Below the pieces are notes generated by a model, which was not told the origin of the DNA, did no database searches, and worked only from the letters and a program-made list of their open reading frames with translations. Shown here piece by piece: positions 1 through 50,260 of a stretch of DNA of 50,260 bases (position 1 is its first letter; each line of letters starts with the position of its first letter). Position numbers and translations under genes: made by a program. The stretch covers positions 1 through 50,260 of the forward strand of contig JARLIE010000236.1 of the NCBI GenBank assembly GCA_031291875.1. Direction: 5' to 3'. Source of the stretch: Minisyncoccota bacterium (lineage in GTDB: Bacteria; Patescibacteriota; Minisyncoccia; Phycocordibacterales; UBA2100).

Positions 1-344
1 ACGCCGGGTATGCGCACCTCAAGATGCCTTCGACCGAAATCCGTCGCGTCATCGACACTGCATGGGCGAGCGTCGGGGAGGCTTCCAATCCTGAATACAA
101 CCTCCAGAATCTCGGTAAGGCAGGCCGCTCGCGTCACCTCGGCATTCGTCCGACCGTCCGCGGTACGGCAATGAACCCGGTCGACCACCCGCACGGTGGT
201 GGTGAAGGTCGCCAGGGCCGTGGTCTTCGTCGCGCCAAGTCCATGTGGGGCAAACCCACGGGCAAGGGTCAGAAGACTCGCCTTCCGAAGAAGTACTCCA
301 ACGTCTACATCGTCACTCGACGCAAAGTCGGCAAACGCAAATAA
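1..344 (+). CDS. rplB: 50S ribosomal protein L2 (uL2), C-terminal part; 5' end outside window
   Basis: Frame is open from the window edge. DHPHGGGEGR...GKPTGKGQKTR C-terminal uL2 motif. Followed by S19-L22-S3 in canonical order. Confidence 0.95.
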   Translation, partial: AGYAHLKMPSTEIRRVIDTAWASVGEASNPEYNLQNLGKAGRSRHLGIRPTVRGTAMNPVDHPHGGGEGRQGRGLRRAKSMWGKPTGKGQKTRLPKKYSNVYIVTRRKVGKRK

Positions 345-373
345 GAAAAGCCCCGGGAAACCGGGGCTTTTTT
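345..373. terminator. Bidirectional rho-independent terminator (GCCCCGG-GAAA-CCGGGGC with A-tract before and T-tract after)
   Basis: Perfect 7-bp GC stem 350-356/361-367 and T6 at 368-373. Lies between the convergent rplB and the antisense ORF 385..684. Confidence 0.85.
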
Positions 374-384
374 CGTCTATGGGC

Positions 385-684
385 CTAGTCGCGCACTCCC
401 TGAATGCGCTCGTGCATTCTACGCATACTCCTTTCCATCTTGCGAAGACGGCAGAATCTTCTGCGCATTTGTTTCATCAGCTTTCGGTTGAAGCCGCGCG
501 GGTTATTTTCGCGCACCGCCTCAAAGATCAGGTCGATACCGCCCATTTCTTCGATAGGCTTCCGTGCGCTATCCACCCTCCTTTGGTGTAGATAATGTAT
601 CGTTCTGCCGATCGAGCCGCGCAGCTGTTTTTCGGGTGTATCAGTCCTTTTATCGAAGGGAAACTCCTCGATTTTCGCGATCAT
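385..684 (-). CDS. Hypothetical 99-aa protein with a very basic R/K/M-rich C-terminus, antisense inside the r-protein operon
   Basis: AAGGAGG Shine-Dalgarno (691-697 on +) 6 nt upstream of the ATG at 684. Shared terminator downstream. No family recognised. Confidence 0.7.
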   Translation of the reverse strand: MIAKIEEFPFDKRTDTPEKQLRGSIGRTIHYLHQRRVDSARKPIEEMGGIDLIFEAVRENNPRGFNRKLMKQMRRRFCRLRKMERSMRRMHERIQGVRD

Positions 685-772
685 GTCAAACCTCCTTAGC
701 TAGCCGTATTAGACCATAAGTAACATTGTCTGCAACACGACCTTCAATTCTTCCAGGAATTACGAAAAGAAT

Positions 773-801
773 TTGACACCCGAGTCCGGTTCGTATACAT
801 T
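773..801 (+). promoter_or_regulatory. Sigma70-type promoter for the rpsS unit (TTGACA-17-TACATT)
   Basis: TTGACA at 773-778, 17-nt spacer, TACATT at 796-801. A 5' hairpin ACGCCC-AAG-GGGCGT plus TTT follows at 808-825. Confidence 0.6.
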
Positions 802-835
802 GTGCCCACGCCCAAGGGGCGTTTTACATTGCAAT

Positions 836-1171
836 ATGACTCGAAGTCTCAAAAAAGGTCCGTACGTGGACGAAAAGGTGATGAAAAAGGTCACCAAACG
901 CAAGCCGAATGACGGTGTCATCAAGATTTGGGCCCGTGCCAGTTCAATTGCTCCGGAAATGGTTGGTTACACGTTCGGTGTTCACAACGGCAAATCGCAC
1001 GAAGAGGTGCTCGTAACGGAAGATATGGTTGGTCACCGCTTTGGCGAATTTTCTCCGACGACCAAGTTCGTGAAGCACGGAGGTAAGATGCAGAAGGAGG
1101 CCGAACAGGCCGCAAAGCAGGCTGAAATCTCCGCCGCACAAGCTGCAAAAGGCACTGCTGCCAAGAAGTAA
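836..1171 (+). CDS. rpsS: 30S ribosomal protein S19 (uS19) with an Ala/Lys-rich C-terminal extension
   Basis: [12 protein letters not shown]... canonical uS19 N-terminus. The internal ATG at 836 was chosen over the ORF-track start at 773. Confidence 0.93.
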
Positions 1172-1174
1172 TCT

Positions 1175-1558
1175 ATGAAAGCGACGCTCAAAAACTATCA
1201 TCAAGCGCCCCGCAAGGTTCGCCTCGTGGCGGATATGATCCGTGGCAAGTCGGTTCCGGCTGCGCGCGCCGCTTTGCTTTTCTTGCCCAAGAAATCGACA
1301 CCTGCTATTTCGAAATTGCTCGAATCTGCCGTCGCGAATTCTGGCGTTACGCCGGATTCTCTCTACATAAAGACGATCGCCGTCAACAAGGGCACCGTTA
1401 TGCGCCGCGCTCGTCCGTTTGCTCGAGGTCGAGCCGGAACCATCCGCAAGGCCATGTCCATCATTACGCTTGAGCTCGGCACCAACGCGACGCCTTCCAA
1501 GAAGAAAGCTCGCGCGAAGAAGACAACAGTCAAGAAGGTCAAAGCTGAAACAAAATAA
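1175..1558 (+). CDS. rplV: 50S ribosomal protein L22 (uL22)
   Basis: Operon position. ...PRKVRLVADMIRGKSV..A...L motif. Lys-rich tail. Confidence 0.93.
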   Translation: MKATLKNYHQAPRKVRLVADMIRGKSVPAARAALLFLPKKSTPAISKLLESAVANSGVTPDSLYIKTIAVNKGTVMRRARPFARGRAGTIRKAMSIITLELGTNATPSKKKARAKKTTVKKVKAETK

Positions 1559-1560
1559 CT

Positions 1561-2250
1561 ATGACACACACCGTACATCCATACGCACACCGCTTGGGCA
1601 TCATCCGCGACTGGAAGTCGCGCTGGTTTGCTAAGACGCCGGCCGAGTATCGCGCCAACGTCATCATCGACTCGACTATTCGTCGCTTCCTCAAGAAGCG
1701 CCTGCGCGGCATGTATGTCACGTCTGTTGAGATCGAGCGTTCCCAGAATTCAATCCGCATGATCATCAAGACCTCTCGCCCGGGTCTCGTCATTGGCCGC
1801 GGCGGGGAAGGTTCTCAGAAGCTCGCGAAAGAGATCGAAGAGGTCATCCGCAAGATCAAGGGTCTTGCTGCTCCTGCTCCGAAACTCTCCGTAAAGCTCG
1901 ACATCGAAGAGGTTCGTTCACCTGAAGCCCAAGCACCGGTCGTCGCCTACATGGTTGCCGAAGGTTTGGAAAAGCGACAGACGTTCCGCCGCGTGCTCAA
2001 GCAGACTGTGGAGAAGGTCATGGCCAACCGCGACGTGCAGGGAGTTCGCATCGCGATCTCCGGTCGTCTCGGCGGCGCCGAAATGTCTCGTCAGGAAGAA
2101 ATCAAACGCGGTCGCGTACCGCTGCAAACACTCCGTGCCGACATCGACTTCGCTCGCGAGATCGCGTATCTTCCCTACGGTGTCATTGGCGTAAAGGTCT
2201 GGATCTATCGTGGCGAAATCTTCGACCGCGAAAAAGAAAATCGCGCATAA
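1561..2250 (+). CDS. rpsC: 30S ribosomal protein S3 (uS3)
   Basis: HPYAHRLGI..DW.SRWFA start, KH-domain GRGG motif, operon position. Confidence 0.95.
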   Translation: MTHTVHPYAHRLGIIRDWKSRWFAKTPAEYRANVIIDSTIRRFLKKRLRGMYVTSVEIERSQNSIRMIIKTSRPGLVIGRGGEGSQKLAKEIEEVIRKIKGLAAPAPKLSVKLDIEEVRSPEAQAPVVAYMVAEGLEKRQTFRRVLKQTVEKVMANRDVQGVRIAISGRLGGAEMSRQEEIKRGRVPLQTLRADIDFAREIAYLPYGVIGVKVWIYRGEIFDREKENRA

Positions 2251-2256
2251 ACAAGT

Positions 2257-2679
2257 ATGTTGGCACCTAAGAAAACAAAACATCGCAAGTGGCAGGTCGG
2301 ACGCCGACAAGGCGCTCGCCGCACGAAACCGGAGACCCGCGGCATCACTGTTGCCTTTGGTACCTTTGGTCTCAAAGCCACAACTCAGGCTCGCGTCACT
2401 TCCAACCAGATCGAAGCGGCTCGCCGAGCACTCGTACGCGCGGCAGGCAAGAGCGCCAAGGTATGGGTACGCATTTTCCCGGACCGCCCGTTCACCAAGA
2501 AGCCGTCAGAAGTACGCATGGGTTCCGGAAAGGGTGATGTCCAGGGCTACGTTATGGACGTCCGCCCGGGCCGCGTGCTCTTTGAGGTTGACGGAGCACC
2601 GGAGGCAATGGCTCGCGAAGCGCTTCGCAAGGCAAACACCAAACTTCCGCTCAAGGGCAAGGTGATTGCGCGTGAATAA
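2257..2679 (+). CDS. rplP: 50S ribosomal protein L16 (uL16)
   Basis: MLAPKKTKHRK...RMGSGKG motif. Confidence 0.95.
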   Translation: MLAPKKTKHRKWQVGRRQGARRTKPETRGITVAFGTFGLKATTQARVTSNQIEAARRALVRAAGKSAKVWVRIFPDRPFTKKPSEVRMGSGKGDVQGYVMDVRPGRVLFEVDGAPEAMAREALRKANTKLPLKGKVIARE

Positions 2680-2686
2680 AAACTAT

Positions 2687-2884
2687 ATGGCAAACTCTTT
2701 CAAAAAACAGGAAACAAGCGAATTGAAGAAGGCGCTTGCAGACAAGCGTGAGGCACTTCGATCGTTCCGCTTTGGCGGAGCGGGGAGTCGTAACCGCAAC
2801 GTCCGCGAGGGTCGTAATCTCCGAAAAGAAATCGCTCAAATTCTCACCGTGTTGCGCGAAAGCGAACTTTCGACTACAAAGTAA
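2687..2884 (+). CDS. rpmC: 50S ribosomal protein L29 (uL29)
   Basis: Operon position and size. ...ELKK.L.DKREAL..FRF motif. The ATG at 2687 avoids overlap with rplP. Confidence 0.85.
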   Translation: MANSFKKQETSELKKALADKREALRSFRFGGAGSRNRNVREGRNLRKEIAQILTVLRESELSTTK

Positions 2885-2893
2885 TCTCTCACT

Positions 2894-3172
2894 ATGGAAG
2901 CAAAATCAACAACAGGGAAGACATTTGAGGGCATCGTCGTAAAATCGGCGATGAAGGACACCGTTACGGTGGAGGTCCAGCGCTACGAAAAACACCCGAA
3001 ATACAAGAAGTACATCCGCCGCACCAAGAAGTTCCTCGTCCACAACCCGGGCAACTCTGTCCAGGTAGGCGACAGGGTAACAATTCGCGAAACTCGACCG
3101 ATCTCGAAGCTCAAGCGCTTTGTCATTGCTTCCCGTGTCGCAAAGCCTGAAGAGACTACCGAGTCCAACTAA
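2894..3172 (+). CDS. rpsQ: 30S ribosomal protein S17 (uS17)
   Basis: GIVVKSAMKDTVTVEV.R...HPKYKKY motif. Confidence 0.93.
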   Translation: MEAKSTTGKTFEGIVVKSAMKDTVTVEVQRYEKHPKYKKYIRRTKKFLVHNPGNSVQVGDRVTIRETRPISKLKRFVIASRVAKPEETTESN

Positions 3173-3176
3173 CCAT

Positions 3177-3557
3177 ATGATTCACGACCGAACACTCGTA
3201 AAAATTGCAGACAACTCCGGCGGTCAGATCGGACGTGTCTTCAAAGTCCTTGGCGGCTCAAAGCGTCGCTACGCCGGGATTGGCGATCAGGTCATCATCT
3301 CGATCCAGACCGCGCAGCCACGCAAGGCCGTCAAGAAGAAGGAGGTGCACAAGGCTGTTGTCGTCCGCACCAAGAATGCCCTTCGCCGCAAAGATGGCTC
3401 GTACATCCGCTTTGACGAAAACGCCGTCGTTTTGATCACTGGCTCTGGTAAGGAACCAAAAGAGCCGAAGGCAAACCGCGTTTTCGGTCCGATTCCCCGC
3501 GAAGTGGTCGAGGCTGGCTATCAGAAAATCGGTTCGCTTGCGCCGGAAGTCGTCTAA
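3177..3557 (+). CDS. rplN: 50S ribosomal protein L14 (uL14)
   Basis: MIHDRTLVKIADNSGG canonical start. ATG at 3177 inside the longer ORF 3120. Confidence 0.95.
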   Translation: MIHDRTLVKIADNSGGQIGRVFKVLGGSKRRYAGIGDQVIISIQTAQPRKAVKKKEVHKAVVVRTKNALRRKDGSYIRFDENAVVLITGSGKEPKEPKANRVFGPIPREVVEAGYQKIGSLAPEVV

Positions 3558-3563
3558 ATCTAT

Positions 3564-3869
3564 ATGAAACTCAAAAAAGGAGACAAGGTAGTAGTTATCG
3601 CGGGCAAGGAGAAGGGCCGCACGGGCACCATTGTTCGCGTGATCCCGGCCACCAACCAGATCGTGCTCGACAAGATGAATCTTGCAAAGAAGCACCGCCG
3701 CGCAACCCGTGCAGGCACCAAAGGCCAAATCATCGAGATCGCGATGCCAATCCACGCATCCAATGCGATGATCGCCGACCCGAAGACAGGCAAGCCGACC
3801 CGTATTAAGATCACCCGCAAAGATGGCAACCGAGTCCGCGTTGCCCAGAAGAGCGGTCAAGAAATGTAA
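3564..3869 (+). CDS. rplX: 50S ribosomal protein L24 (uL24)
   Basis: MKLKKGDKVVVIAGKEKG KOW motif. Confidence 0.93.
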   Translation: MKLKKGDKVVVIAGKEKGRTGTIVRVIPATNQIVLDKMNLAKKHRRATRAGTKGQIIEIAMPIHASNAMIADPKTGKPTRIKITRKDGNRVRVAQKSGQEM

Positions 3870-3873
3870 TTGT

Positions 3874-4413
3874 ATGAACGCAGTAGCAACACAATCTAAG
3901 ACATTCGAAGCCCTCAAGGGTGAGTTCGGCTACACTTCGCCGATGCAGGCCCCGAAGGTCGTCAAAGTTGTCGTCTCAACGGGCGTTGGCAAGGTCAACA
4001 AAGATAAGAAGCGTTTGCAACTCATCGAGGATCGCCTCTCGCGCATCACCGGCCAATTTGCTGCACAGCGCGCCGCTAAGAAAGCGATCGCCAACTTCAA
4101 GTCCCGCACCGGCGACATCGTCGGCTACCAGGTAACGCTTCGCGGCAAGCGTGCTGAGGACTTCCTTTCGAAGCTCATCAACATTGTGCTTCCTCGCGTG
4201 AAGGACTTCCGCGGTCTCAATGCAAAGGCGATCGACGAGATGGGCAACATCACGATAGGTATCAAAGAACAGACAGTCTTCCCGGAAACGGCGGACGAAG
4301 ATTCGAAGGACGTTTTCGGCATGGCAATCACGATCACTACGACCGCTAAGGACAAGAAAGAAGCTGAAAGTTTCTTGCGCCACATCGGCCTGCCGCTTCG
4401 AGAAAATAAATAA
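3874..4413 (+). CDS. rplE: 50S ribosomal protein L5 (uL5)
   Basis: ...PKVVKVVVSTGVG...FRG... motifs. ATG at 3874 inside ORF 3823. Confidence 0.93.
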   Translation: MNAVATQSKTFEALKGEFGYTSPMQAPKVVKVVVSTGVGKVNKDKKRLQLIEDRLSRITGQFAAQRAAKKAIANFKSRTGDIVGYQVTLRGKRAEDFLSKLINIVLPRVKDFRGLNAKAIDEMGNITIGIKEQTVFPETADEDSKDVFGMAITITTTAKDKKEAESFLRHIGLPLRENK

Positions 4414-4416
4414 CGA

Positions 4417-4443
4417 AAGGCCCGCCCAAAAGGCGGGTTTTTT
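4417..4443 (+). terminator. Rho-independent terminator after rplE
   Basis: CCCGCC (4421-26) / GGCGGG (4432-37) stem followed by T6. Confidence 0.8.
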
Positions 4444-4457
4444 GCTAGGATACACCT

Positions 4458-5147
4458 ATGGATAGACACCGAGAATTCTGGAATAGGGAATACCAAACGA
4501 GCGAACATCTCGCGCTTTCGAGCGCGCCGGCAGAAGATCTTCAGAAGTTTGTTCGCTTCCTGGAGCGTCGTACAAAGCACGAGCTCTTGAATCCTCGAAC
4601 CAAAGTTCTCGATTTGGGTTGTGGCAATGGCCGTAACCTCATTTACTTGGCTGAATCATTCGGCATGCGTGGTACCGGTTATGACATCTCCAATGTCGCG
4701 ATCCAGGAAGCCGAACGTGCGTCCAAGGACCTGCCGATCCAATACGAAGTGCGCTCGATCGTAGAGCCTTTGCCACAACCGGATGAGTCCATCAACATCG
4801 TGCTCGACATGATGACCTCTCACTTCCTCAAGAAAGCGGAACGCGAAAAGCTTCGAGAGGAAATCGTACGCGTCCTTCGAACGACGGGGTGGTTCTTTTT
4901 CAAGTCTTTTCTTGCAGAAGAAGATCTCAACGTAAAGCGCCTTCTTCGCGAGCACCCGGCCGACGAAGAGAATTCCTATATCCATCCCGAATTGGGAGTC
5001 TACGAGCACGTCTGGACCGAAGACGAAATCCACGAATTCTTTGGGCCGTACTTTGATATTCATAAGGTCCATAAGTCACACAAACACCTCAAGCGTGGCC
5101 GCGCAGGGAAACGCCGAACAATTTCAGCTTACTTGCAGAAGCTCTAA
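4458..5147 (+). CDS. Class I SAM-dependent methyltransferase inserted between rplE and rpsN
   Basis: Motif I VLDLGCGNGRN. Acidic motif II/post-I pattern. Own TGcTAGGAT -10 box 6 nt upstream of the ATG. Confidence 0.8.
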   Translation: MDRHREFWNREYQTSEHLALSSAPAEDLQKFVRFLERRTKHELLNPRTKVLDLGCGNGRNLIYLAESFGMRGTGYDISNVAIQEAERASKDLPIQYEVRSIVEPLPQPDESINIVLDMMTSHFLKKAEREKLREEIVRVLRTTGWFFFKSFLAEEDLNVKRLLREHPADEENSYIHPELGVYEHVWTEDEIHEFFGPYFDIHKVHKSHKHLKRGRAGKRRTISAYLQKL

Positions 5148-5171
5148 AAACGAGGCCACCCAATGGGTGGC
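5144..5171 (-). terminator. Hairpin shared by convergent genes; the T-tract is on the minus strand only
   Basis: GGCCACCC-AAT-GGGTGGCC (5153-5171). On the minus strand it is followed by TCGTTTTT. Confidence 0.65.
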
Positions 5172-5180
5172 CTGAGTCAG

Positions 5181-5492
5181 TCATGGGCGTCGCTCTCTAT
5201 TTCGCGCTCTCGTGGTCCATTTTGCCAACGTGGTTCTACTGATCCCGATGGCATCCGCAGTCTGCTTCTGGTTCCCCCCGTGAGCTTGTACGGCGAGCTC
5301 GAAGTAATCGGTCATGACTTCTGTGAGGCGGCGCAGGCGTCCATGCTTGTCCATGATGGGAATTGCCAAGTTAAATTTCGGTATTTTTGAGACGTCGACA
5401 GTTACGATGAGCGAAACGGTAGGGTGCTCTGGGTCGACCGATGCCTTCACTTGAAGCATATCGGGACTCAAATCTCGCACAAGCGTATTCAT
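5181..5492 (-). CDS. Small DNA-binding protein with a C-terminal Fis/NtrC-type HTH (HTH_8-like)
   Basis: ...GGNQKQTADAIGISRTTLAKW... HTH. GGAGA Shine-Dalgarno 7 nt upstream of the ATG at 5492 (internal to ORF 5181..5537). Confidence 0.65.
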   Translation of the reverse strand: MNTLVRDLSPDMLQVKASVDPEHPTVSLIVTVDVSKIPKFNLAIPIMDKHGRLRRLTEVMTDYFELAVQAHGGNQKQTADAIGISRTTLAKWTTRARNRERRP

Positions 5493-5594
5493 AGGTTTTT
5501 CTCCATCCAGTACCGGTAGCTCGCTGCATATAATCACTTGTGACAGCTAAGGACAAGGCACTATCGAGGTTTGCTGTGATGTAGTAGGTCGAGT

Positions 5595-5623
5595 TTGACT
5601 TTAGAAGTCATGTCGCGTATATT
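5595..5623 (+). promoter_or_regulatory. Sigma70 promoter for the rpsN-...-map unit (TTGACT-17-TATATT)
   Basis: TTGACT at 5595-5600, exact 17-nt spacer, TATATT at 5618-5623. About 130 nt of leader follows. Confidence 0.7.
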
Positions 5624-5760
5624 GCCCAAGCCTCGTAGGGGGTCCTGTCTTACCCGAAGTTAATTGAGGGATTCAGGATCACGAACGGGAACGCCGTAAT
5701 CTAGGCCGTAAGGCCTCGATGCAAGCGCCCGAACTACTCCTTCGCGGCCATTCACAATAC

Positions 5761-5946
5761 ATGGCTAAAAAGTCAATGATCGTAAAGTCGCAAAAGACCC
5801 CGAAGTTCTCTTCGAGGACTGTTCGCCGTTGCCTCAAGTGCGGCCGACCTCGCGGCTTTATGCGCGATTTCAATTTGTGCCGCATCTGCTTCCGCGAGGA
5901 GGCGCTTGAGGGCAACATTCCGGGTGTTAAGAAATCTTCTTGGTAA
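5761..5946 (+). CDS. rpsN: 30S ribosomal protein S14, zinc-binding type Z (61 aa)
   Basis: MAKKSMIVK...CxxC-x12-CxxC (CLKCGRP...CRIC)...W end. Confidence 0.93.
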
Positions 5947-5950
5947 ATTT

Positions 5951-6346
5951 ATGGTAAACGATCCTGTCGGTGATTTGTTGGTACGTCTCAAGAACGCGGG
6001 TGCGGTCAAGAAGACGACTGTTTCTATACCGTTTTCGGCGTTCAAGATGGCCATCGCCGAAAAATTGAAGGACACTGGTTATATCGCCGGTATCGAGAAG
6101 AAAGGTAAGAAGGTCCGTAAGACCCTCGATATCGTCCTCAAGTACAACGAAGCCGGGATGCCCATCATCAACGGAACCCGCCGCATCTCGAAGCCGGGAC
6201 GCCGCATGTACCGCGCGGTCAACGAAATAACTCCTGTGCGCTACGGTCGCGGTTCACTCTTCCTCTCAACCCCCAAGGGCATCAAAACCGACAAGGAAGC
6301 GAAGAAAGAGAAGGTCGGCGGAGAAGCGCTCTTCGAAATTTGGTAA
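5951..6346 (+). CDS. rpsH: 30S ribosomal protein S8 (uS8)
   Basis: MVNDPVGDLLVRLKNA canonical start. Confidence 0.95.
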   Translation: MVNDPVGDLLVRLKNAGAVKKTTVSIPFSAFKMAIAEKLKDTGYIAGIEKKGKKVRKTLDIVLKYNEAGMPIINGTRRISKPGRRMYRAVNEITPVRYGRGSLFLSTPKGIKTDKEAKKEKVGGEALFEIW

Positions 6347-6350
6347 ACAT

Positions 6351-6893
6351 ATGTCACGCACCGGCAAACTTCCGATAAAAATCCCCGCAGGTACCGAAAT
6401 CTCGGTCGCTAGCGGCGAAATCACCGTCAAGGGCAAGGGCGGCACGCTTAAGCGCGCGATGCACCCTGCGGTAAAGATCGACATCGCAAACGGCGAAGCG
6501 ATCGTCACACAGGCACAGCCGACCCGCTTGGCACGAGCGCTTTGGGGCACCTACGCTGCGCACGTGCGCAACATGGTTTCCGGCGTAAACACACCGTTTC
6601 AAAAGAAGCTCGAAGTGCAGGGTATCGGTTATCGTGCTGAACTGACCGGCAAACAGATCAAGCTCTCGGTAGGTTTCTCGCACCCGGTTCTTATGGATAT
6701 TCCGGAAGGAGTCACCGTCGTTGTCGAGAAGAACATCATCACTGTTTCGGGAGCCGACAAAGACACGGTCGGGCAATTCGCTGCAACGATCCGCGCCGTC
6801 AAAAAGCCTGAACCGTACAAGGGGAAGGGCATCCGCTATGAGGGCGAGGTTGTCCGCCAGAAGCAGGGCAAGAAGGCCGCGTCTTCCGCATAA
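6351..6893 (+). CDS. rplF: 50S ribosomal protein L6 (uL6)
   Basis: MSRTGKLPIKIP.G motif and operon position. Confidence 0.95.
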   Translation: MSRTGKLPIKIPAGTEISVASGEITVKGKGGTLKRAMHPAVKIDIANGEAIVTQAQPTRLARALWGTYAAHVRNMVSGVNTPFQKKLEVQGIGYRAELTGKQIKLSVGFSHPVLMDIPEGVTVVVEKNIITVSGADKDTVGQFAATIRAVKKPEPYKGKGIRYEGEVVRQKQGKKAASSA

Positions 6894-6899
6894 AACACT

Positions 6900-7247
6900 A
6901 TGACTACCAACTCACGACAACTTAAAAGGCAGAACCGTCACAAGCGCGTACGCGCGAAGGTCATGGGCACCAGCGAGCGCCCGCGCCTTGCGGTCTACAA
7001 GTCCAACACAAGACTCGTCGCACAGATCATTAACGACGACGAGGGCCGCACGATTGTCGCCGTCTCTTCAGGAACGCAAAAGGGCAAAACTCCGCGCGAG
7101 CGCGCGCAGCAAGCTGCTGCAGCACTTGCTTCGAGCGCGAAGGAAAAGGGAGTTACCAAGGTCGTATTCGACCGCGGCGGCTTCCAGTACCTCGGCACCA
7201 TTAAGGCCTTTGCTGACGCGGCCCGCGAAGCAGGACTCGAATTTTAA
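6900..7247 (+). CDS. rplR: 50S ribosomal protein L18 (uL18)
   Basis: ...RPRLAVYKSN....AQIIDD...FDRGG..Y.G motif. Confidence 0.93.
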   Translation: MTTNSRQLKRQNRHKRVRAKVMGTSERPRLAVYKSNTRLVAQIINDDEGRTIVAVSSGTQKGKTPRERAQQAAAALASSAKEKGVTKVVFDRGGFQYLGTIKAFADAAREAGLEF

Positions 7248-7258
7248 TTCAACTATTT

Positions 7259-7870
7259 ATGGCAGACGAAACACAAAAAATCGAAGCACAGGTGGTCGCA
7301 CCGGCAGCTGCAGCAGTTCCCGCAGAAGAGCCTCGTGCATCGGAGCGCCGACCAGCGCGCGGACGCACAGACCAGCGTGGAGGTGATCGCGGAGGCCGCG
7401 GTCGCGGTGATCGCCGCGGCGGACCTCGCGATGCCGCTCGCAGTGAGTTTGCGCAAAAACTCATCGGCATCCGTCGCGTCGCTCGTGTTATGGCCGGTGG
7501 TCGCCGCTTCAATTTCTCTGCGGCGATCGTAATCGGAGACAAAAAGGGTCGCGTCGGCGTGGGCTTGGGCAAAGCAGCCGACACACAGCTCGCAATCGAG
7601 AAGGCGACTCGCGCCGCCCGCAAGGCCATGATCTCAGTTACGCTCACCAAGAACCGTTCTATCCCGCAAGACGTTTCTGCCAAATACTGCGCCTCGGAGG
7701 TCATCATTCGTCCTTCGGCTGGTCGCGGTCTCGTCGCCGGTTCCTCCGTTCGTACCGTTCTCGAGCTCGCAGGCGTCACCGACGTCACTGGCAAGCTTCT
7801 TTCGCGAAGCCACAATCAAGTCAATAACGCGCGCGCCGCTGTCGAGGCGCTCCGCCAAATTTCAAAATAA
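7259..7870 (+). CDS. rpsE: 30S ribosomal protein S5 (uS5) with an N-terminal RGG-rich extension of about 60 aa
   Basis: ...IGIRRVARVMAGGRRFNFSA..V.GD..G.VG.G.GKA motif. Confidence 0.93.
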   Translation: MADETQKIEAQVVAPAAAAVPAEEPRASERRPARGRTDQRGGDRGGRGRGDRRGGPRDAARSEFAQKLIGIRRVARVMAGGRRFNFSAAIVIGDKKGRVGVGLGKAADTQLAIEKATRAARKAMISVTLTKNRSIPQDVSAKYCASEVIIRPSAGRGLVAGSSVRTVLELAGVTDVTGKLLSRSHNQVNNARAAVEALRQISK

Positions 7871-7873
7871 TCT

Positions 7874-8350
7874 ATGGCAACTCTCGACCAACTAAAGCGT
7901 CCTTCGAGTCTTAAGCGCCCGTACCGCCGTGTCGGACGCGGGCAGTCTTCGACGCGAGGCAAGCAATCGGGCCGCGGCGGCAAGGGCCAAACAGCTCGCG
8001 CCGGTCACAAAATTCGCCCGGCACTGCGCGACTTGATCAAGAAAATTCCGAAGCGCCGTGGTTACGGCAAAAACCGAGGTCGTACGCACGTACCGTACCC
8101 GGAGACGATCGCGCTCTCGCTCGCTCGCATCGATGCTCTTTTCGACAACGGCGCGGAGATCACCCGCAAGGTGCTTGTCGAGAAAGGTATTCTTTCGAGA
8201 CGCATGAAAAACGATATCAAGATCGTCGGTACTGGTTCGATCACTAAGAAGGTTTCACTCGTCGGCATTGCTGTCTCGGGTTCTACGAAAGCGGCAATCG
8301 AAAAGGCGGGTGGTTCCATCCGCTCTGTCCCGACTGAGCAGGCCAAGTAA
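7874..8350 (+). CDS. rplO: 50S ribosomal protein L15 (uL15)
   Basis: RVGRG.SS..GK.SGRG.KGQ motif. Directly follows rpsE with no L30 gene between them. Confidence 0.93.
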   Translation: MATLDQLKRPSSLKRPYRRVGRGQSSTRGKQSGRGGKGQTARAGHKIRPALRDLIKKIPKRRGYGKNRGRTHVPYPETIALSLARIDALFDNGAEITRKVLVEKGILSRRMKNDIKIVGTGSITKKVSLVGIAVSGSTKAAIEKAGGSIRSVPTEQAK

Positions 8351-8359
8351 ATACTATCT

Positions 8360-9634
8360 ATGTGGGACGCATTCGTTGAAAAACTTCGGATCGTCGTGGA
8401 AGACCCGACGATTCGCAACCGCATTCTTTTCGTTCTCGGCGCGTTAATCGTGTTTCGATTGCTCGCTGCGATTCCTATGCCCGGCATCAACCAGGCCGAG
8501 CTACAGGCTTTTCTCAGCAACAACCAATTCTTCGGTCTCTTGAGTGTGTTCTCCGGCAGCGGATTCTCGACGCTTTCGATTGTCATGCTTGGTGTGGGCC
8601 CCTACATCACGGCATCAATCGTCATGCAGCTCATGACGGTTCTTATTCCGCCGCTTAAAGAGATGTATCAGGAAGAAGGGGAGGCAGGCCGCGTGCGTTT
8701 CATGCAGTACTCGCGCTACCTCACGGTTCCGCTCGCACTCATTCAGGCTTTTGGTTTCATCCTTCTCTACCAACAAAACGGTGTTCTTGGCGGACTTACC
8801 CCACTTCAATTGCTCACGAGTATTCTCGTCATCTCGGCGGGTTCGATCCTCCTCATGTGGATCGGCGAGCTCATTTCTGAATTCGGTGTCGGCAACGGCG
8901 TTTCACTGATCATCTTCGCCGGTATCGTCGCGCGCATCCCGAGCGGCCTTTCGCAACTTGCGTTCTCGTTCCAGAGCCAGCAGTTGCCGGGCATTCTTTT
9001 GCTGGTTGCCGCTGCTATTGCTATCACCGCAGGCGTTGTCTTTATCACGGAGGCGGAGCGCCCGATTCCCGTCACCTACGCACGCCGCGTTCGCGGCATG
9101 AAGGTCATGGGAGGCGTTTCCACGTACTTGCCGCTTCGTGTGAACCAAGCCGGCGTGATTCCGATCGTCTTCGCGCTTTCGATCTTGCTCTTCCCGCAAA
9201 TGATTGCGACGTTCCTCACACACTCGGGCATTTCATGGCTCGCAGCAGGGGCGCAGCACGTGGTTAACGGCCTCACCAATCAATGGGTCTACGGCTCGCT
9301 CTACTTCTTGCTCGTTGTCATTTTCACGTACTTCTACACCGCAATCACGTTCGAGCCGCACCAGATCGCGAAGAATCTGCAGAAAAACGGTGCGTTCGTT
9401 CCGGGTGTGCGCCCGGGCGCGACTACTACCGAGTATCTCGGCAACATCATCACCCGCATCACGCTCGTTGGCGCGCTTTTCCTCGGCTTCTTGGCTGTCC
9501 TTCCGATCATCGTGCAGGGCTTGACTGGCATTACCGCGATCACTGTCGGCGGTACGGCGCTGCTCATTGCTGTCTCCGTAGTGCTTGATGTCGTCAAGAA
9601 AGTTGACGCGCAGACCTCGATACGCGAGTATTAA
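8360..9634 (+). CDS. secY: Preprotein translocase subunit SecY
   Basis: 10-TM profile, GINQAE..., ...SIVMLGVGPYITASIVMQL motif, operon position. Confidence 0.95.
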   Translation: MWDAFVEKLRIVVEDPTIRNRILFVLGALIVFRLLAAIPMPGINQAELQAFLSNNQFFGLLSVFSGSGFSTLSIVMLGVGPYITASIVMQLMTVLIPPLKEMYQEEGEAGRVRFMQYSRYLTVPLALIQAFGFILLYQQNGVLGGLTPLQLLTSILVISAGSILLMWIGELISEFGVGNGVSLIIFAGIVARIPSGLSQLAFSFQSQQLPGILLLVAAAIAITAGVVFITEAERPIPVTYARRVRGMKVMGGVSTYLPLRVNQAGVIPIVFALSILLFPQMIATFLTHSGISWLAAGAQHVVNGLTNQWVYGSLYFLLVVIFTYFYTAITFEPHQIAKNLQKNGAFVPGVRPGATTTEYLGNIITRITLVGALFLGFLAVLPIIVQGLTGITAITVGGTALLIAVSVVLDVVKKVDAQTSIREY

Positions 9635-9638
9635 TCCA

Positions 9639-10202
9639 ATGAAAAAAGCGATCATTACGATCGCGGGGTCGCTCGGCTCCGGCAAATCCTCAACAGCTAA
9701 GGCTGTCGCGGCGACGCTCGGGTACAAACACTTTTCTTCCGGCGATCTTTTTCGAAAGATAGCGGCCGAGCGAGGACTTTCGGTGGAAGAAATGAATATC
9801 ACGGCGGAAATCCAACGCGATATCGATCATCAGGTCGACGCACTTCTACAGGACATGAACACCAGCGACGATCGACTTGTGATCGACTCGCGCATGGCCT
9901 GGCATTGGATGCCGGATTCATTCAAGGTTTTCTTAACGCTGGATTCCGAGACGGCTGCGACAAGAGTTTTCGCGCAAATCCAAAGCGGCGGAAGGGTAAG
10001 CGAGCATGGAGAGTCGCTCAAGGAAGTGCGGTCTTCGATCGAACGACGACTCGCCAGCGAACAGAAGCGCTACTTTGATTTGTATGGCGTTGATCCTCGC
10101 AATCCGAGCAACTTTGACCTAGTCATCGACACCAAGGAGAACGATTTAAAAACAGTCGTTGCGACGGTGCTGCAGGCGTACGAGCAATGGCGAAGCGCAT
10201 AA
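9639..10202 (+). CDS. Cytidylate-kinase-like P-loop kinase
   Basis: IITIAGSLGSGKSSTAK P-loop and ...GYKHFSSGDLFR. ATG at 9639 inside ORF 9585. Confidence 0.7.
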   Translation: MKKAIITIAGSLGSGKSSTAKAVAATLGYKHFSSGDLFRKIAAERGLSVEEMNITAEIQRDIDHQVDALLQDMNTSDDRLVIDSRMAWHWMPDSFKVFLTLDSETAATRVFAQIQSGGRVSEHGESLKEVRSSIERRLASEQKRYFDLYGVDPRNPSNFDLVIDTKENDLKTVVATVLQAYEQWRSA

Positions 10203-10224
10203 AAACAGCTATACTCTGAGCACT

Positions 10225-10812
10225 ATGGATCCGATCACCGTACTTTTCTTCGGCTCGCAAGGGGTGGGTAAAGGGACGCAGGTTAAAATGCTCCTCGAAT
10301 TCTTGAAATCAAAGTCCGATCGAGGCGTCATTCATATAGACATGGGACAGGAATTGCGCAATTTGCGCGACAGCGGCACCTATGCGGGCAAATACACCGG
10401 TACGGTTATCGACGCAGGGGAGCGCATGCCGGATTTCATGCCGATCTATCTGCAAAGCAAAAAAGTAGTCGACAATCTCACCGGCTCGGAGCACATCGTT
10501 GCCGACGGACTTGCGCGCGGTGCCGACCAGACACGCGCGTTCGACGACATGATGCGTTTCTTCAAGCGTGATAACTTTCAGGTCATTAGCTTAGTCGTCG
10601 ATGACGAGGTTGCGGTGAAGCGTCTTTTGGCGCGAGGTCGCAATGATGATACCGAAGAGGCAATCCGCCGTCGCCTCGCGTGGACAAAAACGGATGTATT
10701 GCCGCAATTGGAGCTCTTGAAGAGCCGCGGACGCACGATTCATGAGATCGACGGCGCGCCGGACGTCGATTCAATCCACCGAAACATTTTGACCACACTA
10801 CACCTCGCATGA
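10225..10812 (+). CDS. adk: Adenylate kinase, short-LID type
   Basis: FFGSQGVGKGTQ P-loop and short LID RGRNDD. Position between secY and map. Confidence 0.85.
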   Translation: MDPITVLFFGSQGVGKGTQVKMLLEFLKSKSDRGVIHIDMGQELRNLRDSGTYAGKYTGTVIDAGERMPDFMPIYLQSKKVVDNLTGSEHIVADGLARGADQTRAFDDMMRFFKRDNFQVISLVVDDEVAVKRLLARGRNDDTEEAIRRRLAWTKTDVLPQLELLKSRGRTIHEIDGAPDVDSIHRNILTTLHLA

Positions 10813-11579
10813 TCGCAAGCACCAAAGAACAAAGAGACATTCTCAGGGAAGGCGGAAGACGCCTCGCGCGACACGTGCGCATGCTTGCCGAGATGACGGT
10901 GCCGGGGATCACGTCGCATGCGCTCGAGGAGCGCGCGCTCGAAATGGTTGCGAAAGACGGCGATAAACCAGCCTTTTTGGGGCACAAAGAAAGACGCGAC
11001 AAGGTCGGGTATCCGGCTGCATTGTGTCTTTCCGTCAACGACGTAATCGTGCATTCACCGGCGAGTCAGAACAACGTCGTCATCCAAGAGGGGGATATTG
11101 TTTGCCTCGATTTCGGAATTTTGCACAAGGGACTCTATACGGACCACGCGGTCACGATGATCGTCGGACGGTCCAAATCTCCCGAAGACGAAAAGCTTTT
11201 GAAAGGTACAAAGGAAGCGATGAATGCAGGTATTGCGCAGGCAAAAGTGGGCAATACGACGGGCGACATCGGGTACGCGGTGGAACTCATCGCCGATAAA
11301 TACGAATTCGGCTATCCGAAAAATCTTTCCGGTCACGGTGTTGGCAAAGAGGTCCATGAAGAGCCGTACGTTCCCAATTTCGGCGAGCCAGGCGAAGGCA
11401 CCCTGCTTGTCGAGAATATGGTTATCGCGATCGAGCCGATGATGACCCTCGGCAGTGGTGATTTGTATATCGACAAAGACGGCTACTCCTATCGCACCAA
11501 AGACGGTAGTAATACAGCCCATTTCGAACACACGGTTTTGATTACGAAAGACGGTCCTGTGATTTTGACCAAAGAATAA
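10809..11579 (+). CDS. map: Type I methionine aminopeptidase
   Basis: ...VCLDFG......D.A.T......GHG.G...HE... metal-ligand pattern. ATGA overlap with adk. Confidence 0.93.
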   Translation: MIASTKEQRDILREGGRRLARHVRMLAEMTVPGITSHALEERALEMVAKDGDKPAFLGHKERRDKVGYPAALCLSVNDVIVHSPASQNNVVIQEGDIVCLDFGILHKGLYTDHAVTMIVGRSKSPEDEKLLKGTKEAMNAGIAQAKVGNTTGDIGYAVELIADKYEFGYPKNLSGHGVGKEVHEEPYVPNFGEPGEGTLLVENMVIAIEPMMTLGSGDLYIDKDGYSYRTKDGSNTAHFEHTVLITKDGPVILTKE

Positions 11580-11605
11580 CTGAAGCCAGCGTGTTTTCGT
11601 GGCTA

Positions 11606-11974
11606 CTATACGACCGATTTATCGGAACGCTTCCGCAGTTCTTGATAAATCGATAGTAGTACTATGCAAAGCGGCACGAGTATAAGGAGCTGCCAGATCG
11701 CGTACGGTCTCGATCTAACGCGAATATCTTCAAATTCGTAGGTAACTTCTTTCGAAGCGTTACTCTTTGTACGAATGAGTAGGGCGTAGATCAAGAGAGG
11801 AATGTAGTTAACACCGATCAGAATGAGGTACCAGCCCATCAGCGTGCCGCTTCGCATCAACGAGAGGACGCCGAGTCCAAAGAGGCCGATGACGCCGAGC
11901 GCGAACTCCGAGATGATGAAAGTCGGACCATGCAAGGCAATATCCAGAGCCGCGAGTTTTCTAATGCGAATCAT
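11606..11974 (-). CDS. Hypothetical integral membrane protein (3-4 TM), lower GC
   Basis: Hydrophobic segments throughout. Only long ORF in this stretch. Confidence 0.6.
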   Translation of the reverse strand: MIRIRKLAALDIALHGPTFIISEFALGVIGLFGLGVLSLMRSGTLMGWYLILIGVNYIPLLIYALLIRTKSNASKEVTYEFEDIRVRSRPYAIWQLLILVPLCIVLLSIYQELRKRSDKSVV

Positions 11975-12023
11975 GAGGAAAGTATAGCAATAGACGTGTT
12001 TTTTCGTGCGTTATACTTAGCGC

Positions 12024-14804
12024 ATGCCTCCATCGACCATGGAGCGGCCGCGCGTCGCCGCTCAGGAGAAATTCAAATCACCCGAAGAAGAATTAAAGTA
12101 TTTGCGGGAGCGTATCGCGGAAAAGGAACGTGAGCTTGAGGCCGCACCGAATCGTTTTGAAAAAGATCGCATCGCGAAGCGTGAAATCGCACAGTACGCA
12201 GAGCTGACTCCGGCAAAAATTCTCCACGAAGCAGTCGTCATGCCCGAGCACGATATTTTGCGCAACGTACTCAAGCTCGAACCTGAAGCGCATGACTCCC
12301 AAATCGACGGTCTTTTGAAGATTGTGCAGGAGCAGGGTATTCGCAACGCGCTCTCCGTTGTCGCGCGCATGAGAAATCCTCACCTTGAGGACGATCTGCA
12401 CCGCGTGTTGGTGAGGTATATCGCCGAAGGATTGCCCGATAAAGGGCTTGGTGTACCCGAAAAGGTCAAACGGGCGCTACATTTGGCTCTTTTTGAGATC
12501 GAGCCACAGGCGCATGGTGAGGGTAGTAAAGAAGAGGCGAGGCAGCAAAAGCTAGAGCTCGTACTTTCTTCTTCGGAGCAATTGTATGCGGGTTTGATGT
12601 CATTAACCTCGGAGAACGAAGGGTTTTCCCTCGAGATAGCGGTTCCGGAAGGCAGCGAAGAAGCGACGCTCTACTTGGCCGTGCCGGGTGAAAAGCGCAC
12701 GCTCGCTGAACGGCTCATTTCTTCTGTGTTCCCAAACGCAAGGATTTCAGAGCAGCGAGGGGATTACAATATTTTCAATTACGAAGGCGATCATGCGGCG
12801 GCGTATGCGCTGCTTGCGGAACACCCGGCATTCCCACTCAAGACGCCGGATTTGTTCGAACACGACCCGATGAATGTTTTACTTGCCGCGTTCTCAAAAA
12901 TCGCCAAGCATGGCGAGGGTGCCGCGATGCAGATTATCGTCGGGAACGAGGGTGATCGCTACAATCATCACTACAAAAAAATGATTCGCGAGCTCGAAAA
13001 GGGAAAGCCGGTGCATGACGCATTGCACATACCGGAGACGGTGCTCGGCGAAGTTGCGCACGAGACGTTCAAGTCACTCTTCGCTTCTAAAACGCAGGAA
13101 GAGCTGGATCGCGAGGCTCGACGCGGCGCCGACCAGGTTGCTGTCGAAGAGATCGGTCGCAAGGTCAAATCCCGTATAACACCTTCCATCATCCGTCTCG
13201 TTACCTCGGCTCCGACCAAAGCACGTGCCAAGGATTTGCTTTCAAATCTGATTGCACCTTTCAGTCAATACGACGATCCCAAAGGCAACCACCTCAAATT
13301 TAAGGAGGTCGGGAGTTGGGGCCTCGCTCAATTTTTGCGCGAGTACACCTATCGCGAATTTGTCGATTCGTACGCAATGCCCCTTTCGCTGGGCGAGATC
13401 ACCTCGATTTTCCACTTCACTGCCGAACGCGTGACCACTTCGCGCGAATTGAAGCGAAGCTTTGCGAAGCAGGCAGCCGCGCCCGTTGAAATGTCGCAAG
13501 AGGGGATTACGATCGGTATCAATCGCTATGGCGCGACGGAAACGCCTGTTAAATTCGCCGCTGCAGATCGTTTGCGCCACTGCTACGTGATCGGGCAAAC
13601 CGGTACCGGTAAAACAGGACTCATCAAAAATATGATCCTGCAGGATATTAAAAACGGCGACGGTGTCGCGTTTATCGATCCGCACGGCAACGATATCGAA
13701 GACATCCTTGCGAGCATCCCTCCGGAGCGTGCAGCCGATGTGATCTACTTCGACCCTGCGCACACGGAGAGCCCGATGGGACTCAATATGCTCGAGTACG
13801 ACCGTTCGCGGCCGGAAATGAAAACGTTCGTTATCGACGAAGTGTACGGGATTTTCCGCAAATTGTATGCGGATGTGCCGGAGGCGTTCGGACCAATGTT
13901 CGAGCAATACTATCGCAATGCCGTGCAGCTTGTTGTCGAAGATCCGGATACAGGCAGCACCTTCGTTGAGATTCCGCGTGTGTTCGCCGATCCCGCATTC
14001 CGCAACCTAAAACTCTCTCGCTGCAACAACCCGATTATCGTGCAGTTCTGGCGCAAAATTGCCGAGCAGGCGCAAGGTGATCCCTCACTGGAGAACGTTG
14101 CGCCCTACATCACTTCGAAGTTCGATGTCTTTCTCGCCAACGACATTATGCGACCGATCGTCTCGCAAGAGCACTCGGCCTTTAATTTCCGCGAGATTCT
14201 CGACAATAAGAAGATCTTTCTCGCCAATCTTTCCAAAGGCCGCCTTGGCGATCGTAACACAGCGCTCTTAGGGCTCGTGTTGGTCTCGAAATTCCTGCAA
14301 GCGGCGTTTTCTCGCGTCGATTCGCGCGGTGATTTACCCACGTTCTATCTCTATATCGATGAATTCCAGAACTTCGCGACGCCGTCTATCGCCACCATTC
14401 TCTCCGAAGCTCGCAAATACAAGCTTTCGCTCACGGTTGCGCACCAATTTATCGCACAGCTCGAAGAAGAGATTCGTGATGCAGTGATTGGCAACGTAGG
14501 AACCAAGATATCAATGCGTATTGGCACCACCGATGCCGAGTTTTTGGAGAAACAATTCGCACCGGTTTTCTCGGCACAAGATTTGGAGAATTTGCCCAAC
14601 AGAACGGGCGTCGCGGCCCTGCTAGTAAACGGCGTGCCTGCACGACCGTTTACTATCCAGACGATGAACCTACCACAATTCGACTACTCGCGCGTCGACG
14701 CGCTCAAGCAGCTTTCATACTCGACCTACGGTCGTCCGCGTGAAGAGATCGAAGCAGAAATCCGCAGGAAATTCGGCCAACCTTCGCGTCCTGTAGTGGA
14801 CTGA
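12024..14804 (+). CDS. VirD4/TraD-family (type IV coupling protein-like) P-loop NTPase with an uncharacterised N-terminal region of about 490 aa and no TM segment
   Basis: Walker A GQTGTGKTG, FIDPHGNDIEDIL (TraD-like IDPKGD), Walker B YLYIDEFQNF, ...LTVAHQFIAQL (TraG-D_C-like QxxxQL). TATACT box 6 nt upstream of the ATG. Confidence 0.75.
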   Translation: MPPSTMERPRVAAQEKFKSPEEELKYLRERIAEKERELEAAPNRFEKDRIAKREIAQYAELTPAKILHEAVVMPEHDILRNVLKLEPEAHDSQIDGLLKIVQEQGIRNALSVVARMRNPHLEDDLHRVLVRYIAEGLPDKGLGVPEKVKRALHLALFEIEPQAHGEGSKEEARQQKLELVLSSSEQLYAGLMSLTSENEGFSLEIAVPEGSEEATLYLAVPGEKRTLAERLISSVFPNARISEQRGDYNIFNYEGDHAAAYALLAEHPAFPLKTPDLFEHDPMNVLLAAFSKIAKHGEGAAMQIIVGNEGDRYNHHYKKMIRELEKGKPVHDALHIPETVLGEVAHETFKSLFASKTQEELDREARRGADQVAVEEIGRKVKSRITPSIIRLVTSAPTKARAKDLLSNLIAPFSQYDDPKGNHLKFKEVGSWGLAQFLREYTYREFVDSYAMPLSLGEITSIFHFTAERVTTSRELKRSFAKQAAAPVEMSQEGITIGINRYGATETPVKFAAADRLRHCYVIGQTGTGKTGLIKNMILQDIKNGDGVAFIDPHGNDIEDILASIPPERAADVIYFDPAHTESPMGLNMLEYDRSRPEMKTFVIDEVYGIFRKLYADVPEAFGPMFEQYYRNAVQLVVEDPDTGSTFVEIPRVFADPAFRNLKLSRCNNPIIVQFWRKIAEQAQGDPSLENVAPYITSKFDVFLANDIMRPIVSQEHSAFNFREILDNKKIFLANLSKGRLGDRNTALLGLVLVSKFLQAAFSRVDSRGDLPTFYLYIDEFQNFATPSIATILSEARKYKLSLTVAHQFIAQLEEEIRDAVIGNVGTKISMRIGTTDAEFLEKQFAPVFSAQDLENLPNRTGVAALLVNGVPARPFTIQTMNLPQFDYSRVDALKQLSYSTYGRPREEIEAEIRRKFGQPSRPVVD

Positions 14805-14871
14805 GATTTGAATGCTGTGCCGTCTCGGTAGGCGAGATACTCCAAAAAACGCGTTGTGGTACTATAGGGGC

Positions 14872-15264
14872 ATGAAACCGGTAATTGCCTCGGTTTTCGC
14901 GCTAACCTTAAGCGCTTTTCCCGCACTAACCTTCGCTCAGAGCTGGCAAACAGTGGGGCAACTTACAGCAATCGCCGCCTCGCTTGAGGCGCGACAAAAC
15001 TCCATTTCTACTGGCGAGCCGCTTGCGTGCGCGGCGCTTTTTAGCACCACCAGTACCAAGGTTGGGCAGCAAGTCTCGCTCGCCTGGGGCTCGGTCGGGG
15101 CCGTCGACCCGCTTACAAGCAGCTCGAGTGTTTCGATGTGGCCGCAGCAGGGGTTTTCGACACTTTCGTTTACGAAGGTGGGGACCTGGACCTATTACTT
15201 TACCTTCTACAACAACAATGCTGCGAGCACGACCTGTTCGGCCAAGATCGCGGTGACCAAATGA
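14872..15264 (+). CDS. Small secreted protein (signal peptide, beta-rich)
   Basis: MKPVIASVFALTLSAFPALTFAQS signal peptide. TGgTACTAT box 6 nt upstream of the ATG at 14872. Confidence 0.65.
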   Translation: MKPVIASVFALTLSAFPALTFAQSWQTVGQLTAIAASLEARQNSISTGEPLACAALFSTTSTKVGQQVSLAWGSVGAVDPLTSSSSVSMWPQQGFSTLSFTKVGTWTYYFTFYNNNAASTTCSAKIAVTK

Positions 15265-15296
15265 CACGACAGTAGTTTTGTAGTACAATCCCGCCC

Positions 15297-15815
15297 ATGG
15301 CACACCCTTCAAAAGAGCTCACGCTCGTCGTATTCAAGCCGGATGCTGTTCAGCGCGGCATTATCGGTGAAATCACTGCTCGATTCGAGCGAGCGGGCCT
15401 TAAGATCGTCGGTGCAAAAATGCTCCAACCATCAGCCGATCACTACTATCATCACTACGAAACTATCGGAAAATTGATTTCACGCCGCGGGCAAAAAGCC
15501 TTCGATTCGATCGCCAATTTTATGCAATCCGGTCCTGTGATCGCCCTGGTGCTCGAAGGTGTCGAAGCGGTGGGACTTGTTCGCAAACTGACCGGCGCCA
15601 CAGAGCCGAAAGCGGCGTTACCCGGCACGATCCGCGGCGACTATGCGCATACCAGCTTTGCGCACGCTGATAAGTTTGACGTAGGCGTTCCCAACTTGAT
15701 CCACGCATCCTCCGATCCTGAGGAGGCAAAGGCCGAGATCGCGCACTGGTTCTCAGAGTCCGAGATCTTCGATTACGAAACCGCGCACGACAAGTTCACT
15801 CAACCGCTGAAATAA
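15297..15815 (+). CDS. ndk: Nucleoside-diphosphate kinase (long form, 172 aa)
   Basis: ELTLVVFKPDAVQRG..GEI..RFE..GLKIVG.KM and ...HASD motif. Confidence 0.9.
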   Translation: MAHPSKELTLVVFKPDAVQRGIIGEITARFERAGLKIVGAKMLQPSADHYYHHYETIGKLISRRGQKAFDSIANFMQSGPVIALVLEGVEAVGLVRKLTGATEPKAALPGTIRGDYAHTSFAHADKFDVGVPNLIHASSDPEEAKAEIAHWFSESEIFDYETAHDKFTQPLK

Positions 15816-15818
15816 GCA

Positions 15819-16109
15819 ATGCAATATCTTCATCAATCGACCTACGGCCACGCTGGTGGATTCCACACCGCAAAGCCGATCATGGCGATCCACGATGGAC
15901 ATATGTACGACATGAAGGGAGGTCGGCCTGATCTCTCGAAGCCTTTATATCGCATTGATAACGGCAAGGCGTACGCGACAGCCTTTCATCCCGACGGCGC
16001 TTCACCCCACGCGATGTTCGAAATAAAGGGGGATAAGGTGCATACGACGCAATATCACCCGGCCCACAACCCCACTTCGCACGTGTTCGAGATACATCCG
16101 GGCGCTTAG
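15819..16109 (+). CDS. Hypothetical His-rich 96-aa protein with short internal repeats
   Basis: ORF starts 3 nt after the ndk stop. Repeated (I/F)x(I/D)xxGxxxH/Y units. No SD seen. Confidence 0.45.
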   Translation: MQYLHQSTYGHAGGFHTAKPIMAIHDGHMYDMKGGRPDLSKPLYRIDNGKAYATAFHPDGASPHAMFEIKGDKVHTTQYHPAHNPTSHVFEIHPGA

Positions 16110-16196
16110 ATTCATTTCGAATTCACAAAAGCAGTCCAACACAAAACGCACAAACGGCGCTAGTTCCCAAAAAAATGAGAGGTGTATACTTTATGC

Positions 16197-16349
16197 AGCG
16201 GCCGGTACTTAAACCTGCTTGGTTCAAGTAAGGGAGCCCTATATCTTTGCGGACTATGCGTTCGCATTTGCGGGCACCCACCTGGTCTCTAAGCCCAGGC
16301 TTGCCGTACCTGCCGCGCGCAAAAAATCCCTCCTCGTGAGGGATTTTTT
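16197..16349 (+). ncRNA. Candidate structured small RNA or 5' attenuator (promoter plus closing stem plus intrinsic terminator)
   Basis: TATACT at 16185-90. The 5' GCGGCCGGUAC pairs with GUACCUGCCGC (10 of 11 positions) near 16306-16316. Internal hairpins. Terminator TCCCTC/GAGGGA plus T6 at 16327-16349. Confidence 0.3.
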
Positions 16350-16366
16350 GCTGGTACACTTGCCCC

Positions 16367-17803
16367 ATGACGGCAAAAATCACGTTTTACGGAGGCGCAG
16401 GGACAGTTACCGGTGCAAATTTTCTACTCGACACTCGTTCGGCAGGTTCAGATCAAGTCGGCAAAAGGATACTCGTCGACTGTGGAGCGCTTGAGCGCGA
16501 AAATCCTACCAACCAGATTTGCGACGAGGAAAATGTGAAGCCGTTTGCTTACGATCCGAAGTCGATCGACGTGCTTTTTATTACCCACGCGCACCAAGAC
16601 CATATCGGCCGAGTCCCGAAGCTTGTTCGCGACGGTTTTCGAGGGGTCATTATCTCAACCCCCGCGACGAAAGACATCAGCAGAATCATGTTTGAGGATG
16701 CGCTCTCTATCATGCGCGATCAGCTGCAGAAACACGGCTGCCAACCAGTGTACGAACAGCATGATGTCGATGTGGCGCTCTCGCTCTGGCGTACTCACGA
16801 GTATCACGAACCCTTCGATCTCAATGATCTACAGATGAGATCCCAGGACGACTCAGCGGGATCTGAAGATTCGGTTGGGGTCGAGTTTCTCGATGCAGGG
16901 CACATTCTCGGCTCCGCTATGGTTAAGCTGACGAGGGGCGATCGTACTATTATTTTTAGCGGAGATCTCGGCAATACACCGGAGCCATTACTGAATGATT
17001 TGGAGACGCCATTCGGGGCAAACTATCTCGTTATGGAAAGCGTTTATGGCGATCGTGTGCATGAAGATCGCGACGCTCGTCGGGATATTTTGAAAGCCGC
17101 CGTGCAGGATATTCAACGCAAACAAGGCACGCTTCTCATTCCTTCGTTTTCGGTCGAACGGACACAGGTGCTCCTCTTTGAGCTTAACGAAATGATCGAG
17201 CGCAAAGAAATCGAATCGATCCCCGTCTATTTCGATGCTCCGCTTGCGATACGCGTAACGAGTGTGTTCGAGGTATATAGAAAAGATCTCAATGCAGCCG
17301 CGCAGAAAGAGTTCGAACACGGCCGCGATCCATTTGCGTTCCCGTCATTGCTACGGATTCCCACGACAAGAAAGTCGAGCGAGATTCACGAGACGCCGGA
17401 CCCTAAAATCATCATTGCCGGTGCAGGCATGTCCTCCGGCGGTAGGATTCGAGCCCACGAAAAGCAGTATTTACCGGCTAAAAACGCGATCGTTCTGCTG
17501 GTCGGTTACCAGGCGCCAGGCTCGCTCGGCAGGCGCATCCAGGAAGGCCAGAAGAAAGTGGTGATCGACGGTGAATCCATTGTCGTACATGCGGAAATTC
17601 GCTCGTTGAGTGGTTATTCCGGTCATGCCGATCGCGATCAGTTGCTCTCGTTCGCGGAAGCGGCGGGCGAATCGCTCCAAAAAGTTTTCGTCGTGATGGG
17701 GGAACCGAAATCTTCGGCGTTTCTCGCGCAACGAATCAGAGATTATTTGAACGTCGAGGCGGTTACGCCGGCACAAAACGACACTGCAATAATTGATTGG
17801 TGA
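16367..17803 (+). CDS. MBL-fold beta-CASP family nuclease (CPSF73/RNase J-like RNA-processing hydrolase)
   Basis: HAHQDHIG motif II. DAGHILGSA, ...ESVYGD..H, ...GYSGHAD beta-CASP motifs. Confidence 0.85.
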   Translation: MTAKITFYGGAGTVTGANFLLDTRSAGSDQVGKRILVDCGALERENPTNQICDEENVKPFAYDPKSIDVLFITHAHQDHIGRVPKLVRDGFRGVIISTPATKDISRIMFEDALSIMRDQLQKHGCQPVYEQHDVDVALSLWRTHEYHEPFDLNDLQMRSQDDSAGSEDSVGVEFLDAGHILGSAMVKLTRGDRTIIFSGDLGNTPEPLLNDLETPFGANYLVMESVYGDRVHEDRDARRDILKAAVQDIQRKQGTLLIPSFSVERTQVLLFELNEMIERKEIESIPVYFDAPLAIRVTSVFEVYRKDLNAAAQKEFEHGRDPFAFPSLLRIPTTRKSSEIHETPDPKIIIAGAGMSSGGRIRAHEKQYLPAKNAIVLLVGYQAPGSLGRRIQEGQKKVVIDGESIVVHAEIRSLSGYSGHADRDQLLSFAEAAGESLQKVFVVMGEPKSSAFLAQRIRDYLNVEAVTPAQNDTAIIDW

Positions 17804-17816
17804 TATACTATTCGCC

Positions 17817-18497
17817 ATGGCAAAACGAACACTCCACCCGAACCACGCAAAAGTCCCGCAAAATTTTTGCCGTCTTCCCGACGGCTACGGCGTCGCGAAG
17901 ATCGCGGTTTCCGGTTCTGCCGACACGACGTACTCTGGCTTGGACGCATTTGAAAAAGCGAAGGAGCTTGGTCGTGAAATTGCGCGAGCGGGAGCGATCA
18001 TCGAAACGGGCGCGACGACCGGCTTTCCGATGTATGCGGCGCTCGGCGCAAAAGACGAGTGCGGCTTTTCGATAGGATTTTCACCTGCTTCTACGGAACA
18101 CGAGCACGTGAACGTCTATAAGCTCCCACTCGATTTCATGGACGTCATTGTTTACACGGGCTTTGGTTACTCCGGACGCGACCTTATTTTGGTGCGCTCG
18201 TGCGACGCGATCGTAATCGGCCCGGGCCGAATCGGAACCCTGAACGAATTTTCGGTCGCGTTTGAAGACAACCGCCCGATAGGTATTTTGGAAGGGGATT
18301 GGAAGACAGCGGAATTTCTCCGTGAGGTTATCGGGGCGGCACACCGCGAAAACGACAGGATCGTTTTCGACTCTGATCCGAAAGCATTGGTAACTCGCCT
18401 GATCGAAATGGTGCAAAAACAGAAGGAGAAGGACCTAGTTTACAACAATCACGACACCTGGAGTGCAACAGGGAAGAATGCGGAGGTGATCTTATAG
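17817..18497 (+). CDS. SLOG/LOG-superfamily protein (TIGR00725-like)
   Basis: KIAVSGSA.....ELGREIARAGAIIETGATTG...DAIVIGPGRIGTLNE pattern. TGaTATACT box 7 nt upstream of the ATG at 17817. Confidence 0.7.
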   Translation: MAKRTLHPNHAKVPQNFCRLPDGYGVAKIAVSGSADTTYSGLDAFEKAKELGREIARAGAIIETGATTGFPMYAALGAKDECGFSIGFSPASTEHEHVNVYKLPLDFMDVIVYTGFGYSGRDLILVRSCDAIVIGPGRIGTLNEFSVAFEDNRPIGILEGDWKTAEFLREVIGAAHRENDRIVFDSDPKALVTRLIEMVQKQKEKDLVYNNHDTWSATGKNAEVIL

Positions 18498-18537
18498 TTG
18501 TCCACCGCGCTCTTGGTGGGTGCTATACTGGTTACAT

Positions 18538-18614
18538 AGTAGTTACTGTCAAATGTCTATGACTTTCGGCGGAGGCCACTAAGAAAATTTCCCCTCGCAA
18601 GAGGGGATTTTTTT
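18538..18614 (+). ncRNA. Candidate short RNA of about 75 nt (extended -10 promoter plus terminator)
   Basis: TGcTATACT ending at about 18532. CATAG...CTATG stem. Terminator TCCCCTC-GCAA-GAGGGGA plus T7 (18590-18614). Confidence 0.25.
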
Positions 18615-18631
18615 GTCATATACTGCGGCGT

Positions 18632-19930
18632 ATGGATGAGGTGAAGCCCGAAAGCAAAGAGCCGCGAAATGCATGTAGCGCGTGTGGCGCTTCTCCAGTT
18701 AATCATACGGTGGCGTTTTTTACCCAATCTATCGAGGCGTGGCTCGATGATCGACTGTTGCCACTACGAAGCTCTGCTATGTATCGACGGCTGGACCTCC
18801 TCACGGATCGTTGGCTGGAGAGTCTCTTGCCGCCGCTCGTTTCTGCGCTACATGCGCTTCGAATCGTTCGCTTCTCCCGGGATCAAGAACGAGCAAACAC
18901 GTACCGCTCTCAGGTGATTTGGGAGGAGGCATCGCGTCGGGGCATAGTCATGGAGCAGGTGGTCTTTCTTGGAGCTACAAGCGAGCTGTATCGCGCCCGT
19001 ATCGGTACTAAAACGCGGTATTTCCAGAGTTTGCCGATTCCTAGCGAACTGCGGGTGGGTATGTATCCCGGGCTCGACGATAAGTATCTTTTTAAAGCGC
19101 TGTTGCACAAAAACGGTATTGCATCCCCGCGCGCGATTCGCGTTAGTACCAGGAAAGAAGCCGAAAAAGCATACCAAGAGCTCCAAAAACCCCTGGTCGT
19201 GAAACCGCGCATCGGAACGCGAGCGCGTCACACGACGACCAATATTTTCATGTTAGAAGACCTGTTCAAGGCATTCGACCGGGCGAAAGTTTTGTGTCGC
19301 GAAGGTATGGTCGAAGAGTATCTTGAGGGTGGCGTGTGTCGGGCCACTGTCGTAAATGGTGTCGTAGTCGGTTTCCTCCAAATGTTGCCTGCTCGAGTAA
19401 CGGGCGACGGAATTCATTCCATCAGCGAGCTTGTCGATGAAAAAAATCGGACGCGGCCGGAACGTGTAAAAGAAGTGGTTATCGATGCTGAACACAGGGA
19501 ATACCTTGGTCGTCTTGGGTACGCGCTCGATTCGGTACTGGAAAAAGGCAAGACAATCGCGTTGTCGCGCCGGACGGGTCGTTTCGAGGGAGGTGAAACA
19601 CGCGAGCTACCCCAGGAAATCCATCCAAATTTGCGTCGTTATATTGAGCGCGCGGCGCACGTTCTTCAGGCCATTGTCGTCGGCTTCGACTTGATAATTC
19701 CGGATCCAACTGCTGATCCGGATACCCAGCGATGGGGGATTCTTGAGGGGAATAGTTTACCGTTCATCGATCTACACTATCTGCCTCTTTACGGGCACCC
19801 GTCAAATGTTGCGGCGGCGGTGTGGGATCTCTGGCCGCAAGCACGTCTTTTGAAAGGGTCAAAAATCGTACACGAAGAGCAGGTGCTGTCCATGGGCGCC
19901 GATCTTGTGCGTCAAAGTGATAACGTTTGA
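18632..19930 (+). CDS. ATP-grasp ligase resembling the N-terminal ATP-grasp module of cyanophycin synthetase
   Basis: DDKYLFKALL..NGI..P......A..AY.EL.KPLVVKPRIGT.ARH, V.GDG.HSI.ELVDEKN..RP, ...GFDLI..D....RWGILEGNS.P pattern. Confidence 0.75.
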   Translation: MDEVKPESKEPRNACSACGASPVNHTVAFFTQSIEAWLDDRLLPLRSSAMYRRLDLLTDRWLESLLPPLVSALHALRIVRFSRDQERANTYRSQVIWEEASRRGIVMEQVVFLGATSELYRARIGTKTRYFQSLPIPSELRVGMYPGLDDKYLFKALLHKNGIASPRAIRVSTRKEAEKAYQELQKPLVVKPRIGTRARHTTTNIFMLEDLFKAFDRAKVLCREGMVEEYLEGGVCRATVVNGVVVGFLQMLPARVTGDGIHSISELVDEKNRTRPERVKEVVIDAEHREYLGRLGYALDSVLEKGKTIALSRRTGRFEGGETRELPQEIHPNLRRYIERAAHVLQAIVVGFDLIIPDPTADPDTQRWGILEGNSLPFIDLHYLPLYGHPSNVAAAVWDLWPQARLLKGSKIVHEEQVLSMGADLVRQSDNV

Positions 19931-20428
19931 CGGCTCTTTTTGGGGTATTGAGAAGGCACGCGAAGCGAGACGGCCTTTGAACTCCTGCTCAAACTTCGGT
20001 TTCAGCCTGAGCATCATCGAGTCGAGCAGGTATGTATAAATCTTCGAGGCTTGCGCTAGATCTGTTGCAAAGAAATCGCCTCGTCGGAATTCTACATTGG
20101 CAGGGTTGCCGCCAAAGCGTTTGCGGGCGAGTGCTAAAGCATGGAGAAAAGGGTTGCGTTCGACACCCATGAATTTCGCTTCAGGTTGCAGGAGGGCGCA
20201 GGACAGCATGAACTTGCCGTCTCCGCTCCCAAGCTCATAAACAACATCGCCACTGCGGATATCCAGGGTTTCTAGTACTAGTTTCGAATACCGGGCTGGC
20301 GTCGGAACGAAAGGGGCGTCGACTATTCCAAAGGCAAGCCACCTAAACAGCAGCCAAGCGTACAGTGCGATACTAACGAGAAGACCGACCTGTATCGATA
20401 ACAGGATCGTCGAGATGAGCGCGAGCAT
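19859..20428 (-). CDS. Membrane-anchored seven-beta-strand SAM methyltransferase (FAM173/lysine-MTase-like)
   Basis: N-terminal TM, DAPFVPTP motif, motif I VYELGSGDGKF. Confidence 0.7.
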   Translation of the reverse strand: MLALISTILLSIQVGLLVSIALYAWLLFRWLAFGIVDAPFVPTPARYSKLVLETLDIRSGDVVYELGSGDGKFMLSCALLQPEAKFMGVERNPFLHALALARKRFGGNPANVEFRRGDFFATDLAQASKIYTYLLDSMMLRLKPKFEQEFKGRLASRAFSIPQKEPSNVITLTHKIGAHGQHLLFVYDF

Positions 20429-20447
20429 GCGCCCACTGTAGCATCAC

Positions 20448-20792
20448 TTATTTGAGCTGTTGGAGGACGCGAGCGAACGCTTCCGGGTGGTCTTTCGCGA
20501 GCGCAGAGAGCGATTTGCGATCGAGGGCGATATTGCTCTTTTTGAGAGCGCCGATCAGCTTGGAGTATGATACGCCGTTGTCGCGAGCAGCTGCATTGAT
20601 GCGAATAGAGAAGAGTTGGCGGAAAACTCGCTTCTTGCGCTTGCGGTCGCGGAACGCGTGGACACCGGCGTGGCGTACGGCGACGCGGGCGATGCGCTCT
20701 TTCTTAGAGCGATCGAAACGATAGCCCTTAGCCTGCGCAAGGAGGTTCTTGCGGCGCTTGTTCTTTGTTGTGCCTCGTTTGACGCGTGCCAT
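20448..20792 (-). CDS. rplT: 50S ribosomal protein L20 (bL20)
   Basis: MARVKRGTTKNKRRK.LL..AKGY motif. Confidence 0.95.
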   Translation of the reverse strand: MARVKRGTTKNKRRKNLLAQAKGYRFDRSKKERIARVAVRHAGVHAFRDRKRKKRVFRQLFSIRINAAARDNGVSYSKLIGALKKSNIALDRKSLSALAKDHPEAFARVLQQLK

Positions 20793-20801
20793 AGAGATTA
20801 C

Positions 20802-20987
20802 TTATGAAAGGAATCGGCTTTTTGCCGTGTTGTCGAGAACAGCGTGGAAGGTGCCCGCGCGGTGGTGGCGACGGGTTTCGTTGCCCGAGCGCTTTGCGTT
20901 AAAGTGGTTCTGACCCGGCGCGCGAGCGACGATCTTGCCCTTCTTCGTAACGCGAAGGCGCTTCATGTACGATTTGTTGGTTTTCAT
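20802..20987 (-). CDS. rpmI: 50S ribosomal protein L35 (bL35)
   Basis: MKTNKS..KRLRVTKKGKI....G..H motif. Confidence 0.9.
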   Translation of the reverse strand: MKTNKSYMKRLRVTKKGKIVARAPGQNHFNAKRSGNETRRHHRAGTFHAVLDNTAKSRFLS

Positions 20988-21595
20988 ACCGTTTCTTCAG
21001 TTTTAGGCTCTGCAGCCTGTTTCGACGACTTCCCCTGCGCGGCTTTTTGCGATGCAGGGTCCCGCTCGATCACGACCGAGAGGCCTTTGGGGCTCTTCTT
21101 GATCTCGTCGGCGATTTTATACGATTCTGGGATGATTGCAAGGAATCGCTCGAGGCGCTCCTTCAGAAAGTTGAATTCCATGTATTTATACCTGCCCCAG
21201 AGGAAAAGGTCGATTTTGACCCGGTGACCCTCGCGCAGCCATGAGCCGATCTTCGAGGCCTTGATATTCATGTCGTTCTGGGAGGTACCAATCTTGACCT
21301 GGGCCTCCTTGGTCTCGGTAACTTTGGCCCGCTGCTTCACTTCTTTATCCTTTTTCTTCTGTTCGTACTTGAAACGGCCATAATCGGTAATTTTGCACAC
21401 CGGTGGGTTGGCGTTGGGGGAGATTTCGATGAGGTCGAGCGATAGTTCGCGGGCCTTCGCGATTGCCTCGGCAATAGTAAGTACGCCGAAGTTCTCTCCT
21501 TCGGGGCCCAAGACGCGCACTTCCTTGGCTCGGATGCTTTCGTTCATGCGGACGTTCTCTTTGTCCGCTTGCGTTGTGTATTTCGTAAATCCCAT
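20984..21595 (-). CDS. infC: Translation initiation factor IF-3 with a C-terminal Lys/Ala-rich tail
   Basis: ...MNESIRAKEVRVLGPEGE..GVL....A...A.E..LDLIEISP.A.PPVCKI.DYGRFKYE motif. ATG start. Confidence 0.93.
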   Translation of the reverse strand: MGFTKYTTQADKENVRMNESIRAKEVRVLGPEGENFGVLTIAEAIAKARELSLDLIEISPNANPPVCKITDYGRFKYEQKKKDKEVKQRAKVTETKEAQVKIGTSQNDMNIKASKIGSWLREGHRVKIDLFLWGRYKYMEFNFLKERLERFLAIIPESYKIADEIKKSPKGLSVVIERDPASQKAAQGKSSKQAAEPKTEETV

Positions 21596-21632
21596 TTGAG
21601 GAGGAGACTATAGCACAAAAAATTGCGCGAAT

Positions 21633-22979
21633 CTATAGAGAACCGAGGTATGAAAGAAGGCTAGTTAGAGCCGCTTTAAGTTGATTGAGGATTCCTCCCA
21701 ACGGGGAATCCGAAGATAGGACGGTCCCGTTCGAACCATTCATCGTTAACGTGTCGTGTATGTAGGTCGGGTTGCTAGGGGCGAGTCCTGCGGGTGCGGT
21801 AGGTTGGTTTTGATTCTGGTTCTGGTTCAATGCAGGAGCTTGCGCCTGGATGATTGTGGAGATACTCGAGTCTAGTAATGGAGAGAGTGCCACGGAGCTG
21901 TTTGAGGTCGCAACGAGAGGATTTACGATAGATCCGGGAACAGAAAGTTGCGACGAGAGCGAGCCCGTTGACTGTGTAGTTACTCCCGAACTACTGATGG
22001 CAGCGGGTGTGGGGGCGCAAATCGTGCCGAGGCAGCCGTAGTTGCATACTTGGAATACGCTGGTCGCGCACGAATTAGCTTGGTAGTACACCGTGCTGTT
22101 GGAGCAGAAATACTTCGGAGTGCAGGCAGAACCACTCGTGGAGCTCGAAGTAGCTGTCGTTGAAAGTGGCTGTGTGGGAGTAATTTGCGGCGTCGTTTGG
22201 GGAATCGAAGAAATTCCGGGGCTTGTGAATGACGGGGCGGTCGGCGAGACGACAGCCGGTGTAAACGTTTGCGGATAGTCGTACGTCGGATCAGATCCAA
22301 TAACCGTACTGGCCGGCAGGAAGTTGCTTGAATTCACGTCGGCATAGCTATACGCGTAGGAGATACCGCTTTGGTCCTGGAAATTACCGGCAACGTTGAG
22401 CACACCCGGCGCCTTGAGACGCGCGGCGAATGTGTTTACGACTCCTGCGAGTGATTGTTTTAAAATACTCCCGTTCGCAGCGCAGCCTTTGGGAAATAAT
22501 GCGCAGGCGTTTTGACTCGGGTCCTGGATATATGCGTTCAGGAATGTTCTTGCGCCGCCGATACCGAGGAAGTGTGCGAGGTACAAACCGACCGTCATAT
22601 CAATTTTCGATTGTTGAATGAGTGAGCCGACTTGGTTTTTGGCGTCGCCGAGCGCAAAGGCTGTTACTTTGGCGGAGAGACTGGGATCGTTTCGTCCCGA
22701 AAGGTCGTACGGTTGGCCGAACATTGCTTTTGTCGCCGCGTACCAAGAGTTGGTCGTCCACTGAAACATCCCGCAGGCACTCGAGGTCGGTGCGCAACCA
22801 GTCGCTTTGCCGCCATTCTCGACGATCGCGATCTTTGCGAGTATTCCGTTTGGCAATTGGTACATTTGCTCGAGCTGGCCGAGGAGTTGATCGAAATTCG
22901 TATCTGCGAAAGCAGAAAACGGTACCGCGAAGCATGCGAGCAGAAGGGTAGAAGCTACAAGCAAGCGGATTGGACGCAT
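21633..22979 (-). CDS. Secreted lysozyme-fold (SLT-like lytic transglycosylase) protein with an S/T/P and Cys-rich linker and a conserved C-terminal tail
   Basis: Signal peptide. VENGG...CGMFQW...YLAHFLGIGGA motifs. Ends ...LLSYLGSL. Confidence 0.7.
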   Translation of the reverse strand: MRPIRLLVASTLLLACFAVPFSAFADTNFDQLLGQLEQMYQLPNGILAKIAIVENGGKATGCAPTSSACGMFQWTTNSWYAATKAMFGQPYDLSGRNDPSLSAKVTAFALGDAKNQVGSLIQQSKIDMTVGLYLAHFLGIGGARTFLNAYIQDPSQNACALFPKGCAANGSILKQSLAGVVNTFAARLKAPGVLNVAGNFQDQSGISYAYSYADVNSSNFLPASTVIGSDPTYDYPQTFTPAVVSPTAPSFTSPGISSIPQTTPQITPTQPLSTTATSSSTSGSACTPKYFCSNSTVYYQANSCATSVFQVCNYGCLGTICAPTPAAISSSGVTTQSTGSLSSQLSVPGSIVNPLVATSNSSVALSPLLDSSISTIIQAQAPALNQNQNQNQPTAPAGLAPSNPTYIHDTLTMNGSNGTVLSSDSPLGGILNQLKAALTSLLSYLGSL

Positions 22980-23087
22980 TACGGTAAGTATACAGAGAGA
23001 ATCATGTGCCGAGTCTGTCTCTGTTGAGAGACTCGAGTATGTCTTATAGGGAGTATTTTCTTAGGGACCCGGGTTTGCGCTTGCATC

Positions 23088-23107
23088 ATTACACCAAAAG
23101 GTGTAAT
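23088..23107. promoter_or_regulatory. Perfect 8-4-8 palindrome ATTACACC-AAAA-GGTGTAAT overlapping the -10 box of the ArsR gene; probable operator
   Basis: Read directly from the sequence. Ends 9 nt before the ATG at 23116. Confidence 0.6.
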
Positions 23108-23115
23108 TTGTGAGT

Positions 23116-23448
23116 ATGCGCGAATTGACTGATGTCCTAACGGCGATAGCACATCCCACAAGGAGGGCGATCATCAGTCGTTTGGCGGCCTCCGGCCCCA
23201 TGCGCTTTACGGACATCGCCGAACCATTAGCCATGCATCTCAATGCAGTCACGAAGCACCTGAAAACGTTGGAACGGGCTAGGCTCGTTAAGCGCAACAG
23301 GGCCGGCAGGGAAGTCTTTGTATCCCTGCAACCGGCACGACTCCGGCTGGTGTCGGAGTATGTGCATGAATATGAGCATTTCTGGAACCAGCGACTCAAT
23401 GAATTCGAGAAACAATTTAAAAATAAAAAACTAAATAAGCATACATAA
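23116..23448 (+). CDS. ArsR/SmtB-family transcriptional regulator
   Basis: ...LTAIAHPTRRAIISRLA.GPMRFTDIAEPL....NAVTKHLKTLERARLV. A GTG at 23110 is an alternative start. Confidence 0.85.
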   Translation: MRELTDVLTAIAHPTRRAIISRLAASGPMRFTDIAEPLAMHLNAVTKHLKTLERARLVKRNRAGREVFVSLQPARLRLVSEYVHEYEHFWNQRLNEFEKQFKNKKLNKHT

Positions 23449-23452
23449 ATCT

Positions 23453-23872
23453 ATGAAGACTATTGAAATTAAGCTTGAGCGCATTATCTCCGCGAAGCCA
23501 AGCGACGTATATAAGGCATGGCTTAATCCAAAGGTACCGGGCTCACCTTGGAATATGGGCGAGAAGCATATTCTCAATCCTAAATCCGGCGCTCTATGGT
23601 ATTGGCTAGTCGGTAAAACGGCTCACTATGGCATGTTCACAAAAATTGAGCCCTCTCATCAGATTCAACAGACGTGGGTTTCGCCGAGCACTATGGGGTA
23701 CGAGTCGTTGCTGACGGTGACCTTCAAAGCGCATACCGATGGCACGCTCATGAGGCTTGTGCACGCCAATCTTCCCAACACCGCAGATGGCAGGGGACAC
23801 AAGGCGGGCTGGAATATGTTTCTCGACAAGTTTCCCAAGCATTTTGAGAAAAAGCCGTCCAAGAAAAAGTAG
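23453..23872 (+). CDS. SRPBCC (AHSA1-like) domain protein
   Basis: Typical ArsR-SRPBCC pairing. ...VYKAWLNP.....W........F..ie....i...W motif. Lower GC. Confidence 0.7.
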   Translation: MKTIEIKLERIISAKPSDVYKAWLNPKVPGSPWNMGEKHILNPKSGALWYWLVGKTAHYGMFTKIEPSHQIQQTWVSPSTMGYESLLTVTFKAHTDGTLMRLVHANLPNTADGRGHKAGWNMFLDKFPKHFEKKPSKKK

Positions 23873-23898
23873 TTCGTTACCTAGTGAAGCTAAAGCAT

Positions 23899-24195
23899 AT
23901 GAAATTTGCTCTCGTATCAGATCATGCTGGTGGCGTTGAAGTTCCGGAACATGAAAAAGAAGCACACCTGATCGCTTTTGGTAAATGGCTGCAGATGATA
24001 AAGCCAAGTATGGCGTTGCCCGTACACGGAGGCGTTTCAGTTACCTCAAACGCCGTCGAAAACTATAAGGGCGCCGTCGCAGGCGTATTGGTTTTTGAAG
24101 CTGAATCGCTTGAGGAAGCAATAGAAAAGACGCAAAAATCACCGGGACTAAAATACGGATGGACTCACGATGTTTTAAAAGAAATGCTGCTATAG
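23899..24195 (+). CDS. Hypothetical protein, possibly YciI-like
   Basis: Size and the ...VLVFEAESLEEAIE....P segment. A GTG at 23884 is an alternative start. Weak call. Confidence 0.35.
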   Translation: MKFALVSDHAGGVEVPEHEKEAHLIAFGKWLQMIKPSMALPVHGGVSVTSNAVENYKGAVAGVLVFEAESLEEAIEKTQKSPGLKYGWTHDVLKEMLL

Positions 24196-24257
24196 ATAGC
24201 TGGCAACAAAACGTCCCTATGGTATTGCAAAATTTGCGCTAACAAATGGCGCTAGCT

Positions 24258-25493
24258 TTATAGCGACCGAAGATACGAGAGAAGACCACCGAGCGCTGTT
24301 TGAAGCGTGCGGAGAAGGCCCGCAACTGTCGGCGAGTTGTTCCCGGAATATTGCGAATTGAAGGAAGAAGCGAATGTGTCTTGGGTGTATGCGGGAAGCT
24401 GATAGTCACGTGCGCCGGATTGCTGAGAAGTCGTTGCATTGGCCGGGATAATATCGTTCACGATCCTATCGAGGTTTTGATTCAAGGAAAGTGATCCGCT
24501 CGCAGTTGCGACACTGCCGAGGTTGGTAATTATATTCAACGCTTGCTGTGCTGATGTGGAGGTTTGGGGCAAAGCAATCGGTGTCGTCTGAAAGAGGTTT
24601 GAAAAAATATTTGTACTGGTGGTCGCAGGGGTGGTGAGGGGAGAGGTTGGTGTGATTGTAGGGGTTGAAGGAGTAGAAGGAGGAATTGTTTGGGGCTGTT
24701 GGCCGAGAACTTGCGGAGATGCGGAAGAAGAGCCGCTTGAGGGCTGAGAAAGACTGCTGCAAGGAACGGCGATAATCGGCTCCTGGCTTGCAAGGCAGTA
24801 GCCGGGAGGAATGGAAATTTGCGAACTGACCGAGCGAGGAGGTACGTCGTCTTGTGATGGTGTTGCGGCGCTCGAGAGCGTCCCGTTTCCGCCGCTAGCG
24901 TTGCAAACGCCGCATTGTCCTTGCCTACCGCCTGCATCTTGAAAGTGGTTGGGGTCCCAGGCGCCGATCGTTGCGATACCGTAGGACGCTGCGTTGGCGC
25001 GCATCCAAGCAGTTTGTTGGGCGTTGCTGTTGTTGAAGTCGGCGGCAAGTCCCCAGACATGATAGGAACCGCAGGCGGTAGTTACGCGCGTGGCTCCGTC
25101 GCCTCGGGCGATGATACTGTTTTGCTCAGTGATAGAGCGGTAACCGCTCGTAATGACGGGCGGCCCGCCGGGAACAGCTTGCATAAACTTAGCGAGTTTT
25201 TCCGCAAATTGCGGGCTCAAACAAGAAATATTCGAACCTTTTGTGGCGTGCTGCTGCAGCCAGAGCTTTGCATCGCCGGCCGCTTGCCCGGTATTTTGGT
25301 CGCCCGGGTTCCAACACTGCACTGAGGCTGGCAATCCTGCGGCGTTCGCAGCCGCTCGCGTTGCGTCGGTGATGGCGACCGATCCGGCTGGACATTGAGT
25401 ATCTGCGGATGCGCGCAGAGCTATAGCCGTTAGCGAACAAGAAAATGCGAGCGCGAGAAGTACCCAGAAAGCACTGCTCGCACTCGATCTCAT
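24258..25493 (-). CDS. Secreted peptidase M15 (VanY/D-Ala-D-Ala carboxypeptidase-like) protein with an S/T/P-rich linker and the same conserved C-terminal tail
   Basis: Signal peptide from M23 (ATG at 25493, TATACT box 6 nt upstream). ITSGYRS..EQ....SYHVWGLAADF motif. Ends ...LLSYLRSL. Confidence 0.7.
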   Translation of the reverse strand: MRSSASSAFWVLLALAFSCSLTAIALRASADTQCPAGSVAITDATRAAANAAGLPASVQCWNPGDQNTGQAAGDAKLWLQQHATKGSNISCLSPQFAEKLAKFMQAVPGGPPVITSGYRSITEQNSIIARGDGATRVTTACGSYHVWGLAADFNNSNAQQTAWMRANAASYGIATIGAWDPNHFQDAGGRQGQCGVCNASGGNGTLSSAATPSQDDVPPRSVSSQISIPPGYCLASQEPIIAVPCSSLSQPSSGSSSASPQVLGQQPQTIPPSTPSTPTITPTSPLTTPATTSTNIFSNLFQTTPIALPQTSTSAQQALNIITNLGSVATASGSLSLNQNLDRIVNDIIPANATTSQQSGARDYQLPAYTQDTFASSFNSQYSGNNSPTVAGLLRTLQTALGGLLSYLRSL

Positions 25494-25711
25494 GCGCGAA
25501 GTATACCGTGGTTTCCAGACATGAGGCTCTAGAGAACGCGCGGCGCGAAGGCCGAACACGCCGGAAGCGAATCGAATAGTGCGTGAGTGCGTGCTACTCG
25601 CGACAACCTCATATTCGGGTATCTGCCGACCTGAATCCTAACCATGCGAACGAGTGGTGCAGCCAAGAGTCATTCCAGGTGCAGCCATTTCGAAATGGTA
25701 CACTTGTTTCC

Positions 25712-26500
25712 ATGAGTGAATCGATCTCGCAGCTCATGGACCTGAGCGAAAAGACGGTGATCGTAACTGGCGCTGCTATGGGCATCGGGCTTGGCATCGC
25801 GAAGCGTTTGAGCGAAGCAAAGGCGAACATCGTACTCGTTGATCTGAACGAGGAAGCGGGAAAAGCTGCCGCACAAGAATTGGCAGCTACCAGCAAGGCG
25901 ATTTTTGTGCAGGCGGATGTTTCGAGCGAAGCGGACGTGCAAAAAGTCGTTGATACGGCTCGCACCGAATTCGGCGGCATTGACGTCTTGGTGAATAATG
26001 CGGGCATTTATCCGATGCAATCGATGCTGCAAATGGAGGCGGCGAAGTTCGATAAAGTCATCGCGGTCAATCTTCGGAGCGTATTCATACTTACAAAAGC
26101 AGTTGCACAACTCTTGATCGATCAGGGCAGGGGAGGAAAGATCATCAACATCACCTCAATCGACGCGCTGCACCCTTCGTCAATCGGACTTGCCGCATAC
26201 GACGCCTCCAAGCACGGCCTGTGGGGTTTTACGAAAAACGCCGCGCTCGAATTAGCGCCGTACAATATCCAGGTGAATGCCATTGCGCCGGGCGGCATTG
26301 CGACTCCCGGTACCGGTTCTACCGCGCCAGCAGGCGCAGCAATGGAAGAGGTGAGAAAGAAATTCACGGAAAAAATTCCTATGCATCGCTTCGGAGAAGC
26401 GGACGACATCGGTAAGGTCGCGCTCTTCCTCGCATCCGGTCTCTCTTCCTATGTGACGGGTGCGCAAATAGTCGTCGACGGGGGCGTCTTGCTCTCCTAA
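25712..26500 (+). CDS. Short-chain dehydrogenase/reductase (FabG-like)
   Basis: TGAAMGIG Rossmann motif, NNAG, YxxxK (YDASKHG). TGgTACACT box 7 nt upstream of the ATG at 25712. Confidence 0.88.
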   Translation: MSESISQLMDLSEKTVIVTGAAMGIGLGIAKRLSEAKANIVLVDLNEEAGKAAAQELAATSKAIFVQADVSSEADVQKVVDTARTEFGGIDVLVNNAGIYPMQSMLQMEAAKFDKVIAVNLRSVFILTKAVAQLLIDQGRGGKIINITSIDALHPSSIGLAAYDASKHGLWGFTKNAALELAPYNIQVNAIAPGGIATPGTGSTAPAGAAMEEVRKKFTEKIPMHRFGEADDIGKVALFLASGLSSYVTGAQIVVDGGVLLS

Positions 26501-26507
26501 GTTCGGT

Positions 26508-27056
26508 ATGTCCCTCACGGATATCATCGCGATCTCCGCAAACATAGCGCTTACACTCACGTTTGTCGTCGGTCTTATATTCGGCATCATCCAGGTGAAA
26601 GCAGCTGAGCGAGATCGTCGTGAGCGACTTACCGTCGACATCCTGCGTGCATTTCAAACGCGCGAATTCGCCGAATTCATCAACTTCTTCCGCAAGGGAA
26701 AGCTCCCCAAGAGTCAGGCGGAGTTTGACGCCTTGGCCGAACGAGAACAAATCATGTATCTGCAATTTTCACAGCAGATGGAATCGCTCGGAATTCTCGT
26801 TGCGGAAAACATCGTGGATATCGACCTCGTCGATAAAACACTTGGCAATTTCGTATCGCTTGCATGGAAAAGGTATGACGCTCGCTTCTCCGAAGCTCGC
26901 AAGTCAGATCCGTTCCTTGGCGAATACTTCCAGTGGCTCGCGGAGCGCATGAGCGAACACAGCGCAGAATTTCCTCGCGAACCGTTTTACCTCAGCGGCG
27001 CAAAGCCCGCTCATAAGCACGCCTCGAGCCGCCGTAATCGAAGAAGTAACTCATAG
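26508..27056 (+). CDS. Hypothetical N-terminally membrane-anchored protein (possibly DUF4760-like)
   Basis: Single N-terminal TM followed by a helical soluble part. Follows the SDR by 7 nt. Confidence 0.55.
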   Translation: MSLTDIIAISANIALTLTFVVGLIFGIIQVKAAERDRRERLTVDILRAFQTREFAEFINFFRKGKLPKSQAEFDALAEREQIMYLQFSQQMESLGILVAENIVDIDLVDKTLGNFVSLAWKRYDARFSEARKSDPFLGEYFQWLAERMSEHSAEFPREPFYLSGAKPAHKHASSRRNRRSNS

Positions 27057-27103
27057 CGCACCACAAAGCGAAAATCCGCACTGATAGTGCGGATTTTGCG
27101 AAG

Positions 27104-27494
27104 TGGTGGAGGTGGGGAGAATCGAACTCCCGTCCAGAGAAAAGTACGGTGCGTGTGTCTACGTGGCGTAGATCACCTGTTTTTGTTTAGGAGTGATGTA
27201 TATAAGATGAACGAAAACACATCACCCCGAGTCCGTGTGCTGGGGTCGGCGTTGGACACCACCGACTTGCGCTTGAGAATTTTACGCCCGACGAAGCTTG
27301 ATCAAGCTTCGGCTCCGCGGACGGCGCATAAGGCCCGGAGGCGTTATGCGAGCTGCAGGTTACCCAATTGAATGGGCGAAACAACTGCACGTGCTACTTT
27401 GTTCGCACTTGAAGTTTGCGAAAGTTTGAGAACATTCCGCAAGTTCGCCGCGCGCACGCACATACCGATTTCCCTGTCGAAGCCAGTCACCCCC
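27104..27494 (-). ncRNA. ssrA: tmRNA (transfer-messenger RNA)
   Basis: 5' GGGGGUGACUGGCUUCGACAGGGA and 3' GGGAGUUCGAUUCUCCCCACCUCCACCA. Acceptor stem with G3:U70. Adjacent to smpB. Candidate tag ORF 27344-27406. Confidence 0.9.
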
Positions 27495-27560
27495 CACCCA
27501 CGACCGCCTTGCGGCGGTCACGGGTGGGGACCGGCTGCTTCCCTGGTATAGCAGGGGAGA

Positions 27561-28001
27561 TTACTTAGTTTTCAAAGTTCGATCGATTCGTCGCTTCTCT
27601 TCGCGCTCGCGTATGCTCTGACGTTTATCTTCTTTTTTCTTTCCGCGCGCAACGGCGATGAGGAGCTTCAAATGACGGCCTTTATTATACACTTTTATTG
27701 GCACTATTGTCAACCCTTTTTCGCCTTCCGCTGAGGCTACGTGCGCTATTTCTTTGGTCGAAAGCAGTAATTTGCGCGGACGTTCAGGGTCGTACGACTT
27801 CGGCGCGTTCGCCGCCTGCCAGGCCGGCACCGTCGCACCCACGAGATAGGCTTCACCGCCTCTTGCGACAACGCGTGCACCATTGAGCGATCCCTGTCCT
27901 GCTCGCAGGGACTTCACTTCGTAGCCGTACAATTCCAAACCCGCCTCTATTTCTTCGAGGATCGTGTAATCGAAGCCGACCCGCTTGTTCACGACAGTCA
28001 T
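27561..28001 (-). CDS. smpB: SsrA-binding protein SmpB
   Basis: ...N.RV.FDY.ILE..EAG..L.G.EVKSLR.G...L....V motif. Confidence 0.93.
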   Translation of the reverse strand: MTVVNKRVGFDYTILEEIEAGLELYGYEVKSLRAGQGSLNGARVVARGGEAYLVGATVPAWQAANAPKSYDPERPRKLLLSTKEIAHVASAEGEKGLTIVPIKVYNKGRHLKLLIAVARGKKKEDKRQSIREREEKRRIDRTLKTK

Positions 28002-28067
28002 AACAGCAGTCTACCCCAAGCAATAATTCTTTTCATTAAACGTCAAACAGGTATAATGGTTTTCTCT

Positions 28068-29990
28068 ATGCCACCCACCGACGATAAAAAAACAAAGGTA
28101 CCGGGCGGCGCTCCGCAGGGCCCTTCGATTTGGATGCAGCTCGCCATAGCTGCGATTGTTTTTCTGATTCTTTCGGCAGGGTATTCCGCGGTCAAACAAT
28201 ACTTTTCTCAACAAAGCCAGAGCGTCCCGCTTTCGCAGATCGTAAGCGACGTCGAGGCAGGGAAGGTTAGTTCCATCACGGTTCAGGGCAACGATGTGAG
28301 TGCGACGTACGCGGACGGTTCCACAAAAGACGCCACCAAGGAAGATGAGAACTCCTTCTCACAAACGCTCGTCAATTACGGCGTACCTGCCGAAAAGATC
28401 TCTGCAGTAAAGATTACGGTCCAAGACCAATCCGGCCTGCAATTTTGGGCTATTACACTGATTCCGATCATCGTGCCATCGCTAATGATCTTCGGGCTCG
28501 TGTGGTATCTCTCGCGACAGTTGCGCGGCGGAGGAGGAATGCAGGCCTTCACCTTCGGCCGCTCGCTCGCTCGCATGATCTCGCCGGAGGATTCGGGCAA
28601 GGTCACGTTTGCCGACGTCGCAGGAGCCAAAGAGGCCAAGATCGAGCTCGCTGAAATCGTCGACTTTTTGAAGAATCCAAAGAAATTCATCCAGATCGGC
28701 GCTCGCATTCCCAAGGGCGTGCTTTTGATGGGCGCACCTGGTACCGGTAAAACAATGCTCGCCCGTGCCGTTGCGGGAGAAGCGGGCGTGCCATTCTTCT
28801 CGATCTCGGGCTCTGAATTCGTCGAAATGTTCGTCGGTGTCGGCGCTTCTCGCGTTCGCGATCTTTTTCAGACAGCCAAAAAATCTGCGCCGGCGATTAT
28901 ATTCGTCGACGAGATCGACGCCGTAGGTCGCGTCCGCGGCTCTGGCGTGGGTGGTGGCAACGATGAACGCGAGCAGACACTCAACCAGATTCTCGTCGAG
29001 ATGGACGGCTTTGAACCCGCCGAAAAGGTGATCGTCATGGCGGCGACCAACAGGCCGGACGTGCTTGATCCGGCACTCCTTCGCCCGGGACGCTTCGACC
29101 GTCGTGTTGTTATCGATTTGCCCGATCGCAGAGATCGCGAAGATATCCTCATGACGCATGCACGAAAGAAGCCGCTTGGCGCGGACGTAAAGCTCGCCGT
29201 CATTGCGGAACGCACGCCAGGATTTAGTGGCGCGGATCTTGCCAATTTGATGAACGAAGCTGCGATTCTCGCCGCGCGCGAAAATCGCAAAGAAATCACA
29301 CAGTACGATCTTATCCGATCGATCGAAAAGGTTATGCTCGGGCCCGAACGCCGCTCGCACGTTTTAAACAAGGCGGAGAAAGAGATCACGGCATATCACG
29401 AGGCTGGCCACGCGCTCGTCGCGAGCGTGTTGCCATATGCCGACCCGGTGCACAAAATATCGATCATCTCCCGCGGCCGAGCCGCAGGGTATACGCTGAA
29501 ACTTCCACTCGACGAACGCCGCATGCAGTCGCGAAGAGAATTCCTCGACGACATCGCTGTTTCGCTCGGAGGCTATTTGGCAGAGAAGATCGTCTTCGGC
29601 GACATCACAACCGGCGCCTCCAACGACCTCCAGGTCCTCACCGCGCTCGCACGCAATATGGTGACGCGCTACGGTATGTCCGAAAAAATGGGACCGGTGG
29701 CATTTGCGGCAAGCAGTCGCCAAGCGCTCTTTGGGGAAGGGGTTGAAGAAGAGGCGTCCCAGGAAGTTGCGGCGCAGATCGATGCGGAGGTACGCAAGAT
29801 AATTGAAGGGGCTCACAAGAAGGCTGAGAACGTAATCAAAAAACACCGCGACGCGCTTAACGCAATCGCCGAACGCTTGGTGGAAGTCGAAACGATCGAA
29901 CGCGAAGCTTTTGAAGACATCCTGATCGCGCACGGCATTACCCCAAAAAAGAAAGAGGTTCTTGAGCCGACAATCCCGCTCGTGGAATAA
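28068..29990 (+). CDS. ftsH: ATP-dependent zinc metalloprotease FtsH
   Basis: Two N-terminal TM segments, Walker [12 protein letters not shown] region, HEAGHA zinc motif. The ATG at 28056 lies inside the TATAAT box, so 28068 is preferred. Confidence 0.93.
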
Positions 29991-29998
29991 CAAAAGAA

Positions 29999-30034
29999 AG
30001 GCGCGTCGCTTTCGCGACGCGCTTCTTCGTTTTC
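29999..30034. terminator. Bidirectional terminator (GCGCGTCGC-TTTC-GCGACGCGC)
   Basis: 9-bp perfect stem 30001-09/30014-22 with T-rich tracts on both strands. Confidence 0.8.
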
Positions 30035-30173
30035 ACCGAGCCACGGCGACGTAGAACTGGGCACGCTGCGCTTGTTGCAGAGCGTGTCCACCTCCGAGGA
30101 GTATCACGGCTCCAACGAGGAGCAGAAAGACAGTCGTTTTTGTGCCGACTTCAGGCAGGTCCTTTTTGGCCAT
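30033..30173 (-). CDS. 46-aa single-TM membrane protein (below the ORF-track cutoff from this ATG)
   Basis: Own TTGACA-17-TATTAT promoter (30205-30233 on +), AAGGAGGA Shine-Dalgarno 7 nt upstream of the ATG at 30173, terminator downstream. Confidence 0.7.
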   Translation of the reverse strand: MAKKDLPEVGTKTTVFLLLVGAVILLGGGHALQQAQRAQFYVAVAR

Positions 30174-30204
30174 TGCGTATCCTCCTTGGCTGTATGCCGA
30201 TGTG

Positions 30205-30233
30205 ATAATACAAGTATATGTACGTTGTGTCAA
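30205..30233 (-). promoter_or_regulatory. Consensus-like sigma70 promoter (TTGACA-17-TATTAT) for the 46-aa ORF
   Basis: Reverse complement of 30228-33 is TTGACA. Reverse complement of 30205-10 is TATTAT. Spacer is 17 nt. Confidence 0.7.
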
Positions 30234-30244
30234 GTTTGCCTGTT

Positions 30245-30278
30245 GATAAAAACAAACGACGCACGGGTGGTGCGTCGT
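30245..30278 (-). terminator. Rho-independent terminator after ORF 30305..30724
   Basis: ACGACGCAC-GGGTG-GTGCGTCGT stem. TTGTTTTT follows on the minus strand. Confidence 0.75.
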
Positions 30279-30304
30279 ATGAGTTTGATGAGCATTCGCT
30301 CCAA

Positions 30305-30724
30305 TCAGTGCAATTGTTGCGGATGCACTTCATTGGGGTTTTGAACCGGCGGCGGTTCGATCTGGGCGAGTTCTCGTTTGTGGCCGTTGTATTCGACGAA
30401 TACTCGCATGCAGTGAAAGGTCTTGCAGATCTTATCGACGAGATCTTCGAGAGCAGACCACAGATCTTCTTGTGGGGTATTGAAGATAAAAGCTGCCAAC
30501 AAGACATAGGGCCCGGGATACTCGATATCATCTTGCCGATACGTACCGCCGACGTCCAAATGTTTAATCACTATTTGGTTGTGGTTTCGGACGGCCCAGG
30601 AAGTAACGACGGGTCCGAGTTCGGACAAAACATGATTCCTTCCGCTGGGATCCAGGGTTGGGACCTGCATTGCGACAAACTGAATCGGTAGACGCTGCGG
30701 CACGGGCAACTGCTTCGTTCCCAT
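30305..30724 (-). CDS. Hypothetical 139-aa protein
   Basis: AAGGAGAA Shine-Dalgarno upstream of the ATG at 30724 and a terminator downstream. Preferred over the mirror + ORF 30218..30691. Confidence 0.6.
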   Translation of the reverse strand: MGTKQLPVPQRLPIQFVAMQVPTLDPSGRNHVLSELGPVVTSWAVRNHNQIVIKHLDVGGTYRQDDIEYPGPYVLLAAFIFNTPQEDLWSALEDLVDKICKTFHCMRVFVEYNGHKRELAQIEPPPVQNPNEVHPQQLH

Positions 30725-30910
30725 GACATTCTCCTTACTCTATTGCAGAAGACGTTTTCGTCCTCCTAAATTCAATAGTGTTCTTCCTTGGTCTTTTGTC
30801 AAATAAATCCAAGGTACTTGCCGCGAGGTCGGATGTCTTACGGATCGTCGGCAATAACCCGCGCAGTATCGTGCGTCAATCCCGATGCGGGATTTTGTTA
30901 TACTCGCTTT

Positions 30911-32044
30911 ATGGCAACATCTAACGACAAGAAAGCGATAGCTTTACACAAAAAATTAAAGGGGAAGATTCGCGTTATGCCGGCGGCGCCGGTGCGCAAC
31001 AGGAAGGATCTCGCACTGGTCTATACGCCGGGCGTCGCCGCGGTATCGAGCCTCGTCGCGCAAAAGCCTGAACTCGCGCGAGAGTATACAGTAAAAGGCC
31101 GCATGGTCGCGGTTATATCTGATGGCTCGGCCGTCTTGGGCCTTGGCAACATCGGTGCGCTTGGCGCCTTGCCGGTCATGGAAGGAAAGAGCGCGATTTT
31201 TAAGACGTTTGCCGATGTCGATGCAGTGCCGATCGTGTTGGATACGCAAAATACCGACGAGATCGTCGATACCGTGCTTCGCATCGCGCCCGCGTTCGGC
31301 GGCATCAATTTGGAAGATATTGCCGCGCCGAAATGCTTTGAAGTTGAGCGGCGTGTCATCGAAAAATTGAATATACCCGTGATGCACGACGACCAGCACG
31401 GAACGGCCATCGTCGTTTTGGCGGGCCTGATCAACGCACTTAAGGTTGTAAAAAAGAAACTGGAAACCGCTCGTATCGTGATCAGTGGAGCCGGAGCTGC
31501 AGGCACCGCGACAGCAAATCTGTTGCGCGCAGCAGGCGCTCGGTACATCATCGTCCTCGATTCGAAGGGGATTATCGACGAGCATCGTCCCGAGCCGCAC
31601 AAACGCGAGCTTGCCGAATTCACCAATCCTGAAAAGAAGACGGGAGGCTTGCGCGAAGCACTCGAGGGCGCCGACGTACTGATCGGTGTTTCCGGACCAG
31701 GGCTCGCGACCGCAGCGGATATCAAAACAATGAATCCCAAGTCGATTGTTTTCGCACTCGCCAACCCGACGCCGGAGATCATGCCCGACGAAGCCAAAAA
31801 AGGCGGCGCTGCGGTGGTGGGGACCGGCCGCTCCGATTTTCCCAATCAAATCAACAACTCGCTCGCGTTCCCGGGTATCTTCCGCGGTGCGCTCGATCAC
31901 AAGGTCTCGAAGATTACGCAGGAAGTAAAGCTCAAGGCCGCGTATGCGATCGCGGGTTTGGTAAAAAAGCTCAACGCGCAAAAGATCGTCCCGGACATGT
32001 TCGACAAGCGTGTCGCCAAGGCCGTCGCGAAGGTCATTCGCTAA
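30911..32044 (+). CDS. NAD(P)-dependent malic enzyme (short bacterial type)
   Basis: LALVYTPGVA, ISDGSAVLGLGNIG, GINLEDI.APKCFE, HDDQHGTAIV, ISGAGAAG motifs. TGtTATACT box 6 nt upstream of the ATG at 30911. Confidence 0.9.
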   Translation: MATSNDKKAIALHKKLKGKIRVMPAAPVRNRKDLALVYTPGVAAVSSLVAQKPELAREYTVKGRMVAVISDGSAVLGLGNIGALGALPVMEGKSAIFKTFADVDAVPIVLDTQNTDEIVDTVLRIAPAFGGINLEDIAAPKCFEVERRVIEKLNIPVMHDDQHGTAIVVLAGLINALKVVKKKLETARIVISGAGAAGTATANLLRAAGARYIIVLDSKGIIDEHRPEPHKRELAEFTNPEKKTGGLREALEGADVLIGVSGPGLATAADIKTMNPKSIVFALANPTPEIMPDEAKKGGAAVVGTGRSDFPNQINNSLAFPGIFRGALDHKVSKITQEVKLKAAYAIAGLVKKLNAQKIVPDMFDKRVAKAVAKVIR

Positions 32045-32048
32045 AGGT

Positions 32049-32288
32049 ATGGAACCGATGATGCTAGCCCAGATGAAACGACAACTGGTCTTCCAGGTGG
32101 AAGAGATAAAGAAAACGGAGCATGAACTCCATACGCAAGAACTCCTGCTCGAAACGACCAAAAAGAAAGTGGAGGAATTGCGCAAGAAACTGACGGACGA
32201 AAAGCGCAAAGTCGATCAGTTTACCCACGAGACCCAGCAGGCGGAAGAACAGTTGCGAAAGCAGACCTTCGAACAGCAACGCCGCTAA
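32049..32288 (+). CDS. Small coiled-coil protein (79 aa, K/E/Q-rich)
   Basis: Heptad-like charged sequence. 4 nt after the malic enzyme stop. Terminator follows. Confidence 0.5.
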   Translation: MEPMMLAQMKRQLVFQVEEIKKTEHELHTQELLLETTKKKVEELRKKLTDEKRKVDQFTHETQQAEEQLRKQTFEQQRR

Positions 32289-32312
32289 AGAACGACTCCT
32301 CCGAGAAAGGTT

Positions 32313-32345
32313 ACCCTGCCCGTTGAGCCGGCAGGGTCTTTATCT
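32313..32345 (+). terminator. Rho-independent terminator
   Basis: ACCCTGCC...GGCAGGGT stem followed by a T-rich tail. Confidence 0.65.
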
Positions 32346-32374
32346 TGAGAATACCGTTTATCTCGCTAGCCTCA

Positions 32375-35032
32375 CTACGGCAAAGTAACCGGGTATGAAC
32401 TAAGTGGATGCAGAGCACCTAGAAGATTCGCAGTATGGGTGCCATACATGGTATCGAATATGCCCGACCACACCTCACGCTCGTCAACCTCAGTATCCGT
32501 CCAATTGTTTGCATCGGTGCTGGGGTGAAGCGTCCCGATCATGGCCGGCCACTGCAAGAGGTTACTGATAACAACCATCCCTCCTGCGATCCCGTGATCG
32601 GTGCCGTCGTTGCCGTTGGTCTTGTCGGTCCTTCCGAACTCAGAGAACAATACGATTGTGAGTTTCCGACCTTGCGCTGATTCCGCGGTAAAGAGATTCG
32701 TCAAACCAGTCGTCAATGTTTGTATTTGGGAATCAAATTTCGGCTCTTCTTCTGCATGGAAATCATAGGAATCGTCTGCGTAGAGATAATAAACATCTCC
32801 GATATTGTGATTGATCAGATACTCGAGGAACGGCAGTTGTGTTTGGTTGGTCCCGCCTGGCGTCCCTTTTCCGCCTGCTGCCAAATTTTCTTTCGAGAGT
32901 TCGTCGAGGAAAAACGTTTGAGAATAAAAATCAGCTAATCCAGCGGGCAGATTTCGATCCGACAAAACTTTTTTGAGTGTCGCGAGCTGGCCTTTCGGAT
33001 TTGAATTGTCTGTCTTTAGTTCGGGATATAGCGCGAGATCCGCTGCACCCATTTGCAGGCTTTGGCTTCCCCGGTAGAAAATTGGCGGCGAGTCGGTGAG
33101 GGAGACCAAATTAAGTGATGGCTCGGCGCTCTTTAGAAGCGCGCCGATTCCATGACCGTTTGCGGAGAGGCCCGTTTCCATCTGGTCCGATGCGATGTCG
33201 TGGGCGCGTACTTGCCCGGGAAGTCCTACTGCGGTGATGAATGAGATAGTATGTTGCGCAATAAGCGGCTTGAACGCCGAAGCGGCGGGATTAAGCGCGT
33301 AATTTTTGCCAAGCGAGATCGCGTTTGCGGTGTTAAACGCCAGAGAGGCTCTATTCACTGCATATGCCGAGTCGCCTATGTTCGCGACGAGCTGTTGGTA
33401 GTCGAGTCCGCCGCGCACACGCACAATAACGAGCGACGATGAGGCGGAAGATAATTCACCCTGCGTTCTCATCGGCAACGCGGAAGGATTACCACCGTCC
33501 ATCACAAATTCCGGCTGGGCAATCATGATATTGAGAACACCGAGCATTCGACTGAAACTGCCCGGATCTTGCACATTCGTCACGGTCGCATCGGGAATGG
33601 TGTCGTTGTTGCTGAGATAATTTGAGAGATCATTCTCGACTGATGCGGGTAAGGCGACTCCATCATAGAGGACACCCTCAAGCGCTTTAACCAGCTGATC
33701 GGAATTACTGACTCCGCCTTGCGATACAAGGCTCGAGAAAAATTGCTTCTCGGCGTTTGCAGCATGCGGATCGCGAAGAATCCTGTCGGCGCCACCGATC
33801 CACGCGTCTAGGATGCTTCCCGAGAAAAATTCTATATTCGAGTCAAACCCCGGCCGTCCAAAGACACTCCCTGGATGGTGCGGATTGAAGGAAAGTGAAT
33901 AGAGAATCCCTTGATTCGGAACCACCGTATAGTCGTTTCGCCCAAATACCGCCGTATAGAAAGCTGCTACAAGCTCAAGCGGAGAACGATAGCGATCTTC
34001 TTGCATATATGCCGGCCGGTACATTATCGGCGAGGAAAATAGCCAAGTTAGCGAGGGCTTGATATTGAAATCATTCGCACGAATCTCAGACGCAAAGGTC
34101 GTAATATCTTGAGGCTCGGGGTTGTCGGAAACGTAATATTTAAGAATCTTGTATGAGAGAAACTCACTGATTTGCTCCTTGCGCTGAGTCACGATGTAAT
34201 CGATGGCCTGCATCGGATCGGAAAAACTCACGTTCTGCCCCAAAAACATCTTTTGGCCGTTGTAGTGGAATTTCGGATCAAACGTGACGGTATGCTTGTT
34301 CATGGTAGCGCGGTAGCCCGTCAAAAGATACGCGAGACTGTTCACGTCGGCATCGGAGTAGTTTGCTGTCGAATCGGTCGTATCAAGCGGAGTGTACTGT
34401 CCCATGAGAAACAGCTGCATGACTTCGCGGGAATAATTCTCGTTTGGATTTTTTGGATTCGAGCCGATGAGGTTGAGATACTTGCCCATCGCGTAGGAGG
34501 TCTGAACTTGCTTCAACAGGTCGATATAGTTGCCGTACGCACCGTTGTAGAGAATTTGATCGAGGGTTTGTATATCTTGATAGTCGATCTTGTCTACTGC
34601 ATCGCCCGGATCCACCTGCTGATCGACCGAGAAAATGTTTTCCCACAGATAATAGAGCTTGCGCTGTGCTCCGTTGGGATCGTGAATCAGCTCGTACGTA
34701 TAAATCTCTCTCTCAAGTACCGGGGCGGAAGTGGATGCCGTAGGCTGGGATTGCTCGAGTGCGTTCAGGCCGGCACTGTAGGCTACTTCTTCGTTCGGGT
34801 CTGGCGCGGCCAAGAGGATTTGTGCCGCAGCAAAAGCAGAACCTGCAGTGGTCAGGGCCTGGATTTGTGATGGGGTAGGATCAAGCAACACGCGATGGGC
34901 AAGATATGACGCCGTGGAGGCATCCCATACGACGGTCGTGCTTGGGGTGATTTCCGAACGGAAATGGATATACGCAAACACGAGTATGCCGATACTACAA
35001 AGTGCGCTCACGACATACGTGGTATATCGCAT
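32375..35032 (-). CDS. Fused DUF1800-DUF1501 protein with an N-terminal signal anchor (885 aa from M41)
   Basis: N-terminal half is DUF1800-like (…REVMQLFLMGQ…). C-terminal half is DUF1501-like (…GGLDYQQ…, LFSEFGRTDKTNGNDGTDHG). Start at 35032 gives MRYTTYVVSALCSIGILVF. Confidence 0.7.
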   Translation of the reverse strand: MRYTTYVVSALCSIGILVFAYIHFRSEITPSTTVVWDASTASYLAHRVLLDPTPSQIQALTTAGSAFAAAQILLAAPDPNEEVAYSAGLNALEQSQPTASTSAPVLEREIYTYELIHDPNGAQRKLYYLWENIFSVDQQVDPGDAVDKIDYQDIQTLDQILYNGAYGNYIDLLKQVQTSYAMGKYLNLIGSNPKNPNENYSREVMQLFLMGQYTPLDTTDSTANYSDADVNSLAYLLTGYRATMNKHTVTFDPKFHYNGQKMFLGQNVSFSDPMQAIDYIVTQRKEQISEFLSYKILKYYVSDNPEPQDITTFASEIRANDFNIKPSLTWLFSSPIMYRPAYMQEDRYRSPLELVAAFYTAVFGRNDYTVVPNQGILYSLSFNPHHPGSVFGRPGFDSNIEFFSGSILDAWIGGADRILRDPHAANAEKQFFSSLVSQGGVSNSDQLVKALEGVLYDGVALPASVENDLSNYLSNNDTIPDATVTNVQDPGSFSRMLGVLNIMIAQPEFVMDGGNPSALPMRTQGELSSASSSLVIVRVRGGLDYQQLVANIGDSAYAVNRASLAFNTANAISLGKNYALNPAASAFKPLIAQHTISFITAVGLPGQVRAHDIASDQMETGLSANGHGIGALLKSAEPSLNLVSLTDSPPIFYRGSQSLQMGAADLALYPELKTDNSNPKGQLATLKKVLSDRNLPAGLADFYSQTFFLDELSKENLAAGGKGTPGGTNQTQLPFLEYLINHNIGDVYYLYADDSYDFHAEEEPKFDSQIQTLTTGLTNLFTAESAQGRKLTIVLFSEFGRTDKTNGNDGTDHGIAGGMVVISNLLQWPAMIGTLHPSTDANNWTDTEVDEREVWSGIFDTMYGTHTANLLGALHPLSSYPVTLP

Positions 35033-35166
35033 AAGGTATAAAAATAGTAGCACGCTGCTTTGGTTAAGGGCTAAAGGAGGGATAGCGAATTCAAGCAGAA
35101 TTACACTCCTCCCATGTACTGCCGCAGAAGTTGAGGCCGCTGGATACTCCATCTAGCGCTAACATG

Positions 35167-35240
35167 TCCGCCCGCTTGGACTCGAACCAAGGACCGTCGA
35201 GGTATAAGCTCGATGCTCTAACCAACTGAGCTACGGGCGG
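35167..35240 (-). tRNA. tRNA with anticodon UAU (tRNA-Ile, AUA-decoding); CCA not encoded
   Basis: Manual cloverleaf: acceptor CCGCCCG/CGGGCGG, D-arm GCTC/GAGC, anticodon stem TCGAG/CTCGA, loop C-U-UAU-A-C, T-arm CTTGG-TTCGAGT-CCAAG, discriminator A. Confidence 0.88.
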
Positions 35241-35287
35241 GAGCGCACTGATTATAGACCGATTTGGGCATGGTACGCTATTTTGGT

Positions 35288-35533
35288 ATGGACCAGAGTG
35301 AGCAGGGGATCTGGAACTCGATCGTCCAAGTCTGCCTGCCACTCTTTACGATTGGCGGGTTCCTCCTGACCTCGCTGAAACTTCCTCAATACGGAGTGAT
35401 CGCGGGCTTGATCTCGCAAATTTTCTGGCTCTATGCGTCGTACCGAGCATGGAGGAAGGCCGACCAGCTCGGCATTTTTGCCAATACGGTCCTCTCGACA
35501 TTCATTTTCATATACGGTGTTATCAACTACTGA
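35288..35533 (+). CDS. Small 3-TM membrane protein (weak SemiSWEET/PQ-loop-like resemblance)
   Basis: Three hydrophobic helices, LPQ after TM1, FWLY...D..IFAN pattern. Confidence 0.5.
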   Translation: MDQSEQGIWNSIVQVCLPLFTIGGFLLTSLKLPQYGVIAGLISQIFWLYASYRAWRKADQLGIFANTVLSTFIFIYGVINY

Positions 35534-35625
35534 TTTATATGATAGAGGTTCGCCTTCAGTGATCCTGCTTCATGACGTGTGCATAGGCGCATTGCGCCCG
35601 CAGGGTCCCGTGCGAGAATGACCGC

Positions 35626-37323
35626 ATGAGAAAGCAGCTTTCATTTACCGGCCTTTTACTCGCGCTCTTTATTCCGGCAACCGCGCTTGCAGCACAGGCG
35701 CAAGTTTCCCTCGGCGTTAATTCAATCTCACCGTCGGTCGTTACCGTCAATCCGGGCGATACGGTCGTATGGGCCAACACGAGCGGCACGACGCAATCGG
35801 TCATCGGCAATAACAATTTGTTCCAAAGCGGCTCAATAGCGCCGAGCGGACAATTCGCCGCGACATTCAATACCAGCGGTACCTACAACTATTACGACAA
35901 CGCCAACGGCTCCGCGATCGTGGGCGAGGTGATCGTGAATGGAAACTCGAACGCTGTCTCAACGACCGCTACGACGCAATCGACGTATAACCCCAACGCG
36001 GGTTATTACACCAGCACTTCCGCAAACAATGGCGCGAGCATCGCCTCACTCACGGCGCAAGTGCAGGCACTCATCGCTCAAATCAATGCAATGCAGGGCA
36101 CGAGCGGTAACGCATATGCGGGCTCTTCGGGCTCGACCAATGTTGGCACGTGTCCGCAGATTGGTCGCGTTCTTTCGATGGGGGATACAGGAAACGACGT
36201 GGCGAGCTTGCAGCAATTCTTGCACATCTCTCCCGCGACCGGCTACTTTGGTTCGCTCACGCAAACGGCCGTCGAACAATGGCAAGCTGCTAACAACATC
36301 ATTTCGTACGGTTCTCCTTCGACCTCCGGTTACGGTGTCGTCGGTCCTCGCACCGCATCCGCAATTCGTCTCGCCTGCAGCGGCGGCTATAGCAACAATA
36401 CCGCAAGCACTGGTTCCGGTTCGGGTACCGGCAGCGGGGTAGTGAGTGGATTCTTGCAGGTATCACCAATCTCAGGTGCGGCGCCGCTTACGACCACGGC
36501 GACTGTTACGGTCAACACCGCAGCTTCCTGCGGAGGCGGAACGTACACGCTCGATTACGGCGATGGAACGCAGCCCCAGGTGATCACGCTCCAGCCGGGC
36601 ATCTGCTCACAGCAAAATCAGGTATTCCAACATACATATCAAAATGGTGGCACCTATACGCTAACGCTTTCAGCTGGTTCGCATTCATCGACGGCAACCG
36701 TCACCGTTTCCGGATCGTCCGCAGCCCAAGGTTCGCCGACACAGGCATCAGGCTCGATTAATGCGCTTGTCACAAGCGGCACAGCGCCGTTTTCGACCAC
36801 CTTCTATATCTCATGTGCTTCCGGTCTCGCATATGACGTTGTGTACGGCGACGGATCTGATCTCGGCTCGAACGGCGTCTCGCAATCCAACTGCGGCGGC
36901 TCGCTGCAATCGGTCGCGCACACGTACAAATCGCCGGGAACCTATAACGCGCAGTTGATCATCTTCGTTCGCAATTCGCAGGGAACTATCTCTTCGCAAG
37001 CTGTCGCGACACAGGGTATTACCGTCGGAAGCGCGTCGGCATCTTCCGGCAGTTCTAACTCCAACACGTACTCGGCGCCGACGCTCAGTCCGAACGTCAA
37101 CGGAAATCCACTCGCCGCATCGCTTCAATTCCAGATCGGGCCGTGCGCTTCGTATTCAATCAACTGGGGCGATGGCGCATCCTCTCCGGGTACGGGACCT
37201 TGCGGGGGCACCTCGAACACGACGCAAACGACGACGCATACCTATGCGAGTGCTGGAACGTATTCGGTAGTTCTCACTCGAGGCTCGCAGACCAATACCG
37301 TCGGCGTCACGATCACACAATAA
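35626..37323 (+). CDS. Secreted multidomain protein: cupredoxin-like domain, coiled segment, peptidoglycan-binding (PG_binding_1) domain, 3 PKD-like repeats
   Basis: Signal peptide. VTVNPGDTVVW.N...GTYNYY. LSMGDTGNDVASLQQFL...GYFGSLTQTAVEQWQ. Three W/YGDG...HTY..(G)TY repeats. Confidence 0.75.
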   Translation: MRKQLSFTGLLLALFIPATALAAQAQVSLGVNSISPSVVTVNPGDTVVWANTSGTTQSVIGNNNLFQSGSIAPSGQFAATFNTSGTYNYYDNANGSAIVGEVIVNGNSNAVSTTATTQSTYNPNAGYYTSTSANNGASIASLTAQVQALIAQINAMQGTSGNAYAGSSGSTNVGTCPQIGRVLSMGDTGNDVASLQQFLHISPATGYFGSLTQTAVEQWQAANNIISYGSPSTSGYGVVGPRTASAIRLACSGGYSNNTASTGSGSGTGSGVVSGFLQVSPISGAAPLTTTATVTVNTAASCGGGTYTLDYGDGTQPQVITLQPGICSQQNQVFQHTYQNGGTYTLTLSAGSHSSTATVTVSGSSAAQGSPTQASGSINALVTSGTAPFSTTFYISCASGLAYDVVYGDGSDLGSNGVSQSNCGGSLQSVAHTYKSPGTYNAQLIIFVRNSQGTISSQAVATQGITVGSASASSGSSNSNTYSAPTLSPNVNGNPLAASLQFQIGPCASYSINWGDGASSPGTGPCGGTSNTTQTTTHTYASAGTYSVVLTRGSQTNTVGVTITQ

Positions 37324-37324
37324 T

Positions 37325-38077
37325 ATGAAGACGCACGTTGCTCGTAGTATCGCCGCCGCAGTTATTGTGAGCGTCCTGCCGCTTTCGGCCGCAGCCCAAA
37401 GCACAACCGATATTTCAGCGGTATTGGCGCAAATCACCACGCTCGAACAACAAATAAAATTACTGACTGGTTCGTCCAGCACAGCGACCTCGACGCCGAG
37501 CACACCGGCTCCGTCTTCGACACCCTCGACGCAAGCATCTTGTCCTGATCTTTCGCGAACGCTCTCACTCGGAATTTCTGGCGCGGACGTTTCCGGTCTC
37601 CAAGTATTCCTGGCGCAAGAAGGATATTTCAATGGACTTACGACGGGCTATTTCGGTTCGCTGACGCAGGCCTCTGTAGCTGCTTGGCAAGAAAAGAACG
37701 GAATTGTGACCGGAGGCGATGCCAATTCGACAGGGCTTGGCGTAGTAGGCCCGAAAACGCGCGCCGCTATGGAAGCGGCGTGCGCTCCCGGGCAGGGAAC
37801 GACGCCCGCAAAAGCGCAGTGCATCCCGGCCCATCCTCCGACGCTTGAATGTTCGACTCAATGGCAACCCGTTCTTGATGCGAACGGTTGTAGCAGCTAC
37901 TACCAGTGCACGGTACAGCTGCCGCAATCCTCAACGCCGACCTCCTCGAATCCGAGCGCGACCTCTTCCGCCCCAGTAACGTGTCCGTTCGTCCAAAAGC
38001 CTACCTGCTCGGGTACTGTCACACCGTTCCAAACCAATGCCAATGGGTGTGTGATTTCGTACCAGTGTTCGATCTAG
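37325..38077 (+). CDS. Secreted protein: coiled segment, PG_binding_1 domain, duplicated Cys-rich C-terminal module
   Basis: Signal peptide. LSLGISGADVSGLQVFL...GYFGSLTQASVAAWQ. Two ...ANGCxxxYQC modules. Confidence 0.75.
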   Translation: MKTHVARSIAAAVIVSVLPLSAAAQSTTDISAVLAQITTLEQQIKLLTGSSSTATSTPSTPAPSSTPSTQASCPDLSRTLSLGISGADVSGLQVFLAQEGYFNGLTTGYFGSLTQASVAAWQEKNGIVTGGDANSTGLGVVGPKTRAAMEAACAPGQGTTPAKAQCIPAHPPTLECSTQWQPVLDANGCSSYYQCTVQLPQSSTPTSSNPSATSSAPVTCPFVQKPTCSGTVTPFQTNANGCVISYQCSI

Positions 38078-38089
38078 CGGCGAGTAACC

Positions 38090-40261
38090 TTACTCGCCGT
38101 GCAGTTCTCCGGCTATCTTTTCCACTCGCGTAAGCAGCGAGGATGATAGTTCACGGTGACTCGCCACAAGGCCTTGTGCCTCTTCGCGCGCAGCGCTGAT
38201 GAGACGCGGATTCTTGAGCGCCTCCATGCCGATGTCCGAGACACCCCATTGCGAGCGGCCGAATAAGTCGCCCGCGCCTCGATTTTCGAGATCGGCTTCC
38301 GCAAGCTTGAAGCCGTCCTGTGTGGAGGCAAGCGCCCGCAATCGTTTGAGCGATACGTCACTTTTTGTTTCCGCGAACAAGTAACAAAACGGCGTGTGCG
38401 ACGAGCGCATGACCCGGCCACGCAGTTGATGCAATTGTGATAAGCCGAATCGTTCGGCGCCCTCGATGATGATACTGGTCGCATTCGGAACGTTTACGCC
38501 GACTTCGACGACCGAAGTGGCGACGAGCAGGTCGATCTCACCTTCGGCGAAAGCTCGCATGACCTCATCTTTTTCCTTAGGCTTCATTGCGCCATGCAGG
38601 AGCCCGATCTTGAATTCGGGAAATACGTCCTTTTGCAAACGGACACTTTCGGCCTTTGCGGATTTCGCTTGAATCGCATTGAGTTTTTCCGGATCTGGCT
38701 CGTCGATGCGCGGACAAATCACGTACGCCTGACGCCCTTGCCGCAACTGAGAGCGAATGGCTTCGTACGCAAGCAGACGATCTTTGGCGGGAACGATGGC
38801 CGTCGTGATTTTCGCGCGACCCGGCGGCAATTCATCGAGCACCGAAATATCAAGATCGCCGTAGATCGTGAGCGCGAGCGTGCGGGGGATTGGTGTCGCC
38901 GTCATTGAGAGGAAGTGCGGCGCGGCATCACCCTTGTGGGCAAGGGCGCGACGCTGCCGCGTGCCGAAGCGATGTTGCTCGTCGACAATCGCAAGCGCGA
39001 GGTGCTGGAACTGAATTGATTTCTGGATGAGTGCATGCGTGCCGACCAGCATCGCGATCTCGCCATTTCCCACCCATTTCAAAAGTTGCGAGCGAGAAAT
39101 AGTCGTCGCGTTTCCTGGCGAGGACTTCGACGGGAATTTTTTGCATCCCGAACCGGTGATAAGTCCGATATTGATCGGGAGGTCTTTGAAATACTCAATA
39201 AACGATTCGAAATGCTGCTGCGCAAGAATTTCCGTCGGCGCCATATAGGCGACCTGCAGCGTTCCGCTTTGACGACCCGGCGGACGCGAGGTAACGGTCG
39301 CATAGGAAGCCGCCGCGGCAACAAGCGTCTTGCCACTTCCGACGTCGCCTTCGAGCAGACGAGCCATCGGACCAGAAGTACCTTTTTTTGAAGAAGCTGC
39401 TTTGTTGAAGTCGTCGCAGATTTCTTCGATGGCTCGCTTTTGCGCTCTGGTCGGCTTGAACAGGATCGAAGCGAGGAATCGCTGCGCGGAATCGAACGCA
39501 TCCGGAATACTGAAGGAGTGCTGCGCATCGTTGCTTGCTCGCTCCAGCGCCCGCGCGACCTGGATCGCGAAGATTTCTTCAAATGAGAATCGCTTTCTCG
39601 CCGCTTCGGCGTGCCGAATGTCGGTAGGCACGTGGATAAAACGAAGTGCGGAGGCGATGTCCGGCAGGTTGTATTTTTCGCGCGTTTGCGCCGGAATCGG
39701 ATCTTGCAGGGAATCGACGATGCCCGATTTTAGCGCTCGATCGATCGCGTGCCGAAACCAAAGCGAGGTAACACCCCGGCTTTCTGGATATACCGCAAAA
39801 AATTGCCTCTCGTCGTTTTCAGCTACCGGTTTGGAGAAAAGCCCTGCTTCGGCCGGGTCCGCGCCTTCAACATGCGGATTCGCGAGATACAGTTTGTTGT
39901 CCTTCCCGCCGACGGTGCCGACAGCTTTCACGAACATACCCTCGGTAAACTTTTTCGCTATATACGGCTGGTGGAACCACATGACTTTGACCGAGCCGCT
40001 GCCATCTTCGATCACTGCTTCGCCGATCGGAACTTTCCGCTTCCAGGATTTTCTCGTCTCAAGCTTTTTGATGGTGCCGAAGATGGTCGCTTCTTGGCCT
40101 GCCACGAGCCCGGCAATCGACTCTTCGGCGCCGGCCTCGTCGTAGCGTGAAGGGAAGTGGTAGAGGAGATCGAGGATCGTCGCTATGCCGAGTTTCTTGA
40201 GTGCGGAGAGCTGGATCGGCGTGAGACGCACGAGCGATGTCACCGGATCCGAAGGCTGCAT
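38090..40261 (-). CDS. recG: ATP-dependent DNA helicase RecG
   Basis: Wedge/OB N-terminus, GDVGSGKT, DEQHRFG, QLHQLRGRV motifs. Confidence 0.93.
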   Translation of the reverse strand: MQPSDPVTSLVRLTPIQLSALKKLGIATILDLLYHFPSRYDEAGAEESIAGLVAGQEATIFGTIKKLETRKSWKRKVPIGEAVIEDGSGSVKVMWFHQPYIAKKFTEGMFVKAVGTVGGKDNKLYLANPHVEGADPAEAGLFSKPVAENDERQFFAVYPESRGVTSLWFRHAIDRALKSGIVDSLQDPIPAQTREKYNLPDIASALRFIHVPTDIRHAEAARKRFSFEEIFAIQVARALERASNDAQHSFSIPDAFDSAQRFLASILFKPTRAQKRAIEEICDDFNKAASSKKGTSGPMARLLEGDVGSGKTLVAAAASYATVTSRPPGRQSGTLQVAYMAPTEILAQQHFESFIEYFKDLPINIGLITGSGCKKFPSKSSPGNATTISRSQLLKWVGNGEIAMLVGTHALIQKSIQFQHLALAIVDEQHRFGTRQRRALAHKGDAAPHFLSMTATPIPRTLALTIYGDLDISVLDELPPGRAKITTAIVPAKDRLLAYEAIRSQLRQGRQAYVICPRIDEPDPEKLNAIQAKSAKAESVRLQKDVFPEFKIGLLHGAMKPKEKDEVMRAFAEGEIDLLVATSVVEVGVNVPNATSIIIEGAERFGLSQLHQLRGRVMRSSHTPFCYLFAETKSDVSLKRLRALASTQDGFKLAEADLENRGAGDLFGRSQWGVSDIGMEALKNPRLISAAREEAQGLVASHRELSSSLLTRVEKIAGELHGE

Positions 40262-40373
40262 AGGAGGATTGTAGCGTCAGAAACGAATCTATCCACACCC
40301 GTTGCATTCTCGTCTTGCGCGAGACGACTTCGTGGATACTATAAGCGTGTTACGAAGATAACAATGAATTCGC

Positions 40374-40529
40374 ATGGTCTACGACGAGGATGAAAAGAAA
40401 AAACACCACGGTGACGAGGAAGAGACGTTCTCAAGCGACGCAATAGAAGAGGCTTTGGAAGAGGAGGACGAAGACGAGGACGGTTTTTCGGCGGCAGCAG
40501 ACGACGATACGGACGAAAAGTGGGAATAA
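40374..40529 (+). CDS. Candidate 51-aa highly acidic protein (not in the ORF track)
   Basis: ATG at 40374 to TAA at 40527-29: MVYDEDEKKKHHGDEEETFSSDAIEEALEEEDEDEDGFSAAADDDTDEKWE. A strong terminator follows directly. Confidence 0.45.
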   Translation: MVYDEDEKKKHHGDEEETFSSDAIEEALEEEDEDEDGFSAAADDDTDEKWE

Positions 40530-40536
40530 ACAAGCA

Positions 40537-40561
40537 GCAGCCCCGTATGGGGCTGCTTTTG
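40537..40561 (+). terminator. Rho-independent terminator (GCAGCCCC-GTAT-GGGGCTGC plus T4)
   Basis: 8-bp perfect stem and T-tract. Confidence 0.8.
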
Positions 40562-40604
40562 TATTTGATTGCACGCTCACCCGAAGCAGGAGTATACTTT
40601 CTTC

Positions 40605-40940
40605 ATGCAAACTATTCTGCGGTACTTAGGTACTGTCGCGGCGATCCTTCTCACGGTCTATATCGTGCCGGGCGTGGCGGTAACCGGCGGTTGGCTTAGT
40701 GTATTGTTGGCGGCCCTTGTTTGGTCGGTCATCACCCTGCTTATTAAGCCGGTGCTACGTATTCTCACGCTTCCTATCACGATCCTCACGTTCGGAATTT
40801 CCGCGCTGATCATCAATGCACTGCTTTTTTGGCTACTTGCGTTGGTTGTCCCGGGATTCGAGATCGCCGGGTTTTGGAGCGCGCTTTTGGGGGCAATCGT
40901 GCTTTCGATCCTCTCGTGGCTAATCCACATCGTGCTGTAA
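40605..40940 (+). CDS. Phage-holin-family-4-like (YvlD/PF04020-like) 4-TM membrane protein
   Basis: ...YIVPG..V.G.W..L.AALV.S.I..L.KP.L..LTLP...LT.G....I.NA.L. TATACT box 6 nt upstream of the ATG at 40605. Confidence 0.65.
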   Translation: MQTILRYLGTVAAILLTVYIVPGVAVTGGWLSVLLAALVWSVITLLIKPVLRILTLPITILTFGISALIINALLFWLLALVVPGFEIAGFWSALLGAIVLSILSWLIHIVL

Positions 40941-40946
40941 AAACAA

Positions 40947-40978
40947 GAAGCCGCGGAGTGCCGCGACTTCTTTGCTTT
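40947..40978 (+). terminator. Rho-independent terminator
   Basis: GAAGcCGCGG-AGTG-CCGCGaCTTC stem plus a T-rich tail. Confidence 0.65.
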
Positions 40979-41019
40979 AAAAGCGTTGTTCAGATCTAGG
41001 GTGAACGTCAACCGGTGTG

Positions 41020-41175
41020 CTACCGGAGTGTCTGAACCGTAATCATAACGATCGGAACGAGCAGGACGGCGCCCAAAAGCCAAGCTTCCAATTCAGAGAT
41101 CGGATATTTCTCCTCTCTCTGCCTTTGCGGATGGAGTATATCCTTTGCGGCCACATCTCGGTGTGTTCCGTGCAT
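41020..41175 (-). CDS. Candidate 51-aa protein with a C-terminal TM (not in the ORF track)
   Basis: AAGGAG Shine-Dalgarno 7 nt upstream of the ATG at 41175: MHGTHRDVAAKDILHPQRQREEKYPISELEAWLLGAVLLVPIVMITVQTLR. Confidence 0.45.
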   Translation of the reverse strand: MHGTHRDVAAKDILHPQRQREEKYPISELEAWLLGAVLLVPIVMITVQTLR

Positions 41176-41429
41176 GATTGTTCTCCTTACTTTGAACAAT
41201 GTCGCCGCGACACTGTTGCTAGTTCCGACTATACACCCTTCCCCAGAAAAAAAGCAAGATTTGAGCCAGAAAATGTGGAAAAATCCGTTCGGACGTCGGT
41301 ATTCGGGGGATTAGAGGTGTTCATCGGCGCCTGTATCATTTTCTATTTCAGTCGGTAACCGTTTTCGCGACGTAGCTCGTGCCTTCGACGCATTGCATTT
41401 AAAAAGCCTTCAATTAGTATTACCAAATC

Positions 41430-42146
41430 ATGGAACGAACCACTCAGATGTGGCTTATCGGCGGATTTATTGTAGTTGTCATCCTCGCCGTTGTAGCCGC
41501 AGCAGTTTTCTCGAACGGCGCTTCTATCAATTCTTCTGGCTTTAGCGCGACGATTGCCGCGCCGATTACCGCAGACGATCATGTGCAAGGGGACACAAGC
41601 TCGAAAGTGACAGTCGTCGAGTACGGCGATTTTGAATGTCCCGCGTGCGGCGCATGGGAGCCGCTCGTCCAGCAGCTCGAGCAGCAATACGACAATCGCG
41701 TCGAGTTCGTTTTCCGCAATTTCCCGCTGACACAGGTACACCCCTTTGCGATGATCGGTTCACAAGCCGCCGAAGCCGCCGCCGATCAGGGTAAGTACTG
41801 GGAAATGCACGATCTTTTGTACAAGAATCAGACCGCATGGACCGCCGACACGTCGCTGAAGCCCGCTGATGTCGTCACGAAATTCTTCAACGGCTACGCA
41901 CAGCAGCTCGGACTCGATGTGACGAAGTTCGACACCGACATCAACTCGAGCGCGACCATCGCGCGCGTGCAGCGTGACATTGATTCCGGCACTGCCGCGC
42001 AGATCAATCACACGCCGACCTTCTTCGTCAACCTCACTCAGATCCAAAACCCGACCGGTCTTGCGCAATTCCAGCAGGTGATCGATCAGGCGCTCGCGGC
42101 AGCCGCGGCTTCAAGTTCTCAGCAAACGGCGACCTCGACCAAGTAA
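41430..42146 (+). CDS. DsbA-family thiol:disulfide oxidoreductase, membrane-anchored
   Basis: N-terminal TM. VVEYGDFECPACG active site. ...HPFA..G..AAEAA..QGKYWEMHD motif. Confidence 0.85.
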   Translation: MERTTQMWLIGGFIVVVILAVVAAAVFSNGASINSSGFSATIAAPITADDHVQGDTSSKVTVVEYGDFECPACGAWEPLVQQLEQQYDNRVEFVFRNFPLTQVHPFAMIGSQAAEAAADQGKYWEMHDLLYKNQTAWTADTSLKPADVVTKFFNGYAQQLGLDVTKFDTDINSSATIARVQRDIDSGTAAQINHTPTFFVNLTQIQNPTGLAQFQQVIDQALAAAAASSSQQTATSTK

Positions 42147-42147
42147 C

Positions 42148-42693
42148 ATGCCGGCTTTTGCCTCCATATTCATTCTTTTGATGGCGATCGGCACCCTGGT
42201 GCTCGACATTGCACTTGTCGCGAAACTCCTCACGCTCTTCAAGGCGAGTGGGCGCGCAAAGCTTCGTAGGGCGTACGGCTCGTACGGCCTCATGCTGATT
42301 TTCGTCTTTTCAACGCTCGCGATTGCGGGGACGCTGATCATGCAATACGTGGGAGCGCTGAATCCGTGCGTCTTATGCTGGTGGCAGCGCGTCTTTATGT
42401 ATCCGATTCCGTTCATTTCTCTGATCGCGATCATCAAAGGACAAAAACTTTCCGACATCGCGGATTACTTGCTCTCGCTCTCATTCATTGGCGCGCTCAT
42501 TGCCCTCTACCAACATCTTTTGCAAATCCTTCCTACTGGTTCGCTTATCCCATGCGACCCGACAGGCGATTGTGCTGTGCGCACCGTTTTTTATTTCAAT
42601 TTCGTGACCATTCCGTGGATGGCGGTCACCGTCTTTGCCGCGATTTTCCTCATCGCGCTCATTGGTCGCTCGGCAGGAACATCTTCCAATTAA
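42148..42693 (+). CDS. DsbB/BdbC-family disulfide bond formation protein
   Basis: NPCVLCWWQR motif, second Cys pair C..TGDC, multi-TM. 1 nt after the dsbA-like stop. Confidence 0.8.
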   Translation: MPAFASIFILLMAIGTLVLDIALVAKLLTLFKASGRAKLRRAYGSYGLMLIFVFSTLAIAGTLIMQYVGALNPCVLCWWQRVFMYPIPFISLIAIIKGQKLSDIADYLLSLSFIGALIALYQHLLQILPTGSLIPCDPTGDCAVRTVFYFNFVTIPWMAVTVFAAIFLIALIGRSAGTSSN

Positions 42694-42729
42694 GATTCTC
42701 CGTGTAGTCGCGCGGTACAATAGGGGAAT

Positions 42730-43761
42730 ATGGGGTCGAGAGCGAAGCGACGGTTTTTTGTGTATGCGGTGCTCGTTTTGCTTTCAATAGCTGGATCGGC
42801 ATTTTATGGCTCTGCTGCGCAGACGGCAACGCCCCAAAGCGAGCGGTTTACACCTTCGGTAAGCGGCACACAGACGTTGGTGATCGAACCGCAAGATGGC
42901 ACGCAATCCATTGTGCGCATGGTTCAAAGCGCATCCAGCTCTGTCGATATCGTCATGTACGAATTCGAAGATATACAACTTGAACAACTGCTCGCCCAGC
43001 GCGCGAAAGCGGGAATCGCAGTTCGGGTTATTCTCGACAATGGCTATTTCGGCGCCGGATCGAGTGCCAACCAAAGCGCGTTCGATTACTTTCAGACAAA
43101 CGGGGTTCAAGTGCACTGGTCTTCTGCTTCTTTTGCGCTCACGCATGAAAAATCGCTGGTAATCGACGGCACGCAAGCGTTTGTTATGACTTTTAATTTG
43201 ACCCCGAAATACTACAAAGGCGATCGTGATTTCGGTGTTATCGATACCGACCAAAACGACGTCACGGCGATGGAACAAACCTTTAATGCAGACTGGAGCG
43301 GGCAACGCATACCCTCGCAAAACGGCGACCATCTCGTATGGAGTCCGAATTCTCGCGATCAACTACTCTCGCTCATACAGAACGCAACTTCGTCGCTTGA
43401 GGTCTATAACGAAGAAATGCAAGATCCGCAGATCATTACGGCGCTCGAAGGAGCGGCCAAACGCGGAGTGAATGTCGAGATCGACATGACGTACTCGAAA
43501 CAGTGGCGGCAGGCGTTTGACGATTTGTCGCAATCCGGCGCGCATATCCGCACCTACAAAGCGAGCGCGCCGCTCTATATCCACGCGAAAGTCATTATTG
43601 CGGATGCCGCAGAAGCGTTTGTCGGTTCCGAAAACTTTTCCTCGTCATCGCTCGATCAAAACAGGGAGTTGGGTCTCATGATCGCTGATCCCGAAATCGT
43701 TTCCCGGCTGACGGAAGTGTTCCAAGGCGACTGGCAGGGTGCAACTCCTTTTGCTCTATAA
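42730..43761 (+). CDS. Secreted phospholipase D-superfamily protein (two HKD motifs)
   Basis: Signal peptide/anchor. HEKSLVIDG and HAKVIIAD HxK(x)4D motifs. Confidence 0.85.
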   Translation: MGSRAKRRFFVYAVLVLLSIAGSAFYGSAAQTATPQSERFTPSVSGTQTLVIEPQDGTQSIVRMVQSASSSVDIVMYEFEDIQLEQLLAQRAKAGIAVRVILDNGYFGAGSSANQSAFDYFQTNGVQVHWSSASFALTHEKSLVIDGTQAFVMTFNLTPKYYKGDRDFGVIDTDQNDVTAMEQTFNADWSGQRIPSQNGDHLVWSPNSRDQLLSLIQNATSSLEVYNEEMQDPQIITALEGAAKRGVNVEIDMTYSKQWRQAFDDLSQSGAHIRTYKASAPLYIHAKVIIADAAEAFVGSENFSSSSLDQNRELGLMIADPEIVSRLTEVFQGDWQGATPFAL

Positions 43762-43763
43762 AA

Positions 43764-43790
43764 CAACACCCGACCTCGAGTCGGGTGTTG
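43764..43790 (-). terminator. Hairpin CAACACCCGAC-CTCGA-GTCGGGTGTTG; the T-tract is on the minus strand only
   Basis: 11-bp perfect stem between convergent units. Confidence 0.7.
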
Positions 43791-43802
43791 AAGGAAAGAG
43801 CT

Positions 43803-43955
43803 TCAGATGAGGTGCGCCTTACGGAGAAGAATTACGATAGCGATAGAACTCACCACCGTCACGGCCACAAGAGCTCGCTCGAAGTGTTTACTGAAGGTCA
43901 TCCTCTCGAACCAGCCGCGTTTACGTTTTGCGGATCGACTAACTAGAGAAGTCAT
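43803..43955 (-). CDS. Candidate 50-aa basic, C-terminally anchored membrane protein (not in the ORF track)
   Basis: GGAGG Shine-Dalgarno 5 nt upstream of the ATG at 43955: MTSLVSRSAKRKRGWFERMTFSKHFERALVAVTVVSSIAIVILLRKAHLI. Follows ORF 43968..44405. Confidence 0.5.
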   Translation of the reverse strand: MTSLVSRSAKRKRGWFERMTFSKHFERALVAVTVVSSIAIVILLRKAHLI

Positions 43956-43967
43956 TACTACCTCCAT

Positions 43968-44405
43968 CTATTCCAAGATTGACTGGAAAAATACGATCAC
44001 TTCGTAAGCCCACACTACCACACCCATTCCAAAGGGAAAGTAGTATGCTCGTAATCTCGGCCATTCTTGGCGTTCCCAAAAGTTTTGGTGGCTGAATATA
44101 GCTACACGTGAACCGGATTCCGTTTCTGATTCCTCATCTAATCGTTCGAGCTCAGCGAGGCGATCATCCCAGAACTGCAGAAGATCGATTGAATGGATCG
44201 CGGCGAATACGAGTCCCAAGTGCATAAAAAAGCCGAATACACTGATAAGCAGCTTTACGGACTCGTTTTGGTGACTTCCGAACGCGATAGGCAACGCGAC
44301 CGAGTTGAAAACTAAGAATGCCTGCATTCCTGACCATAGAATCTGTATCGTCGTGTTACGTGATGCACATATTCCAGCGTACATATTCGGCTCACCGTCA
44401 CGCAT
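43968..44405 (-). CDS. Hypothetical membrane protein (145 aa), lower GC
   Basis: GGAG Shine-Dalgarno upstream of the ATG at 44405. Several hydrophobic helices. Confidence 0.6.
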   Translation of the reverse strand: MRDGEPNMYAGICASRNTTIQILWSGMQAFLVFNSVALPIAFGSHQNESVKLLISVFGFFMHLGLVFAAIHSIDLLQFWDDRLAELERLDEESETESGSRVAIFSHQNFWERQEWPRLRAYYFPFGMGVVVWAYEVIVFFQSILE

Positions 44406-44492
44406 TTTGCGCTCCTATCAATGTGTTCTGGATGAGTTGTACCACGCTAGATTTTAGATTGAAACTGGAGACTTTGGGCTACAATAGTAGCG

Positions 44493-45554
44493 ATGGGATC
44501 AACGGTGTATCGCAAATTGCTCGAACAGCACTTAAAAATATTGGAAGGGCTGCAGTACGAATCCGGGCTTTTTGCAGCATCCAAAAAGGGTGAGGGCGAA
44601 GGATATGACAAAGCCTGGCTGCGGGACAATTTTTACGAGTGCCTCGCGTTTGAGGTGCTCGGCGATTACGACATTGTTCGCAAAACGTACCGCGCTATCC
44701 TCGATATCTTCAAAAAGCACGAATACAAAATTGATTACGCGATTTCCAAAAAGCCGGAATATACGCACCAGTACATTCACCCGCGCTACAATCCGCAGAC
44801 CTTCGACGAATATTGGGAAGAGTGGGGCAACAAGCAGAACGACTCGATCGGCTGCATTCTTTTCGAAATAGGAAAACTGGAGAAAGAAAAGCCCGGGCTA
44901 CTCGTGCAAAGCGACGACGACCGCCGTGTTTTGCAAAAGCTGGTCTGGTATCTCTCGACGCTACAGTATTGGCACGACCCGGATTCGGGCATGTGGGAAG
45001 AAAACGAAGAAGTACATGCTTCCTCGGTGGGCGCGTGTCTCGCCGGACTTATGTCGATCCGCGACGTGCAGGGGATCGAAGTCCCCGAGGAACTCATCGA
45101 GCGCGGCAAGATCACGCTCGATTCGATCCTTCCTCGCGAATCCAAAGGAAAATTCGTGGATCTGGCGTTGCTCTCGCTCATATGGCCGTATAACGTCGTT
45201 GATAGCGCGCAAACGAAAGTAATACTCGATCATGTCGAGTATCACCTGCTGCGTGAGCGCGGTGTGATCCGCTACAAAGGCGATCGCTATTACAACAAGA
45301 ACGAAGACGGCTGGTCGGAAGAGGCGGAATGGACCTTCGGTTTGAGTTGGCTTTCGATCATCTACGAAAAGTTGAGCGACAAGGAGAAGGCAAAGGAATA
45401 TTTGGAGCGCGCGAAGGAAACTTCCACCAAGCTCGGACTGCCGGAGCTCTATTTTTCCAACTCGACGAAATACAACGACAATACGCCGCTAGGCTGGAGT
45501 GAATCGCTCTTTATCGTCGCGCTGCACGAAGTGAACGCAAAGCGCCTCCGCTGA
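44493..45554 (+). CDS. Glycoside hydrolase family 15-like catalytic domain protein
   Basis: YDKAWLRDNFY, ...GMWEENEEVHASSVGAC.AGL, ...GWSES.F (alpha/alpha)6-barrel GH15 motifs. Confidence 0.75.
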   Translation: MGSTVYRKLLEQHLKILEGLQYESGLFAASKKGEGEGYDKAWLRDNFYECLAFEVLGDYDIVRKTYRAILDIFKKHEYKIDYAISKKPEYTHQYIHPRYNPQTFDEYWEEWGNKQNDSIGCILFEIGKLEKEKPGLLVQSDDDRRVLQKLVWYLSTLQYWHDPDSGMWEENEEVHASSVGACLAGLMSIRDVQGIEVPEELIERGKITLDSILPRESKGKFVDLALLSLIWPYNVVDSAQTKVILDHVEYHLLRERGVIRYKGDRYYNKNEDGWSEEAEWTFGLSWLSIIYEKLSDKEKAKEYLERAKETSTKLGLPELYFSNSTKYNDNTPLGWSESLFIVALHEVNAKRLR

Positions 45555-45561
45555 CTTGACT

Positions 45562-45578
45562 ATATCCGTAACGGATAT
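45562..45578. promoter_or_regulatory. Perfect palindrome ATATCCGT-A-ACGGATAT filling the spacer of a TTGACT(45556-61)/TATCAT(45578-83) promoter; probable PadR operator
   Basis: Read directly from the sequence. The ATG of the PadR gene is 6 nt after the -10 box. Confidence 0.6.
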
Positions 45579-45589
45579 ATCATGCTCGT

Positions 45590-45922
45590 ATGAGAAAGAC
45601 GAACGACGTTACTCCGCTTACGCCAGCTGTTTTTTACATTCTCCTCGCCCTTATGGGATCCGAGCGCCATGGGTACGACATCATGGGGCAAGTCAGCGAG
45701 GATTCTGGTGGCACTGTCACGATGGGGCCGGGCACACTCTATGGTTCGCTCGATCGGATGATGGAAAGCGGCTTTGTGGAGCGCTCGCCCCATTCCACAC
45801 AAGATCCTCGACGCATCTACTATCGGTTGACGGCGCAAGGAAAGCGGGTGCTCGCGGCAGAGGTCGATCGTTTATTGCTTGCGGCGAAAGTCGCGCAGGA
45901 GCGCAAGGTTAAAACGGCCTAG
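45590..45922 (+). CDS. PadR-family transcriptional regulator
   Basis: ...FYILLAL..SERHGYDIM..V......V.MGPGTLYGSLDRM.ESGFVE motif. Confidence 0.88.
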   Translation: MRKTNDVTPLTPAVFYILLALMGSERHGYDIMGQVSEDSGGTVTMGPGTLYGSLDRMMESGFVERSPHSTQDPRRIYYRLTAQGKRVLAAEVDRLLLAAKVAQERKVKTA

Positions 45923-45924
45923 GT

Positions 45925-46404
45925 ATGGAACAAGAACTACCCATGCAACGAAGCTCCTCGAAACTCTACGAAACGTTGCTTTGGTTGTATCCGGCTTCGT
46001 ACCGACGTGCGCACCGTGAGGAGCTTTTGCAGAATTTCGAAGATCTCGAACGTGACGCCGGTTCGAGCGTTGTTTTGTGGACGTTCATTGCGAGCGATCT
46101 TATTAGTAGCCTTAGTACGGAATATATGGAATACGTAAAAAAACATCGCTGGGCGCAATTCGCGCTCGGCATATTCGCCGTGTTGGTCCTTTTATACGCC
46201 TGGCAATTTGCCACGTTGCAAAAAGCGCATAGCACGTTCGACAACTACGCCGCCTTCAGAGGATGCGAGCAAATTACCAGTCACACCGATACGCAGGGGA
46301 CCTGTACACTCGCAAGCGGTCAGTCGATCAAGATGGTCCAAGTCGGAGGTCGTTGGTATCTCGACGGCGATTTGCCGACTTGTATCGGAAATGTTTGTTT
46401 CTAG
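45925..46404 (+). CDS. PadR-associated hypothetical membrane protein
   Basis: 2 nt after the padR stop. One or two TM segments. Cys-containing C-terminal domain. Confidence 0.55.
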   Translation: MEQELPMQRSSSKLYETLLWLYPASYRRAHREELLQNFEDLERDAGSSVVLWTFIASDLISSLSTEYMEYVKKHRWAQFALGIFAVLVLLYAWQFATLQKAHSTFDNYAAFRGCEQITSHTDTQGTCTLASGQSIKMVQVGGRWYLDGDLPTCIGNVCF

Positions 46405-46449
46405 GTGCTGCACACTGAAGCGCACGGGCGCCAGCTTCATAGTGCTACA

Positions 46450-47610
46450 ATGGCGGGCATGATTCGCACCGAACAGAAACTTTGGACCAAAGACTCCGGT
46501 TGGGAGAATTTGGACGACAAAAAGCTCGACGCGGCGCCGCAATTGGTGTTCGCCTTTGCTGCACGCGTCCTCGTCGAGGATCAAAAAATATTCCAGCAAA
46601 TCCGCAACTTTTATCCGGGTGCGTACATCATCATGTGCTCGACGGCAGGGGAGATACTCGATACCGCCGTGCGAGACGATTCCGTGGCACTCACCGCTGT
46701 TCACTTTGAAAAATCGGTCGTCCGCTTTTCCGAAACTACCATTGAAAACGTCGAAGACAGCCTCAATGTCGGCAAACGGCTCGCCGAATTCTTGCCGGTT
46801 GAGGGCTTGGTGCACGCGATGGTCTTTTGCGACGGGCTTAATGTGAACGGCACGCTTCTCGTCAAAGGCGTCAATGACAACTTGCCTCCGAATGTCTCGG
46901 TGACGGGCGGACTTGTCGGCGACGGCAGCGACTTCAAAAAGACGGTTGTGGGGCGCGACGGCCCGGGGCAATCCAACAAAGTGGTGTTGCTCGGCTTCTA
47001 TGGCCCGACGCTCAAAGTCGGTTATGGATCGCTTGGCGGATGGGACGTCTACGGCGATTCGCACACCCTCACCAAGTCAAACGGAAACGTACTGTACGAA
47101 ATCGATGGAAAACCGGCGCTTTCCGTGTACAAGCAAATTCTCGGCGAGGAACAAGCGAAACAGCTGCCGAGTTCGGCGCTGCTTTTTCCGCTTCGGCTTG
47201 AAACCGAGGATCAAGTACACAACGAGGTCGTGCGTACCATTTTGGGTGTCAACGAAGCGGATCAGAGCATGACCTTCGCCGGCGACATGCCGCAGGGCGC
47301 CAGAGCGCACTTTATGCAAGCCAACTTCGACCGTCTCATCGACGGCGCATCCGGTGCGGGCAAGCTTTCGCTCGCGGCGCTTGGTACGGATCATCCACAG
47401 CTCGCTATCCTGGTGAGCTGCATCGGCAGAAAGCTGGTGCTCAAGGAGCGTTCGACCGATGAGGTGAAAGCGGTACGCTCGGTACTCGGCGCCGAAACGG
47501 CGATCAGCGGTTTCTATTCCTACGGCGAGCTTTGCCCGACCGCAGCAAGCGGAAAGCAGTGCCTTTTGCACAATCAAACGATGACAATCACCGCTTTTCG
47601 GGAGGACTAA
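46450..47610 (+). CDS. Stand-alone FIST (FIST_N plus FIST_C) sensory domain protein
   Basis: ...PQLVFAF......IMCSTAGEI...., ...GGLVGDG..F..T.V, ...GFYSYGEL.P pattern. Start uncertain (GTG 46405, ATG 46450 or ATG 46459). Confidence 0.75.
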   Translation: MAGMIRTEQKLWTKDSGWENLDDKKLDAAPQLVFAFAARVLVEDQKIFQQIRNFYPGAYIIMCSTAGEILDTAVRDDSVALTAVHFEKSVVRFSETTIENVEDSLNVGKRLAEFLPVEGLVHAMVFCDGLNVNGTLLVKGVNDNLPPNVSVTGGLVGDGSDFKKTVVGRDGPGQSNKVVLLGFYGPTLKVGYGSLGGWDVYGDSHTLTKSNGNVLYEIDGKPALSVYKQILGEEQAKQLPSSALLFPLRLETEDQVHNEVVRTILGVNEADQSMTFAGDMPQGARAHFMQANFDRLIDGASGAGKLSLAALGTDHPQLAILVSCIGRKLVLKERSTDEVKAVRSVLGAETAISGFYSYGELCPTAASGKQCLLHNQTMTITAFRED

Positions 47611-47697
47611 GTTTGAGGACTTCTCCATTTTTTCTTACTTGTTTTTTAACAAGCCTCTTTATGATAGGTTGGGAAAGGAATTCAACAGGAGAAAAAC

Positions 47698-48021
47698 ATG
47701 GATGCTAAGCAGATGGCCGAATGGTCTCCTCAGCTGGGAACCGAAGAAGAGATCGCCGAGATACAGCGACGCCTCTCTTCTATCCCGCAGCTCGATCTCG
47801 TTTCGAAGACGATCGTCTGTTTTTCCAGCGCCTGCGGAGACAAAACCGGCGATAAGGGTCGTATTCTGATCCGAAGCGTTTCCGACAATAATGTCGTCGG
47901 CTCGCCGATCGCAGCGATCAATCTGGATTCTGAAAGTTGTGATGCTCTTCTTAGGAATCTGGTGTACCTGCGGTTGCAGTTCAAGGCCCTGGCGAAGCAC
48001 CGCGCAAGTAAGCGGTACTAA
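47698..48021 (+). CDS. Hypothetical 107-aa protein downstream of FIST
   Basis: AGGAGA Shine-Dalgarno 6 nt upstream of the ATG. Strong terminator downstream. Confidence 0.6.
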   Translation: MDAKQMAEWSPQLGTEEEIAEIQRRLSSIPQLDLVSKTIVCFSSACGDKTGDKGRILIRSVSDNNVVGSPIAAINLDSESCDALLRNLVYLRLQFKALAKHRASKRY

Positions 48022-48033
48022 CGCGAACGATTC

Positions 48034-48068
48034 AGCGGCGCATGAGATTTTTCATGCGCCGCTTTTTA
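48034..48068 (+). terminator. Rho-independent terminator (12-bp stem AGCGGCGCATGA/TCATGCGCCGCT plus T5)
   Basis: Read directly from the sequence. Confidence 0.85.
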
Positions 48069-48160
48069 TATCGTGTCTGTGTTTTATATAGCTGCGTACT
48101 TTGCACCGACGACTTCGACATGCGACAGCAGGGAAAGTCGATTGAATCCACCCTCTATAA

Positions 48161-48198
48161 GTAAAAGAAAGTGGCCGGCGCTTGGGAGCGTCGGCCAC
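48161..48198 (-). terminator. Rho-independent terminator of the ABC exporter gene
   Basis: GTGGCCGGCGCT-TGGG-AGCGTCGGCCAC stem. TTTCTTTT follows on the minus strand. Confidence 0.75.
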
Positions 48199-48204
48199 TA
48201 TTGT

Positions 48205-50007
48205 TCACAGGTGCTTCGTCTGTGCTTCGAAAAGTGTGCGATACGGACCTTCGACACACTTTAGTGACGCATGAGATCCTTGCTGCACCACGACCCCCGA
48301 CTCGAAGACGAGGATGTGGTTTGCTCTCAAAAGCGTCGTGTAGCGATGTGAGATGCAGATCGTGACTCTGCCATCTCCGTCACACCCCATGACCTCGTCG
48401 AAGATTTTCTGTTCCGCAATTGCATCTACAGCGGAGGTCGGCTCATCGAGGATCAGGACACGAGGACGCTTGACCAGTGCGCGCGCCAATGCGAGCCGCT
48501 GTTCTTGTCCTCCTGAGAACTGAATCCCTTCCTCGAAACGAGAGCTGGTCAAGGTATCGATACCTTGAGGCAATCCCGCCACGAAGGAAGACAGATCAAC
48601 TTTCGCGATCGCACATTCGATGCGCTCTCGCGATACCGCCTCAGAACTTCCGAGTGCCACATTGTCGGCGATCGAGCCGAAGCGATATATTTCGACATTC
48701 TGCTGCAGCACGCTTAGCAGGTTGTACCACGCGGCTTGATCTGCCGCGCGAAGATCTTGTCCGTTCACCAGAATCCGCCCCTCCGTCGGGTCGTACACCC
48801 GAAGCAGGAGCTTGATGAAGGTCGATTTGCCCGAGCCGTTCTCGCCTACGATACCGATCCGATCCCCGAGGGTGAGCGAACACGATACGCCCTTGAGCGC
48901 ATACGTGTCCGATCGCGGGTATCTGAACGACACATGGTCGAACTCGATACGAATCGGCTCATCGCCACTGATCTTCCAGCCCGAGGATGACCACTTCACC
49001 ACGGGTTTCCAATCAAGGAATCGGATGAAGCCGAGCATCCCCAGCGTTCTCTCGGGCATACGCGACAAATTTTGCACGACCGAATGAAACCGTGATTCGA
49101 GGGTCCTGAGAGATACAAGGATGAACCCTGCCGTGCCGATGGAAAGTCCGAGATACACGACGGAATAGCCGACCTGGACCACAAACAATCCGATCGTCCC
49201 CGATGCAAACAGCGTCGCAAGTGAGATGAGCAATCGAGAACGCGCATTGAAGACGATTTCCCGACCTTTCAGTACCCGGAACAGAGCGACCGACTGATCA
49301 TAGAGTCGTTGCACCGAACCGAAGACTTTGAGTTCCAAGAGCTGATTCTCATCCCTGAAGGCTTGAAGGATCCAATCGGACTTCATTTTCTCCAGCGAGT
49401 TGTAGTACCGCATCCAGTACCGCTCCCGGCTCGTCTTCATTTCGACGAAGAATAACGGGATCGAAGCGAGGACGATTCCAAGGACGTACATTGAAGATAC
49501 TGTCCAGACCAACGCGATGAGAGATGCCACAGCAATCACGTCGGACCCGATCTCGATAGGACCTTTCAAGAAATCTTCGATAGAATGCTCACTGTGTCCG
49601 GAGGACACATCTTCATTCCGTACAAAGTCGGGATCGACAAGAGACGCATAGTCCAGATCAATCCTTTTCTTTGCATCGAGAAGTTTGAAATGCTGTTCAA
49701 CCTCGAACTCGATCCAACCGAGTTTGGGTGCCAGAGTGTTCTTAACAACCGTACGACAAACGGTGAACACGACCGCCAGTAGGGCATAGGCTACGAGCCG
49801 ATGAGAAAACTGGTGATCCTGAGCGGATCGCTGGAGCTCATTTACCATCGCCCCACCGAACCAGGTAACCCCCACAGGGGTTAGTCTCCGAATGAGAATC
49901 CCGAAGGCATTGATCCATAGATATCGCTTTGCCGGAGATTCCCAGTACAGACGCAGACATCTTCCGTAGGTACGAACATAGTTTTCAAGGTGCTCTTTGA
50001 GCTGCAT
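48205..50007 (-). CDS. ABC exporter, fused permease/ATPase (MsbA/ABCB-type)
   Basis: 6-TM N-terminal half, Walker A GENGSGKST, signature FSGGQEQR, Walker B VLILDEPTS. AAAGGAG Shine-Dalgarno upstream. Confidence 0.9.
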   Translation of the reverse strand: MQLKEHLENYVRTYGRCLRLYWESPAKRYLWINAFGILIRRLTPVGVTWFGGAMVNELQRSAQDHQFSHRLVAYALLAVVFTVCRTVVKNTLAPKLGWIEFEVEQHFKLLDAKKRIDLDYASLVDPDFVRNEDVSSGHSEHSIEDFLKGPIEIGSDVIAVASLIALVWTVSSMYVLGIVLASIPLFFVEMKTSRERYWMRYYNSLEKMKSDWILQAFRDENQLLELKVFGSVQRLYDQSVALFRVLKGREIVFNARSRLLISLATLFASGTIGLFVVQVGYSVVYLGLSIGTAGFILVSLRTLESRFHSVVQNLSRMPERTLGMLGFIRFLDWKPVVKWSSSGWKISGDEPIRIEFDHVSFRYPRSDTYALKGVSCSLTLGDRIGIVGENGSGKSTFIKLLLRVYDPTEGRILVNGQDLRAADQAAWYNLLSVLQQNVEIYRFGSIADNVALGSSEAVSRERIECAIAKVDLSSFVAGLPQGIDTLTSSRFEEGIQFSGGQEQRLALARALVKRPRVLILDEPTSAVDAIAEQKIFDEVMGCDGDGRVTICISHRYTTLLRANHILVFESGVVVQQGSHASLKCVEGPYRTLFEAQTKHL

Positions 50008-50260
50008 GATGAAGCTCCTTTCTGCGAAGATTTTATAACATTTATCACATATGTCAATAGTTACTGAATACGAATCGTACGCGTATTCACCTTATGCCGT
50101 GAGAAAAATAATCACGCCCGAACCCGAAAACAGCAGTTTTGCCTGATTTAAGGCAGCCTATGGGCAAGTGGTTGGTCGGAGACACAACCAGACGAAGTCG
50201 CACTGCAAAGTGCAGCTACGTAAATATCATTGTTTAGCGAGCTGAATTGACTATCAAGAT

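Follow-up and report, generated by a model that had tools for sequence, protein, structure and literature searches.

This locus raises the question of why two secreted murein hydrolases with unrelated catalytic domains end in a shared C-terminus, and what that C-terminus does. The window (the whole stretch of DNA analysed, 50,260 nucleotides) comes from a tiny, Kaiserbacteria-type bacterium, and the first-pass annotation had read the two ends as a possible short tag of secreted, cell-wall-degrading proteins. Both ORFs lie on the minus strand where it had placed them, ending in GGILNQLKAALTSLLSYLGSL (ORF1) and AGLLRTLQTALGGLLSYLRSL (ORF2) directly before the stop codon, with the reported 12/21 residues identical. 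Both terminate in LLSYLxSL-COOH, and the six frames of the window contain no other such tail; a degenerate DNA pattern of the tail matches those two sites only, with 0 expected (100 shuffles). The genes and their surroundings are as follows.

20984..21595, minus strand: infC (IF-3; Pfam IF3_N + IF3_C), conserved on the downstream side and used to define the syntenic slot
21633..22979, minus strand: ORF1 (ORF call), 448 aa, secreted lytic transglycosylase (LT) with C-terminal stalk-and-helix module
22987..22992, minus strand: TATACT -10-like box, 7 nt upstream of the ORF1 ATG
23110..24195, plus strand: three-gene cassette of ArsR-type HTH, AHSA1/SRPBCC and YCII (Pfam)
24258..25493, minus strand: ORF2 (ORF call), 411 aa, secreted LAS/M15 (VanY/LdcB-like) peptidase with the same module as ORF1
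25500..25505, minus strand: TATACT -10-like box, 6 nt upstream of the ORF2 ATG

ORF1 is directly upstream of infC, as are its counterparts in the related loci L002, L004, L006 and L132-L135, and the infC arrangement is the same in all relative loci compared. Among carriers with flanking sequence, the module-bearing hydrolase slot is just upstream of infC-rpmI-rplT. The ArsR/AHSA1/YCII cassette parts the hydrolase genes in the window genome only; in L002, L004, L006 and L130-L134 they are adjacent with no cassette between. Both genes sit amid housekeeping genes in conserved synteny, and nothing points to the 'effector' role that had been considered for their products. The box upstream of ORF1 is probably a leaderless promoter, and the ORF2 start at ATG 25493 is preferred over GTG 25559 because its box, conserved in orthologues, lies 6 nt upstream.

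The features of ORF1, all on the minus strand, are listed from the N-terminus.

22905..22979, minus strand: signal peptide, aa 1-25, MRPIRLLVASTLLLACFAVPFSAFA followed by DT, cleavage site placed by eye
22275..22904, minus strand: catalytic domain, aa 26-235, gp144/SLT-like lytic transglycosylase with catalytic Glu54
22014..22124, minus strand: 6-Cys mini-domain, aa 286-322, CTPKYFCSNSTVYYQANSCATSVFQVCNYGCLGTICA
21636..21914, minus strand: shared C-terminal module, aa 356-448
21636..21704, minus strand: terminal amphipathic helix, aa 426-448, PLGGILNQLKAALTSLLSYLGSL

The corresponding features of ORF2 are listed in the same order.

25404..25493, minus strand: signal peptide, aa 1-30, ending AIALRASA before DTQ, cleavage site placed by eye
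24879..25403, minus strand: M15/LAS catalytic domain, aa 31-205, Zn ligands H145, D152 and H183
24261..24512, minus strand: shared C-terminal module, aa 328-411 (tail HMM E 4e-11)
24261..24332, minus strand: terminal amphipathic helix, aa 388-411, PTVAGLLRTLQTALGGLLSYLRSL

Secretion and catalytic type were both called correctly at first pass. The signal peptides are Sec-like with AxA↓D sites, judged by eye, at SAFA↓DT in ORF1 and RASA↓DT in ORF2; A25-D26-T27 is invariant in the LT family, the most hydrophobic 19-aa window of ORF1 (Kyte-Doolittle 2.19) and the most hydrophobic window of ORF2 both fall in the signal peptide, and the AF2 model of ORF2 has an N-terminal helix at 5-28. In a phmmer search, residues 43-173 of ORF1 hit gp144, the lytic transglycosylase of phiKZ (PDB 3bkh/9xps, E 2e-8), the best Foldseek matches of its catalytic domain, modelled with pLDDT mostly 84-97 (AF2), are gp144, MltE and MltF, and Glu54 is invariant in the LT family alignment. 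ORF2 scores just under the 25-bit cut-off of Pfam VanY (E 1e-4, 22.6 bits); its catalytic domain matches LdcB 4jid, VanXYc 4mus, VanX 1r44 and LysB4 with a Foldseek probability of 1.00, and the H145-x6-D152...H183 triad and Y118-R119 are invariant in the homologue alignment (ORF2 homologues, n=43). The two folds are unrelated, and the heads resemble gp144 LTs and LdcB/VanY LAS peptidases in fold and catalytic residues. The likeness to gp144 ends there: gp144 has an N-terminal PG-binding domain and neither signal peptide nor stalk, and the phage homologues of ORF1 align over aa 28-232 only (tblastn), without the C-terminal module. Ten ORF1 orthologues have the same architecture at 45-50% identity.

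The homology between ORF1 and ORF2 spans about 85-93 aa (BLASTP E 2e-5, 33% identity), and the LT and M15 profiles of the module align with 98.8% probability and E 1e-16 (hhalign); with the 6-Cys unit included, the module reaches up to about 190 aa. The tail closes a homologous module of about 90 aa and is not the short extreme-C-terminal tag first proposed. The module includes the Y-x-(H/Q)-D-T patch noted at first pass (TYIHDTL in ORF1, AYTQDTF in ORF2), and the N/Q-rich stretch said to precede the tail is obvious in ORF1 but not in ORF2. Cys-containing linkers had been described for both proteins: ORF1 has a real 6-Cys module, but ORF2 has only a 2-Cys hairpin. The mini-domain is modelled as three short beta strands (pLDDT 72-82, AF2), has a mean identity of 75% within the LT family, gives a weak match to PF22906 and nothing else in Pfam, and occurs in many M15 relatives too, though not in ORF2. 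A DsbA/DsbB pair is encoded in the window, which fits extracytoplasmic disulfides in the stalk.

In the AF2 models of both ORFs, confident catalytic heads are followed by disordered stalks and a single terminal helix with pLDDT 70-79 (426-447, about 70, in ORF1; 388-410, 76-79, in ORF2). The terminal helices have an Eisenberg <H> of 0.15-0.48, a muH of 0.38-0.56 and z of 2.5-3.7 against shuffles; the respective values are 0.37, 0.40 and 2.9 for ORF1 and 0.21, 0.56 and 3.0 for ORF2. Leu makes up 63% of the hydrophobic face and aromatic residues 10%, and the face shows a/d heptad spacing at -18, -15, -11, -8, -4 and -1; Leu is near-invariant, Lys is found at -14 in 36/51 and Tyr/Phe at -5. The stops are genuine, since orthologues in independent assemblies terminate at the same residue, and in the window the two tails lie at the same distance from the stop. 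That distance is not kept across the family: in most of its members the helix is not terminal and is followed by (K/R)PFGG and 5-15 residues, often ending in Glu, with the window-type end falling exactly at the 'PF' of PFGG in the alignment. The module has no match (E<=10) among Pfam or NCBIfam models, those for sorting signals included, in line with the initial impression. Judged from its sequence, the module is an undescribed, lineage-specific stalk plus amphipathic helix.

The module is conserved in orthologues from >15 related assemblies. Third-codon-position identity between the window tails of ORF1 and ORF2 is at the random level (21-27%), so the pair is not a recent duplicate, a possibility that the first-pass annotation had allowed for, and 4/13 identical residues in the tail and 11/56 in the module share a codon. 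Across LT orthologues the helix has a mean identity of 55%, compared with 29-32% in the flanking linkers. By these comparisons the C-terminus common to both proteins is conserved and subject to selection. In L130 and L131, near-identical modules are carried by two different M15 enzymes with high codon identity, which shows that their sameness arose by gene conversion. Module sharing, on the codon evidence, is exchange between neighbouring genes, in some genomes by gene conversion.

Searches of related loci for the tail did find further carriers, but all are peptidoglycan hydrolases (LT or one of several M15 subtypes), with the module kept across three or more catalytic types and >50 proteins. 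Related loci totalling about 200 kb contain no third kind of carrier, on a 330-kb contig only the gene pair matches, and a metagenome-wide pattern scan of 241 million records yielded 7 genuine sites, all LT or M15. The module was not seen on any cytoplasmic protein. Some slots have a single carrier, M15 in L001 and L128 and LT in L135. Since it is confined to one gene neighbourhood, the module is not a general protein-sorting tag, and the broad exoprotein family first envisaged is not supported.

The explanation favoured here, to which we give slightly less than an even chance, is that the module serves as a stalk and anchor for surface retention, as the C-terminal amphipathic anchor does in PBP5. 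There, an amphipathic helix made by the last 18 residues fixes the secreted enzyme to the inner membrane on its outer face, and both localisation and function depend on it (PMC2909392). On this reading ORF1 cuts glycan strands and ORF2 peptide stems, and both Sec-secreted enzymes carry a cassette of a long, disordered S/T/P/Q-rich stalk with conserved islands, including Y-x-x-D-T-F, and an end helix of ~22 residues; the ORF1 stalk would also hold a disulfide-bonded 6-Cys knot. Because the signal peptides look cleavable, signal peptidase would remove the N-terminal anchor and both proteins would need other means of retention. The end helix may then rest against the cytoplasmic membrane from the outside, or against some other fixed part of the surface, retaining the enzyme on a cell without an outer membrane, and the flexible stalk would let the catalytic head reach the wall. 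The cassette is common to both hydrolases because their genes, neighbours in the slot upstream of infC, have swapped 3' parts, which some genomes still homogenise.

The low-molecular-weight PBPs of E. coli (PBP5/DacA, PBP6/DacC and PBP4) are likewise Sec-secreted, peptidoglycan-modifying enzymes with a signal peptide (here presumably cleaved) and an amphipathic helix, about 18-22 residues long, that ends the protein or lies close to its end. The helices resemble each other in mean hydrophobicity, hydrophobic moment and net charge (+1 to +2), and <H> and muH fall in the range of the PBP5/PBP6 anchors, the PBP5 tail compared being the last 20 residues of 6ntz_A. The PBP anchors, however, have no sequence homology with the module; PBP5/6 faces are 55-69% aromatic, whereas the face here is Leu-rich and zipper-like; here a disordered stalk of 100-190 residues precedes the helix, not a folded beta domain as in PBP5; and the heads are LT and M15 rather than serine DD-carboxypeptidases. 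Many module relatives add the PFGG...E extension, unlike PBP anchors, and membrane binding is putative here. Restriction to LT/M15 hydrolases in one slot, with variable heads on one cassette, favours retention, and the lack of pair-specific co-variation between the two helices (p 0.37, n=7 pairs) fits a common, non-specific or conserved helix target. Three features tell against it: in composition the zipper-like face seems closer to one built for helix-helix packing than to that of an interfacial membrane helix, the sequence-specific conservation of the helix exceeds the needs of plain amphipathicity, and an anchor leaves the (K/R)PFGG...E extension and the conserved upstream islands unexplained.

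The main rival is a docking helix, a possible but less probable explanation in which a leucine-zipper-like helix pairs the two hydrolases, oligomerises each, or binds a conserved surface scaffold or regulator, with the divisome, wall-synthesis complex, pilus or T4SS as candidate partners; if true, glycan- and peptide-cutting activities would be brought to one site. The Leu residues at a/d positions, the conserved K at -14 and Y/F at -5, the usual adjacency of the two carriers and the matching modules of L130 and L131 all point this way. However, about 2.5-3 heptads is short for a free-standing coiled coil, positions -12 and -6 co-vary exactly in four genomes but not once seven pairs are compared, some slots encode one carrier only, gene conversion in L130 and L131 need not mean selection for matching, and no partner was identified.

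A true sorting signal, recognised and possibly processed by dedicated machinery of the sortase or exosortase kind or by a protease, and marking a wider set of exoproteins, is improbable. The C-terminal position is conserved in the window clade, the PFGG...E of relatives could be a propeptide cleaved by a protease, given where the window-type end aligns, and such a signal would be new, as no known model matches. Like LPXTG, PEP-CTERM, GlyGly-CTERM, PGF-CTERM and the T9SS C-terminal domain, the module is C-terminal on secreted proteins, but unlike sortase or exosortase signals it has no signature motif and no tripartite layout with TM segment and basic cluster, no cognate enzyme is encoded in the window or conserved neighbourhood, and it is not spread over many substrates, as the loci, contig and metagenome scans above indicate; nor do the AF2 models contain the beta-sandwich of the T9SS domain. 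Marginally less probable still is a degron or regulatory tail, in which a C-terminal processing protease with a PDZ domain would recognise the apolar C-terminus and control the level of potentially lethal hydrolases. Such proteases commonly control wall hydrolases (Prc/NlpI acts on MepS and CtpA/LbcA on its substrates), both tails end in apolar SL-COOH, and an S41/PDZ protease is present in the related genome L129; but it is the helix that is conserved and not the carboxy-terminal context, because most members end acidic after the PFGG extension, and the locus has no linked S41 protease.

It is very unlikely that the module has no specific function and is a residue of duplication or 3'-end exchange with the helix as an incidental linker end: the carrier genes are neighbours, L130 and L131 show clear gene conversion and the linkers are homologous as well, but the helix has been kept in the window lineage despite saturated synonymous sites, is conserved about twice as strongly as the linkers among orthologues of 45-50% overall identity, and persists in all those catalytic types. 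Least probable of all is an ordinary transmembrane anchor, since the segment, although helical, Leu-rich and 22-24 residues long, has a mean Kyte-Doolittle value of only 0.76-1.0 against 2.19 for signal peptides, carries a polar or charged residue each turn (N, Q, K, T, S; E/K/R in PFGG-type members) and lacks a basic cytoplasmic tail, the window proteins stopping at the helix.

The arrangement of one non-catalytic C-terminal module with varied heads per genome, shuffled between hydrolase genes, also recalls LysM, SH3b, choline-binding, SLH and PG_binding_1 hydrolases. Those domains are folded, widespread, well profiled and bind wall polymers, whereas the module is mostly disordered with a single end helix, matches no profile and is restricted to one locus within a Kaiserbacteria-like clade. 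Classical PG_binding_1 proteins are encoded elsewhere in the same window.

Both open reading frames described in the first-pass annotation are present on the minus strand of the window, and they end in GGILNQLKAALTSLLSYLGSL (ORF1) and AGLLRTLQTALGGLLSYLRSL (ORF2), each followed directly by the stop codon and, as had been stated, identical at 12 of 21 residues. The features of the two genes are as follows.

21633-22979 (-): ORF1, 448 aa, secreted lytic transglycosylase (LT)
22014-22124 (-): six-Cys mini-domain of ORF1, aa 286-322, three short predicted strands
22987-22992 (-): -10-like box of ORF1
24258-25493 (-): ORF2, 411 aa, secreted LAS/M15 peptidase
24753-24809 (-): two-Cys hairpin of ORF2, aa 229-247, PPGYCLASQEPIIAVPCSS, AF2 strands 232-237 and 240-244
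25500-25505 (-): -10-like box of ORF2

The catalytic domains first assigned to them, LT for ORF1 and M15 for ORF2, are correct. Family-1/GH23-type LTs have an all-alpha, lysozyme-like fold, and their catalytic Glu stands in E-[SN]-x-G. ORF1 possesses both: phmmer aligns residues 43-173 with the lytic transglycosylase gp144 of phiKZ (PDB 3bkh, E 2e-8), AF2 models residues 30-235 as a confident head whose best structural matches are gp144, MltE and MltF (Foldseek, probability 0.99-1.00), and Glu54, within VENGG, is invariant in 13 sequences. ORF1 gave no match to the Pfam SLT model PF01464 at E<=1, and a precomputed match exists in 7 of 12 ORF1 orthologues (weak for P0049 and P0059, unmarked for strength for P0055 and P0058); ORF1 is a divergent SLT-family member. 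LAS/M15 peptidases are characterized by a Zn-binding H-x6-D ... H triad and an SxYR-type substrate motif, and in ORF2 these correspond to H145-x6-D152...H183 and Y118-R119, none of which varies among 40 sequences. ORF2 scores below the Pfam cut-offs (VanY, 22.6 bits vs 25; Peptidase_M15_3, 17.2 vs 23.2), and its model matches LdcB, VanXYc, VanX and LysB4 (Foldseek, probability 1.00). In both proteins the most hydrophobic segment lies at the N-terminus and is followed by AxA and then D, a junction that points to probably cleavable Sec signal peptides. Lipoprotein anchoring was rejected by inspection, as the signal-peptide Cys lies in the middle of the h-region and is not conserved.

The shared element had been taken as a 21-residue tag, a length that does not hold, because BLASTP and profile-profile alignments extend far beyond it. 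ORF1 356-448 aligns with ORF2 328-411 (BLASTP, 33% identity, E 2e-5), and profiles built on the C-terminal 110 residues of each family, LT and M15, align over 80 columns (98.8% probability, E 1e-16). The module consists of conserved islands (..S.SLN..L..I....I., then Y-x-x-D-T-F/L), a variable low-complexity stretch and a helix of 22-24 residues, the terminal-helix 23-mer being PLGGILNQLKAALTSLLSYLGSL. AF2 places this helix at 426-447 in ORF1 and 388-410 in ORF2 (pLDDT 70-79), and the post-catalytic region is otherwise predicted to be disordered, save for the six-Cys mini-domain of ORF1 and the two-Cys hairpin of ORF2. The mini-domain follows the pattern C-[TS]-P-x-Y-x-C-S-N-x2-V-Y-Y-x4-C-x6-C-x2-G-C-x4-C, shows higher conservation than any other part of the LT proteins (75% identity), gave a weak match alone against Pfam (PF22906, E 0.004), and is present in many M15 relatives but not in ORF2. 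The predicted beta hairpin of ORF2, bracketed by its two Cys, is kept in the closest M15 relatives (P0008, P0009 and P0016). A DsbA-like thioredoxin gene adjoins DsbB at 41430-42693 (+), which implies extracytoplasmic disulfide formation and fits the Cys-rich secreted modules.

The architecture of LT head, six-Cys mini-domain and module is kept in 10 LT orthologues at 45-50% overall identity, with tails such as LLSYLGSL, FLNYLRSL and LLAYLGSL, and in two LTs further removed the C-terminus is of another, Ig-like kind. Mean pairwise identity in the LT family is 0.61 in the catalytic domain, 0.75 in the six-Cys module, 0.29-0.32 in the linkers and 0.55 in the terminal helix. The two tails of the window are 58% identical in DNA and 27% at third positions, with the same codon at 4 of 13 identical residues; over the whole module, third-position identity is 21% and the same codon is used at 11 of 56. 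Such low values show that the window copies are old and that their likeness has been maintained at the protein level; on these codon data, gene conversion and a duplication of recent date were both rejected for the window. Elsewhere, the tandem M15 genes of two related loci, L130 and L131, have C-terminal halves that are 73-76% identical in amino acids, with 58-66% identical codons at shared residues, and the final 45 residues of the L130 pair are identical. The high C-terminal codon identity indicates gene conversion between neighbours that was confined to the 3' parts, and such exchange between neighbouring genes accounts for the presence of one cassette on different heads. A phage origin of the module was rejected, as phage matches cover the catalytic domain only.

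The M15 query retrieved 43 homologues, nearly all of which possess a signal peptide, an M15 head, an STPQ stalk, often with a six-Cys unit, a patch of the form (Q/D)TF(T/V)SxDL, and the amphipathic helix. Most of them continue past the helix with (K/R)PFGG and a further 5-15 residues, often ending in Glu (frequently ...Y-x-E-COOH), as in L130 8667-11212, L131 8568-11383, L132 2828-3982 and L134 3-749; this could be a removable extension. Only one subclade, the window included, terminates right after the helix, at a point that aligns with the PF of PFGG, and in L132 and L134 the M15 enzyme is extended whereas the LT of the same genome ends at the helix. At every locus with flanking sequence the carriers lie directly upstream of infC-rpmI-rplT, and the slot is occupied in four ways.

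M15 and LT: L002, L004, L006, L132-L134; L126, a sequence fragment with M15 and LT, ends before infC
M15 and M15 of a different subtype: L130, L131
M15 alone: L001, L128
LT alone: L135

In the window, a cassette of ArsR-type HTH, AHSA1/SRPBCC and YCII-like genes (23110-24195, +) splits the hydrolase pair on the opposite strand, and it looks like a lineage-specific insertion, given that the pair is adjacent in the examined relatives carrying both. A gene for a DUF4760 membrane protein recurs beside the M15 gene in the window-type clade (window 26508-27056, +; L002 2388-2909; L004 8125-8670); in less closely related genomes its place is taken by SNase and PdaC/DUF3298 genes.

In the following scans the module was found on no other class of protein. 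A six-frame scan of the 50-kb window yielded no third tail of the ORF1/ORF2 type, and a degenerate DNA pattern for the tail matched the ORF1 and ORF2 sites only, with no match in 100 shuffles. A tail HMM, based on about 50 sequences, hit nothing but these genes in about 200 kb of the window and related loci. A strict DNA pattern, roughly 160 times stricter than an earlier loose one, had 7 genuine sites among 241 million metagenome records, each within an LT or M15 gene; it matched four metagenome stretches, one of them noise, only the gene pair in a 329.6-kb contig, and nothing in viral contigs. The loose pattern had at least 118 matches in GTDB genomes; those listed were chance matches in AT-rich genomes, none of which scored with the tail HMM, and a pattern this loose is uninformative on further carriers. 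A word-indexed protein search with the two-tail profile gave no match, nor did an exact-sequence look-up of ORF1 among contigs, and hmmsearch with the two-sequence tail profile against 1.84 billion representatives left just two sequences above noise, ORF1 and an M15 relative; this search is clearly low in sensitivity, having missed orthologues that full-length queries found, so that divergent carriers may have escaped it. The feature is a lineage-specific, undescribed C-terminal module common to peptidoglycan hydrolases of one conserved locus. The initial observation of a shared tail, the catalytic calls and the view that it is not a known signal all stand, but a general terminal sorting tag is not borne out, since the module is found on peptidoglycan hydrolases of one locus, and nothing ties it to the effector role that had been proposed.

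No Pfam or NCBIfam model, curated sorting-signal models included, matched the C-terminal module of ORF1, of ORF2 or of one PFGG-type relative, each searched by itself, at E<=10, and literature searches found no description of the module. Sortase signals of the LPXTG type consist of an LPXTG-like motif, a hydrophobic transmembrane segment and a basic tail; this type was rejected, as the proteins lack the motif, end at a helix that is amphipathic, and match no NCBIfam or Pfam model. PEP-CTERM, GlyGly-CTERM, PGF-CTERM and other exosortase, rhombosortase or archaeosortase signals, which are recognised by curated NCBIfam/TIGRFAM models and a tripartite layout, were rejected likewise, with no family at E<=10. 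The T9SS C-terminal domain, found in diderm hosts of the Bacteroidota type, is a folded beta-sandwich about 80-100 aa long and was rejected as well: here AF2 gives disorder and one helix, no profile matches, and the relatives are Kaiserbacteria. A transmembrane tail anchor would call for an unbroken apolar run of 18 or more residues (Kyte-Doolittle above about 1.6), as a rule with basic residues after it; this reading was rejected because the last 19-21 residues score 0.76-1.0 and have polar residues at every turn. The signal peptides score 2.19 on the same scale, and the helix, being far less hydrophobic, is not a transmembrane segment. Dedicated sorting-signal, degron, relic and transmembrane-anchor readings are less likely. 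The sequence of the module is new; in kind it resembles two known solutions, C-terminal anchors that are amphipathic and targeting modules that hydrolases share. Two adjacent secreted-looking PG_binding_1 proteins, one also with PKD repeats, are encoded at 35626-38077 (+), and the organism therefore has standard wall-binding domains, on proteins other than ORF1 and ORF2.

CPR bacteria (Patescibacteria) are monoderm, tiny and mostly uncultured, and to our knowledge it is largely unknown how they retain secreted enzymes or control cleavage of their own or a host's wall. A retention stalk with a membrane anchor is the best-supported reading of the module, and is favoured tentatively, at somewhat under even odds. 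After cleavage of the signal peptide, a monoderm cell would need other means to keep a wall hydrolase; by analogy with known anchors, the terminal amphipathic helix may tether the enzyme to the outer face of the membrane, and the flexible stalk of 100-190 residues would hold the head within reach of the wall. The helix is amphipathic (Eisenberg <H> 0.15-0.48, muH 0.38-0.56, z 2.5-3.7 vs shuffles) with a net charge of +1 to +2, values within the range of the E. coli PBP5/PBP6 anchors (the PBP5 tail being the last 20 residues of 6ntz_A, verified). The proteins share with the PBP5-type anchors, a functional class and not a sequence family, the layout of a secreted enzyme that has a signal peptide, presumably cleaved, and ends in an amphipathic helix of about 18-22 residues. 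The PBP5 helix tethers its enzyme, and PBP5 depends on it to localise and to function (PMC2909392). The DacA/DacC tails, however, lack sequence similarity to the module helix, and the apolar face of the latter is 63% Leu and 10% aromatic, whereas that of PBP5/6 is 55-69% aromatic. If the module is only a PBP5-like tether, it is a useful annotation and an unsurprising one.

The main rival, possible but less probable, is docking: the Leu-rich helix would bind a protein partner, whether the sister hydrolase, a further copy of its own enzyme or some conserved scaffold. The Leu residues lie at a/d heptad spacing over about 2.5-3 heptads, and position -14 is conserved as Lys and position -5 as Tyr/Phe; coiled coils and leucine zippers are defined by a/d Leu over at least 4 heptads and by partner specificity. 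Helix positions -12 and -6 co-vary exactly between the paired enzymes of 4 genomes, which is suggestive, but pair-specific co-variation of the two helices is null with 7 pairs (p 0.37), and pair-specific co-evolution of the tails is not supported. An obligate LT-M15 heterodimer is unlikely because single-carrier genomes exist; a common partner for the helices stays conceivable. More speculative, and improbable at present, is a lineage-specific address label, in which the zipper-like helix and the conserved islands before it would jointly dock the two complementary enzymes onto a Kaiserbacteria surface scaffold, with PFGG...E as a removable propeptide; candidate scaffolds include the machinery of division or wall growth, a pilus, an apparatus of the T4SS type and the site of contact with a host cell. 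Docking onto a specific scaffold would open a route into wall-remodelling or host-contact machinery, and a true address label would amount to a new CPR-specific surface-retention or recruitment system. A sequence-defined module of about 90 aa, represented by no database model, marks the paired glycan- and peptide-cutting hydrolases of one clade and could serve as an annotation profile.

Candidatus Kaiserbacteria RIFCSPHIGHO2_02_FULL_54 is the named source of one homologue, and the window, which encodes ribosomal proteins, SecY, adk, map, NDK, RNase J, infC-rpmI-rplT, FtsH and tmRNA, belongs to a Kaiserbacteria-type CPR bacterium. A -10-like box (TATACT/TACAAT) lies 6-8 nt 5' of the ATG in 11 of the 33 window genes checked, both hydrolases included, and the boxes of the two hydrolase genes are kept in orthologues; this conservation just upstream supports ATG 25493 as the start of ORF2. 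Shine-Dalgarno-like sequences are rare (3/33 window genes checked), and the pattern suggests that leaderless transcripts are widespread in the organism. Four further features of the window are listed below.

12024-14804 (+): 926-aa VirD4/TraG-like coupling-protein ATPase (TraG-D_C, TrwB_AAD_bind)
27104-27494 (-): tmRNA gene, predicted tag peptide ANKVARAVVSPIQLGNLQLA
32375-35152 (-): one 925-aa protein joining DUF1800 and part of DUF1501
35166-35240 (-): tRNA-Ile, anticodon TAT (UAU)

A counterpart of the VirD4/TraG-like gene (DUF8128 and TraG-D_C) lies at a constant distance from the hydrolase slot in L004, L006, L130 and L131. A tRNA-Ile with a UAU anticodon is uncommon in bacteria, and DUF1800 and DUF1501 are usually encoded by two separate neighbouring genes.
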